A stretch of DNA of 63,835 nt, the filler included, from Folioceros fuciformis (Eukaryota): assembly GCA_049999805.1 (NCBI GenBank). It is 4 parts of 4 records of this genome, joined end to end, with 100 filler letters (N's around TTAATTAATTAA, not from the genome) between each part and the next. Parts side by side here need not be neighbours in the genome. Positions count along the whole stretch, not along the records: positions 46,358 to 60,800 come from JBNGIO010006183.1; 3 more parts are not named here. One strand, given 5' to 3'. Below, one piece after another: positions 1-63,835 of this stretch. The notes beneath the pieces are model-generated. The model was not told the origin of the DNA. It searched no databases and saw only the letters and a program-made list of their open reading frames with translations. Within the stretch, counting starts at the first letter, position 1; each line of letters begins with the position of its first letter. The position numbers and the translations under genes are program-made.

Positions 1-2595
1 AAACAGGTGACCAGTCAGAAAATGAAAGCACTGAAAGCATGCAGGCTGCAACAGAAGGTGTTGAACCTGAACCTGCATTTCGTAGGGGCACAAACTTAGG
101 TTGAAGGAGACATACCTCCTCCCCAAGTGAATGGCAAAACCCCCCATTAACATACAGTTCTTTCCTAGTACATGAGGAGGGTGAACCCATAGACCTGAAT
201 GAACCCCAGTCATACAAAGAAGCCAGAACAGGCTCAGAGGCATCCAAATGGGATGAAGCCATTTAGTCTGAATATCAGTCACTACTAGACAATAAGACGT
301 GGGAGCTGGTTGATTTGCCTCCTGGTAGAAAACCTTTAACATGCAAATGGGTGTTTAAGAAAAAACTCAATCAGGATGGCACGAGAGCAAGATACAAGGC
401 ACGACTGGTGGCTAGAGGCTACAGTCAGGTAGCAAGGTTAGACTATACAGAAACCTTCTCACCTGTTGTGAGGGCGACATCTGTACGGACCTTGCTGGCG
501 ATTGCTGCACAGTATGACTTTGCCATGCACCACATGGATGTAAAATCCGCATTCTTGAATGAGACTCTTGAAGAGACCATCTTTATGAGGCAACCTGAGG
601 GCTTTGAGGACAAGAACCACCCAAGCAAGGTTTGCAAGTTATTAAAGACTATATATGGACTGAAACAGTCCCCAAGGGCATGGTTCAAAAGGATTGATGC
701 CTACCTAAAGCAGTCAGGCTTTGCACAAAGTGATGCGGACAGTAATGTGTACAAAATATCTGACAAGGAAGGGACAACATACCTGGCGTTGTATGTAGAC
801 GACGCGGTGATCATTGCCAGCAACCCTGCACTAATGGACAAGGTGAAAAGCATACTCAAGTCAGAATTCTGCATGTCTGACTTAGGTCAGCTCACCTACT
901 TCCTAGGTGTCCAAATTCTCCAGAACCTGGCCACACATACTGTGTTCATTCATCAAACACAGTTCATCAAGCAAGTCGTAGTCAGATTCAAAATGCAAGA
1001 TTGCAAACCAGCAGCTACTCCTATGGCTGTAGGGGACAAACTATCCCAAGACTAGTGCCCAAAGTCAGAGGATGAGAGGCGAAAAATGGAGTCTATTCCA
1101 TGCAGGTCTGTAGTGTGCACCCTCATCTATTGCAGAAGCTGGTCTCGGCCAGAGTTATCCCATGCAGTGGGAGCCATAGCTCAGTTCTTGACAAACTACG
1201 GGACTGCTCACTGGGTAGCAGCACAGCGCATTCTGAGGTATCTAAAAGGAGCACCAAGCTTGGGCTTGCTGTACAAGCAAAGAATTGAGCGGCTGCTACT
1301 TACCTGCTTCTCCGACGCTGACTGGGCAGCAGATAGTGACACCCGACGTTCAATCTCAGCAAACTGCTTGATGTTGGGGAAGAACGAGTTTGAAGCAACC
1401 ACAGTCGGGTGGTATAGCAAGGAACAACACGTTGTCGCCCTGTCTTCAACAGAAGCAGAATACACAGCTACTGCTCAAGCAGCACAAGATGTGGTCTATA
1501 CAAGAGGACTGCTAGCATCCCTGGGAGAGCATTAGACTGCTCCAACCCTACTTCTTTGCGACAACCAATCGGCCTTGCTCTAGCCAGAAATCCAGTTGCA
1601 TATTGACATCAAGCATCATTTTATTAGACAAGTCATTAGCGAGGGGAATGCTAACCTGCAGTATTGCCCTACAGACGAGAATGTAGCCGACCTACTGACA
1701 AAAGCTCTTCCAAGAGACAAGCATGAAAAATTCTGTCGGGCCATGGGGCTCTTAGAAATGCCTGACACCTAAACTGCACACCATTCTTAGGTAGCATCAT
1801 CTTGACCACGTAACCCTGCGGTCCTCCAGTCGTTGAAGCGGCAAAAGGGCATGACAGTGGTGCATTTGTACCAAGGTTCTGCAAGAACACAAAGCAAGCC
1901 AAGTCAGTTGCAATCTGGGTGGAAAAGCAAGTCAGTGGGAGGCAAGGCAAGAAGGAATCACCGTAGCGGAGTATCAGCCTGCCGCCTTCAGCAAACTCGC
2001 TACCGGCATACATGAATTTGTTGGAGCAGTTGGGGAGATACCGGAAGGGAGCATCTGGAACTAGTTGCGGGTACTCTTGAGCGTGCCGCCAGCACGAGTG
2101 CGCAGCCTCAAGCTCACCCTCCAAGGATCGCAGCTTAGAAAAAATCAACGCAAAGTTGACACAGCCTCCTGGAGCGCCACAAGGCGTGGACGACGAGCAT
2201 CACTAGAACAGCAAACTGAGCAAGCACGAGAACTGTCGAAGTGTCCATCTTCAGCGGCGGAACGTCGGCAACCCTAGCGGAAACTCAGCGGCGCAACGGA
2301 ACTGCAGCAACGAACACGTCCGTCAAGTTATGCTTCCTAAGTGGGAGTGTAGAAAATGCTAGGTCACATATTTAAGTAGAAAGCATAATTAGGTAAATTA
2401 AATTAAAAACCCCAAAATGGTAGATCGTAATGGGTGCATCAAAATGACGCACCCCAAACCCTAACCGGCATCCATGCCATGGGACGTGACCAACCGTCGC
2501 GTGGCCGCGCTTAAAGAGCCACCGGCTCAAACAATATAATTAATTCTTTGCCTAAATCTCTCTCTCTCACCTAATCGATCCTAGATTTATCTGCA
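1..2595 (+). mobile_element. Ty1/Copia LTR retrotransposon, 3' part (RT, RNase H, 3' LTR), degenerate
   Basis: RT motifs KARLVARG, MDVKSAFL, LYVDD; RNase H DADWA...ALSSTEAEY; in-frame TAG stops; PPT AAGTGGGAG 2339-2347; LTR TGTAG..CTGCA 2348-2595. Confidence 0.95.
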
Positions 2596-4247
2596 GTCTA
2601 CTGGGTCCTACCTTCTCAGCAGTCCTATACGCCCACAAGGCTGAATGGAGCTTCCTATCCCAGTCATGAGCATAGGTGACGGTGAGTTTGCTAAGAATCT
2701 TGCACAACAGCCCGTTAGCCTTCTCCGTGAGGCCATTGGCCTTAGGGTTGTAGGGAGTGGTCTTCCTATGACTGATATTGAAATATTCAGTCATGTGCTT
2801 GACCACTTCATTAATGAAGTGAGTCCCCCTATCACTCACCAGCTCCAACGGGCATCCATACCTCATGATGATTTGCTCAAACAAAAATCTGGCCACCACA
2901 TTTGTTGTGTCCACGGGCAAAGCTTGAACCTCCCCCATGCGTGTGCAGTAGTCGGTTGCCACCAGGATGTATTGGTTCTGCCTTCCCTTGGACTTGGGCT
3001 GAATTGGTCCTACAAAATCAATCCCCCACTGCTCAAATGGTGCTAGAGCTAGGATGGGGACCAATGGCCATTGTGTTGTCCTGGTAGGGTTCCCCACCCT
3101 TTGGCACGCATCACACCTCTTGATGAATTCCCCAGCATCAGCATGCATTGTTGGCCACCAATACCCTGCTGCTAGAATTTTTCTGCAGGTTACATGGGCT
3201 GCATAATGACCTCCAGCCTCTCCCTCATGCAAGGAGCTGATAACCTGCTCCACTTGGTCATGGTTGACCCACAAACGCTCCACTCCATCAGCTCCTGTGC
3301 GATACAGCTTGCCCTTATGCTTAACTACTAGCCTCGTGAAATAAAGGAACAACCGTTGCTACTGCCATGAGAGATGAGGTGGAAATTCCCCCATGCCTAA
3401 AAAATCAAATACCTCCTGGTAAGATGGTTTGCGGACCCCTCTTCTCCCCTTCTCATTCGGCGCCACACCTCCATCTCTTGGCAGCTTAGCATTTGGTTTG
3501 GCCCTTTCCTTCCCAACTAGCTCTGCTGAAAACGCCTCATTCGAAAAGTCATCTTCCTGGTCTTGAACTACTTTCTCTATCTTCAGCCTTGACAGGAAAT
3601 CAGCATTCACATGTCTGCGCCCTTCTCTTATTTCCACAGTGAATGTGAACTCCTGTAGGAGCAAAATCCAGCGGGCTATCCTGCCCGATAGATTTGCCTT
3701 GTTGACCAAGTGCTTGAGAGCAAAATGATCAACATGGAAGACAAACTCATAGGAGGGGAGGTAATGACGAAATTTATGACATGAGTAGACCATGCCAAGG
3801 GCCTCCCTCTCGGTTGTGGTGTACTTGCGCCACATTGGGGCCACCCACTCTCAATTCACAATGGGAAAAATCACATTTGCCTTCAAGTACTGCTCCAGCT
3901 GTTCCTTTACCTTCATGGAGTACTTTGGATTCAACTTGTATTGTGGAATTCAAACGGGGATAGCTCCTGGTTCCAAGTCAATCTTGTGCTCCCCCCATTC
4001 TTTGGGAATTCCCTTCATGTCCGTCACCTCAAAGGCAAACACATCGATGAACTCAGCCAAGAGTTGCTTCATCCCCTCCTCCAATGTGGCATCCAGCTAT
4101 TTTGCAAACTTCAACACTTTGCCTGGCAGTACCTCCACATCCTTGATTTCATTAGCCTGCACCCATTCACACTCCACCGGTGCTGAGCTGACTCGAAACC
4201 CCTCCTCCGGCTCCCAGGGATCTTCCTCCCTCATTCCCCTTTCCTTG
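2596..4247 (-). pseudogene. Ty3/Gypsy pol remnant (RT N-terminus, RT core deleted, RNase H, integrase), inverted relative to its LTRs
   Basis: EHKIDLEPG...EWVAP is fused directly to RKYTTTEREALGMVY...RIARWILLLQEF. Integrase has an HHCC zinc finger and WGIDFVGP...SDRGTHF...GLTE (DDE). Confidence 0.92.
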
Positions 4248-4520
4248 ATGTTCAGGAGAGGAGGAAGAAGTGGCACGACCAGAAGTTGCATAAACAAGAG
4301 TATGTTGTGCCTGGAGATTATGACAATAGGTACATGCACTTTCTAGTGAAGCTGCACTTGAGATGGATGGGACCTTACAGGGTGCTAGAGGTGTGTAAGA
4401 ATGGGTCCATTCAACTGCAGCACCTCAACAGCCCTAACTTACCAACCAAGGTTAATGGTTGGCGTGTGAAGAAGTATTATCAGTAGTTGGTGAGGACGCC
4501 AATAAATGAGAAGGGGAGTA
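4243..4520 (+). pseudogene. Gypsy integrase C-terminus (GPY motif) and polypurine tract
   Basis: DVQERRKKWHDQK...LHLRWMGPYRV...VNGWRVKKYY* followed by GAGAAGGGGAGTA immediately before the LTR. Confidence 0.9.
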
Positions 4521-7500
4521 TGTGGAGACCACATGGTAGATACGCCTCTTAGAAAATGGGTGGTATTTGTTTTTTTTGGAGTTTTGATAGAATTCCTTGG
4601 AGAGGTAATTAGGAAACTATGTTAGATAAGGCTAGATTAAATAGGATGATCAGGAGATAGTGGTGGTGCAGTTTAGAAAATCAACAATCGTCTAGCTAAC
4701 CCTTGGCCGTGGAAAATGTGAAGTAGGGGGTAGGGTGTGCCCGTGGAAAGGGACACCGGCTTGTGTGGAACCCTAAGTCGGGCGTGTGAGGGGTGAGTTG
4801 GGGCCTCGGGAGCGTGCGGAACGGCGTGTGAGGGTGAGTTGGGGCCTCGGGAGCGTGCGGAACGCGGTTGGGCATAGGCATGGGGGTGGCGTGCTTAGAC
4901 TTGCCATGGCCTTGCCCAGGTGCGCCGGGGGGGCTGAGGATCCTGAGAGCAGGCAGCTGGATAGGCCAGGAGTAGGGCCAGGCTTGGCCGGATCCTGGTC
5001 AGCAGGTGGGCCGACCTGCTGCTGTGGGGCTCTCGACAGGCCGACTGATCGGTGGCTGCAAGCCTCACCTGGATTCAACAGGCCGGGGTGACCACAAGAT
5101 GGCTCCAGGCAGGGTGGTAGGAGGGTGGCCTAAGGCGGGTACCTAGGTTGGCTGCCTGGCCGAGGCTTGGAGCCAGCAACGGCCGGCTGGTCAAGGCTGA
5201 AGGCTGGAGGCGAAGGCGGGCTGCGAGGGCTTGAGCAGTCTGGCCGGCTACCTGGACTATGGTTAGCCGGCGGCCTATTGGCAACATGGGGACCGGCCAG
5301 GATGCTAGCAGGCAGCCAGGAGGATAGTCGGAATAGCGACGGGTTGGCTGTTCGGCTAGCCATGCTGTACGGTTGGTTGAAGCTGGAAGAGGGGGTGGTG
5401 TGGACCCCGTTGGATGTTTGAAGGCAAGGTCAGCGCCAGTGGCCGCGATTAGGGCTGCTGGCCTGGGTCATGGCGAGCAAGTGGCAAGTCGGGCAAGCGG
5501 CGGCGCTGTGTAGCAGGCCGGGGCCCGGCTGAGGACTCGGCGGGGTCTAGCAGGCAGGTGGCGGGGCGGATCCTACCAAACGGCTGCAAGCAAGCAGCCC
5601 AGTACCGACTGCAGACGAGCAGCTTGGTCTAGTTGCAAGCAGGCAGCCTGGCCTAGCTGCAGGCCGCCAGCCACTGCAAGAAGGTAGCCTCGTAGCGGCA
5701 GTAGGGACAGGTTGGTGTGTGGTTTTGGCCAGAGGGTAGATCCAACCAGGCACCCAGCGGGTTGGGGGAAGTCCTGGCCGGAGGGAGTGTCACATCGGCA
5801 GGCTGGCTGCCTACCAGATCCGGAAGGCAAGAGGCCGGTTTGCGGCCTCTGGGGATGGAGGAGCCAGGCAGCGGCGCTGGATATGCGGGTGTACCAGGCC
5901 GGTAGGCAGGTTGGTCGACCAGATGGGCAGTCTGCCTGGGGGAGCCAGCCAGCCAGGGTGCAGGCGGCCTGGCTGGGTGCTCGGGGCTGGCGGATAGCGG
6001 CCAGTTGGAAGGGGTCCTGGTAGGGGAAAGCCTTGCCGAATCGGCGAGGTGGCCACCAGGAGGCTAGCAGGCTAGCCGGGTTGGCTGATTGGTTGCGGCT
6101 AGAGGTGGCCTAGCAGGGCCTTGGAGGACGGTTGGGCCAGCAGCGGCGCAGCTGCAGGTGGGCAGCCGGCGGCAGCAGCCAGTGGGAGACCTGCTGGCTG
6201 GCAGGCAAACCTGGCAGGCTGGTTGGATCCCGAAGCCAGGCAGCAGCCTGGCTGGCTATCTTAGCCAGGTAGCGGCCTGGCTGGCTATCTTAGCCAGGCA
6301 GTCGCCCGGCTTGCTGGCAGCCGGGGCAGATCCAGGCTGGTTGGGACTGGGGCTGGATCCGGAGGTTACCAGGCAGGCCGACAACGCAAGCAAGCCAGGG
6401 GCGGTGCCGAATCCTGGCGGGCTGTGGCTGGCCGGTCCTGCAGCCAAGCAGCAGGCAAGCAGGCAGCCCCGCAGCGGTGGAGATAGGCCAGATGGGGGCA
6501 AGGCGCTCCGAGGGGCTGTGGCAGGTCTCCGGGGCAGTCTATGGCAGACCGGTGGCCAGCTGGTGGTCTAGCGGGCTTCTAAGGAGCCTAGCCAACAGCC
6601 CATCGTTCTAGGCAGCCCAGTAGCGTTAGCTGCACCAGACAGCCAAGCCGGGCAGGCTGGCTGGCTAGCTGGATTTGGAAGGCAGACAGCCAGATAGGTT
6701 GCTGGAGCGCTGGCTGGAGCATGGCCAAGCAGCCAGGCAGCCAGGCAAGGCTGCCAGATCTAGGCAGATGCTGGCCGGATGGACAAACAACCCAACCCGG
6801 CCTTGGGAGTAGGAGGTCGGCGGAGCTAGGCCAAAGCCAGGAAGGCTGGTGGCTGGCGGGCTGGCCGGATTCGGAACAACAGCGCAGGCAGGCTAGGTGG
6901 GTATGGTCGGCCTAGCGGGACGCTGGAGGCGGGTTGTCGGTAGGGCGCTCTGGGCATGGTAGGCCGAGGCAGGGCTGAGGTAGGCCACGTGGCGGCGGGT
7001 TAGCCGGATCCGCAGGGGTGGCAGGCTGGGAGCCTGATATGGGCTACGGCGGCTGGCCAGTGGGCTCACGCGGCCCCCTGACTAAGATCAGATGGCAGGC
7101 TGGCTGCGGCTGGTCGAGCTGGGGCCAAGCAGCCATTGGTCGACTAGAGGCCGGCTGGGTGAAGTCCAGGCCGGGGGGGAATCCTAGCAGATGGCTGGCC
7201 AAGTAGCATCTGGTTGAGGAGCGGGCAGCCCTGCCCGGCCAGGCAACCAGGCAAGGCTACCAGATCCAGGAGGTGGCCAAAGTCCGGGTCGTAGGTGGCC
7301 GGATCCAGGCAAACAGGGGGTCATGCATCCAGGCTAGTGCAAGCGAATTGAAACCAGACAGGCGGCTGGCTGCAAGGGGCAGCATCCAGTGGAGGCAGGT
7401 AGGCTGGTCGAGGCCGGGTAGAGCAGGCCAGCTTGAGGGCAGCCTGGCTAGTCGACGAGTAAACCGGCTGCAGGGGAATTCAGCCAGATAGTCGGGCTGA

Positions 7501-9317
7501 TCCGACTGGCTGGCAGGCGAATCCAAGCTCGGCCGGATCGCTAAGGCTGGACAGGGCCGGGATGGCAGGATCCAAGCAACCATGGCAGGTTGGCCGGGAT
7601 CGCGTTTGGCAGGTTGGCCGGGATCGCGTTTGGCAGGTTGGCTGGCTAGAAGGCACCGAGAGGCCTGGATTGGGATCTAAGTAGGCGACTGCTAAGCGGG
7701 CGGACTAGATCCAAGTGGTTGGCTAGCCTAAGCAGATGGCAAGGCGGTGGCGGCGCAGCCAGGCTGCAGGATGGCTAGGCAGCCGAGCAAGGCTGCCGGG
7801 TCCTGGGAGGCGAGGCTCGAAGTTGGGGATTCAGGGACAAGGTGGAGGGGAAGCCGCTCGAGTCATGCTTCGAGCAGGGAGGCTACGGTGGTGTGGACAA
7901 AGGTTGGGGGCGCAGCCCGCCAGGTGAATGCGTGTAGACAAAACTGACGGACCTGCGAACTGCCCCATCCAGGCGGAAAGCCTAGTACAGGCGTGTTGCT
8001 AGCGGGTGGGAAGCCCAGTGATAGTTATGTTGGCAGAGATGGTGGATTGTCGCTTCATGCTTACAAGGTGCCCACTCAGGGGCACTAGATGAGTAGCTCT
8101 GCTGGGTCATGGGCCTTGGCCAGCAGAATGGAGGGAAGGATATGAAGATGGTGGGGTCTCTGAAGGATTGCAGATGATCTAAGGGAAAGGAGAGGATCAG
8201 AGAGGGGAAGAGATTGTCGAGAAACACTCACGATTCTTGGTAGTTTTGAGAGGTTGATTATTTTTTATAAGAGCAACCAGGGGCACAAGTCGGGGTTAGA
8301 GTTACGTCAAAGTAAGGTTAGGTCAGAGTTAGGTTTAGGGTTTTGACGAGTGGAGGGTTCTATCTGAGGCATGCTGACCTGGTTAGGTAGTGACAGGGGG
8401 TTCCTTGCCAAGGGAGTATAAGAGGCCAGGCTTGTCATTGAGGGGGGAGGTTTTTTTTGGTTAAAAGCTCCCTTGACCCTGTGTTGCAGGCTGTTGGGTT
8501 AGAGGGTTAATCCAGTGTGCAGATGCACCTCGGCCTTGATTCCCCATGCCACTAGGGGAACGTGGCGGCTCCCAAAATTGCTGAGATCTGGTTGGCCAGA
8601 TCCGCAAGGGCTGACCTCTCTTGCATGCTGGTTGGGTGGTTGGGGTACCTTGATGTCCCTAAGGGGTTTCCAAGGCGACAGAGTGCAGGGCTGTGAGCCA
8701 AGGAGGCTATCCAGCCTGGGTCTGCACATCCCTGCCTTAAGGACTGCAAGTGAGGGGTTGTTGTGTTCCAAAGATCCAGGAGTGACACGTGAGGGTGAAG
8801 GGCTGAAGAGTTGAAGTGTTGGAGTAGACACTTGAAGTGCTGGAGTAGAGACTTGAGGTGCTGGAGTTTGGAGTGGTTGTGCTGAGGTGAGGAGCTTAGG
8901 TGCTGAAGTTCTCAATCAGTTGTTGAGGTGAGGAGCTTAGGTGCTGAAGTTCTCAATCAGCTGTTGAGGTGGCTGGCACTTAGGGCTGAGAGTGGAGGTC
9001 GAGGCCAAGGCTAGGGCCTCCTCCCAACTGCTGAGGCGGTTGAAACCCGGAGCTGGAAGTGGGAGGTGAAGATGATGCTGAGTCCTCATTTAACCAGGGT
9101 TGTGGTTGGTGTTGAAGACAAGGTTCTGGTCTTTTTGCTGTAGGGTGGTTAGGTCTAAGAGCCGGCTGATAGATAGGATTAGATCTGGGTAGTGTGGGCG
9201 AGATTGTGGGGGACCTTGACACTAGTTCACTCCCTTGGGAGCGAATCCTAGAACTACGATGATAATAAGGGGGAAGTGTGGCCCTTGGTGGTTCTTGGGT
9301 GCAAGTTCCACTCCACA
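4521..9317 (+). mobile_element. 4.8-kb Gypsy LTR with GC-rich interior
   Basis: Starts TGTGGAG and ends CTCCACA (7-bp terminal inverted repeat). Preceded by the PPT, followed by the PBS. Homologous to 18101-21582 and 38449-43566. TATA-like TATAAG near 8417. Confidence 0.92.
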
Positions 9318-9320
9318 TTT

Positions 9321-9338
9321 TGGCGCCGTTGTCGGGAA
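9321..9338 (+). promoter_or_regulatory. Primer-binding site complementary to tRNA-Asp 3' end
   Basis: TGGCGCCGTTGTCGGGAA, 3 nt after the LTR end; two mismatches to TGGCGCCGTTGCCGGGGA, typical of Athila-like non-chromovirus Gypsy elements. Confidence 0.85.
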
Positions 9339-9527
9339 GTGACATTGTTGTCAAGGTTTAGAGGGAATTGACTTGGATAGGGGCTTGTACAAGGGAATGT
9401 GGCAGGGCTGATGGATGCCCCGCATAGGAGCTGAAGATTTCAACTCCAGCTATGAAAGAAGGGGAGCTGATGGAAGGGGGCTGTGACCCAAGGGCTGATG
9501 GACCTGGTGGTGATGATCCGGGGGTCA

Positions 9528-9705
9528 CAAGGTTCACCTCTAAGACCCGTTCCCTATCCTCATCATGCTGCACAAAACTGGTTAGCCTCTCCAGTTGGCT
9601 CTCCTCCACGGGCAATCGATTGCCCTCCTGCATTCTCAAGGTGGGTACCTCAAATTCGATGGGCATGACCGGTGAGTGTCCATAAGTGAGGTAATAGGGG
9701 GTCTG
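9528..9705 (-). pseudogene. Gypsy integrase segment continuing the inverted pol across the Copia insertion
   Basis: Minus strand reads QTPYYLTYGHSPVMPIEFEVPT...VLEVNL, the natural continuation of LWAYRTAEKVG at 16176+. Confidence 0.88.
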
Positions 9706-12700
9706 TGTAGAAAATGCTAGGTCACATATTTAAGTAGAATGCATAATTAGGTAAATTAAATTAAAAACCCCGAAACGGTAGATCGTAATGGGTGCGTCAA
9801 AATGACGCACCCCAAACCCTAACCGGCATCCATGCCATGGGACGCGACCAACCGTCGCGCAGCTCAAACAATATAATTAATTCTGAGCCTAAAACTCTCT
9901 CTCTCGCCTAATCGATCCTAGATTTATCTGCATGGTATCAGAGCAGGAACGTTGAATGGATCCCGCATCTCCCCAATCTGTATGTACAGTCTGCAGGAGT
10001 GTAGATTGCATCAAGAACTTGTCTCACGAGCAATTTAGGCTAGTAATCAATGCACTAAAGCTGTCTTTGGCCAGGTTTGGGGAGGTGACTGATACATTCT
10101 TGGCAAGCGCTATCTACCATTACTATAGTTGATAGATAGCGCCATGCCTAGGAGAAAGAGTGGTAGGAATTCCAGTCGACCTGACCCTTTTGCTTCATAC
10201 CCAGGAGAATTAGTCCAGGAGCAGCACAAAAACCTGAACAATTTCTTCTCAAACATTGTGCAACCTGCATTCAACCCAAATCCATCTGTTACACAGGTAC
10301 AACCACCTAGGTGCATCAAACCAGATCCCTTGTCACACCTGAGGAGACAAGTCAGGCAGAAAATTCTTGATGCACAAAAGGTTTCACAATCTCACTCAAT
10401 TTTCTCACAGCAAAAGGACAGGTTTGCACATGTCAGGTCGTCTCTATGTCAGGACTGCATAAATGAGGTTAAGTCTTTTCCCTCACCTACTGATCAATTC
10501 CTTGTTGAAATATACAATTTAGTCAAGACGCAATCCCAGCGCACACATGATTGCATCCTAGCTGCCACAAATATAATCCTAGACAGGCTGAATACGCAGC
10601 CCCAGTCTCGCAAGCTCAACCCTGCAAGGGGACAACAACAAAAAACAGCAAATCAATTTTAGAAATTGAGAGGGATGCCTAGTAGAGGGTTGTTGTTGCT
10701 CAACCTTAAGGGCTGCACATGTCATATGAGGGTCGTAGGAACCGTGGTGGAAGGTGTTCCCGTTACACACGGAGACCAGCAAGTGGTCAAGGTGCTGGAC
10801 GTGGTGTAAGGAACACGTCTGGAGATCCAGATTTTGATCAGCATCTTCCTGACGAGTCCCTGTCTTCCTCACACCAACATACTCCAGATCAGACTGCAGA
10901 TCAATCAAGTACTTCCACAGCTGCGCCTGCACATCACCTTGCACAGTTAGCCCTGATTGCACAAGCCTTATAGGGTAGCCAAGCTACTAGAGCAGCACAA
11001 CTAGCACAAGTTACTAGGTCTGTCTTAGCTGCACACGTTCTTAACACCATGGCAAATCCTGGAGGAGGAACAGTGCATAATACCACAGTAAACAATTTTA
11101 GAATTGAATTCAAAGAAAAAGATCATTTTTCTGGAGCCCAGTTCGACATTTGGGCCCTTCGAGTGAAGACAATCCTCAGGGAGAATGACCTCTGGGAGGT
11201 TGTGACCAGAACCGAGCCCAAACCTGCTGCAACAGCACCCCAAGCTGATCAGGAGGCTTGGACTAAGAAGGACTTGAGAGCCCTAGCAATCATCCAATCT
11301 GCATTGGATGGATCTATGATGAGCTACACCTTGGATGCTGAATTTACAAAGGCGGTCTGGGACTCACTGTCTCAAGCTCATCAAGTAGTAAACGGTTCCT
11401 CAGTTGTGGCTGCCACAAGGGCCTTCTACAACTATAAGACGAAGGAGAGTGATACCATTGAACACCATGTAAGCAAGTTTCGGGCTGTAAGGTCCAAGCT
11501 TACCTCGAGTGGTACAAAGACCACTGAAATGCAGGCAACAGTTGCGCTGCTCCTCTCACTTCCAGAAAGCTACAGGACATTTGTTAGCAACCATAGTACC
11601 TCGCTTCACGAATTGCACAATCAACATCTGCAAATCAGGTATCGGCTGTGACCCTATCAGATGTGATAGGAGCACTCCTAGAAGAGGAGTCCTCAAGGAC
11701 TGCCAACAAAGGTAGCCACAGAGGAGATGGCTCCAACAGGGTACCCTTCACTGAGAGGGGCCCTAGGAGACCACAACCATCACGGCAGCCCTGGCAGCCT
11801 AATCAAGTAGCAAACAAGAAGCAAACTGGACCATCAACAGCGAAGAAAAAGGGATCTTGCAACTGGTGCTTGATCCTAGGTCACTACGAATCTGAGTGCA
11901 GGAAAAAGAAGGCCGGCGAACCTCAAAGAGCTGCACCAATTGCTGAGAGCAATATTGTCTAGAGAAAGGGGAATACCAATCCCAGCAGCCATGCCATCCT
12001 AGCAGTCTGCATGGTGGCTACCACCGAAGTCAATGACACTTGGTACCTTGACTCATGTGCATCGTCTCACATCTGTCATAACCGTGGTTCCTTTGTGAAC
12101 TACTATAAAATGCCTCCAGGGCAAGAGGTCCTCTTAGGTGATAACAGAGGGCTGGAGATAGCAGGCATGGGTACAGTCCCCTTACTGCTAACTAACAACA
12201 CAACAATAAATTTGCTGCATGTACTTCATGTCCCTGCCATGGTCAAGAACTTAATCTCAGTCAGCAAGTTCACCATCCAGCACATGGTGGCCATAGCATT
12301 TGAGGGTACTGATAGCTTAATCACAAATCCTAAGCTTAAACACAAAGTCCTAGCTACAGGCACACCTGTCGACAACCTCTATGCTTTAGATGTCGCCTCT
12401 AAGTTTGGTAGACCTCCACAACTCAGCCAGGCTGCATTACGTCAGCAGCAATCCATGTTATGGCATTACAAACTTGGACATGTCAACTTTGACAAGTTGC
12501 AGACCATGGTGACAGACAATACCTTATATAGAGAGAAGTTCCTACTGAGGTTCATGGACAAGCAGTTTTGTGAGGCCTGTGTGTTTGGGAAACACTACAG
12601 GCTACCTTTCAAAGACACCAACCCCACTCGGGCCACAAAGTTGCTGGAAGTGGTCCATTCAGACCTATGTGGACCAATGTCCACTAACTCTCTAGGGGGA

Positions 12701-15700
12701 GCAAAATACGTACTATCCTTTGTTGACGATTGGAGTAGATATACAATCGTCTACTTTATCAAATTCAAGAGTCAGACGCTCGACTCCTTCAAGGAGTATG
12801 TGGCATATGCACAGAGGCAGACAGGTGCCTTGGTCAGGACTCTTCGCAGTGACAATGGCGGAGAGTATTGCTCAAATGAGTTTGACACTTACTGTCGAGA
12901 CCTTGGCATTGCGTGCCAGTTTACTGTACCGTACACCTTAGCGCAGAATCCTCTTGTCGAGCTTAGCAACAAGCATCTGCAACAGTCAGCCCGATCCTTG
13001 TTAAAAGTTTCTAGGCTGCCGAGGGGGTATTGGGCTGAAGTTGTTGTGACATCAAACTATATCAAAATGCGCTTACCTACCAAGGCGTTTCCAGGTTCCA
13101 CTCCATTTGAGTGATGGACTTCCCACAAACCACGCATCAACCACCTGCGAGTTTTCGGAGCTCCTGTCTATGCTCACCTGTCAGATGACCAACGTGTCAA
13201 GCTCGATGACAAAGCCAGAAAATATGTCTTCGTGGGCTACACCGAAGGCATAAAAGGGTACAAGCTATACGACCCTAACACACACTCTACCATACATGCT
13301 AGAAGTTTGATTTTTGATGAATAGTTGCTGCTGACACCACCCGAACTGGCTCCCCTAACTAAGGAAGGAGCCACTAGCTATTTTGAGAGTCTGCAGGAGG
13401 ATAGCACCCTAAACTCTTGTCATACACCTGTTCAGTCAATTGTACAGCAACCTGTAGGTACAAATCAAGCTGTCCCACTAACAACTACTCAGGTTGACCC
13501 TAGTTCCATCCCGGAGGCACCTAGTTTCTTCCCAGATGATGTTGATGAGTCAGCCTCAGGCTCATGTGGTATAGAACCTAAAACAGGTGACCAGTCAGAA
13601 AATGAAAGCACTGAAAGCATGCAGGCTGCAACAGAAGGTGTTGAACCTGAACCTGCATTTCGTAGGGGCACAAACTTAGGTTGAAGGAGACATACCTCCT
13701 CCCCAAGTGAATGGCAAAACCCCCCATTAACATACAGTTCTTTCCTAGTACATGAGGAGGGTGAACCCATAGACCTGAATGAACCCCAGTCATACAAAGA
13801 AGCCAGAACAGGCTCAGAGGCATCCAAATGGGATGAAGCCATTTAGTCTGAATATCAGTCACTACTAGACAATAAGACGTGGGAGCTGGTTGATTTGCCT
13901 CCTGGTAGAAAACCTTTAACATGCAAATGGGTGTTTAAGAAAAAACTCAATCAGGATGGCACGAGAGCAAGATACAAGGCACGACTGGTGGCTAGAGGCT
14001 ACAGTCAGGTAGCAAGGTTAGACTATACAGAAACCTTCTCACCTGTTGTGAGGGCGACATCTGTACGGACCTTGCTGGCGATTGCTGCACAGTATGACTT
14101 TGCCATGCACCACATGGATGTAAAATCCGCATTCTTGAATGAGACTCTTGAAGAGACCATCTTTATGAGGCAACCTGAGGGCTTTGAGGACAAGAACCAC
14201 CCAAGCAAGGTTTGCAAGTTATTAAAGACTATATATGGACTGAAACAGTCCCCAAGGGCATGGTTCAAAAGGATTGATGCCTACCTAAAGCAGTCAGGCT
14301 TTGCACAAAGTGATGCGGACAGTAATGTGTACAAAATATCTGACAAGGAAGGGACAACATACCTGGCGTTGTATGTAGACGACGCGGTGATCATTGCCAG
14401 CAACCCTGCACTAATGGACAAGGTGAAAAGCATACTCAAGTCAGAATTCTGCATGTCTGACTTAGGTCAGCTCACCTACTTCCTAGGTGTCCAAATTCTC
14501 CAGAACCTGGCCACACATACTGTGTTCATTCATCAAACACAGTTCATCAAGCAAGTCGTAGTCAGATTCAAAATGCAAGATTGCAAACCAGCAGCTACTC
14601 CTATGGCTGTAGGGGACAAACTATCCCAAGACTAGTGCCCAAAGTCAGAGGATGAGAGGCGAAAAATGGAGTCTATTCCATGCAGGTCTGTAGTGTGCAC
14701 CCTCATCTATTGCAGAAGCTGGTCTCGGCCAGAGTTATCCCATGCAGTGGGAGCCATAGCTCAGTTCTTGACAAACTACGGGACTGCTCACTGGGTAGCA
14801 GCACAGCGCATTCTGAGGTATCTAAAAGGAGCACCAAGCTTGGGCTTGCTGTACAAGCAAAGAATTGAGCGGCTGCTACTTACCTGCTTCTCCGACGCTG
14901 ACTGGGCAGCAGATAGTGACACCCGACGTTCAATCTCAGCAAACTGCTTGATGTTGGGGAAGAACGAGTTTGAAGCAACCACAGTCGGGTGGTATAGCAA
15001 GGAACAACACGTTGTCGCCCTGTCTTCAACAGAAGCAGAATACACAGCTACTGCTCAAGCAGCACAAGATGTGGTCTATACAAGAGGACTGCTAGCATCC
15101 CTGGGAGAGCATTAGACTGCTCCAACCCTACTTCTTTGCGACAACCAATCGGCCTTGCTCTAGCCAGAAATCCAGTTGCATATTGACATCAAGCATCATT
15201 TTATTAGACAAGTCATTAGCGAGGGGAATGCTAACCTGCAGTATTGCCCTACAGACGAGAATGTAGCCGACCTACTGACAAAAGCTCTTCCAAGAGACAA
15301 GCATGAAAAATTCTGTCGGGCCATGGGGCTCTTAGAAATGCCTGACACCTAAACTGCACACCATTCTTAGGTAGCATCATCTTGACCACGTAACCCTGCG
15401 GTCCTCCAGTCGTTGAAGCGGCAAAAGGGCATGACAGTGGTGCATTTGTACCAAGGTTCTGCAAGAACACAAAGCAAGCCAAGTCAGTTGCAATCTGGGT
15501 GGAAAAGCAAGTCAGTGGGAGGCAAGGCAAGAAGGAATCACCGTAGCGGAGTATCAGCCTGCCGCCTTCAGCAAACTCGCTACCGGCATACATGAATTTG
15601 TTGGAGCAGTTGGGGAGATACCGGAAGGGAGCATCTGGAACTAGTTGCGGGTACTCTTGAGCGTGCCGCCAGCACGAGTGCGCAGCCTCAAGCTCACCCT

Positions 15701-16175
15701 CCAAGGATCGCAGCTTAGAAAAAATCAACGCAAAGTTGACACAGCCTCCTGGAGCGCCACAAGGCGTGGACGACGAGCATCACTAGAACAGCAAACTGAG
15801 CAAGCACGAGAACTGTCGAAGTGTCCATCTTCAGCGGCGGAACGTCGGCAACCCTAGCGGAAACTCAGCGGCGCAACGGAACTGCAGCAACGAACACGTC
15901 CGTCAAGTTATGCTTCCTAAGTGGGAGTGTAGAAAATGCTAGGTCACATATTTAAGTAGAAAGCATAATTAGGTAAATTAAATTAAAAACCCCAAAATGG
16001 TAGATCGTAATGGGTGCATCAAAATGACGCACCCCAAACCCTAACCGGCATCCATGCCATGGGACGTGACCAACCGTCGCGTGGCCGCGCTTAAAGAGCC
16101 ACCGGCTCAAACAATATAATTAATTCTTTGCCTAAATCTCTCTCTCTCACCTAATCGATCCTAGATTTATCTGCA
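9706..16175 (+). mobile_element. Full-length but degenerate Ty1/Copia element (6,470 bp) nested in the Gypsy integrase
   Basis: 5' LTR 9706-9932; PBS TGGTATCAGAGC (tRNA-iMet) 9933-9944; gag-PR-INT-RT-RH order; PPT; 3' LTR 15928-16175; near-perfect TSD GTCTG/GTCTA. Confidence 0.96.
11049..15352 (+). pseudogene. Copia gag-pol polyprotein with stops and frameshifts
   Basis: Gag with CNWC..GHYESEC knuckle; protease WYLDSCAS; GAG-pre-integrase WHYKLGH; integrase HSDLCGP/RSDNGGEY; RT; RNase H. Gag may extend upstream to about 10144. Confidence 0.93.
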
Positions 16176-17827
16176 GTCTACTGGGTCCTACCTTCTCAGC
16201 AGTCCTATACGCCCACAAGGCTGAATGGAGCTTCCTATCCCAGTCATGAGCATAGGTGACGGTGAGTTTGCTAAGAATCTTGCACAACAGCCCGTTAGCC
16301 TTCTCCGTGAGGCCATTGGCCTTAGGGTTGTAGGGAGTGGTCTTCCTATGACTGATATTGAAATATTCAGTCATGTGCTTGACCACTTCATTAATGAAGT
16401 GAGTCCCCCTATCACTCACCAGCTCCAACGGGCATCCATACCTCATGATGATTTGCTCAAACAAAAATCTGGCCACCACATTTGTTGTGTCCACGGGCAA
16501 AGCTTGAACCTCCCCCATGCGTGTGCAGTAGTCGGTTGCCACCAGGATGTATTGGTTCTGCCTTCCCTTGGACTTGGGCTGAATTGGTCCTACAAAATCA
16601 ATCCCCCACTGCTCAAATGGTGCTAGAGCTAGGATGGGGACCAATGGCCATTGTGTTGTCCTGGTAGGGTTCCCCACCCTTTGGCACGCATCACACCTCT
16701 TGATGAATTCCCCAGCATCAGCATGCATTGTTGGCCACCAATACCCTGCTGCTAGAATTTTTCTGCAGGTTACATGGGCTGCATAATGACCTCCAGCCTC
16801 TCCCTCATGCAAGGAGCTGATAACCTGCTCCACTTGGTCATGGTTGACCCACAAACGCTCCACTCCATCAGCTCCTGTGCGATACAGCTTGCCCTTATGC
16901 TTAACTACTAGCCTCGTGAAATAAAGGAACAACCGTTGCTACTGCCATGAGAGATGAGGTGGAAATTCCCCCATGCCTAAAAAATCAAATACCTCCTGGT
17001 AAGATGGTTTGCGGACCCCTCTTCTCCCCTTCTCATTCGGCGCCACACCTCCATCTCTTGGCAGCTTAGCATTTGGTTTGGCCCTTTCCTTCCCAACTAG
17101 CTCTGCTGAAAACGCCTCATTCGAAAAGTCATCTTCCTGGTCTTGAACTACTTTCTCTATCTTCAGCCTTGACAGGAAATCAGCATTCACATGTCTGCGC
17201 CCTTCTCTTATTTCCACAGTGAATGTGAACTCCTGTAGGAGCAAAATCCAGCGGGCTATCCTGCCCGATAGATTTGCCTTGTTGACCAAGTGCTTGAGAG
17301 CAAAATGATCAACATGGAAGACAAACTCATAGGAGGGGAGGTAATGACGAAATTTATGACATGAGTAGACCATGCCAAGGGCCTCCCTCTCGGTTGTGGT
17401 GTACTTGCGCCACATTGGGGCCACCCACTCTCAATTCACAATGGGAAAAATCACATTTGCCTTCAAGTACTGCTCCAGCTGTTCCTTTACCTTCATGGAG
17501 TACTTTGGATTCAACTTGTATTGTGGAATTCAAACGGGGATAGCTCCTGGTTCCAAGTCAATCTTGTGCTCCCCCCATTCTTTGGGAATTCCCTTCATGT
17601 CCGTCACCTCAAAGGCAAACACATCGATGAACTCAGCCAAGAGTTGCTTCATCCCCTCCTCCAATGTGGCATCCAGCTATTTTGCAAACTTCAACACTTT
17701 GCCTGGCAGTACCTCCACATCCTTGATTTCATTAGCCTGCACCCATTCACACTCCACCGGTGCTGAGCTGACTCGAAACCCCTCCTCCGGCTCCCAGGGA
17801 TCTTCCTCCCTCATTCCCCTTTCCTTG
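16176..17827 (-). pseudogene. Gypsy pol remnant, second copy
   Basis: Identical to 2596-4247. Confidence 0.92.
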
Positions 17828-20800
17828 ATGTTCAGGAGAGGAGGAAGAAGTGGCACGACCAGAAGTTGCATAAACAAGAGTATGTTGTGCCTGGAGATTA
17901 TGACAATAGGTACATGCACTTTCTAGTGAAGCTGCACTTGAGATGGATGGGACCTTACAGGGTGCTAGAGGTGTGTAAGAATGGGTCCATTCAACTGCAG
18001 CACCTCAACAGCCCTAACTTACCAACCAAGGTTAATGGTTGGCGTGTGAAGAAGTATTATCAGTAGTTGGTGAGGACGCCAATAAATGAGAAGGGGAGTA
18101 TGTGGAGACCACATGGTAGATACGCCTCTTAGAAAATGGGTGGTATTTGTTTTTTTTGGAGTTTTGATAGAATTCCTTGGAGAGGTAATTAGGAAACTAT
18201 GTTAGATAAGGCTAGATTAAATAGGATGATCAGGAGATAGTGGTGGTGCAGTTTAGAAAATCAACAATCGTCTAGCTAACCCTTGGCCGTGGAAAATGTG
18301 AAGTAGGGGGTAGGGTGTGCCCGTGGAAAGGGACACCGGCTTGTGTGGAACCCTAAGTCGGGCGTGTGAGGGGTGAGTTGGGGCCTCGGGAGCGTGCGGA
18401 ACGGCGTGTGAGGGTGAGTTGGGGCCTCGGGAGCGTGCGGAACGCGGTTGGGCATAGGCATGGGGGTGGCGTGCTTAGACTTGCCATGGCCTTGCCCAGG
18501 TGCGCCGGGGGGGCTGAGGATCCTGAGAGCAGGCAGCTGGATAGGCCAGGAGTAGGGCCAGGCTTGGCCGGATCCTGGTCAGCAGGTGGGCCGACCTGCT
18601 GCTGTGGGGCTCTCGACAGGCCGACTGATCGGTGGCTGCAAGCCTCACCTGGATTCAACAGGCCGGGGTGACCACAAGATGGCTCCAGGCAGGGTGGTAG
18701 GAGGGTGGCCTAAGGCGGGTACCTAGGTTGGCTGCCTGGCCGAGGCTTGGAGCCAGCAACGGCCGGCTGGTCAAGGCTGAAGGCTGGAGGCGAAGGCGGG
18801 CTGCGAGGGCTTGAGCAGTCTGGCCGGCTACCTGGACTATGGTTAGCCGGCGGCCTATTGGCAACATGGGGACCGGCCAGGATGCTAGCAGGCAGCCAGG
18901 AGGATAGTCGGAATAGCGACGGGTTGGCTGTTCGGCTAGCCATGCTGTACGGTTGGTTGAAGCTGGAAGAGGGGGTGGTGTGGACCCCGTTGGATGTTTG
19001 AAGGCAAGGTCAGCGCCAGTGGCCGCGATTAGGGCTGCTGGCCTGGGTCATGGCGAGCAAGTGGCAAGTCGGGCAAGCGGCGGCGCTGTGTAGCAGGCCG
19101 GGGCCCGGCTGAGGACTCGGCGGGGTCTAGCAGGCAGGTGGCGGGGCGGATCCTACCAAACGGCTGCAAGCAAGCAGCCCAGTACCGACTGCAGACGAGC
19201 AGCTTGGTCTAGTTGCAAGCAGGCAGCCTGGCCTAGCTGCAGGCCGCCAGCCACTGCAAGAAGGTAGCCTCGTAGCGGCAGTAGGGACAGGTTGGTGTGT
19301 GGTTTTGGCCAGAGGGTAGATCCAACCAGGCACCCAGCGGGTTGGGGGAAGTCCTGGCCGGAGGGAGTGTCACATCGGCAGGCTGGCTGCCTACCAGATC
19401 CGGAAGGCAAGAGGCCGGTTTGCGGCCTCTGGGGATGGAGGAGCCAGGCAGCGGCGCTGGATATGCGGGTGTACCAGGCCGGTAGGCAGGTTGGTCGACC
19501 AGATGGGCAGTCTGCCTGGGGGAGCCAGCCAGCCAGGGTGCAGGCGGCCTGGCTGGGTGCTCGGGGCTGGCGGATAGCGGCCAGTTGGAAGGGGTCCTGG
19601 TAGGGGAAAGCCTTGCCGAATCGGCGAGGTGGCCACCAGGAGGCTAGCAGGCTAGCCGGGTTGGCTGATTGGTTGCGGCTAGAGGTGGCCTAGCAGGGCC
19701 TTGGAGGACGGTTGGGCCAGCAGCGGCGCAGCTGCAGGTGGGCAGCCGGCGGCAGCAGCCAGTGGGAGACCTGCTGGCTGGCAGGCAAACCTGGCAGGCT
19801 GGTTGGATCCCGAAGCCAGGCAGCAGCCTGGCTGGCTATCTTAGCCAGGTAGCGGCCTGGCTGGCTATCTTAGCCAGGCAGTCGCCCGGCTTGCTGGCAG
19901 CCGGGGCAGATCCAGGCTGGTTGGGACTGGGGCTGGATCCGGAGGTTACCAGGCAGGCCGACAACGCAAGCAAGCCAGGGGCGGTGCCGAATCCTGGCGG
20001 GCTGTGGCTGGCCGGTCCTGCAGCCAAGCAGCAGGCAAGCAGGCAGCCCCGCAGCGGTGGAGATAGGCCAGATGGGGGCAAGGCGCTCCGAGGGGCTGTG
20101 GCAGGTCTCCGGGGCAGTCTATGGCAGACCGGTGGCCAGCTGGTGGTCTAGCGGGCTTCTAAGGAGCCTAGCCAACAGCCCATCGTTCTAGGCAGCCCAG
20201 TAGCGTTAGCTGCACCAGACAGCCAAGCCGGGCAGGCTGGCTGGCTAGCTGGATTTGGAAGGCAGACAGCCAGATAGGTTGCTGGAGCGCTGGCTGGAGC
20301 ATGGCCAAGCAGCCAGGCAGCCAGGCAAGGCTGCCAGATCTAGGCAGATGCTGGCCGGATGGACAAACAACCCAACCCGGCCTTGGGAGTAGGAGGTCGG
20401 CGGAGCTAGGCCAAAGCCAGGAAGGCTGGTGGCTGGCGGGCTGGCCGGATTCGGAACAACAGCGCAGGCAGGCTAGGTGGGTATGGTCGGCCTAGCGGGA
20501 CGCTGGAGGCGGGTTGTCGGTAGGGCGCTCTGGGCATGGTAGGCCGAGGCAGGGCTGAGGTAGGCCACGTGGCGGCGGGTTAGCCGGATCCGCAGGGGTG
20601 GCAGGCTGGGAGCCTGATATGGGCTACGGCGGCTGGCCAGTGGGCTCACGCGGCCCCCTGACTAAGATCAGATGGCAGGCTGGCTGCGGCTGGTCGAGCT
20701 GGGGCCAAGCAGCCATTGGTCGACTAGAGGCCGGCTGGGTGAAGTCCAGGCCGGGGGGGAATCCTAGCAGATGGCTGGCCAAGTAGCATCTGGTTGAGGA

Positions 20801-21582
20801 GCGGGCAGCCCTGCCCGGCCAGGCAACCAGGCAAGGCTACCAGATCCAGGAGGTGGCCAAAGTCCGGGTCGTAGGTGGCCGGATCCAGGCAAACAGGGGG
20901 TCATGCATCCAGGCTAGTGCAAGCGAATTGAAACCAGACAGGCGGCTGGCTGCAAGGGGCAGCATCCAGTGGAGGCAGGTAGGCTGGTCGAGGCCGGGTA
21001 GAGCAGGCCAGCTTGAGGGCAGCCTGGCTAGTCGACGAGTAAACCGGCTGCAGGGGAATTCAGCCAGATAGTCGGGCTGATCCGACTGGCTGGCAGGCGA
21101 ATCCAAGCTCGGCCGGATCGCTAAGGCTGGACAGGGCCGGGATGGCAGGATCCAAGCAACCATGGCAGGTTGGCCGGGATCGCGTTTGGCAGGTTGGCCG
21201 GGATCGCGTTTGGCAGGTTGGCTGGCTAGAAGGCACCGAGAGGCCTGGATTGGGATCTAAGTAGGCGACTGCTAAGCGGGCGGACTAGATCCAAGTGGTT
21301 GGCTAGCCTAAGCAGATGGCAAGGCGGTGGCGGCGCAGCCAGGCTGCAGGATGGCTAGGCAGCCGAGCAAGGCTGCCGGGTCCTGGGAGGCGAGGCTCGA
21401 AGTTGGGGATTCAGGGACAAGGTGGAGGGGAAGCCGCTCGAGTCATGCTTCGAGCAGGGAGGCTACGGTGGTGTGGACAAAGGTTGGGGGCGCAGCCCGC
21501 CAGGTGAATGCGTGTAGACAAAACTGACGGACCTGCGAACTGCCCCATCCAGGCGGAAAGCCTAGTACAGGCGTGTTGCTAG
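17823..21582 (+). mobile_element. Gypsy integrase C-terminus, PPT and LTR (from 18101), truncated by a gap
   Basis: Identical to 4243-8002. Confidence 0.92.
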
Positions 21583-21682
21583 NNNNNNNNNNNNNNNNNN
21601 NNNNNNNNNNNNNNNNNNNNNNNNNNTTAATTAATTAANNNNNNNNNNNNNNNNNNNNNNNNNNNNNNNNNNNNNNNNNNNN
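21583..21682. other. Assembly gap with TTAATTAATTAA linker (also 46258-46357 and 60801-60900; plain N gaps at 42891-42990 and 60311-60410)
   Basis: 100-bp N runs with a six-frame-stop linker at the centre. Confidence 0.97.
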
Positions 21683-22691
21683 CTCTTCCTCTCCTCGTAT
21701 TCTATGCAAAGCGCTTATATCTCCCTCAATCTCCCACTCTCTTGCCTTGCTTTGCCCCTTACCTTGCCATGCAGAGCTTAAGTCCACCTCCCGTTTCCAT
21801 TTCCGTTACTCGCTACTTTCAAGATGCTCCTCTCCATTCTTCTTAGCCATGCAAAGAAAACCAACCCTCCCTCCCTTCGTCTTCCAAAGAATGTGGTTAG
21901 CTCTTTACCTACCTCCCCTTCTTTCACATCCTCGGTCTTGTCTTGCCTCCCGACACCTCGAGTGCATCATAATCCAATCTCAACTTCACATCCATATTTA
22001 GATCTCGTAACTTAAACATTACCTAAAGATATGCACCCTCCTACTATCATAGTATACAATCAACTCAATAATCAAACATGATCGATTTTAAATTCGCCCA
22101 ATCTTAGTTCATATGCATCATGCCACCGCAAATCAAATCTTTACTATCAAATGTCAAGTCTCGTGGAGTACTTCAAATTCACTCACCTATCACTTTACTT
22201 CTTGTTGCACGCCATCTTCCTACCACTTGAACAAGATCATGTATCAAATAAGCAAATCTTAACTTCATATTGTAAAGTCGAACATAACAAATATTCGATG
22301 GGGTATCCGTATCGTACAATCTACCCAACCAACCAAGAAGCAATCAAGTGACTAACCTTCATCTATCTTTGACAATGACGCATCTTCATTTTCATTGATG
22401 TCTACCTTTGCATACACAACTACTGATCAAACTTGTATCCATGTCTACATAATTGTATGTATCATCTAGTTCAAGCCTATTCTAGTTCAAAATAATTATG
22501 CACCTCATTCACTTGTTGTTCATGGTAAATTGCGTTGTTCCCCATTGTTTTGGTGTAGATGATATAGACATTATTTTAACAAATTATTATTACTTCCAAT
22601 AAAAAAATTTAGACAGCAAGATATCTTTAAAACTAGTCATATGTTTTGTGTGTTTCACATGCAGCTTTTAAAAGAAAAAGAAAAAAAAAAT

Positions 22692-22727
22692 GAAGAAGAA
22701 GAAGAAGAAGAAGGAGGAGGAGGAGGA
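22692..22727 (+). repeat. (GAA)7(GGA)5 microsatellite
   Basis: Read directly. Confidence 0.9.
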
Positions 22728-24567
22728 ATTAGTCAAAGTCAACCAAAATTGGCTCCTGAAAATTTGGGAAAAATAAAATATAAATTTTTGTGTTGTAAGA
22801 TTTTTCTTGACAAGTACAAAACATGAAATGGAAAGAAACCATGATATATGCTTTGCATATCTACATCGTAGAGCCACAATATTCCTCATCCTATGTACAT
22901 GCATATTTTTGTAAATTTGTTGTTTTTCTCATGTTATGCATTGGAAAAAAAAAAACAGGTTTGGAGAGATGTATATGGCCACTGGATATTAGGCACACTA
23001 CAAGACAAAACACAAAATAATGTGGAATAATGTCCTGCTGCTTTTCGGATTTTACAGGGTAGTACTCCATGGGTGAGCAAGAGCAAGGTAAGGAGGGAGG
23101 AGGTAAATGTCAGAGAGGGAGTTACACGAAAAAGAGAGAGAAGAATTACGTCGGACAATGGCCTCCACCACTCACGGGCTGGATCTTAATATCTCAACCA
23201 TATGCAACTTTAATTTTTTATACGTTGCTTTAAAGAGACAAAAGAGAAAGCGGCATGTGGGGAGCATAATTTTAGCAAAAGCTCGGAGGCGTTGTGTGGT
23301 TACGTACAGCATGCTGTTGTTGCTCGGGGAAAGTAATGTGTGTAGCGTACCAGGCGTGCATAAGAACGATAAGGAGAAGACAAAAAAGGGGGCGAGGCGA
23401 GTGAGATAAAGCACAAGCACAAGCAGCTTTGTACAAAGCACAAAGCTCACGACAAGGTTGACTAAGTGCGTTCCGCGCGGTGGCGGGGGTCTTGAAAATT
23501 GGCGGAATGGCGTGGGCCGCCAAACAGGCGACACATCAAATCCTTGCTCCACAGCCGAGTTCCGCGTGGTGATGAGACGTATCATTCAGTGCGTCTTGTC
23601 GGAAATCTCTTGTTGCATTTCATTGGTAGGTGAGGTTCAAGAGAGTCAGCTGGAGACGCATTCAATGGCCTCCGTGCCATCCATCATCACCGTTCCCGCT
23701 TCCGATTTATGGCGGGCTCGCTGGCTCGCAGCTGGCTAGCGGCACCTAGTCTTATATGGCCTGCCTAGCAACCTACAATACCTAGGTATCTAGCCAGCAA
23801 CCGGGGGCCAGCGAAGCTAGAGATACATTCATACATGGTTAGCTAGCCGCGAGTATCTTCCCTCAAGGAGAAGGAGGAGCAAGGAACAACGGGGATGGGG
23901 ACGGGCACTGGGACGGAGGACGGGAACACGGGACGAGGCAATCAAGCCTGCTGCGAGCCGTGCTTTGCTTTGGCCGTTTGTGATGAGACAGCCCAACACC
24001 TCGCCTCATCAGTCTCCTTCTCCCTCCCTCTCGCTAGGGTTAGCCCAGCGCGACGCTCGATGAGAGAGTGGAGTCGTGTCCAAACGACGAGACGACTCCT
24101 TTCGTTGCGCTTCTCGACTTTTATGATGAGGCGCGGGCGCAGGGGCCGCAGGCGCGTAGCGCCGAGGGCCCAGACTGGGCACCAACCAGCAGCTCGTGGT
24201 CACAAGGCCGTAGGGGCAGGGGTACTGGACGGGTACGCTCGTCCACGATTGTGATTGCAACCTTTCCTTTCCCGCTTTAGGTGTAGAGTTCTATTCCTGC
24301 TTTCCCACCAACATCCAGGCACATGCGAGGGACGCACAGCCATCAGTCGCAAATCATTTGTCCATTATGGGCTGCGCATTCCAAAGCCCTTCCCGATCCA
24401 AAGGTTGCTGTCACATGCACCGGGTGGCTGTTGCTTTGGACAGATTCCGACACTCTCACACAGGCCCCTGCCAGGCCAGGCCAGACCAGCCCAGTCCAGG
24501 ACGTTTGTTGTTATGCCCATTCATTCCCTCGCGCTCCTGTCATACAGCTAAGCCCTGTACATACATT

Positions 24568-26676
24568 TCACGACTCTGCTTCACTGCTACTGCTCTTGGC
24601 ATACGGGTTCAGCAGCTCTCCCACACGCATGGCGTCAGTGGAATCAGAGGTCTCCATCAACATCCAGTCTTCCACAATGCCCTGAAATCCAACCGTCACA
24701 GGCTTAGCCCAAATCACCGTGTCACCATTATCCCTGCTTTTCTTTGTCTCCATTCCCTTTTGAGATCAAACTACTTCCCTTCTTTACATTGCTTTACGTT
24801 ACCTTGCCTCTCCTTAAGAGAGTTGGCTTGGCTCCAGTCATGTCGATCACTGTCGATGGGTCATCCACGCGGACACCTCCATCTACCACGAAGTCCAAAC
24901 CCTGGAAATAGATGCAATACTGTCGTTAGAAACCATACCTATACCTGCTTTTCTCCTCTCGACCACGGGGCTAGGGGCATGGGGCTTGGCCAACATCATG
25001 ACGGAGAAGCAGAGCGACGGTCCTACCTCCCTCCCATTTGAAGGTCCATAGGTGTCGGCAATGATCACTGGATCTAGCATCCACACATCATCGGAAGGCC
25101 GCCTTACACTGCGCGTATCATACCCCATGCCATGAGCAACAACCAGCTTCAGCTTCTTCCCCACAAGCATACCACAGCACAAGAATTCCATACGAGCCGC
25201 CTACCTCGTGCACAGGAGTGGCGCGTCCAGCTTGTCGAGGAGAGCTTGACAGATGACATCTGCGGGCATGCGCACCCCGACGCTCTTCCTGGGCGCACAG
25301 CTGATAGCTGCACTTCCACCGAAGGTCGTGCATTGCTTGGGCATCTCCTTGCTGGCTGGAAGGATGATGGTGTACTGTGCACAGTGTTTCTTCAGATTAG
25401 CGTGCCTACCAGATGGACAGCACCAGGAGCAGGCATTTTCATCGCTTCACCATAAATGAGCAGCTCTGGAGCTAACCGGTCCAGGAAGGCATTGCTTAGC
25501 AGCACGAAACACATTCGTCTGCCCCTGACTGTTTCCACGAGGAAACCCAAGTGTGTAAGTATCGATGTCTTGAAATGACCGACACAGGATGCTCAAGGGC
25601 TGCACAATCAACCAACCCGACAACTGTCGTGAAAATCTGTACCCCAACCTCCGTGCTCCATCTCAAAAAATCTTCACATGAAAATTCATGCTAGAGAAAA
25701 CTCAGTACCTATCCCTCTTATACCATACCTTCTTGGGATCCATGTTCTTTACTCTGCAAAAGGAGCCGATCACAGGGGTCAGAAACAACAGAGACATGTT
25801 TGCTTGCACAAAGACATCCGCACCATCTCATTTTCATATTCATTCCACATTACGCAAACACACAAACAGATCCTACCTGTACAGCCGATCTATTGATTCT
25901 CTGTTTTGAACATCACATACTATAGCATATCTGCGGAAAAAGGAAATTCATGTCTCAAGTCAGCAACCATCAGGTATGAGGAAGCAAATTCTCGAGTGGT
26001 GAGGATGGATACACTGTATCTGTTGGTATCACTCCAACGCCACCACCTTTGATGAGCTCTATCACAGGGTCCAGCTTCCAAGCATTAGATCCAGATGGAT
26101 CGACTGTTACATACAGGAGCTGTGAAACCTAGAAAATCACAAGGATACAACAGTTTAGTTTGCGGCATGATAACAGTCAGACAACCACTGTTTTCAGGAG
26201 TGAGCTTCGTCAACAGCCAAACAAACCTAGGACAAAGTCTGGGAACAGTCGCAACACGATCAGGTCACAAAATCCGCGCTCAAGCTATGACGAACATGTT
26301 GAATAGTCCAGAGTGCCAGGAACGCAAACCCAGTGCTGCGGGAATTTACCTTACGTGCAGCGCCTGCGTACTTCAGTCTCTTCGGGCTGCGCTTCACAAC
26401 AGCCTCGACCTTCCAATCCGCCTTGCCTGTGCGGAAATCCTTATCCCACAGGCTCGAAACTCCATGGCCCCCGACCCAGGATTGAAATTGAGAGAAGCCC
26501 GAACCCACTGCGGAGCTTCTCCGGAAAGCCAGACTGTCAGAACATACCAGGGAGGAGGAAAAGGGACTGGCAATGATACAAGGGCGACCAGAGGTCGAAG
26601 CGCAAGAAGGACGGGATTCCATCAAGTTGCTTGACGCCATGGCCAGCTGCCTGACCTGGCCTGTACAGAAAGCCAT
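24568..26676 (-). CDS. YrdC/Sua5-domain (YciO-like) protein with probable organellar transit peptide, multi-exon
   Basis: Spliced exons: KRSPKRLKY; LLYVTVDPSG..VGVIPTDTV; YAIVCD; PLSILCRSFQDIDTYTLGFPRG..CLPGP; YTIILPASK..RKSVGVRMP; WMLDPVIIADTYG; GLDFVVDGG..PSTVIDMT..RRGK; GIVEDW. GT-AG borders. Start may be 26640. Confidence 0.9.
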
Positions 26677-27809
26677 TGATGCTTGCAGCACCTTGCTACC
26701 AACAATTTGAACCGGGTTCCTGTTAAAGCAGAGAGATCAGCTAGGAGATCAACACCATCTGCCCGCAGCATTTCACAGCCAATTGAATGCCAATCCGAAG
26801 AATCTGGCTGAAAGATACCAACACATCGTAATCAGTATTCAATTTGCACGCAATGCATGGGCTGAAGCGTAAGGGACAAGCAACAGCAGGAGGATGATGT
26901 TTTCCGTTCATTTTTCGCTTCTCTTTTCACAAGCAGGGTAATGGGATCTGACTGGACCAACTCTGCTTGATGTGATGTAATCTTGGTACTGCGAGAGATA
27001 ATAGGGGGCCTGCTGTGCCTTCTTGATTGGATGATGGGGGGCAGGTGTCTGCCCCGATGTCAGGGACATAGAAGATAGAGCCACGTTCAGGTAAAGCTGG
27101 TAGCTTGACAGGGTGGTCGATACCTGGTTGCCGGCCCCTCCGATTGGTGCGCACCAGCTTCCATGTTTGCGAGCCCAACGTATCAGCAAGCTCAGGACAT
27201 CCTGTGACATCGGATTGAGGTGGAAAAGCGACTCTTACTGCAGTCCGTGTCGCCTGATGAATGTCGACCTACAGTAGTGCATTCACACCCATGCTCCCGG
27301 GATGGTCGCAGTCAAACAGATAGCTATACATCCGAGGATCGAGGAAAAGCCAGAGTTTGGCCGGCACCGCTGCCGCCGTTGGGTTGTGCGTGTCAGTTCA
27401 GTGTTTCCAGACCCAGACAAGCAAAACCATCGCTGCTCCAGGAGCCAACAAATAGAAAAGCACCAATCCATCGGACAGCCCATCCGCTGGATACTTGAGA
27501 GAAAAGAACAGTTTGAGACAATGGAGAAGGTACATGCCAGATTCAGTGGGGAGGCTTGACATCATTCATTGCATGCCGCCAATCCATGTCTAGACAACAC
27601 TTCCTTGTATTCTATCCGTCAAGGTTCTCAAATTTTCCGAGTTGAAAATGTGAACTCTGTGATTCACGGAGAAGAAAATGTGAAGGAAACCACCACATCT
27701 GGTTCCTCAGTCAGACACGACAATATTCTGCACTGTTATCTAGGTAGATGCCACAAATACATAAACCTCTCCTGAAACCTGTGATCTGCTAATTTGGTAA
27801 TTATACGGC

Positions 27810-29299
27810 TCATTTCAGTCCTGTGCCATCACAGAGTCCAGTTGAATTGTCACAGAAACCGTTCTTGTCCAGCAACAACGGTGCAGGGGCACTCAGCTCG
27901 GGGGCAGATGGAGTGCCGTAAGCATTTCGACGAGCATTGCCGCACCCCAGGCTTTTTCTTGTGCTCATGCCTGTCACGGGGTTCGTTCCACTAGCATATT
28001 TGCAGAGTGCCTGGCACCATCCGAGACAGACAGAACCCACCATCTCAGTGAGTTTCACAAAGCTCCTCAACAAATCCATCCATACTTCACACTATACCTG
28101 CTTTTGAGGAAGATCCAAAACGGCGTCGCTAAAGTCAGCGCCATCGATTTTCGCAAGTCCTAAATCGCTTCGAGTCAAAACTGCCCTGACAAGAAGAGCA
28201 TTGGTCAGGTCCGCTTCATTGAGCACCTACACATCACAGGCTGAGGGGATGAGTTAGTGTGGATAACCACAAGATCTGGAAAATCATCCTCCCTACAGCA
28301 TTGGTGGTCACAAGGCTCAGTCCAGTTGTAACTGACGCTATAGCACCTACCGATCGGTCGATCAATGTGTCACTCAAATCCGCACCTGCATTGGAAGATA
28401 TGGCCGCGGTCAATCTTGCAGGCGTGTAAGAAAACGGGTATGCATATGGCAATCTTCTGCAAATTGAATCTGCTTAGCAACACAACAGGACAGTAGGATC
28501 TTTCCCTTACCCTGAAAGTTTGTCTTGAAGGCGACAATCTTCTCTAGGTAGGCTCCATTGAACGTGCACCCGCTGAAATCCGCTTCCCTCATGTCTGCTG
28601 ATGTGAAATTGGCTCTCCTGAGACATCACCTACCGGTACCGTAAAATTGTTGTCCACAAGCCGTATTCCTACTTGGAGAGTATGGCACATTCTGCAGGAA
28701 AGGACCGGTCACCTGAAGTTTTCGTTGGCATGATTGGTCTTCCTGCAACAACAAAAAAAGAGGACTCACCATGCAGTCTCGAAGCACAAAACCAATGCCA
28801 TGGTCGGCAGAGATCCTTCCGACAAACTTGAATGGCCACGCTGACACAACACGATAATGAGAGAGCACCTTAAGTCAGCAGAACCATATTGCGCGGCAGA
28901 TCCGATACCGAATTCCCCTCGAGTGCCTTCCTCGTATTTATTCAAAGCAGCTCCGGCTTGCAAATCTGTGCCGATGACTACTACAGCGACAGCAGCAGCG
29001 ATGACTTTCTTCCATGCGTTGGTGTCTGCATCCACTCTTCACCAATGCTGGCCATTACACTTCCCATCCAAATTCTCCTTGCGAGCAAAAATCACGAGCA
29101 ACTCGCCACTCAAAAAAAATCGATCACACTCACCTGCGGTGTCCGCGCCGCATTGCCGATCCTCCTCACTCCATGACGAGCATGGCACACGGTAAGAGCA
29201 CGATGCCGCAGAAATTCTGCATGAGACCGCATTGGACCGCAAATTCGCTGTGCAGGACGCCGGCTTGAAACCTGGCACCGTCTTGAAGCACAGCGCCAT
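27810..29299 (-). CDS. TL20.3: Thylakoid lumenal pentapeptide-repeat protein (TL20.3-like), multi-exon
   Basis: LNKYEEGTRGEFGIGSAAQYGSADL; RANFTSADMREADFSGCTFNGAYLEK; GADLSDTLIDR; ALCKYASGTNPVTGMSTRKSLGCGN; bipartite-looking N-terminus. Confidence 0.9.
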
Positions 29300-29696
29300 C
29301 GAGCTCAACTGCTGGCTGGGAGGACTACGGAATGGATGCGAAAAGTAGAGGCTAAGACCGGGACACAGATTTGGATGACCTGCAGAACGGATAGGGACCC
29401 CAGGGCTAAAGATATCCAAAAGTAGCCTGAGGACACAGGAGCTATGCTATGGATGAGGATTTAACACGTTTGTGCAGCATCGGGATGGCCCACTGCGACA
29501 CTTGCGCGGCTTTACGAGCAGCCGCGATTGCAGGCATCCTGGTCTTGTGGGAACATCGTGATTACAGAACTTAACGGTGATTCGACTCCTCAACGTGCCG
29601 AGAGTTTTGGACGGGTGAGAATCGAATCAGAAAGCGACAACAGCCAGAATGCGCAAGTCTTCACAGTACTCACCAAGCGTATGTGAAGGTCACTGA

Positions 29697-29797
29697 ACGC
29701 CCAAATCTGTGTCTCTCGACTGTGCCCAAATCTTTATCTCTCGACCATGCCCAAATATGTATCTGTCGACCATGCCCAAATATGTATCTCTCGACTC
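29697..29797 (+). repeat. Four degenerate ~25-bp tandem units (CCCAAAT..TCTCGAC..TG)
   Basis: Read directly. Confidence 0.7.
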
Positions 29798-30523
29798 CTA
29801 GCCGTGTGCAATGGCTTCTGTTGCGATTGTCAAGCAGACAAGCCAACGAAGTGTTGAACGCTGCGCACACAGCTACTCTGCTGTAGATGAAGAAGTACAC
29901 CTAGGAGATTGCAAACCGGTTGGAGCAGATTAAGGGGAGCAGCGGGTCTGAAACTTCCTGACCGCCAAGCTTAAGGTCCTCTGCAGTCCTGTAGGCACTG
30001 CAGTTGGCCCATGAAGCCATCTCGTACATTTGACGAAATAAGGATTCCTTCCACCTTCCGACGGGCTTGGCTACAGCCCGTTTCTTCGTGCATTGTTCCC
30101 TGTAAAGAAGACCAAATTCCGGCATAGGTGACACTGCGTAAGGTCCCCTGTCTTCATAGCTTCCTGGACGTATTTGGGCTGCTAAGGGTGAAGCTCATGC
30201 TGTTGTGCGTGCTCATGTTTCGTCTAATTCAAGGAAGGCAACCCAAGAAAAACAAAATCCACGGCATGCGGTACCTCCCGAACATGTGTGGCTATGATCA
30301 CTAATCGTGAAACTGGTGCGTTGCGACCCCCCAGATTCATACTTGCTTGTAGGTGTACAACCGAATATCAGACTCATCAGGAACCCACCTCTCTTGTCGC
30401 CTTCTCACTGCTGGAGACAAAGGAGATGGTGTGGCAGTTCTTCTTGCCTCCGTATGTTTTACAAGCCTCATATGTGACGTGTTAACAGCATAGTGAGTGA
30501 GAGATGTTTTAACCCGGAGCGAA

Positions 30524-30769
30524 ATGGATGGCCGCTGCAAGCTCAAAAGCTTCATTGCCCTGCTTACTGCTCTTGTGTTAATACTGTTTAACAGTGCCTT
30601 AACATCGTGCGAGAGTGAAGGAACCAATGTCGTCTTCCAGTTGGCTCAAAGAGATGTTCCCAGCCTGGAGCAGGAGCTGCCGGTAGACTTGCTAGATGAC
30701 CGCGTCTTGAAGCGCATGCCATTGGGATCTGAAGTAAATTTAGGTAGGGTGGGGCCGATTGTTGGGTGA
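30524..30769 (+). CDS. Putative small secreted peptide precursor (81 aa)
   Basis: MDGRCKLKSFIALLTALVLILFNSALTSCES is signal-peptide-like; acidic spacer; KR dibasic site before a short Gly/Pro tail. No homology recognised. Confidence 0.45.
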   Translation: MDGRCKLKSFIALLTALVLILFNSALTSCESEGTNVVFQLAQRDVPSLEQELPVDLLDDRVLKRMPLGSEVNLGRVGPIVG

Positions 30770-31188
30770 CTGTGCCTGTCACTGTGTGAATACACAGCAA
30801 ATTTAAAGGGCACCGCGAGCTAAAGATATCCAACCATGTGCACACAGTGAGTGAGTGGCAAGGCACAGGATCTGATGAGATTTATTAGCACGTTCATCAT
30901 GGTCCACTACGCTCGTTCCGCGGTTAAGACAAAGTTGGAGAGGCCGGCTAATACACATACAGTATGTATGTAGTTGCAAGCATCCTGCTTCCTGGGAACG
31001 TGAGGTGGTTTCGGAATCCCGAGCTAACTTACGATAAATGGAAAACAGGAGTACTGACGACACCTGCCAAGCACAGTCAAACTTCCCCTGAAAATCGACT
31101 GGGCTGTGGATGACCGCTGCCATGCCTGAAAAGTATCTGTCATGTGCTTTTCTAGTTCTAAGAGTGTTTTGCGATTGTCTTGAGCATG

Positions 31189-32918
31189 TCAGCAGACCAG
31201 CCCCTGAAACATGAGCAACACCATGCACGATGTCCACACAAAACCGACTCCAGATGACAGCAAAGCCGGAGATGATGAGCTGCCGGGTGTAGGAGCTGGA
31301 ACTGGAGAATCCCCGTCCAAGGCATTGGATGCTGCAACATTTCCCACACAGCCCATATACAGGTGAGAAGGGCCAAACAAGCGAAACACACTGCCCGTTT
31401 CTTCTGCTGCCTGGACACATCAGTTGATGGGGATGGCAGGCAGTACTATGAAAGCCTGATAACTGAAGGGGCATGCATCAGACAGTGCAAGGGAGCAGAT
31501 TACCTAGGTCCGGTCAAAATGTTCACTGTTAGTTTCAAGACCGAGGCTCCCAAGTGTTCTTCACATGTCAAGAAAGCACCCCAAGTCGACACAAGCTTTG
31601 AAGGTGCATCATCAGCTTCCAATTGGCTAGGATCAAACGCTAGCCAGGAGAAAATGGAGGATGATCACAGGATGCAAGCACATGACACACCACAGAACCA
31701 AGAACCAGAGAGCGACAGCAGTTGGGTGAGCGGAACATGGAAGAACGCAATACCTGTTTTGGACAGCGTCCACTGGGGATCGTCGTAGTTCACTGACCAG
31801 AAGTAATACCCTCTCAGATTCCATCTCTTGGCGTACTCGATCTTGCCACGCACTGACTCAGGGCTGTCAAAGCCAACCCACAGGCCAGTTGTATCATAAG
31901 CAAAGGATGATACACTCTGATTGTCATACACCGTCGTCACCCCCTCCTTGTTGGAGAACTCCACCGCCTCCCTGTAGAGAAACAGCCCCGGTGTTCTACT
32001 CAAATTCTGCGGTGTCCCGAGACCTATGGCAGGAGAACCAATAGTGTGGTTGGCCACGTCTGTCAATATCCAGGAAACACCATACGCCGGGATCCCGAAA
32101 ACCAGCTTCGAGGGTGGGAAACCGGCAAGAAGCCACGACTGGACTCCGTAGTTTCCACTCAACTCCCCCGAGATACTCAGCCTCCCTGAAGCAAAAAGAG
32201 GAGCATTGTAGTTAACCACCGTCTTCTCCCAGCTACCGTGCAAGTCGTATGTCATAAGGTTGACAAAATCCAGGGTACTTGCCAAGGAGGAAATTGGGTA
32301 GGCTCTGCCATCCCTGAAGATGAGAGCCGAGGCGTAATAAACAGCGGCAGTGAGCAGCAAGGCATTCCGATCGGTCGCCACACTTTCTGCCACCACAGCA
32401 GCTCTCCACTCCTGCAAGAATTCCCCAAATAGCTGCATATTCTCAGCAGTTCTCGGGTACTCGTAGTCCAAGTCCAAGCCATCAAAGCCGTTGGCCCGGG
32501 CCAGAGCAATGGAGCTGTTTATAAACACGGAGCGCGACTCGGGCTTGGCCGTCATGTTACCCAGCACGTTCGCATCGTCAGTTGCGATGGAAATCAAGGA
32601 CTTGACAGCAGGGTTACGCGCTTTCACAGCTTGGCTGAACCCGGAGAGCTGCTGCGCAGTCACAGGACTGCCGGGAACCACCTGGAAGGTGACGGTATCC
32701 ACTTGCGCGAACGCAAAGAACAAGTGAGTGAAAAGGTTGCTGGCAATGGTAGCTGGGGGTAGCACCCTGGCAAAGCCTGCATTCCAATATCCCCCTTTCA
32801 CGGCCTCCTGTGCCTGAGCCGCACCCCGCCCTGAGGTCCATGACAAATGGAGTAGCACAAACACCAGCGAGACCTGGCGGAGCCGATCGCCCGCTGCGCA
32901 CAGTCCTCTTCTCACCAT
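31189..32918 (-). CDS. GH18 class V chitinase, two exons (32918-31754, 31331-31189), with C-terminal GPI-like signal
   Basis: Signal peptide; VKGGYW; FTHLFFAFA; catalytic FDGLDLDYEYP; NLMTYD; YYFW. A phase-1 intron joins WTLSKT to ASNALDG...hydrophobic tail. Confidence 0.9.
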
Positions 32919-34086
32919 GAAGCCGGTCTCTTCCTCGTGCTCGTAGCTCCCACGGAGCGCAGGCCGGACAAGATGCCGGTACAGCCCAGACATCCGCAGG
33001 GGCTTTGAGCTGTAAACTACATCGATCTTGAAGACAAGACGCAGGACTTTCGAATGTGGCGAGTCAGGAGCGACGAGCGCAGTAAGCGTGACGCAAGAGT
33101 TAGAGTCTGACAAGATCAGGAATTGCAGGGATACGAAGATCCCCTGAATGCTTGATGCATCAGGGCCCGCCCAAGAGCAGGTCCCGGGCCTCACGACGGA
33201 GTGCCCTCTCTTGTCGGCGTCGTGTTTTGCCCCATTTCCTTGCGTGCTTCCGATCGAAGGTTCGCAGTTGACGCCACCTCCTCAACTCCTGCGTTCCCGC
33301 CACGTGGCGGACCGACATAGTTTCTCAAGCACACATCTTGGACTTCGGGGTTTGCATACTGTATTGGCAGTGCCAACCTCGGGAAAGCCCTTTTTCTTAA
33401 CAACTGGGCCCCAAAACCTTGGAAGAAAAGGGATATTTTTCCAAAAACAAGAGCTTTGAGCAGCCAACAAAAGTGCAAAAAAGTGGGTGAAAAAGTGGCA
33501 GATGTTTTACTCCATGTACTTCAAAAATATATCTTTAATTTGTATTATACTTGAACTTAAAGAATGTTAATCCAATTCATAGATCAAATCATATAAATTT
33601 TTATTTTCAAGGATGATAATAAGGAATAACTTTCAACGGGACTCAAAAGAGTAGTGTCGAGACATAAAGAATCCCATAATCCATAGATATTGGTTAAGAC
33701 TACAAGTTTAAGTATGTATTTCTACATGAATTTTGCTTCCATTCCGTTTTAAATTTCATCTTAGGTTACTACATGCAAATTGCTGCCAAATCCATTGATT
33801 ATAGGAATGTCGAAGCAATCAAGTCTTTCCGAGTGGCTCTGCAGGCAAGAGATCTAAAAGAAGAATCGTCAAAGAATGTTATAGATTAGTTTTGTAGTGT
33901 TGAGGAGGTATTTTCTATGATTGAAAAAGAGATGGAAAGTCCCATCTACTCCAAAGATTGGAGGAACAACCCCATCAGGGCCAAAGGCAAAAAGAGGTAC
34001 TCTCCCCTGCGAATAACATTTTCAAAAACTACCTACTGCTTCGAAAATGTCATGATGTGGAATAACAAAAGGCCTACCTACCACAG

Positions 34087-34513
34087 GTAGGTGCCAAAGA
34101 AGCCACTTGAGCTTCGCTTGTTGCTGTTCTAAAAACTGCAGTAGCCAATGCTCGTTGCAAAGCTATGGATACACGTTGTCGAAAGAAGGCCACCACAAAG
34201 GAAAGAGGGAGAACACCATTCCTATTGCTCTAATAAACCTTGGCGCAAACCTTGGCGCACTCTTTGATAAACCTTGAAAAGTCCTTGCCCATAGCTCCAT
34301 GAGTCTCAAGAGCAAGGGGATGAAAGTATGCCGGTTTGGCAAGGGAGAATACTTATAGACTTCGGCACTTGCACAGCCCTCTGCCGCCAAACTAGGAGGG
34401 TTGATGATGACGTACTCACAAATTGAATTCCTAGTGGGATCCATAACAACCACATCAGCAACACAAACCTATTCTCCCCTAGTGAAGAAAAGGTCGGTAG
34501 TGTTGCGTGAGGA
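34087..34513 (-). mobile_element. Restriction-like endonuclease end of a CRE-like non-LTR retrotransposon, degenerate
   Basis: DLFFT...ADVVVMDP...YKY...HTFIP/ALETHGAMG...FFRQRVSIALQRA, with one frameshift and stops. Confidence 0.7.
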
Positions 34514-36266
34514 TGTTAAATGTGAGAGGTTTAGGACAATACATCAAAATAGTAATGGTTCTAAATTAATAGTTAAATACACATGCTATAAGTGAATGGT
34601 AAAGGCACTTTGCTTGTAATCTAAGCGAGGTAGTTATTATAAAATAAATAGTGTCTAAAATAGTAACATGGTAACCCTCAGAGACCATGGCCATTCTATG
34701 TGGTGAAGTGGTGATAAGGATTATTGTTTATACTATTAGTGTTCTCACGTCATCTATCACCCTCCGGTGTCTAGTTTGTAGTTCCTCTCAATAAAGGCTA
34801 GATCATAATTTGTCTAGCATTCTTTTCCCAGCAACCTCTTTACTAGATCAAGTAGACGTGAAATCAATACGATACAGAATTTTGGTGTCAACCTCACCGA
34901 CATGCTGGAAGGCGTAAAATTGTCCTCCAAGACAAATTTCCTCTCAATACCATGGCTATGTTGGGGACTGTTCATCATCCTCGCTTTGCTCTTGGCCATA
35001 AACAGCATGAATCCCAACATTGCATAATCTCCTATCAGGAAGTGAAATGAGTTGTGCGTGTTGTGAAATTATTTAAGGGTTATGTAGACCAATTGCAATT
35101 AAGCAATTACATATTAAGGAAGATTATTTCTATTATATCAAGAAGAACATAAATTATTAATTAATGAAAGGAGGTAACCAAGTTTCAAATGATGCACATG
35201 GGTGTGCCCTTTGGCTAGATGCACAACCCTTAACCAATAGATATGATTATTTATATTTGGATATAACTTATCTATAAATGACTTGTCACCTAATTATAAG
35301 CTGTAAAACCCCTAAACCCTAAGGAGGCAATAGCACATATTTCCCTCTTCATGTTAGACTTCCTGGATGAGAGGGAGTGTGTGGGAGGGTGTGGCCCAAG
35401 TGGAAGAATACCACATGCCGGTGCATTTGGTGCTGCACTACCTAACACTACTAGAATAAGGGGTGTTCTTTTTGTTATGGTTTTGTAACTCTTTTTGTTG
35501 CACTTTATCACACTATGTAACACTTTTGGGGGAGGCCTAAGTGTGGATGGCCCTAAATATACTAGATATTAATACGGTATATTCTTTCCACATTTCACTC
35601 CGCGTGAAACATAGAAGCACTAAAAGCTAGTGAGCTAGGTATTTCGCATGTCCTTCCATGTGCCACTTCCTGGAAAGCAGGGAGTGCACTGCACACCGTC
35701 CAAGGGACCATCCCTCAAACCTGATGGGATCCACTCACCGCCACGATGTAGGAAGCTAGCCCGCTGCGGGCTGGCTTCCTACAATAGCAGTCACATGGCT
35801 CAACATGCAGTGGGAACATGAGAAGTTGCTGAAGGAGAAACTGGAAGAGATTGAAGGTGGAAAAAAGCAGCATAAGTGGAGCTAGCAATGGCGACATCGC
35901 TAAAAAGAGAAAGACGACACGGTCCTTTGGATCTAGCGGGGGGGAGCATCTGGCGAGTGATGGCGAGGGTGTAGCATGTTAGGGTCATAGGGACGCTCAG
36001 GACATAACGCCCTTGAGCCCCCCACGTGGGGGCTCGACAGTCAACACTTGGGCAGATATTGTGGGAGATCGTAACCATAATCTGAACAACAGAAGGATAG
36101 AGGGTCAAGGTGGTACAAAATTGCATACGAGGGGTCAGGGTGCATCACCAACACATGTCACTTGGGGTGATGGCCCTTCCTCGGTACAACCACAAAACTC
36201 TATCTTTGCCGCTGACACCAAGGCTTGCACTCATGATCAGTCACCAAGGTCCCCCCTCATGGTAGT

Positions 36267-36998
36267 ATGGAGAATCTTCGGCTAGGACCGCTAGCAGATG
36301 TCCTCGTAGAAGCCAACTATTTTGAAGCCGAGGAAGAACGTCTGTTTAGCAGCTCGGTGGTGGGTAGGCTTTCAGCAAGGGCCCCTCCATTTGTACGGGA
36401 GATTGAGGAGTGGTTAATGGAGGTTACTGGCAACCCACCAGTGTATGCTTTCTTGAAGGAGGATGGATTGTTTCAAATTAAGTGCGATGAGGGCAGTGGG
36501 GCGAAATCGCTTTTATAGACTTCTACTCTCTTCAGGAAGTCCACTCCCGTTTTGATAGAAGCATGGTCTCCGGGGAATAGCCTCAAACAATCAAAGATCA
36601 AGCACCATCTTTTATGGGTAAGGCTTCCAATTCTACTTGTGCAATTGTTACCGATGGTTAGGACAATGTTGGAAGCACTCGAACGAATGGTGGTAGTTCT
36701 GAAAGTCAACTCTGATTTCTTTGATGTGACAAAGCCATCGAGGTTTGGAGTTCGAGTGGAGTCTCTAGCCTCTCTACCTGCAGGCGTGGTAATGAAGGAT
36801 ATACCAAATCCTTCAAAGAGGTATACCCAGCTTTTTTATTACCTTGACCTGCCATTACGATGCGGGGTATGCAACTTTCACAGCCACCTCAAGCAACACT
36901 GTCCACTACGGGCCAGCATAGGGACAAGGGCAATAGGTATAGATGAATTGAAGCAAGGTCCTCTGTCAGGTTTTCGAGGTGTGTCTAAGGAGTCTTGA
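36267..36998 (+). mobile_element. L1-type LINE ORF1 remnant (DUF4283-like plus CCHC zinc knuckle)
   Basis: VVGRL...GLFQIK...IEAWSP...LWVRLP...LPLRCGVCNFHSHLKQHCP; one in-frame TAG. No ORF2 seen. Confidence 0.75.
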
Positions 36999-38448
36999 AA
37001 ACAGTATCCAAAGACTCACCACTGGGCAAGCAAGATTCAACAAATAGTCTTCCCGTCCATGGTGGGCGTAGCAAAGACCCAGTTAAAACATACTTCATCG
37101 TGCGGAAATCCATAGGCACAGCAAGTTACTTTTGGATGCCCAAGAGTGGAGAGCTGTTTGCTCTCCCCACTAGACCACTACACCTAGATGCATCCATTGG
37201 GGATGAAATGGCATCTCTTTGCAAGGCGGTCAGTGTGAAAACACAAGGGGGTCTTGAAGGAAGGATTGTTGCTAAGCGACCAAGTGGTTTCATAGTATAC
37301 ACAACATGCAAAGTACAACATTCTTTGCCATAGGTAAGATGACACCTCCTCCTTTTTATACATCAACACCATTCTTAAGGTTGGTGAGGAGTGCAGGGTG
37401 CCACAAGCAAGGATGCATTGGTGGATCCTTGAGGCTCAAGTTAGATCAGTGGTGAAAGACGCCAAATTTGAGAAGGGGAAGGCTACTCTAGCCTCCCGGG
37501 TGGTGTGCAAGGCCCACCTTGGAATCTTAAGGTGGTTGACCTCCCCAACATTGATCTCAATTCCTAGAGAGATTGAACTCAAGTGGAAGGAGAGCCTCGA
37601 CATCGAATTCGCAACCCCTATGGAGATAAGCTCTGACAGGGTTGATACTCTGTCTCCTACACCCCCACTCGAGAGATAGGTGGTGACTAGTGATCAAGTC
37701 TAAGGAAAGGGGGAACTCTGGCACACCAACCAATATGTGAGGAAGGACATGGAGCAGATAGGATCTCCTACAAGCTGCCTAGATAACATCAATAAATCCT
37801 CTCCAAACCTGGCCTCAATAGGCCCCGCAGGCTGTTCGACTGGAGAGGGCACCAAGGAGGAGGAACAAGCCCTCTCGTCGTGGCAAGGGACCTGTGCGGA
37901 ACGTCCACTTGTAGCTCAAGTGGCTAGGCCAAACCACCCTCCCCAAGAGGCTGGCTGGCAGCAAGAGAGTGGGGAACATTGTAGAAGGCATGAACCTGGG
38001 GCTACAAATCTTAGTAGAACGGAACTCAAAGAGAAGAAGATATCGCTTGCCCTTGGGATCACAGCCAAGGAGGTGGAGCCAACTCTACTCATGTACTTGA
38101 TATATCGACGCTTCAAGGATAGTAGCCTGGATCGGGACAGGAGGGAGAATTCCCTACTGATTTGTCGATCTCATTTCCCCTCGGGAGGCTACCTAAAGAG
38201 TTGCAGAAGACCTGCGAGGCCTGGATTGCTCTCAATCAGAAAAGATGTCTTGCAGTGGCCTCCTCGAGAGCAAGGTGTCTCGCCTTCCTCAGCCTACCTC
38301 GGTGCTACCTCAATGACTATCATTGGAGACCCTTACATTGGAAGGAACTGGAGGCTGGATGATCCGCAAAGCAATTCCCCTTCCCTGCAGGTTTGGAGGC
38401 AAGTAGAATCAGTAGGAGATGACTTGGAATTGAAGGATTCAGCCACAC

Positions 38449-41400
38449 TGTGGAGACCACATGGTAGATAGGCCTCTTAGAAAATGGATGGTATTTGTTT
38501 TTTTTGGAGTTTTGATAGAATTCCTTGGAGAGGTAATTAGGAAACTATGTTAGATAAGGCTAGATTAAATAGGATGATCAAGAGATAGTGGTGGTGCAGT
38601 TGAGAAAGACAAGAATCGTCTAACTAACCCGTGGCCGTGGAAAATGTGAAGTAGGGGGTAGGGTGTGCCCGTGGAGAGGGATGCCGGTGTGTGTGGAACC
38701 CTAAGTCGGGCGTGTGAGGGTGAGCTGGAGCCTCGGGAGCGTGCGGAAGGCGGTTGGGCATAGGCATGGAGGTAGGGTGCCTAGGCCTGTCCTGGCCTTC
38801 GACCAGGTGGCCGGGGCTAAGGATCTGGCTGGTAGGCAGGCCAGCCTGCTACGGGGATGGATCTGACGGGCGGACGGATCGGTGGCTGCAAGCCCAGGCA
38901 AGATTCAACAGGCCGGGTGACCGTAGGGCGGCTCCAAGCAAGCTGGGTTGTGGTGGCAAGGCAGCCGAATCTAGCCAGCCAGCAGACGGGCTGGCTGGTC
39001 GAGGATGGGCTAGACAAGGGCTGGCTGGGCAGGAAGCAATCAGCCCGAGACGGCGGCTGGTCGGCCGGGCCAGCAGCAGCCGAGTGGAAGATCTGCTGGC
39101 TGGCAGACAAACCCAGCAGGCTGGCTGGGGGATCCTGAAGCCAGGCAGCGGCCTAGGTAGTTGTTTTAGCCAGGCAGTGGCCGGGTTGCTGGCAGCTGGG
39201 GCTGGATCCGGAGGTTACCAGGTCGGCCAGGCAGCAGGCAAGCAAGTAGGAATGGACCTAGCCCGGCCAGGTGGAGAGCGGGCAGCCTAGCTGGGTGGCC
39301 GGGCTGGTCGAAGTTGGAGGCAGGGGGCGGTGGTGGATCCACGGGCGTAGCAGGCCGGCGCCGAATCCCGACTGGGATCCCTACTGGATTCGTCGAACCG
39401 GTTGGCTGTAGGCGCAAGGGGCCGGCAAGTAGGCAGATGAGGGCGGTGGCTGGCTGGTGAGGGGCTACTCAAGGGCGCAGCTAGCAACCCAGCCCGGGTT
39501 GGCAATCGGGTGGCTGCCTGGGCGGAACCAGAAGGTAGAAGACTCTGGGCAGGCGGTCTAGTGGACAGTGGTTGCCCAGGCCGTTAGCAGAAGCTGTTGG
39601 AGGGCCTAGCAGCAGCCCAGCCCGGGTCGGCACCCATGGCGGGCTGGCCTGGATTGTATTGTAGGCTGGCCTGGATTGGGTTTGGCAGGGTGGCTGGGCC
39701 AAGGCCAAGCAGCAGCAGGGTGGGGGCGAATCCTGGCCAGTCGGCGGGGTGGGCTGATTGGGACCGAAGTAGCAGGCTGCAGGGGACGAATCCAGCTGGG
39801 ATGGCAGGCAGCGAGAGTCAGCAGGTAGCCAGCAGGTGGGTGCCTAGCCGGACCGCCATGCAGCCAAGCTGCCGCCTGACGGTTGGGGGGGAATCGGCCT
39901 GGCAGGGGCTGGCCCGCAGAGGCCGCCTGTTGAGCAGCAGCCAGGTGACCCAGCAGCCGGCGGGCTGGCTGGTCACGGCTGGGAGCAGGGCGGTGGTGTC
40001 GAATCGGCAGGCCAAGCCAGGCAGGTGGTTTGGGTGAATCAGTCAGGCGGGGGGGGATTGGATCCAGCCAGCCAGGAGGCCGTATCGACAGGCGGCCTGG
40101 CAAACAGGGTGGATCTAAGCGAGGCCACAGCAGGCCAGGTAGGCTGGTGGCTGGCTGCCTAACCGGCTTAGCAGGCAGCTGCCAGATGGGGCACCAACGC
40201 GGGCAGGCCAGAGGCGGCACCGAATCCTGGCCGGCGTGGATGGGGCTGGTTGCAGGACCGGTGTGTAAGGATCAGAGCCCAGCTCAGGGACGACTGGGCA
40301 CGGATGTGCAGGGTTCCTAGCCTGCTGCCGAAGCTGAGCAGGGGGTAGAGCTGAGTAGCGAGGGCGGGAGTGATCGGGCAGGGACGGAGTGGGAGCAATT
40401 GCGAAGACCCATCTCCCTGCAGGATCCCAAGCGGCTGGCAGGCTAGTCGGCCCTGAGCAAAGCAGGAGGCCGGGAGAGCCTTGCAGGCGGATCCAGGCCA
40501 GGCGGGCCTCAAGCTGATTCAGGCTGCAGGTAGGTGCTGCCGTCGGGTGGGCTGCGGATGATGCTAGAGCGAACCCAGGTCGGGATGCTAGTAGGTAGGC
40601 CGCCTGGCTTGCAAGAGCTAGCCTGGGTGGACTTGAGCCGGGCAGCAGAAGCTGAGCCGGCCAGCCAGCCGATCGGGCTGCAAACGGCAGGTCGACAATC
40701 CTGCATGGCCGGGGCCGGCGGGGTGCATGACAGGCGGATCTGGCTGGGCAGGCCAAGCTTGGAGCCAAGATAGGCCGGATTTTGGCCGACAAGGTGCTCC
40801 GAGGCTGCGGCAATGCCAGATCCAGGAGTCAGGCCATGATGGCTAGTGACTGGCTAGGTGGGTTCTGATAAGAAGGCGCCTGGCGATCCATCACCAGGTG
40901 ACGGTGGGCTGGCTAGCAGGTGAGGCTCTAGTCAGGTGGCTGCTGGCCGGCTGCAGGGGCAGATCGGAACGCAGCAGGTTGGTGGCCGATTCGGGTCGCC
41001 AGGGAGCTACAGGCGGCTTGCAGGCTGGCGGAAGCTGGTCCAGCCCGGCGCAGGCCAAGCAAGTGGGCGGCCTGTGCGAATCAGTAAGGAGGGGGCTGCG
41101 GCGGCGGCGCAGGTAGGTGGCTCAGCAGCGCAGGCAGCACCCAGCCTAACAGATCGGGCTGCAGGGCAAGGTTGGATCCAGCAGGCCGACGGGCTAGGTG
41201 GATCCGAGCAGGCAGCCTGGCGAGTGGTATGGCGGGCTACATAGGCCGCCAAGCTTGTGGGTTGCCTACAAGGTGACGAACAGCCAAGCCTCGCAGGTAG
41301 CATGGCAGGTGGCCGGCTAGCAAGGGTTGGCTGGCCAGGGAGGCCCCAGTCAGAGGCAGGCCGCTCCGGCGGGTTGAGGCAGGCTGGAGCAGATCAAGCA

Positions 41401-43566
41401 GGGTGTGCCTGTTGGTTGGCTGATTCGGGTCGCCAGGGAGCTGCAGGCGGTCTAGCATCGTGGGTAGTGGTAGGCAGCTGGCCGGCAACCCAGCAGAGCA
41501 AGCAAATAGCTAGAGGCTGACGGATCTAGGCCAGGCAGGCCTCGGCATGATCCAGCTGCAGGCAGGCTGGCGGTTGAGATCTGGCAGGGGGGCCCCGTCT
41601 GTTGGCTGGAGGTGGCGGCTGAGGGGTCTAGCTAGCAGCCCAGCCCGCCCCAGCTACGAGCAGACAGTAGGTGATCCTGTGGGCTGGCTGCCTGGCCAGA
41701 TCTGGGAGGCCAGGCCGGCCGGCAGGCGGCCTGGAGGATGGCCGGGCCAGAGCGGCAAGCTGTTGGGCTAGCAGGGCCAGTCGGCTGGTCGAAGTTGGGC
41801 CAGACAGGGGCTGCAGCGGTTGCAGGTGGCTGGATCTGGGCTGCCCAGGAGCTCATAAGGAGCAGGCAGCCCAGCCCGGCCAAGCAGCCAGGCGAGGCTG
41901 CCAGATCCAGAAGGAGGGTAGGATCGATCAGCAAGCCTGGCGTGGTGAGCTAGGCTTGGCTAGATCCGAGCCGGCAGGACACTCCGGGCATGGCAGGCCC
42001 GAGCCGAATTTGGAAGCCGGGCGGTGGCCTGGCTGTAGGATCCCGAGCAAGGGTTGGCAGTGCAGGATGGTAGGATCCAGGCAAGCTGGCCTAGATCGTG
42101 GTGGACAGGCGGCTTGGGCTTATCGGCTAGGAGGGTGTCGTGCGGCCAGCTAGCCGGATCCGGAAGGAGGGAGGCCACCTTGCGGCCGCTGGTAGGCGGC
42201 CGGAAGCAGGTGGTAGGAGGCCGGCTTGTGGGCGCATGGCAAGTTGGCTGCGGCTGCTTGAGCTGGGGCCGTTTGGGGTGACCGACTGGCCAGGGGAATG
42301 GAAGGTGGACGGGGAGGCCGAGGTGGAAAAATGTGTGTTTCTCTAATAGGCAGGAGGCGAGGAGGATGGTGGTGGGTGATGTGAAGTGTGCAAGGGCTGC
42401 ATTACGTTGGGCCATGCTCAATGTGGTCTGCAGGGGAGACGTTATCACCTTGTTGCCTGTGCACCCCTCTATCCCTGCCCGCCCAGCAGACTGGAGGGAA
42501 GGGTATGAAGACGGTGGGTCTCTGAAGGATTGCAGATGATCTTAGGGGAAGGAGAGGATTGGAGAGGGGAAGAGGGTGTCGAGAGGCACTCGTGAGTTTT
42601 GGAAGTTTGGAGAGGTTTGATTAATTTTGATAAGAGCAACCAGGGCCATAAGTCGAGGTCAGGTTAGGTTAGAGTTGGGTTAGGTCAGAGTTAGGTTTAG
42701 GGTTTTGACGAGTGGAGGGTTCTGTCTGAGGCGTGCTGACCTGGTTAGGCAGTGACAGGGGTTCTTGGCACAGGAGTATAAGAGGCCAGGCCTGTCATTG
42801 AGAGGGGGGATGTTTTTGGTGAGAGCTCCCTTGACCTTGTGTGCAGGCTGCTGGGTTAGAGTTTTAACCCAGTGTGCAGATGTGCCTCGGNNNNNNNNNN
42901 NNNNNNNNNNNNNNNNNNNNNNNNNNNNNNNNNNNNNNNNNNNNNNNNNNNNNNNNNNNNNNNNNNNNNNNNNNNNNNNNNNNNNNNNNNTGGGCCGAGG
43001 GGGCCATCCAGCCTAGGTCTGCACATCCTTGCCTCAAGGGCTGCAAGTGAGGGGCTGCTGTATTTGAAATCCAGGAGTGAGACGTGATGGTGAAGGATTG
43101 AAGTGTTGGAGTGCTGGAGTGGAGGTTTGAAGTGCTGGAGTAGTGAAGTGCTGGAGTAGAGAGCCGTTGTGTTGGGGTGAGGAGCTTAGGTGCTGAAGTT
43201 CTCAATCAGCTGCTGAGGTTGCTGGCACTTAGGGCTGAGAGTGGAGGTTGAGGCCAGGGCTGGAACCTCCTCTCAGCTGCTGAGGCGGCTAATACCCGGA
43301 GCTAGGAGTGGGAGCTGAAGATGATGCTGAGTCCTCGTTCAGCTGGGGTTGTAGTTGGTATTGAAGATAAGGTTCTGATCTTTTTGCTGTAGTGTGGTTA
43401 GGTCTAGGGGCCGGTTGATAGATAGGATCAGATTAGGGCAGAGCGGGGAAGGTTGTAGAAGACCTTGACACTGGTTCACTCCCTTGGGAGCGAATCCTAG
43501 TACTATGACGATAACAAGGGGGAAGTGTGGCCCTTGGTGGTTCTTGGGTGCAAGTTCCACTCCACA
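38449..43566 (+). mobile_element. Solo LTR of the same Gypsy family as 4521-9317
   Basis: TGTGGAGACC...CTCCACA termini; perfect 5-bp TSD CACAC (38444-38448 / 43567-43571); conserved 5' and 3' blocks; contains one N gap. Confidence 0.93.
42350..42470 (+). pseudogene. Captured fragment of a universal-stress-protein (adenine nucleotide alpha-hydrolase-like) gene inside the solo LTR
   Basis: ARRMVVGDVKCARAALRWAMLNVVCRGDVITLLPVHP matches the plant USP beta1-alpha1-beta2 pattern (VV..AR.AL.WAL.N....GD.I.LLHV). Confidence 0.7.
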
Positions 43567-44707
43567 CACACCACAGCCTGAGCTAGGGGAGGTATCTTTC
43601 TCTAAGTGTCCAAGGACCTTGGCTTCAGGAACAATTTTGGGTTCTGATACTAGGGGAGACCGAGGGGCCATGACGGTACATGCACCTTCCTCCAACATGC
43701 AAGAAGTGCATCAGCAGTTGGTCTAGCAGATTGGCCAACATCACTTTGTGTTCGGGAAGCAGGAACGACTCGGCGAGTTGCTCTTGAACTCACTCAAGGA
43801 TAGTGCGATGTCTGTTAGTGAGGGTCCTGGAGGTGTTGGCGCTGTTGGGACTGGCCGAGAGATGGTCGTCTCCGACTTCATCATGGTGGTGATGGGAGCA
43901 CGGTCCAAGACGGGTATCCTTGCCCGCAACGGGTATTTCCAAGGTCGTGGAGAGGTGCTAAGACTCTAGCCACACCACAGGCGGGAAAGGGATTGAGGAC
44001 TAGACAACATAACGAGGGGGAGGTCAGATTGGAGACACAAATAGCTTGGGATACAGTAATCGTAGCCCCCTACACAGTGGAGGCGAATCTCTCAAGACAA
44101 AGGACACGGTTGAATACGTAAGCATTCATGGAGACAGCGCAAGAGGAAGGGAATCCTCTTGCACTCAGGCATGACTCTAATGGCGGGCTGCTAGACGAGA
44201 CATATGACATGGAATCTTCATGTTAGACCGAGACCTATCCACTAGCAACAATCACCCACAGTCATGGAGAACCCACACAGGAGGAAAATCACTTAAGCCT
44301 CCTGCATGACCATAGGAGATGCACAACGAACCCTGTTGCAGCGGTGTGGAATTTATCAGCAGGCATGGCTAGTGAGATAGCACAAAAGAAAATGGCGTCG
44401 CTTGGAAGCATGCATCCTGAGGTTGGACAATCGGAAGCCCTTGACAATCCTACGACTATAGTTGGTTCACAGGGTGGCACGGGTGTTCCAGGAGGGCTGG
44501 ATTGGCACTTGTCAAGGAGTGCTTCTGAAGTCGTTGACGCCCGGGTAGCTGAAGGACAAGTGATTGAACACGTTGCCTCATGCTCCAAGCACAAGACCCT
44601 AGGTGACGAGTTTGCACTGCATGATCCATTTGTGTGCAATCAAGGGCCCTACAAGACTTTGGTGTTTGTTTATCAGCGGAAGGCTTGGACAAAAAGGCAA
44701 AATATGC

Positions 44708-44847
44708 TGTTGTAATAAAAGTGTACAAAACAAATTGTGTACAGTACTTTGTTAGTTTGGGTAACCCGAAAGGGTGTGACCCTTGGTTATTTCTAACCTA
44801 AGCAGGTTAAACTGGCTATTCACTAATTAACCCTAACACTCCCTCTT
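44708..44847 (-). mobile_element. Short (131-bp) 3' LTR plus PPT of a minus-strand LTR element
   Basis: TGTT...AACA termini at 44708-44838; minus-strand PPT AAGAGGGAG immediately adjacent. A second PPT-plus-TG junction is at about 46156. Confidence 0.6.
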
Positions 44848-46357
44848 AACCTATGATGGTTAAAAGCGAAGCTCAGGAGCCAAGGTCTGAAGGACGACTC
44901 ACACGAACTCCAGCTAGCACCGTGTTTCCTTGTGGAGGAGCTTCAGTTGCCGTCATTACTTGTCACGATAACCTCCTGTGCCATGGCGTTGATTGCGATC
45001 ACAGCCTGCAGCCTGGTTGTTCATCCAAGCTACAAAAGGGCGACTCGATGCTTAGCAGAAGTAGTACTTTGGCAGTCAGTAGGGGGCTTGGCGTTTAATC
45101 GCGGCAGTGCGTTACCACCATCACCACTCGCATCTTCAACATGGCCTACAGCAGCTTCAATTCTCTGGAGATGGGCAATAGCAGCATCGAGCGTCTGAGA
45201 CCTCCGCCACCCAAACAACTTCCAACTTTGTCAGCTCCCTCTGTGACTGGGAAGTGATGGTGGCCAACCAAAGCTGACATGGACCTGCTGTGGCATCAGA
45301 TCAAGGCGCTAGAGAAGTGCAACGAACTAGAAGACCTCCTCTCGTCTGCAAAGAAGAAAGTGAAGGAACTAGAGGCGCTACTGGGTATGACACCTGCAGA
45401 GGACAAACTATCACAACCTTTAACACCTGCAGAGTACAATGCGGTGATGCAGGAGCTCGAGGAACTTGGATACATCCTTCACTCATCAACAAGTGAGAGG
45501 TAAACTTGCCATCTTATAAAAGTTCTAACATGTGATGCTCTCACGGCTGGATTCTGAACTTACGTTTCATCCACTGAGGGCACCTCATCGTCGACCTACT
45601 TGTGAAAAGGAGACAATAAAGCAAGTCCTGTACTTTGTGCGGACAGCAGGACCAAGTAGGACTGCTGCGAACTGGGCAAGCTACCTCCATGTGGATAGAA
45701 CTAGGCAGGTCACGTACAAGTTATGGGCATGGAAAATGCCCTCATCCCAATGGGTTCTAGGTGTTTGTAGTGCTTCTCCTTGGACAGACCCTTAGTAAAG
45801 ATGTCAGCAGTGTTTTCATTGGTACTAACATATTGAACTCTCACCATACCCCTGTCAGCTACAGCACAAACATAAGGGTGATAAAGTCAATGTGTTTGGT
45901 CCTGGCATGGAACCTTGGGTTCTCGACAAGTGCTATTGATACATTTCGTGGAGATTGACCAAGGGATCAGACACGCGTGCGTAGGCTAACAAGAACGAAC
46001 TGCACTGGCTACATTGCAATGGGGGTGGACAAGGATACCCGATCCAAGTCCCATGAACAGTTACAACCGTCACTTAACTGTCATTTAGGGTATCTCATAA
46101 ACAACTAACCCTAGGTATATAACAATGACTAACTAAATGATGCTTATTTCTCAACACCCCCTTAGAAAGTTTTAGATCAAACAAGCAAATTTGTATTACA
46201 GCTGAATGTCTTTAAAAACCACTCTTGACAGTTGGAAGCGGTTAGGTTACCCATTCANNNNNNNNNNNNNNNNNNNNNNNNNNNNNNNNNNNNNNNNNNN
46301 NTTAATTAATTAANNNNNNNNNNNNNNNNNNNNNNNNNNNNNNNNNNNNNNNNNNNN

Positions 46358-46940
46358 TGCAGGGCATAGGCTAGGCCTGCACCTGCCACTCCCTTCCTGC
46401 AGCGTACCTCGGGCTAGGTGCTGTGCGCACCCCTCCCTCCCTCCTGCAGGGCATAGGCTAGGCCTGCACCTGCCACTCCCTTCCTGCAGCGTACCTCGGG
46501 CTAGGTGCTGTGCGCACCCCTCCCTCCCTCCTGCAGGGCATAGGCTAGGCCTGCACCTGCCACTCCCTTCCTGCAGCGCACCTCGGGCTAGGTGTTGTGC
46601 GCACCCCTCCCTCCCTCCTGTAGGGCATAGGCTAGGGCTGCACTTGCCACTCCCTTCCTGCAACCCATATGTTAGGCCTGCACCCGCCACGCCCTCCCTC
46701 CTCCATCCCTCAGGCTGGATGGTGCACTCGCCTCTCGCTCTCTACACCTTCCCATCCCTACTTTCTACAGCGCACAAGCTAGGCCTGCACCTGCCACTCC
46801 CTTCCTACAGCGCATAAACTAGGCCTGCACTCGCCACTCCTTCCCTCCTCCATCCCTCAGGTGGGTGTTGTCCCTCCCTGCACCTCCCCATCCCTCCCTC
46901 CATCCTGCACTGCATAGGCTAGGCCTGCACCCGCCAGCTC
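46358..46940 (+). repeat. 87-bp minisatellite (about 3.5 near-perfect units, then degenerate)
   Basis: TGCAGGGCATAGGCTAGGCCTGCACC... at 46358, 46445, 46532, 46619. Confidence 0.9.
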
Positions 46941-47314
46941 TAGTTTGGTATGCCATATGTGAACTCAAGATCATTTTGTTTTTGAAAAACGAAATCTTTT
47001 TTCCAATGTCTTGGGAAGAAAAAAAAAACTTCCCTGCGGTTAGGCACCGCCTCCGTGTCACCGATTTTGGCTCAAGAGCCGAAACTCGATTCGGCCCCAC
47101 TATTAGACTTGAAGATGAAAAGGGAAAAAGAGTTTTAGAGTTCCACGTGGGCGGAAGTCTGCCTCAAGTTACTCCCGCCTTGCTGCCTCAACATGAGCCT
47201 TGAAATGTCATGTTCCTCCCGTTCCAGCATAGTTCAGGACACCGGAAACAATTCTGTTGTTTGACGAGTTCTTAACTAAGCTACGTCCGAGGGGATCTGA
47301 CTGAGCGTGTCGCT

Positions 47315-48184
47315 ATGGCAGGCGGCGCCTGCGTCTTTGAAAGGATGGCCTGCAAGGTCAGCTTATGCTGTCAACGTCCCTTGGGAACAACTTCGGGTCC
47401 GAATGCGTCTTCCGCAGCGATGTCGTCGGGACGTGTGAGGTTACGGCGGCACAGCAGGATCAGGGCTGTGACTGCTCCGGAAGACTGCAACGAGGAAGAA
47501 TGTGCCCCAACTAAAGAAGTGAGTGCCCGCTGTATGGTGGGAACGAATGTGCTGCAGTTGTGGACAGGCGTTTAACTCTAGTTGCTAGCCATTCGCAGGT
47601 TGGAAAAATCAGTTTGGAGTGGGTCGCGGAAGAGAGGACCAAAGTGATAGGAACGTACCCTCCTCTGGCGAGAACAACCAGGGCCTACACCGGTTACGTG
47701 GAGAAAGATACTGCAGGGCAAACGAACGTGTACGCTGTTGAGGTGTGTCGGACTGTTCAACGACTTGTGAGTCCGATGTCTGGCAGTCGGAAATGGAATT
47801 GGTGGTCCCAGAACTCATTCGTTTGCTGGCTCTCGCTTCTCTGTGGTGCAGCCTGCAGTGTATGTTGTCGACAATGCTGTGAGCTCAGGAAGTGCAGGGT
47901 TTTCGTCGGAGGGCAGCGAGAATACCTTGGCTATCTCTTTCGGCTTAGGGCTGATTGCAGTTGCAGGTGCAGCTAGTGTGCTAATCAATGTAGGCAAGGG
48001 TGAACCTGTCGGAGGAATGGATTACTCAGGTCCACCCCTAAGTTACTACATCCAGAAGTTCAGCCCCTCAAGTGCAATTCAAGCTGATGCTCTTGTTCTG
48101 GAAGCTCCTCAAGTGGCTGTGCAGGCGGATGGTGTTAACGATCAAAATTTTGCCTATGCGGCTACTACGCCCGAGTTGACCTAG
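47315..48184 (+). CDS. MPH1: MAINTENANCE OF PSII UNDER HIGH LIGHT 1 (exons 47315-47518, 47599-47742, 47852-48184)
   Basis: EDCNEEECAP.KEVGK.S.EW.AEE.TKV.GT.PP; YTGYVEKDTAGQTN.Y.VEPAVYV; TM helix; YSGPPLSYYIQKF. In-frame GT-AG introns. Confidence 0.9.
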
Positions 48185-48996
48185 TATCTCCCTCCTCTTA
48201 GACATGATCCTTCTGGCGAGCGCACGCTGTATCTCCGAAATCGGTCCGAGGACATCTGCGAATTGGGAAAAGGTCCGGTGGGGGTGTTATATAGCGTGGT
48301 ATTGCAGTCTAGGGTCATCCTGGGTTAAACGAGGAGGAACGAGGAGGGAAGACATTTGCGTCATCTCGTCAGAGTCATTCCTCTTAAGTCAGTGGCTGGT
48401 CCCATCCAAGACAAAATGCTGAAACGGAGGTCCGAAAACTGGTTAAACCAAAACCCCACTGTAAACAAGGATTGTTAATTGCCACTTGTTTCTCACACAC
48501 TAATGTATCTGTTCAACATGGGAATTGTAAAATGCAATTTAACATTGACAGAACATTCAACACAGAATTCCACTCTTAAGAATTGATCATAATTAAAAAA
48601 AAGACACAACCACATTGCATATATAGTTGGACAACTGTTATCGTGTGATATTAACAATACTACACAACAACTTGCAGACAAAACCTTACAAAATTGTACA
48701 GAGAAAACATTAACGAAAGAAAACTCGCCACGTGTTGCACAGTACACGTAGTTGCACGGCCCATCTAACCGTACAATCACATTCTCTGCAGGCCCAGAAG
48801 CACGAACCATGTCCCTATCCTGGCCGCCATGGTCAATACCCATTCCCCCTTCTTTTGGACCACAATGCCGAGGACAAACCTTAACCAAGAAAGTTCCTCT
48901 TCACTACTTCAAACGCTCTATACATATGTCGTGCCTGAAAATGAATCTCACGTACCGAGTCCAAGCCGGCACCACCCCCTCGCTATGGTGAAAACC

Positions 48997-51900
48997 TTAG
49001 TTCTGGTCCTTGAGATCATGCTGCAACCAACGACAGAGTCAGCATCCACGACCGTCGCCTCAATCCGCATTTCTGTCCGACTATGCAGCTGGGATTACCT
49101 CTGAAACGAAATGAGCATGGAAGCCATAGGGAACCCTGCTCGGCAATGAGACGATTGCGACTGCCTGTGGACTCATCGTCTTTGCGTCAATCACTACAAC
49201 CTCAGATTTTCTGCATCACAATCACTGCAGTCAGTTCCGGACGTAATCGGGATGCACACCAAGTATTGAGAGATGAAGATGATGCTACGCATACTTTAGC
49301 TTCTCGTCGTGTACAAAAGAGATCAGGTATCCGTCATCTTCTTCCACTGCATCAGTCTTGGGCACAAAAACAGCTTCTGACCCATAGCGCTCGTCTCCAT
49401 ATCGGAACACCCCTTTGATATTGTTGCCTACTTCCAGACCCTTGCCCAGTTGTGGCTCAGCGAATAGGTCAACTTTCACAACCGCTATAGCCTTGACATT
49501 GTCGAAGACCAGTAAGTAGGCAAACTGCTGCTTCCTGTCGCAGATTCCTCGAATCAGAAACTTGGTGGGTATTGAGGTCGACTAATATGAAGACCGAAGT
49601 CCCAAGACAGAAATGGACCCGAAAGAAATCACGCAGCGATTCAAGACCTCACCTCCCCACGAAGTTCTCATTGATACGAGGAAAGTCCGCCGCAAAGTCT
49701 CCAATCCTTCTCTGTGAGGAGGCTCCGCTCTTCAAATTGAAACGGAACTCATACCTGCAAATTGGCCCAGCGCTTAACGTCCGTCAGGGTGCTCTAAATA
49801 TCTGTTGCAGTTCAAAGGGACAGATCCATGAAACCTAGGTTTTTAGCAGGGAAGTACAGTTCGTTGCCCATATCCTCCATTGTCTTTCCATCGGGAGCAG
49901 ACACGGCATTCATGTTCAGTTTCTTCAAGCGACATGAGTACAGAACAACTTCATCACCTTCTTCCCACGCATTCACTGTCATGGCCACGACAAACTATTG
50001 ATCATTCCTGTGTGCCGCCATTGCTGGCCAGAAAAGCTTGTGTATAGGGTTGAGAAAATCACCATTGTGGAATACGTAAAATGGTGGAAGCTCAAACCAC
50101 CGAATCTGACTTTCGTTCTTGGCATACCGTGGTAAGATCCCAAATCTGGACTTCTTAGATGCATCAAACTTCAAAACATGCCCTGTCTGCAACATTTCCT
50201 GGAGTAGAAGTGAAACATGAGAGATTATTTGGCCTGCCTACCCATTACCATATAGAGAGCTAACACAGGGGCAGAAACCAGTACCCTGGTCGGGAAGGCA
50301 AAGTACCTTGGGCCGGAAAACCACAGGCAAATCCATGAATATGGCAAAGTTCTCGGTTATAGCAAAATCGTGCATCATCACTGGTTCAGGAATAGTTATG
50401 GTAACTGGTTCTCCCAGCACGCCATCTTTGGAGATGACATGGTAAGTGACAAACGGAGCTTTTTCAAAGCTGTAGCCATACGTGAACAGCTCCCCTGTCC
50501 GTCAATCACCAATTCAAATGACTGTCAACTTCCTGCTATTCGTGAAATGCAGGCTGAAATTGCAACCAAAGGTTCAGCAATCAAACCTGTGTGGACATCA
50601 AGTTTTGGATGAGCAGTCAAGGGATGATTCAGCTTAGACCCGTAATCATGAAGTCCCAATGTTTGAAGATCTCCATCTTCGAGAACCCTCAGAGCATCTA
50701 GAACCAATCTCCACCAGTTCTATGTGTCAGCAACTGGACCATCACATTAAAGGGAAATGAAATCTTTCACAGATCTGCAGAAAACGAAAACAAACGTTCA
50801 CGTACAAGGTTTGTCCCCTTCTTGTAATGCAAAAACCTTGCCGCTGTGGAATGTGAGAGCAGTGTTACCTGCAATAACAAAGGAACAACACTACACCCAT
50901 CAATGCCCGTCCAATCAGTCCGATCTACCCAGGGAATCGGACTCTCACCTGTTCCATCCCCTTTCGAAGAGTCAAGAACACCAAGCTTCAGACGAAGCGT
51001 ATTCAACAGGAGAAAAAATAGCCCTACTGTTCCCGTCATATCTCCCAACTGTCAGAACCGAAGGAGACAGATGAATTCCTCAACCGCTCACAGTCTGTCA
51101 ACTACAAATACACACAGAATGCAATACCGTTATTCACAACAAACCTTGATGAACTTGGCAGCACCGTAGTACTCTTCTTGTTTGATCCGTGCAGTCCTCA
51201 CATACCTCGAAGCATAAGAAGCTTTTCCATTCTTGATCCGCACTGCATGAATCATTCTGCGCACTAGCCACTTGTCATCCGTTTTGAATTTCTGGAGCTC
51301 AGTGGAATGAGAAACCTTAACCAAGACTAAGCAAGCTTGTCCAGCCTTCTGAATGGGCTGAAATCGCCTTGCTGCCTCCATACCAAACAGGAACCCAATT
51401 CTGGAACGCGGCTTGGCAAATCATAATGACAATTTTTACACGCAGACGGACGAGTAAGAATCATACCCATCCCCGTCGAACCTGCATCACCAGAAAACGC
51501 GGCTTAGTGATCCACAAAGTCTGTCCCAGAGCATTTCGAAATAAAGTTCACCTGCAATACCTCCGCCCTAAAATATGTCGCAGGTTTATGTCACGACAAA
51601 AACACTGAAGTAGACCAGTGAAACATACCAGTGATAATTGCCGACAGGTTCAAACTTGGGATTAGGTCCAACTCGAAGAAATTCTCCATTCAGGCAGTCC
51701 TACAAGAAACCACGCAACCGCAATTTCAGTCCATACGCAGAGCATCGGAAGAAATAGCATGAATCCCAAGGCCCACTAGAACCGTGGATTGACGAAGGTT
51801 TAGCCGAAAGAAACAGGTGCACAATACCGGCAGAATTCCGACGATTGCGAGATCCGTCGTCAGCGGAAACTCCTCTACTGGTGCGTAATTTCCCGTCAGA

Positions 51901-52082
51901 TAGTAATTGGGCTTGACGACGTCAGACGCCCACACCAGGACCTTCTCCAGGACGTCCAAGAGGGGAGCAGCAATTCGGCCTACGACAGTCGGCTGAAACG
52001 TCTTTTCATCCTTCGCCCCTTCCTGTCCCGGGGCTGTATCAGCCACACCAGCGCCTTTGAGGAAAGCAGTGTAATCGGCCAT
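48997..52082 (-). CDS. CCD1: Carotenoid cleavage dioxygenase 1, about 14 exons
   Basis: [18 protein letters not shown]; micro-exon [67 protein letters not shown]. Four Fe-ligand His present; no transit peptide. Confidence 0.93.
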
Positions 52083-52946
52083 CTCGTGACCGACCTAATT
52101 CAGCTGCAGATACAAGACACCACTGAAGTGTGTCAGGAAGTGCAACTCCTTCGGCTGGCAGTCCCGCTGCAGAGAATGCAGAAGAGAGATGGCCAGTTCC
52201 GAACTGCACATTGACAACCTTCTCCCGCCGATCCTTGGCCATAATCTCGACGGGTTGCAGGCTTCCACTGGACGAAGTTCAAGCGCGTGGCGTATCTCGC
52301 TCACTTTTACCCACCTTGGCACCCAAAAAAAGCTCACAACAGTAATTTCCGGTTGGGGTACACTGTGCGAACTGAACAATAGTAATAATCACTTCCAGTA
52401 GGCGTGTCCCACTCACATTTGCCCAGTTTGCCGTCCCCACAAACGAATCACCCAGTGCCTTGACATGTCTTACTCTCCGAGATGTCCGTCCAGGGGAGAC
52501 AACTCGGGGAGAACAATAATCGCGATTCGCTTCCGCTTGGCGTGTACCACTCACCTTTCCCACAAACAACAAACAGCGTGCCTTGGCCTTTACAACATTC
52601 CGTCCTTGGATAACTCGGTGAGAAAAACAAACGTATCACTTCCCGTTCGCCACTACTCCTGTGTTCACATGTGTTCTGATTTCTTCTACACTCAGCACTG
52701 GAAAATAATTTTAGTGTTGGATTTGGAATTCATTATTCCTCAACATAATCATCTCCAAACCTTGATTTCTTCGAAGGTAAGGGCCTGTAAAGTGAAGAAC
52801 TTGACCCTCACATGTTTCATAGTCCGTTTCTCAAAGATGTATGTACAGCTCTATAAAAGAACGATGGACATTTGTACAGATTACCAGATCCGAGCAAGTA
52901 CAATTTCCAAAATGTTCTGAAACTAGGACGAGTCTGATGGCTGCTC

Positions 52947-54361
52947 TCACACGGACTTGGGCTTCAACTTCCTCTCCTGCCGCACTTTCTCCAAGTGGTA
53001 GAAGATACTTCCATCAAAAACCCCACGAACGGCTTCTTTCGGAACAAAACCGTCTGCGTCTTTCACCGCCCAGTACGTGAAGCCCCATTCGAGCTTGGCT
53101 GCAAGCCTGACACACGCAGGGAGATGGTGCAGTGATCAGGATTCATCGGAAAGAAGAGGGACGACTTTGATCATGAAACACTCACCATCCCAGTGCATCA
53201 AAGGTATCCTGATTTGCTGCTGTCATGTCTAGCAGCTCCCCGAAAGTGAGAGACGCCCGTCTGGTTTTCGCGAATTTCTCAAACAGTTCCTCAAATTTGG
53301 CAGGAACAAATCTTGACACAACGTTAAGTTCAGCCAGTCAAATGTCAGACAGAAAGAAAAGAAAGTATTAAACGACTCAAAAGACAGAACGACACCAAAA
53401 TATATGGCAGAGTCCCTCCGGCTCCATGATTCGCTGAGGTTCACCTGCCCTCTGGGTCGTAGATGTCAGAGTCACTGGCGTGCTTGCAACGATGTATGTT
53501 GATAATGTATATGGGGAAGAGCGGATGCGGAATCCAACTCTGCACACAAGCATCATATTAGAACCAGCGGTCGTGCTTCCTGAAGTCCTGAATCCCACCA
53601 GTAGGCCAAAACTTACATCTTGCGTCTTGAAGGCCATGAAGAAGTGGATTATACTGGCAGCCCAGAGTGAGACAAGAATGTTGAATCCGATGGCCCGAAA
53701 ACCTGCGAAAGCGTTGCAGAACAGTCAGGAAGACACGAAGGCTACACTGCCCCGAAGCTGACTCGTGGCTCCAAATCGTTCCAGATTTGGTACCTGAATA
53801 GGTCTCCCAGGGGTATATGACCCCATCGTGATTACGATCGAAGAATGCCACATGCTGCTGCATTACTGTCATACTGCGGTGAGGATAGCCCGGCGTTCCA
53901 TGCGGATGCTCCCTGTCGGCTGCCACCAGTGCTCGTGGCACATCTGTAGAACCAGACCCTCAATACAGGATCTCCAACAAGAAACGACGAGCAACACAGG
54001 GGGCAATGCATGCGAACTTACACGGCCTGTCCATGTTGTCCAAGTAGTAGGGATCAACCCGGCGTCGATAGGTGATGGGGGCGCGCTCGGTGTCCGTCCG
54101 GAGGTGTTCAGGGACGTTTAACAGATCCTCTCGAGGCGAGTGGAGATGGTCTGCTGCAGCCTCGGATGACTCCAAAGCCTTGGTCTGAACCTCGGCCGGT
54201 GCCGGCGCCAGCGACTTCGCCTGGCTCTGACTCTGGCTCTGGCTCTGGCCCTGAGGATGTGCCTGTCCGTGGCCTTTATTCCCGGACCGCGACTTGCTCG
54301 AAGAGTCGCGGCCCGATCTCGCAGTTTCCGCGGACTCGGGTGCCACAGCTGGAGTCGCCAT
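52947..54361 (-). CDS. Caleosin/peroxygenase, 6 exons, long N-terminus
   Basis: [21 protein letters not shown] (EF-hand); hydrophobic anchor with proline knot [36 protein letters not shown]. Confidence 0.92.
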
Positions 54362-55689
54362 GACCTCGCGCCTTGGGCTCAGGAAGGCTGTAAATGATCA
54401 AGCAAACAAGAGCCCCACAGTGTCATGCACAGGCCAGGGCAACAGATGCATCTCGACCAAGCATACTGCACAAGTCCGGCGTAGCGAAGCGACTGCTTGC
54501 GGGAGTCTGAGACCTGACACAAACTTGGTAGCGGACTTACATTGCCTCCAATTAGCTTCGAAGATGTCCTTGATGTCACCGACGCCCCTGACGACGTCTC
54601 TGGCGTTGGTGTCACTATGCATGTCAACGAGCGCATGAGCACAAGTCTGTGAATACGTCAATTGCTCATTGCTAGCAATTCCGTCCCACCATACATGACT
54701 GGCCCAACAACGCACCGAGGAGCAGAGCAGCAGACAGGAAAGAAGACCAAGCACAGCTTCAGAGCTGTAGCGCCGAGCTCACCGAATTGGAAGGCCGAGC
54801 TTGTGATGCACGCCCAGTCTTGATCAAGCACGGAAGTTGGGCGGTGGATCTCTCTCCCTCTTCTCACTGCGGGCAAAGCAAAGTTCCAGGAGGTTATTAT
54901 TTGCATGAGCCTGGGCCAGCGAAGCTATTGCCAATCACTGCCTCCCGGCAGCAACTGCATGTTGCAGTGTGGAGCTGGGATGTGTGCGAAAGGTAGTCTT
55001 GCAAGTGGCAGTTGTGGGCACAAGTCAGCAGCTGGCTGGCCGCGACTCACACGTGGAGGAGGGAGGCCGTGTTTGCAAGCCACGTCAACCAGATGGCGCC
55101 CGGTTTCCAATCTGAAACGCCACACGTTGGGTGCCCGCCATTCGCTGCCTACGAGGTTTCCATTGTCGGGTTCCGTGATGGCTATTCCCCTGGCCTCTGT
55201 TGGTGCTTTGCGGGAGTTTGTGCCTTCTTGATCCCAGCATCCGCGCATGTTTGGTTTGTGGTTGGCGTTCACGTTGTTGTTACGTCCATGATTCTTCTCG
55301 TCATCGTTGCTGATATCCTGGTCCTTTACCTCTTCTTCTACCTCATAGTCGAACTGGTGAGCTTGTCTTTAAGCATGTTGGATGCAATTTGCGTTTGAAA
55401 TGGGGGTCAGGCGTGGGCAGGGGCTTGCTGCGGTCATCTAGCCAAAATTTCTGCGTGGGTGTGCCAGCATCACCGCACTGTCGAGTGGGTGCGTTAGTGC
55501 AGCGCTTCTGAAATTGTTCTGAATTTCTGATCATTATAGGTCCTCGTTTCGCAGTGCCCACTTCCTGGATGTTTAGTGAAGTCCTGAATGAGATATCACT
55601 CAGGAGAATGAGTCATTCATAACGCTTGGCCCAGTTCTCCGTTCTGGGAAAACCATGAGGAGTAGTAGGTGCCTGATTCAGAGTAGTAG

Positions 55690-58265
55690 ATGTCGTGCAA
55701 TCCGGGGGACGTGTTGGTGAAGGGCAGAATGCCAGTGTTGTCAGCTCATTGTTTTGCAGATCACAAAGGGGGGTGTGGGGAAAACAACTCTATTGTTATC
55801 AGATTGCAGCTCAGTGCGCGGCGGCACATACCGATGTAAATATTTTGGTTGTGGACTTCACTGAGGTTAGTTCCCACTGTGTGTACGTTCTGGCTGAATG
55901 GGAAATAGAAGGTGCAGATGCATCAGTATCCTGTGACAAGGACACCTAGCCTTCTTGCTAGACACTTCAAGAACGGAGCCGCCCATAACACTGGGCAACG
56001 CACTGTGCACTGTATTTTCAGGCACGTGATCTTTCGGAGATCCTACTGGGTGGCATGGAAGAGGACAGAGGTCGGACGGCACTGGTGCAGCTAGTGATTT
56101 TGTCGAACGTGACGCACTTATGCCTTAGGAATTTGGCGGCCAGTGTTCGCCCCAGCGTTGAACACGAAGCCCAACCTAGCATACGAACTGGTGATGGCAG
56201 TGTAAGTACACCAGATACCTCCTTTTATGAGAAGGTGCTGGAGTATATGCCTAAACGAAGGAGGGCCAAGGTAAAGCTTATTTCAACTTCATGCCCCTTA
56301 TGTTTTGGAAGGGCTGAGACTGTGGTGTAGCTTGTTAAAAATGACTTGTGCTACTGTTCGTCAAAGCTGGTTGCAGGGTGCAGAGACCAGGACGTTGTTT
56401 TGAGAATCGAAGGCGACGTAGATGGCCCCCGACGTGAAGCCAGTGTAGATGTAGCTGAGTTTGCTATCCCTGTATATCCAGTGAATGACCAAATGCCTGC
56501 AAACTTGTATTTGTGTCCCAGAGGAGTGGAGTTTGAGCCACTGACCAGGTTTTCTAAATCTCAACAGCGAAGAATCGTTTCTGTTGTTCGACGGTAAGCG
56601 TGCAATTACATGTGTGCTTTAGGTTTTCCCTTCTTTATGTGGGCATGGTTGTCAGTGCTTTATGTTTCCCCCGACTGATGGGGACATCTTTATTAAGCAA
56701 GGATTACATACTTCCCTCGTGGTTGACCCTTGATGCAGCTCGTTCGAAGACGTAGAGGGTGATTGGAAGGTGTTCGTGGACACCGATGCCCGTCACCAGG
56801 ATCAGGGTGAAGTGTGTACCGAACTCGCTCTGGGCATCTCCCAGTTCTGCATCATGCCACTTCATGCTGACATAAGTGAATGGCTGAGAGCCAAGACGAC
56901 GTTGAGGGTGTTGAGGAATTTGCGAGATGACCGTGACAGCGTATGCACAGAAAGTACCAATGGTGGTTTTATGTCCTGCACTTGGGGACTGAGTTAAGTG
57001 TCAGGGATGATTGATTAAAGTTAAGAGTTGCACATGCAGGTGCAGATGATCATGTGGAACAAGCTGTCTGTTCAGAACAATCGTGAGAGTCCTTGCATTG
57101 GTACTAAAAAATGTTCTTTCACCCCTACGACGGCTGAGCAGGTAATATTTCTCTTCCTCCTGGTTGTCCAGCAACGGCACCGGTGCTTCATGAAACTTTT
57201 AGTATGGTAGTGGAACTGGCTATCATCGAAGGTGAGCTGTTGTGGTGGGATCTGCGATCTTAGGACGTACTACGAAGTCTGCACAGCCGTGTTCATGAAG
57301 AGGCTAAGCAGCATCCAGAAGATTTCTTCAACGTCAGGACAGAAGATGGAACAGCTCCGCCGTTCAAGCCTGCTGTGTGCATGAGAAACTTGAGCGTGGT
57401 TGGGCTCGCATCCAAGGATATGGGGGTGGATATACCAGTGTTACATGCAGGCATGTTTCATGGAGTGCACATGACATACAACCTGAGCGAGTATTCAGTC
57501 AACTCGTGCAGGTCCGTTACATGCTCCTCAGAATGTTATGGCCGAGCCACTGTTTGGCTTCGCACCTGCCTTTGAATTTTCAGCCTGGCTTCTTGTTTCA
57601 TGTGCATGCTGTGGCTTGCAGAGCCAGTTTACGCATCCTTGTGGAAGCGATTGACGCGGGGGACGAACTTTTGAAGCTTCCACGAGGTGGGTCTCTTAAT
57701 TCGGAGGCTCGGACGCCTTCAAATGAAAGGAGAAGTAAAGGGGCCGTGGATGGAATTGTGACTCCCGAGAGAATTCCCGATCCCGCAGCCGAGGTTTTGA
57801 ATCCTCACACGGCTCAGGGGCCTCCTCCAGATGAAGGTGCGCATCCCGAGGGAGATGAGGATGTGGATGAGCAGCAGCTAGAAGAGCTCGTCACGGATGC
57901 TAGTGGCGATCGCGAGCAGGGCGTGGATCCAGTTGCTGGTGCTGGAAGGGAACGGGGACAGGAGGAGCCTGCTCCACGTGAGCCAGCTGCGAAGATGCTA
58001 AATGGTAAGGCTCAGCAGCCGTTGGTACTATTTCCACTTGTCAGTTCCGAGAGATTCCAATTTCCGAGCCCGCAAACGTCTTGAATGCAGGTCGGGATGG
58101 GATGCTGATCTCGTATCCCTGTGGGATGTAGATGAGGAGACGGAGCTCCGGCCAGTGCAGCGTCGAGCCAGACGGCGTTCGAGAAAGGGACGAGTCTCGC
58201 AAGTTGTGCACAGAGTGCAGCGTTACTCCCTGAGGAATCTGTACTCGTTAAGAAGCAGAAGCTGA
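55690..58265 (+). pseudogene. Intron-containing ParA/Soj-family (SIMIBI) P-loop ATPase gene with two frameshifts in exon 1 (pseudogene or assembly error)
   Basis: FADHKGG(V/C)GKTTL-CYQIA...ILVVDFTE|ARDLSEILLGG...PANLYLCP...WKVFVDTD...IMPLHAD...IMWNK. Phase-consistent GT-AG exons 55690-55865, 56022-56270, 56391-56593, 56739-56940, 57040-57141, 57264-57511, 57622-58004 and probably 58132-58265. Confidence 0.75.
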
Positions 58266-60900
58266 GGGAAGACTTGCAGCCTGTGCTGACAGTCGACCTC
58301 GGTTGCGGAATTAGGGCTGTCGACGGGTGATGCGTGATGTCTTGGCGGCTGGCGGTGCATGTTCCAAGGCGGTTTAAGATTCTCCATCCTGCTTGCTTAG
58401 TGGTTGGTTTACCTTGTTGGAGTGGGCTAGATCTGCGACGGCCCTCAATGGAAGTCACAGTCTTACATCAACAACAACGACGTTGCGGCCTCGTAGTGTG
58501 TGCTCCGTGGTTGGCCATGCTCTCATCCTCGAGTGATGAACGCGTGATTAGCTACATATTTGCAACTGGTTTCATGACAGAAAGCGTAGCTTTATGGAGA
58601 CGTGACAGTCCATCATGTTTTCGTGGTCGGCAGCTCGTCGACGGCTGCGGGGTCCTCGCAGTGTGGCAGACGATTTACATGGAAGATAACATATCTACGC
58701 GCTTGTACAGCAGGCAAGGAAAGGGCGCCTTGGTTGAGGAGGAAGCCAGTTTGGAACACAGGTATGTATGCATGTCTGTATGTATGTAATCGGCTTCGGA
58801 CACGGTAACACTGATTGCCTTCGCTGTCTGAAGGCGTTCCACACATGGGATTGACAGAGGACCCTCATCTGCCGCACGTACAGCTGGCCGGCAGGGTCTG
58901 TCTCGACCCCGGGGGAATTCGAAGTGTAGCAGAAAATAGTCTGCAGCACTTGCAGCTCCCACTGTCCCGTGCTCTACAGGCTACAGGCGCGGGGGGAAGG
59001 GAATCTGCAGGAGGAATCTACTGGGGCTCACGTCGGGAGGAGAGAAGATGGATCCGGTTGGCTTGGAGCGTGCTCGTAGGAGGGAGCATCTCGGAGGCCT
59101 GCTTTCTTGGTTGACCCGACACATGGCCAAAGGCAGAGAGGTCGCAGGTAAAACTATCTAGGGCTCGGCCAGAGAGTGGCCTGCTCTGGTGAGATGCCCA
59201 TTGTGCAAAGAATCGATTCCTTGTGCCTCCTCCTCATGTCCATGTCCGGGTGCAGTCATTGGTTGCTGATCGTGCCTCCGTGTGGATGGTGCCATGTGGG
59301 TTCATGCCAACTGCGTGCTTCCTGCTGCCTCCTCCTGCCTCTGCCTCTGCCTCTGCCTCGGCCTGCTGCCTGCTGCTGCCCGTCAGCCCCAAGGCCGTCC
59401 CAAGAAACAGATAATGTCGGTAATAAACAGGCCATACTTGGAACAGGGATTTGGTGCTAAAGAATCGGATGCCTTGGAGTGAGATGCGTGTCAGCGGGCA
59501 CTCTCCTCACTCTGTCTCTCTTATAGTCTAGTCTTCTAGACTCCACAAATTCGGGTTTGCCCGCTTCTTCTACAAACTTCTTTGCAGGCCGGAGTCCCGG
59601 AGGTGGTTAGATGCATTGTGTAGACCACTTCCGTCATCGTACGCACGTGCTTTGTGCCGCCGGTGCATGCATCTCCCGCTCTGGGCTCGACGTGTCTTCT
59701 CCTCCCGTCGCCTTTCCCGTCCACTATGTACCAACGTGTTACGTTAATGTTGGATTAATTCTGGTTTATTTATGTAATTTTCTAACCCACTCCCTGTCCT
59801 TTCCTATGCACTACATGGATTGAATTCTGGAGCCATACTTAATTTATGAGACACACACAGAGACACATACTACTTAGGCGTTTTATAAATTAGAAATAAT
59901 CGTGAAACTGGTCGCATTCGTATGTTTTCATTCCTAAGCCTTAAAAGGTTCCTTCATGTAACCACTACTTCTTGAGATACAGGTATACACAGCTTAACTT
60001 AGCTTGATGAAAAAGAATCTTGGAAGGCGAATTTATTTCCACAATAACAGCCCGAAGGGTCTTTTTCATTTTTTTAATCTTATATTTAAGATTTTTTTTG
60101 GGGTTATTTAATGAAAAGAATGAAGAAGTAGGCGTGAACCTACGTAGGAAAGGACTGCAAACGAGAGCTCAGCATCTAACACTACGTAAGTAGGAGCCTT
60201 CCTACCCTTTTACGCCCTCTAATGCTGTTCACTTTCTCAAAGTAGTGTCAAAACACTTAACAAGTGGGGAGCATAAACTGCAGCCTAATTATTAATGTCT
60301 AGCCTAGGGGNNNNNNNNNNNNNNNNNNNNNNNNNNNNNNNNNNNNNNNNNNNNNNNNNNNNNNNNNNNNNNNNNNNNNNNNNNNNNNNNNNNNNNNNNN
60401 NNNNNNNNNNGGGGAACAGGGGGAACAGGGGGAACGGAAACGGGAAGGGCAGAGCAGGGCAAGGGCAGGAAGGGTGGAATAATGTTAGAGTCCCAATGAT
60501 TTGTGACTTATTCCCGGGCAGGTACCTCCCACGGAATAGGAATCTGTTTCGTTAAAATGAACTCATTTTCACTGGGGTAACATGGTGTCATGGAATCCAC
60601 AGGCGCAAGCGGCTCAACAGTTTCGCCACCCAGCATAGCCTCTGCAGCCTCACCCTGCGATATCTCGGGCGCCTTCTCCCATTGGCTATTGGCCCGCCCT
60701 CGCCTCTTCTTATTAAACTAAACCCCCCAGAGGCCGTACCAAATTATCCTGCCTGCACACAAATACCCCACCCCACCCCCCGCCCCCCGCCCCCCGCCCC
60801 NNNNNNNNNNNNNNNNNNNNNNNNNNNNNNNNNNNNNNNNNNNNTTAATTAATTAANNNNNNNNNNNNNNNNNNNNNNNNNNNNNNNNNNNNNNNNNNNN

Positions 60901-63775
60901 AGCTCCCTTGGTCGGTCTAGGCGTTCATGTTCATCCCTACACAACTCAACTCCCTCATTAGTGGTTTTCAGCACCTTTCTGTACACCCTCCAGCCCAACA
61001 ATAAGTTATGGCAGCATTGGTTAGTACACCTACCTTCACCTTAGAACTCAAAGAGAAAGATAGGTTTAAGGGGAATGGTTATACCGTTTGGAGGGTCAAG
61101 ATGAAGGCCACCTTGCTGGCCAGGGGAGTTTGGATCGTTGTTGACGGGACATATTCCAAACCTGACCCCAATGCCAACCCAGCTCCCATAGCAGAAGAGA
61201 TTGCCAAGTGGGAGCAGTATAACACTATTGTTGTAGCCCTGATCATCAGTGGGTTGGATGCAAATCTAGTCTCGGAGGTAGAATACCTCACATCTGCACA
61301 TGTTATATGGGACCAATTAGAGAAAACTTATAAAATACAAAACATGATAACCCTATGTGTTGTCAGGTAGGAATTCTTCTCCCTTAAGATGAAGGAGGGA
61401 GAAAAGGTGGCCTCCCACGTTAGTAAGTTTCGGCACCTTCGTGCCCAACTTACAGTAATGACAGGAGAGAAGATGTTTAAGGTGGACGCTATCGCCCAAC
61501 TGGTGAGTAGTCTTCCCGCTTCTTACTAGACTTTCGTAACAAGCCAAAATGGCCCCATACGCGCTGCCGTTGCTGCCGCTGGCCAATCTGTGACCATCAC
61601 CTTGGAAGAGGTGATAGGTGCATTGTTCCAGGAGTCGTACCTTCTCGTCCACCTTTAGGAACAAAGGAGAGAAAGTGTTAGCAGCCAACCTCCGCAAGGG
61701 AAAGACCAAATTCAGAAGCACTGTAACGTAGGAACAAAGGGGAGAGCCCTCGAACCCTGCCAAGAGACCTGGCAACTGCAACTGCTGTGGTCTTCCTGGC
61801 CACTGGGCAAGAGAATGCCGAAAAAGAAGGGCAAGTGAGCCCCCCCCGGCAGCAAAAGCCGGCAGCGAACGTAGCAATGAAGCATAGCAAACCAGGAGAC
61901 TCAAAGGCTCTCTTGAAAATACTGACAGTATGCCTGTCCATCACTCTGAGCGATGATAGTTGCTGGTACCTTGATTCAGGAGCAACTACCCACATATGCA
62001 AGAAAAGGGAACTTTTTAGAACTCTCGACCTAACACAAAGAGGTGGGCAGGTATTCCTTGCAGATGAATAGAGTAAGACAAGTCTTCACATTGAGGGCAA
62101 GGGTACCTGTGTCTTCAAGGTGCATGATGGCACAGACTTGACCCTAGAAGACGCCATTTTTGTCCCTGGCATGGCCAAAAATCTTATGCCCATGAGTCAG
62201 CTCATGAGTCAACGGATTTTCTACATGCATGCAGACTGTGAGCACTGTTGTTTCTACAGGCAGTCATCCTCGCACACATTTGCCTTTGAGGAACTGCCTG
62301 AAAGCAACTTGTATAGGCTCAACATTACTTGTTCTAGGTTAGAACCACATGCTGAAGTTGCCCACTCAACTACAACCCCTAACCTAAGCCTGGCACAACA
62401 AGCTCTGCTATGGCATGCCCGTCTAGGGCATGTCAATAGGTCAAAACTGATAAACATGTCAATCTTAGAGTGTCACCGTGAGCCCCTACCCAAATGCTTC
62501 AAGCAATTGCCTGTGTGTTAGTCATGTATACTCGCTAAATAGAAGGAATCACCTTTTCCTAATTCACCTGCACAGAGGGCCACACGAGTCCTTGAGCTGG
62601 TCCATGCTGACATCTCAAGCAAGGTCCATGAGCCCTCCCTTGGAGGTGCCCGTTACTTCCTAACAGTCACTGATGACTACAGCCGCTACACATGGACCTT
62701 CCCTATGCAGTTGAAAAGTGACACCTATACTTGCTTCAAGGATTGGCTCACCATAGCCCAAAGGCAGTTAGGACAACTCCTGAAGACTCTCAGGACTAAC
62801 AAGGGCACTGAATTCGTTAACTATTCCTTCAATGACCTACTGCAGACCTCAGGAATTCTGCATCAGATCACAATGCCCTACACACCCCAACAGAACGGCG
62901 TGTCAGAACGCAAAAACCAAACCCTGCTAGCAATGACAAGAAGCATGCTGTTGTGGGCTGGTTTACCTCAAGGCCACTGGGCTGAGGCTATAGTGACAGT
63001 AACCTATATCCTCAACCGCGTCATCACCAACACTGTTTCAAATAAGACCCCGTTCGAGGTATTTTGGAGCAAGAAGCCCAGCCTCTTGCACCTTCGGGTC
63101 TTTGGATCCCACACCCATGCCCACATTCCCACAGAAAAAAGGCATAAGCTGGACAATCGAGCAGAGGCACTTATTCTGGTCAGCTACAGCGAGTACTCCA
63201 AGGCTTATAAGCTATACAATTCTGATGCAGACACTATTGTGCTTGTAAGGAGTGTTACCTTTATAGAACCATGCACGCCTGCCTCAGGGGAATGAATCTC
63301 CTCCAGTTGACCCCACTCAACTCCAGCCAGCTGACCAACCCTCTATCTTCCCCCTTGATGATGATGAGCCCGAATCAACAGTACCAATCCCTGCGACCGT
63401 CCCACCAGGCAACATCAATCCTGACCCAATAGTAATAGCCCTTGCTGCAATTCAGTACCAACCTGTCTTGGATGCAGAGGGGGATTTGGGGATAGCTGAT
63501 GACGCTGCTGAGCCAGCTGACCCTCCTGAGCCTCCAACCCAGGTTGCCCCTGAGCCTAAGCCTGCGCTTGACCTCCCGCGTCGCTCCACACGCCACAGAC
63601 CTCCCCCATTTGAATGGAGGGAGCCACCTTATTCCTCCACCGACTTTCGGACACATGCAGTCCCCGCACTTGGTCCAGACTCACTCCTACCTGACGAACC
63701 CACTACACTAACTCAGGCGTTCAATAGCCCCGAGCATGAGCAATGGCAGTTAGCAGTAGAGGATGAATATCAATC
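60901..63775 (+). mobile_element. Second Ty1/Copia family, degenerate gag-PR-INT up to the start of RT
   Basis: Gag 61008+; CNCC..GHWAREC; WYLDSGATTH; LWHARLGH; GVSERKN; EPTTLTQA...WQLAVEDEYQS; many stops. Confidence 0.9.
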
Positions 63776-63835
63776 TGTGAACCTCCAAAGTTTGGGGTAG
63801 TAGTTTGTTTTGGTTGAAAAAGGGTTAATAGTGGT
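63776..63835. mobile_element. Probable start of another LTR inserted into the Copia RT
   Basis: Copia homology stops abruptly at a TGTGAACC junction. Confidence 0.4.

Follow-up and report, generated by a model that had tools for sequence, protein, structure and literature searches.

Examination of the window, the whole stretch of 63,835 nucleotides of Folioceros fuciformis DNA that was analysed, revealed a gene of eight coding exons on the + strand (55729-58265) whose spliced product is one protein with a deviant Walker A motif, a Walker B motif, an acidic linker and a basic tail. Seven GT..AG joints on this strand were found in contigs of sequencing run X3 (55865/56022, 56270/56367, 56593/56739, 56940/57040, 57141/57264, 57511/57622 and 58004/58132). 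This run is labelled only 'RNA?' and belongs to another sample and study than X1 and X2, the likely source runs; the GT..AG joints in its contigs are the reason for treating it as RNA-derived. The gene at this locus is genuine: it is transcribed and spliced, belongs to a plant and encodes a ParA-type ATPase. The original prediction, made from the DNA sequence alone, held that scattered fragments splice through phase-consistent GT-AG introns into one protein; the seven joints agree with it, and every motif that it named was found. The features of the locus are as follows.

55020-55356, + strand: upstream transcribed exon, covered over this length by record 5 of X3
55555-55865, + strand: exon 1, with leader, start ATG at 55729, strand beta1, deviant Walker A and Walker A' (ILVVDFTE)
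55768-55773, + strand: first frame break, a run of six G where the family reading needs five; frame 1 (..HKG) gives way to frame 2 (GVGKTTLL)
55793-55799, + strand: second frame break, TTG T TAT with a surplus T at 55796; frame 2 gives way to frame 0 (YQIAAQCAAAHTDVNILVVDFTE)
55837-55839, + strand: stop codon in the uncorrected frame of the ATGs at 55729 and 55690, with products of 36 or 49 residues
56022-56270, + strand: exon 2, ARDLSEILLGG and then a helical insert (from joints and alignment)
56367-56593, + strand: exon 3, PANLYLCPRG (from joints and alignment)
56739-56940, + strand: exon 4, Walker B (WKVFVDTD) and IMPLHAD (from joints)
57040-57141, + strand: exon 5, IMWNK and FTPTTAEQ (from joints)
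57264-57511, + strand: exon 6, C-terminal half of the ATPase fold (VVGLASKD ... FHGVHMTYNL; from joints)
57622-58004, + strand: exon 7, last core helix and then the acidic low-complexity linker (from joints and alignment)
58132-58265, + strand: coding part of exon 8, basic cluster RRARRRSRKGR, motif RYSLRNLYSLR and stop TGA at 58263-58265
49288-51420, - strand: RPE65/carotenoid-cleavage exons, in the N-free stretch 46358-60310 that also holds the ParA-like gene
52950-53959, - strand: caleosin exons, in the same N-free stretch

The exons together encode HKGG / GVGKTTLL, ILVVDFTE with ARDLSEILLGG, PANLYLCP, VFVDTD, PLHAD and IMWNK. Exon 1 uses three reading frames, owing to the two breaks, and carries an additional in-frame ATG at 55690; its N-terminus, MPVLSAHCFADHKGG, aligns with the MPV(I/L/V)S.HCFANH(R/K)GGVGKTT of homologues from other land plants, and the first in-frame methionine after the breaks lies at 56055, in exon 2. 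By tblastn, exon 6 is 36-45% identical to three homologues (P0007, P0010 and P0013), and in the alignment the acidic linker of exon 7 exceeds that of every homologue in length. The basic tail (RRARRRSRKGR ... RYSLRNLYSLRSRS), which had been proposed as probable, is brought in frame by the joint 58004/58132; its end motif aligns with YKTY(A/S)LRN(K/R)Y(S/P)LR of the homologues, and the transcript contig runs on downstream of the stop codon.

Two further GT..AG joints were present in the X3 contigs, one downstream (58761/58834) and a weaker one on the 5' side (55356/55555; depth 4.5, side 29), across which an unspliced contig spans 55327-55583. The upstream exon at 55020-55356 either serves the ParA-like transcript as its 5' leader or is the penultimate exon of a short upstream ORF whose ATG lies near 55093. 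A frame 2 N-terminus (QLIVLQITKGG) behind an acceptor at 55759 was dropped in favour of ATG 55729, in view of the RNA joints and the N-termini of the homologues, while acceptors at 56391 and 58091 were ruled out by the X3 joints in favour of 56367 and 58132. A tblastn search of the window with the spliced model found no second copy, and an Rfam scan of the window returned 0 matches.

The N runs of the window nearest the gene lie at 46258-46357 and 60311-60410. The claim that the gene sits on a gap-free stretch thus fails for the window as a whole but holds for 46358-60310, which the gene shares with caleosin and RPE65/carotenoid cleavage. The base composition of the ParA-like gene resembles that of these neighbours: its GC3 is 0.52, that of the RPE65 pieces 0.50 and that of the caleosin pieces 0.545. 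No ParB-type neighbour was seen among 104 ORF pieces at 46822-60717, where RPE65 and caleosin were the only genes recognised.

The two frame breaks are +1 insertions separated by 23 bases, one within Walker A and the other directly behind it, and the frames of the tblastn alignments agree with both. They had been anticipated as signs of either recent pseudogenisation or a consensus error. Over 55000-58900 the contigs of X1 and X2 (DNA) and of X3 show no alternative letters and no indels, although contigs drop rare variants and a minority intact allele or paralogue is compatible with these data. A spliced X3 contig (record 7) spans 55554-55863 with 0 differences from the window. Consensus error is rejected, since the window agrees without a difference with two DNA runs and with a spliced RNA contig; both breaks are biological, and pseudogenisation is the part of the earlier alternative that is supported.

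The plant family to which the gene belongs was found from exon 4. A phmmer search with 56740-56940 returned a Diphasiastrum protein (P0002; E-value 2.2e-11, 48% identity), and an exhaustive HMMER search from the same exon also gave a Cryptomeria protein (P0003). The other exon 4 matches (P0001, P0005 and P0006) were spurious, being repeat proteins aligned in 6-9 short stretches, and a word-index search of longer proteins with this exon gave no match. Full-length members come from one lycophyte, two ferns and three conifers: Diphasiastrum complanatum (KAJ7548606.1), Psilotum nudum (EP00249_P020841), Adiantum capillus-veneris (GOP47_0005350), a Pinus cluster (Pinus taeda PITA_00854), Cryptomeria japonica (SUGI_0062880) and Taxus chinensis (KI387_027105). 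They are annotated as hypothetical or 'AAA domain-containing' proteins. A search of the literature at the level of abstracts found nothing on this plant family, which supplementary lists of horizontally transferred genes may name; the family is undescribed and uncharacterised.

The window model, in which X stood at each break, scored 402.9 bits against a profile of six members (alignment A2: Diphasiastrum, Psilotum, Adiantum, Pinus, Cryptomeria and Taxus), the best of 200 shuffles reaching 1.0. The window protein is 38-41% identical to the homologues over 431-457 aligned positions, keeps 92 of the 121 columns that are invariant in the six, and is collinear with them end to end, from MPV.S.HCF..H(K/R)GGVGKTT through the C-terminal YxLRNxYxLR. 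In the tree it is sister to the six vascular-plant proteins in a clade with an SH-aLRT support of 98, and a smaller tree recovered the same clade with support of 89/95. Intron positions are apparently common to the window gene and its homologues, as judged from isoforms: the segment that P0002 lacks relative to P0007 in Diphasiastrum corresponds to window exon 2, and the one that P0003 lacks relative to P0010 in Cryptomeria corresponds to window exon 5. The window copy differs from the homologues in lacking the last ~25 residues (..SSTSTV) present in most of them, and it alone has the two breaks in the P-loop region and the much longer acidic linker. We conclude that the locus is probably this organism's copy of a nuclear, intron-bearing ParA/Soj-type ATPase family of non-flowering land plants, and most likely a recent pseudogene.

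The assignment to superfamily and fold comes from the homologues; of the window protein, single exons were submitted to Pfam and PDB searches. The nine single exon pieces matched no ATPase family in Pfam, the only signal being a sub-threshold ABC_trans_N (E-value 0.22) in exon 6, and phmmer found no match to exon 4 among PDB sequences at E-values up to 10. The deviant Walker A with its signature lysine is nevertheless legible in the window (HKG|GVGKTT, encoded at 55762-55789) and corresponds to H(K/R)GGVGK(T/S)T in the homologues. Seven of the eight homologues matched Pfam AAA_31 (PF13614; best E-value 4.3e-10; P0002 reached 33.0 bits, with the cut-off at 27), and as many matched CbiA (PF01656).

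In the family architecture, the P-loop, with its signature Lys/Arg, starts at residue 12, so close to the N-terminus that there is no targeting extension. A helical insert of ~90 residues follows Walker A'; then come a Walker B of the form W-K-x-F-x-D-[TS]-D and a P-L-H-x-D strand, and the core is succeeded by a basic K/R cluster and the conserved C-terminal motif Y-x-L-R-N-x-Y-x-L-R. An AlphaFold2 model of the Cryptomeria homologue P0010 (pLDDT 72.3, pTM 0.75) was compared with the PDB by Foldseek. The best matches were Soj (8jmj, 2bek), P1 ParA (3ez2), McdA (6nop) and delta (2oze), with E-values of 5e-8 to 3e-7, and MinD, NifH and MipZ ranked below Soj/ParA. The predicted fold of the family is thus ParA/Soj-like, and the proposal of a bacterial-type ParA/Soj-like ATPase is borne out by the homologues.

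With the partition ATPases of the ParA/Soj type (8jmj, 2bek, 3ez2), the family has in common the fold (Foldseek probability 1.00, target-normalised TM 0.54-0.74), the deviant Walker A with its signature basic residue and the aspartates of Walker A' and B. Identity in the structural alignments is, however, only 12-16%, and the plant proteins have the helical insert and the C-terminal tail in addition. The ParA_partition model NF041546 matched seven of the eight members, the best score being 32.6 bits over the P-loop region only, against a cut-off of 180.

The plant SIMIBI ATPases, namely plastid MinD, NBP35/HCF101/INDL (Mrp/NUBPL) and GET3, have the superfamily P-loop in common with the family, whose scores fall far below the cut-offs of the MinD, GET3, NUBPL/ParA and ParA_partition models. 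PF10609 (Mrp/NBP35/HCF101/NUBPL) matched two of the eight homologues below its cut-off (E-value 0.0044), and no CxxC motif occurs in the window model. It had been argued that the protein belongs to no known plant SIMIBI family and has neither a transit peptide nor a cysteine Fe-S motif, and these observations concur. That the gene could instead be a divergent paralogue of the plastid-division protein MinD draws on weak matches of minD_arch to three of the eight members (best E-value 1e-4) and of minD_bact to one, and on a BLASTP alignment to E. coli MinD of 24.6 bits from the P-loop to the ...LG stretch. Beyond the P-loop, however, the similarity to E. coli MinD is not significant; P0002 scores ~15 bits against cut-offs of ~201-213 for TIGR01968 and TIGR01969, Foldseek places Soj/ParA ahead of MinD for the P0010 model, and a P-loop that starts at residue 12 leaves no room for a transit peptide. 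We regard a MinD origin as very improbable.

The nearest non-plant relatives of the family are bacterial orphan ParA-like proteins of ~350 residues with ~20-25% identity. The best of them, from Microcoleus (L004), is 25% identical over residues 6-401 of P0010, and a 'ParA family protein' of a Nostoc plasmid is 20.5% identical over residues 6-383. This bacterial group (~340-355 aa) carries the signature WNNKGGVGK(S/T) ... CPQAN and is exemplified by Microcoleus, Ca. Halobeggiatoa (L016), Ideonella (L005), the Nostoc flagelliforme plasmid NZ_CP024786 and two IMG/VR entries (L002 and L003). Like the plant family, it is longer than canonical Soj and, across the entire ATPase, presents its motifs in the order P-loop, P.N..L, W.V.IDT(D/N), P.NAD and strand-7 N; unlike the plant family, it is without the basic tail, the YxLRN motif and introns. 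No conserved partner was found in the neighbourhoods of the bacterial relatives (21 ORFs at 11 loci).

The original prediction had read the gene as a stand-alone bacterial ParA that entered this plant lineage and then gained introns and a tail resembling a nuclear localisation signal. The bacterial character of the nearest non-plant relatives is in keeping with such a transfer, as is one homologue search whose 14 matches included no angiosperm, moss or liverwort protein. The orthologues in a lycophyte, ferns and conifers, 38-41% identical and with the start, the tail motif and apparent exon borders in common, tell against it. In the tree the window gene is sister to the plant proteins and stands outside the bacteria; its composition is not foreign, and its bacterial relatives are only ~20-25% identical. 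Since both the best matches and the position in the tree point to a plant family that is inherited vertically and is not MinD, the reading as a transfer into this lineage with intron gain is refuted, and we consider it barely credible. Taken as a whole, the earlier interpretation is partly supported.

A different question is whether the whole plant family goes back to one ancient gene, from a bacterium or the plastid ancestor, acquired before this organism and the vascular plants diverged. Such an origin is compatible with the explanation of the locus as a pseudogene of a plant family. Among bacteria the related family is distributed broadly (Cyanobacteriota, Pseudomonadota, Bacteroidota, Planctomycetota, Verrucomicrobiota and Bacillota), and it also occurs on viral contigs and plasmids; the named eukaryotic matches, from a thin sampling of eukaryotes, are green plants only, and over the N-terminal ~60 residues the identity to the bacterial proteins is 40-50%. 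The tree, on the other hand, shows a three-way split with long branches between the plant clade, the pair P0015/P0016 and the bacterial clade, in which plants are neither nested in bacteria nor sister to cyanobacteria, and a careful small tree gave a different arrangement. Moreover, the nearest look-alike of P0010 in the ESM-Atlas belongs to a cluster that is 92% Eukaryota, most commonly Chlorophyta, which hints at an older eukaryotic history. Bacterial ancestry of the whole family is possible, and we would place this ancient acquisition slightly short of an even chance.

As to the state of the copy, an uninterrupted frame through the P-loop is absent, the frame of the start ATG ending at 55837-55839. 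All catalytic codons, all 14 splice sites and the 514 codons after the breaks are intact. The broken frame combined with this preservation leads us to view the copy as most likely a pseudogene that was inactivated recently and continues to be expressed, which at best would yield a product from Met 56055 that has no P-loop. By our own estimate, random decay would put both breaks within 23 bases of each other, and leave the rest of ~1.7 kb of coding sequence undamaged, with a likelihood of roughly a few per cent; the pattern could also stem from a single complex event, or some form of read-through may occur. Within the plant clade, no terminal branch is as long as that of the window protein (0.8, the others being 0.33-0.37); its length could reflect an older relaxation of constraint or simply distance.

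The same clustering, together with the intact motif codons and downstream frame and a spliced mRNA, would suit a functional gene that yields a full-length protein, either from a second intact allele or paralogue or by ribosomal +1 shifts at both sites. At the first site, judging from the sequence, a +1 slip on the six-G run could be followed by renewed pairing of a Gly-tRNA. The second site (TTG T TAT), however, offers no re-pairing for such a slip, and we know of no plant nuclear gene with two consecutive efficient +1 shifts. The X1, X2 and X3 contigs hold no variant, and in the seven homologues that have an N-terminus the frame runs unbroken across the P-loop. A functional gene therefore appears improbable, and recent loss of the coding frame is retained as the more likely explanation.

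By analogy with ParA/Soj, intact members of the family would close into a nucleotide-sandwich dimer upon ATP binding, with the signature Lys/Arg contacting the ATP of the partner. The basic tail would then anchor the dimer to a polyanionic surface, most likely nuclear DNA or chromatin, and ATP hydrolysis would free it again, so that an intact family member may act as a positioning or switch ATPase. In this genome two one-base insertions break the frame and translation from the ATG homologous to that of the other plants would end after 36 codons, while the mRNA is still made and correctly spliced. The gene model, the two breaks, membership of the family and the ParA-like fold of a homologue have been demonstrated; dimerisation, the ligand of the tail, the localisation of the protein, the time of inactivation and the bacterial ancestry of the family are inferences.

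A broader reading combines these elements into a nuclear or cytosolic, surface-bound, ParA-like positioning or switch ATPase that would descend from a bacterial orphan ParA and would have been lost in flowering plants, with the loss recurring here; we offer it tentatively, as rather unlikely in this form. The protein as it enters this reading is nuclear-encoded, carries no organelle-targeting signal and has a conserved basic tail, similar to a nuclear localisation signal, that ends in YxLRNxYxLR. To our knowledge, the eukaryotic positioning ATPases of the ParA/MinD type are organellar (plastid and mitochondrial MinD), other eukaryotic relatives being Fe-S or tail-anchor factors. The abstracts that we searched contained nothing contrary on a plant ParA-like family.

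This gene will probably be missed or mis-modelled by annotation pipelines. What had been put forward as a candidate for horizontal transfer and domestication is instead the broken copy of a gene from an old plant family. This family would exemplify genes that non-flowering plants have retained and that flowering plants apparently lack, and a conserved, intron-bearing, untargeted ParA-like protein of lycophytes, ferns and conifers, with a conserved basic tail, would offer a new starting point in the search for ParA-style spatial organisation in eukaryotes.

Along the + strand at 55.6-58.3 kb the ORF track contains only short stop-to-stop ORFs, and their translations carry the motifs from which the original prediction had assembled a spliced ParA/Soj-like protein with a probable basic tail. 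Nine sequencing runs were found for the window, and contigs of four (X1-X4) were compared with it over 55000-58900; the remaining five, in which the sampled words were almost absent, were left out. X1 and X2, DNA-like runs from the same single sample, are the probable source of the assembly. X3, from another sample and another study (2017), holds 65% of the sampled words; its label is only "RNA?", and it was treated as RNA-derived because of its GT..AG joints. X4 comes from another organism and holds a small share of the words. Nine GT..AG joints on the + strand were found in X3 contigs, seven of which delimit coding exons:

Exons and further splice joints of the ParA-like gene in X3 contigs
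55356/55555, +, weaker upstream joint
55555-55865, +, exon 1
56022-56270, +, exon 2
56367-56593, +, exon 3
56739-56940, +, exon 4
57040-57141, +, exon 5
57264-57511, +, exon 6
57622-58004, +, exon 7
58132 onward, +, exon 8
58761/58834, +, downstream joint, in the same contig as coding exons

The introns are 96-156 nt long. Spliced at these joints, exons 2-8 form a single open frame of 514 codons ending at a TGA (58263-58265), with the basic tail in frame; joints and open frame therefore confirm the gene model, tail included.

Both flanks of the gene showed further features. A small hydrophobic ORF (+, 55093-55356 and 55555-55602), about 100 aa if spliced at the weak 55356/55555 joint, ends some 125 nt upstream of the ParA-like start codon. 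No Pfam family matches this ORF, which represents either a gene of its own, with a transcript overlapping the ParA-like gene, or a long uORF in the leader of that gene. Downstream, a 2722-nt X3 contig with exons 3-8 extends about 930 bases past the stop codon through the 58761/58834 joint, and an ORF (+, MEDNISTRLY...) begins near 58680. Beyond 58266 this contig represents either a 3' UTR that is long and spliced or a transcript that reads through into, or is merged with, the next gene. X4, a DNA run labelled organism B, contributed one 227-nt contig identical to 58141-58367 (gene tail and 3' region) and nothing else on 55000-58900; it could stem from a close relative, from carry-over or from a piece that is conserved.

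The surroundings of the ParA-like gene are plant-like: it shares its N-free stretch with RPE65/CCD and caleosin exons, its GC3 (0.52) is similar to that of its neighbours, and copia and gypsy elements occur elsewhere in the window. The shared N-free stretch had been predicted; the window as a whole is not gap-free, since N runs, either of 100 N or in a fixed form of 44 N, 12 bases and 44 N, occupy 21583-21682, 46258-46357, 60801-60900, 42891-42990 and 60311-60410. Window 1-7676 is repeated exactly (100%) and directly at 13581-21256, with a spacing of 13,580 bp (1-300 = 13581-13880; 4521-4792 = 18101-18372) and parallel ORF lists up to 7676/21256. The second copy ends at the N run at 21583, and the duplication either is a genuine tandem repeat or arose in the assembly.

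Elements reported with the duplication
267-1052, Ty1-copia RVT_2, within the duplication
2570-3358, -, gypsy-type integrase, within the duplication
10974-13111, copia gag/integrase

Blocks of high G+C (0.59-0.66) and strong positive GC skew (0.13-0.33) at 4001-10000, 18001-22000 and 38001-44000 have no Rfam match; a 272-nt repeat is common to them (38449-38720 vs 4521-4792, 95% identity), and a further repeat links 8921-9220 with 43170-43469 (86%). An intron-less ORF of 538 codons (31668-33281, -) encodes a GH18 chitinase-like domain (E 3.1e-65), and its GC3 of 0.64 is above that of the other genes checked.

Nine single exon pieces of the ParA-like gene gave no relevant Pfam match, and exon 4 alone (67 aa) found nothing in a word-indexed protein search or among PDB sequences. 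With exon 4 as the query, exhaustive HMMER searching of 1.84 billion representatives returned six matches at E <= 1e-3. Three were kept: P0002, a hypothetical protein of the lycophyte Diphasiastrum complanatum (E 2.2e-11, 48% identity), P0003 from Cryptomeria japonica, and P0004. The other three, repeat proteins aligned in many short stretches, were set aside. P0002, and after it a six-member alignment, served as further queries and brought in proteins from a Pinus cluster, Cryptomeria, Taxus, Psilotum and Adiantum. In one of these searches 8 of 14 matches belonged to the plant ParA-like family and none was an angiosperm, moss or liverwort protein; because the tool prefilters by words and restricts length, this absence carries limited weight. 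A full-text search, which does not reach supplementary gene lists, found no paper on this family.

The window protein, spliced with X at both frame breaks, aligns end to end with six full-length vascular-plant homologues (38-41% identity), retains 92 of the 121 columns invariant among them and scores 402.9 bits against their profile (best of 200 shuffles, 1.0). A C-terminal motif is also common to the family (RYSLRNLYSLR in the window, YKTY(A/S)LRN(K/R)Y(S/P)LR in homologues). Compared with P0007, Diphasiastrum isoform P0002 lacks a segment that corresponds to window exon 2, and Cryptomeria P0003, compared with P0010, lacks one that corresponds to exon 5; these isoform gaps indirectly suggest common intron positions.

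Pfam AAA_31 and CbiA were each matched by seven of eight family members, with a best E of 4.3e-10 for AAA_31. NCBIfam matches were all sub-threshold, ParA_partition reaching at most 32.6 bits (cut-off 180) and the MinD, BcsQ, PrgP and GET3 models scoring lower. Among PDB sequences the family profile placed Soj at the top (E 0.0016), with an alignment confined to the first ~80 residues. For Cryptomeria P0010 an AlphaFold2 model was built (12-row alignment, pLDDT 72.3, pTM 0.75). In this model a helical segment is inserted behind Walker A', and the C-terminal region is basic and disordered; its best Foldseek matches are Soj, P1 ParA, McdA, delta and pNOB8 ParA, with MinD, FleN, MipZ and NifH below them. 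Judged through these homologues and the predicted fold, the plant family is thus a divergent ParA/Soj-like ATPase, as had been proposed. Identity with MinD, Mrp/NBP35 or GET3 was rejected on low model scores and because the window protein has no CxxC and no N-terminal extension, in agreement with the predicted lack of an Fe-S motif and transit peptide.

A prokaryote scan (one genome per species, common P-loop pattern) gave 600 pattern matches, 128 of them confirmed relatives and 80 retained. The best of these, from Microcoleus and a Leptolyngbyaceae bacterium, cover the whole ATPase at 21-25% identity; a Ca. Halobeggiatoa relative aligns along an equal span and reaches 40% in its best segment. 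All three belong to a group of ~340-355 aa with the motifs WNNKGGVGK(S/T) and CPQAN, which includes the unnamed P0017-P0020, two IMG/VR contigs and a Nostoc plasmid copy annotated "ParA family protein". Across 11 loci no common partner gene adjoins the bacterial or viral relatives. Some neighbours are of defence or mobile type: a RiboL-PSP HEPN protein directly downstream of the Microcoleus relative (L027:4076-4675), a PIN-domain protein in a Chlorobiaceae MAG (L006:4250-4672) and a D12 adenine methyltransferase on an IMG/VR contig (L002:4241-5044). Two unnamed Logan proteins of 383-385 aa, P0015 and P0016, form another branch of the wider family, with a hydrophobic segment at the N-terminus and, ahead of the P-loop, an Arg-rich stretch. 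An ESM-Atlas cluster of similar size (92% Eukaryota, most commonly Chlorophyta) is the nearest look-alike of P0010 and second-nearest of P0015.

A tree of 34 rows places the window protein as sister to the six vascular-plant homologues, with an SH-aLRT of 98 for the clade of seven, which contradicts the predicted transfer into this lineage alone. The plant clade, the P0015/P0016 pair and the bacterial clade meet on long branches in an unresolved split, and a smaller, careful tree joins them in a different arrangement; bacterial ancestry of the plant family is therefore plausible, not shown.

Homologues begin MPV(I/L/V)S.HCFANH(K/R)GGVGKTTL.YQ. The window equivalent is spread over three frames: MPVLSAHCFADHKG in frame 1 from the ATG at 55729, GVGKTTLL in frame 2 and YQIAAQCAAAHTDVNILVVDFTE in frame 0. 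Restoring the frame requires skipping one base in the six-G run 55768-55773 and one T at 55796; uncorrected, the ATG frame meets a stop codon at 55837-55839. The breaks had been attributed to recent pseudogenisation or a consensus error. X1-X3 contigs show no alternative letters, insertions or deletions, and X3 record 7, spliced at 55863/56020, spans 55554-55863 with 0 differences, so the breaks are not a consensus error of the assembly and are present in mature mRNA. Since contigs may conceal minority alleles, the breaks may be heterozygous; within the window there is no second copy, and an unseen intact allele or paralogue is less likely than a pseudogene.

The family keeps the signature K/R, the Walker A Lys, the Walker A' and B Asp and a conserved Asn. 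On the model of ParA/Soj, ATP binding would close an intact member into a sandwich dimer, which the basic tail would then attach to DNA, chromatin or some other anionic surface. In the window copy the P-loop is not encoded in one frame. Ribosomal +1 shifting, which would bridge the breaks, and a P-loop-less product starting at Met 56055 are both less likely accounts of this copy. Its motif codons, splice sites and 514 downstream codons are all intact, and in the 34-row tree the length of its branch (0.8) does not greatly exceed the path to its relatives (~0.6); it is therefore read, most likely, as a recent, still transcribed pseudogene.
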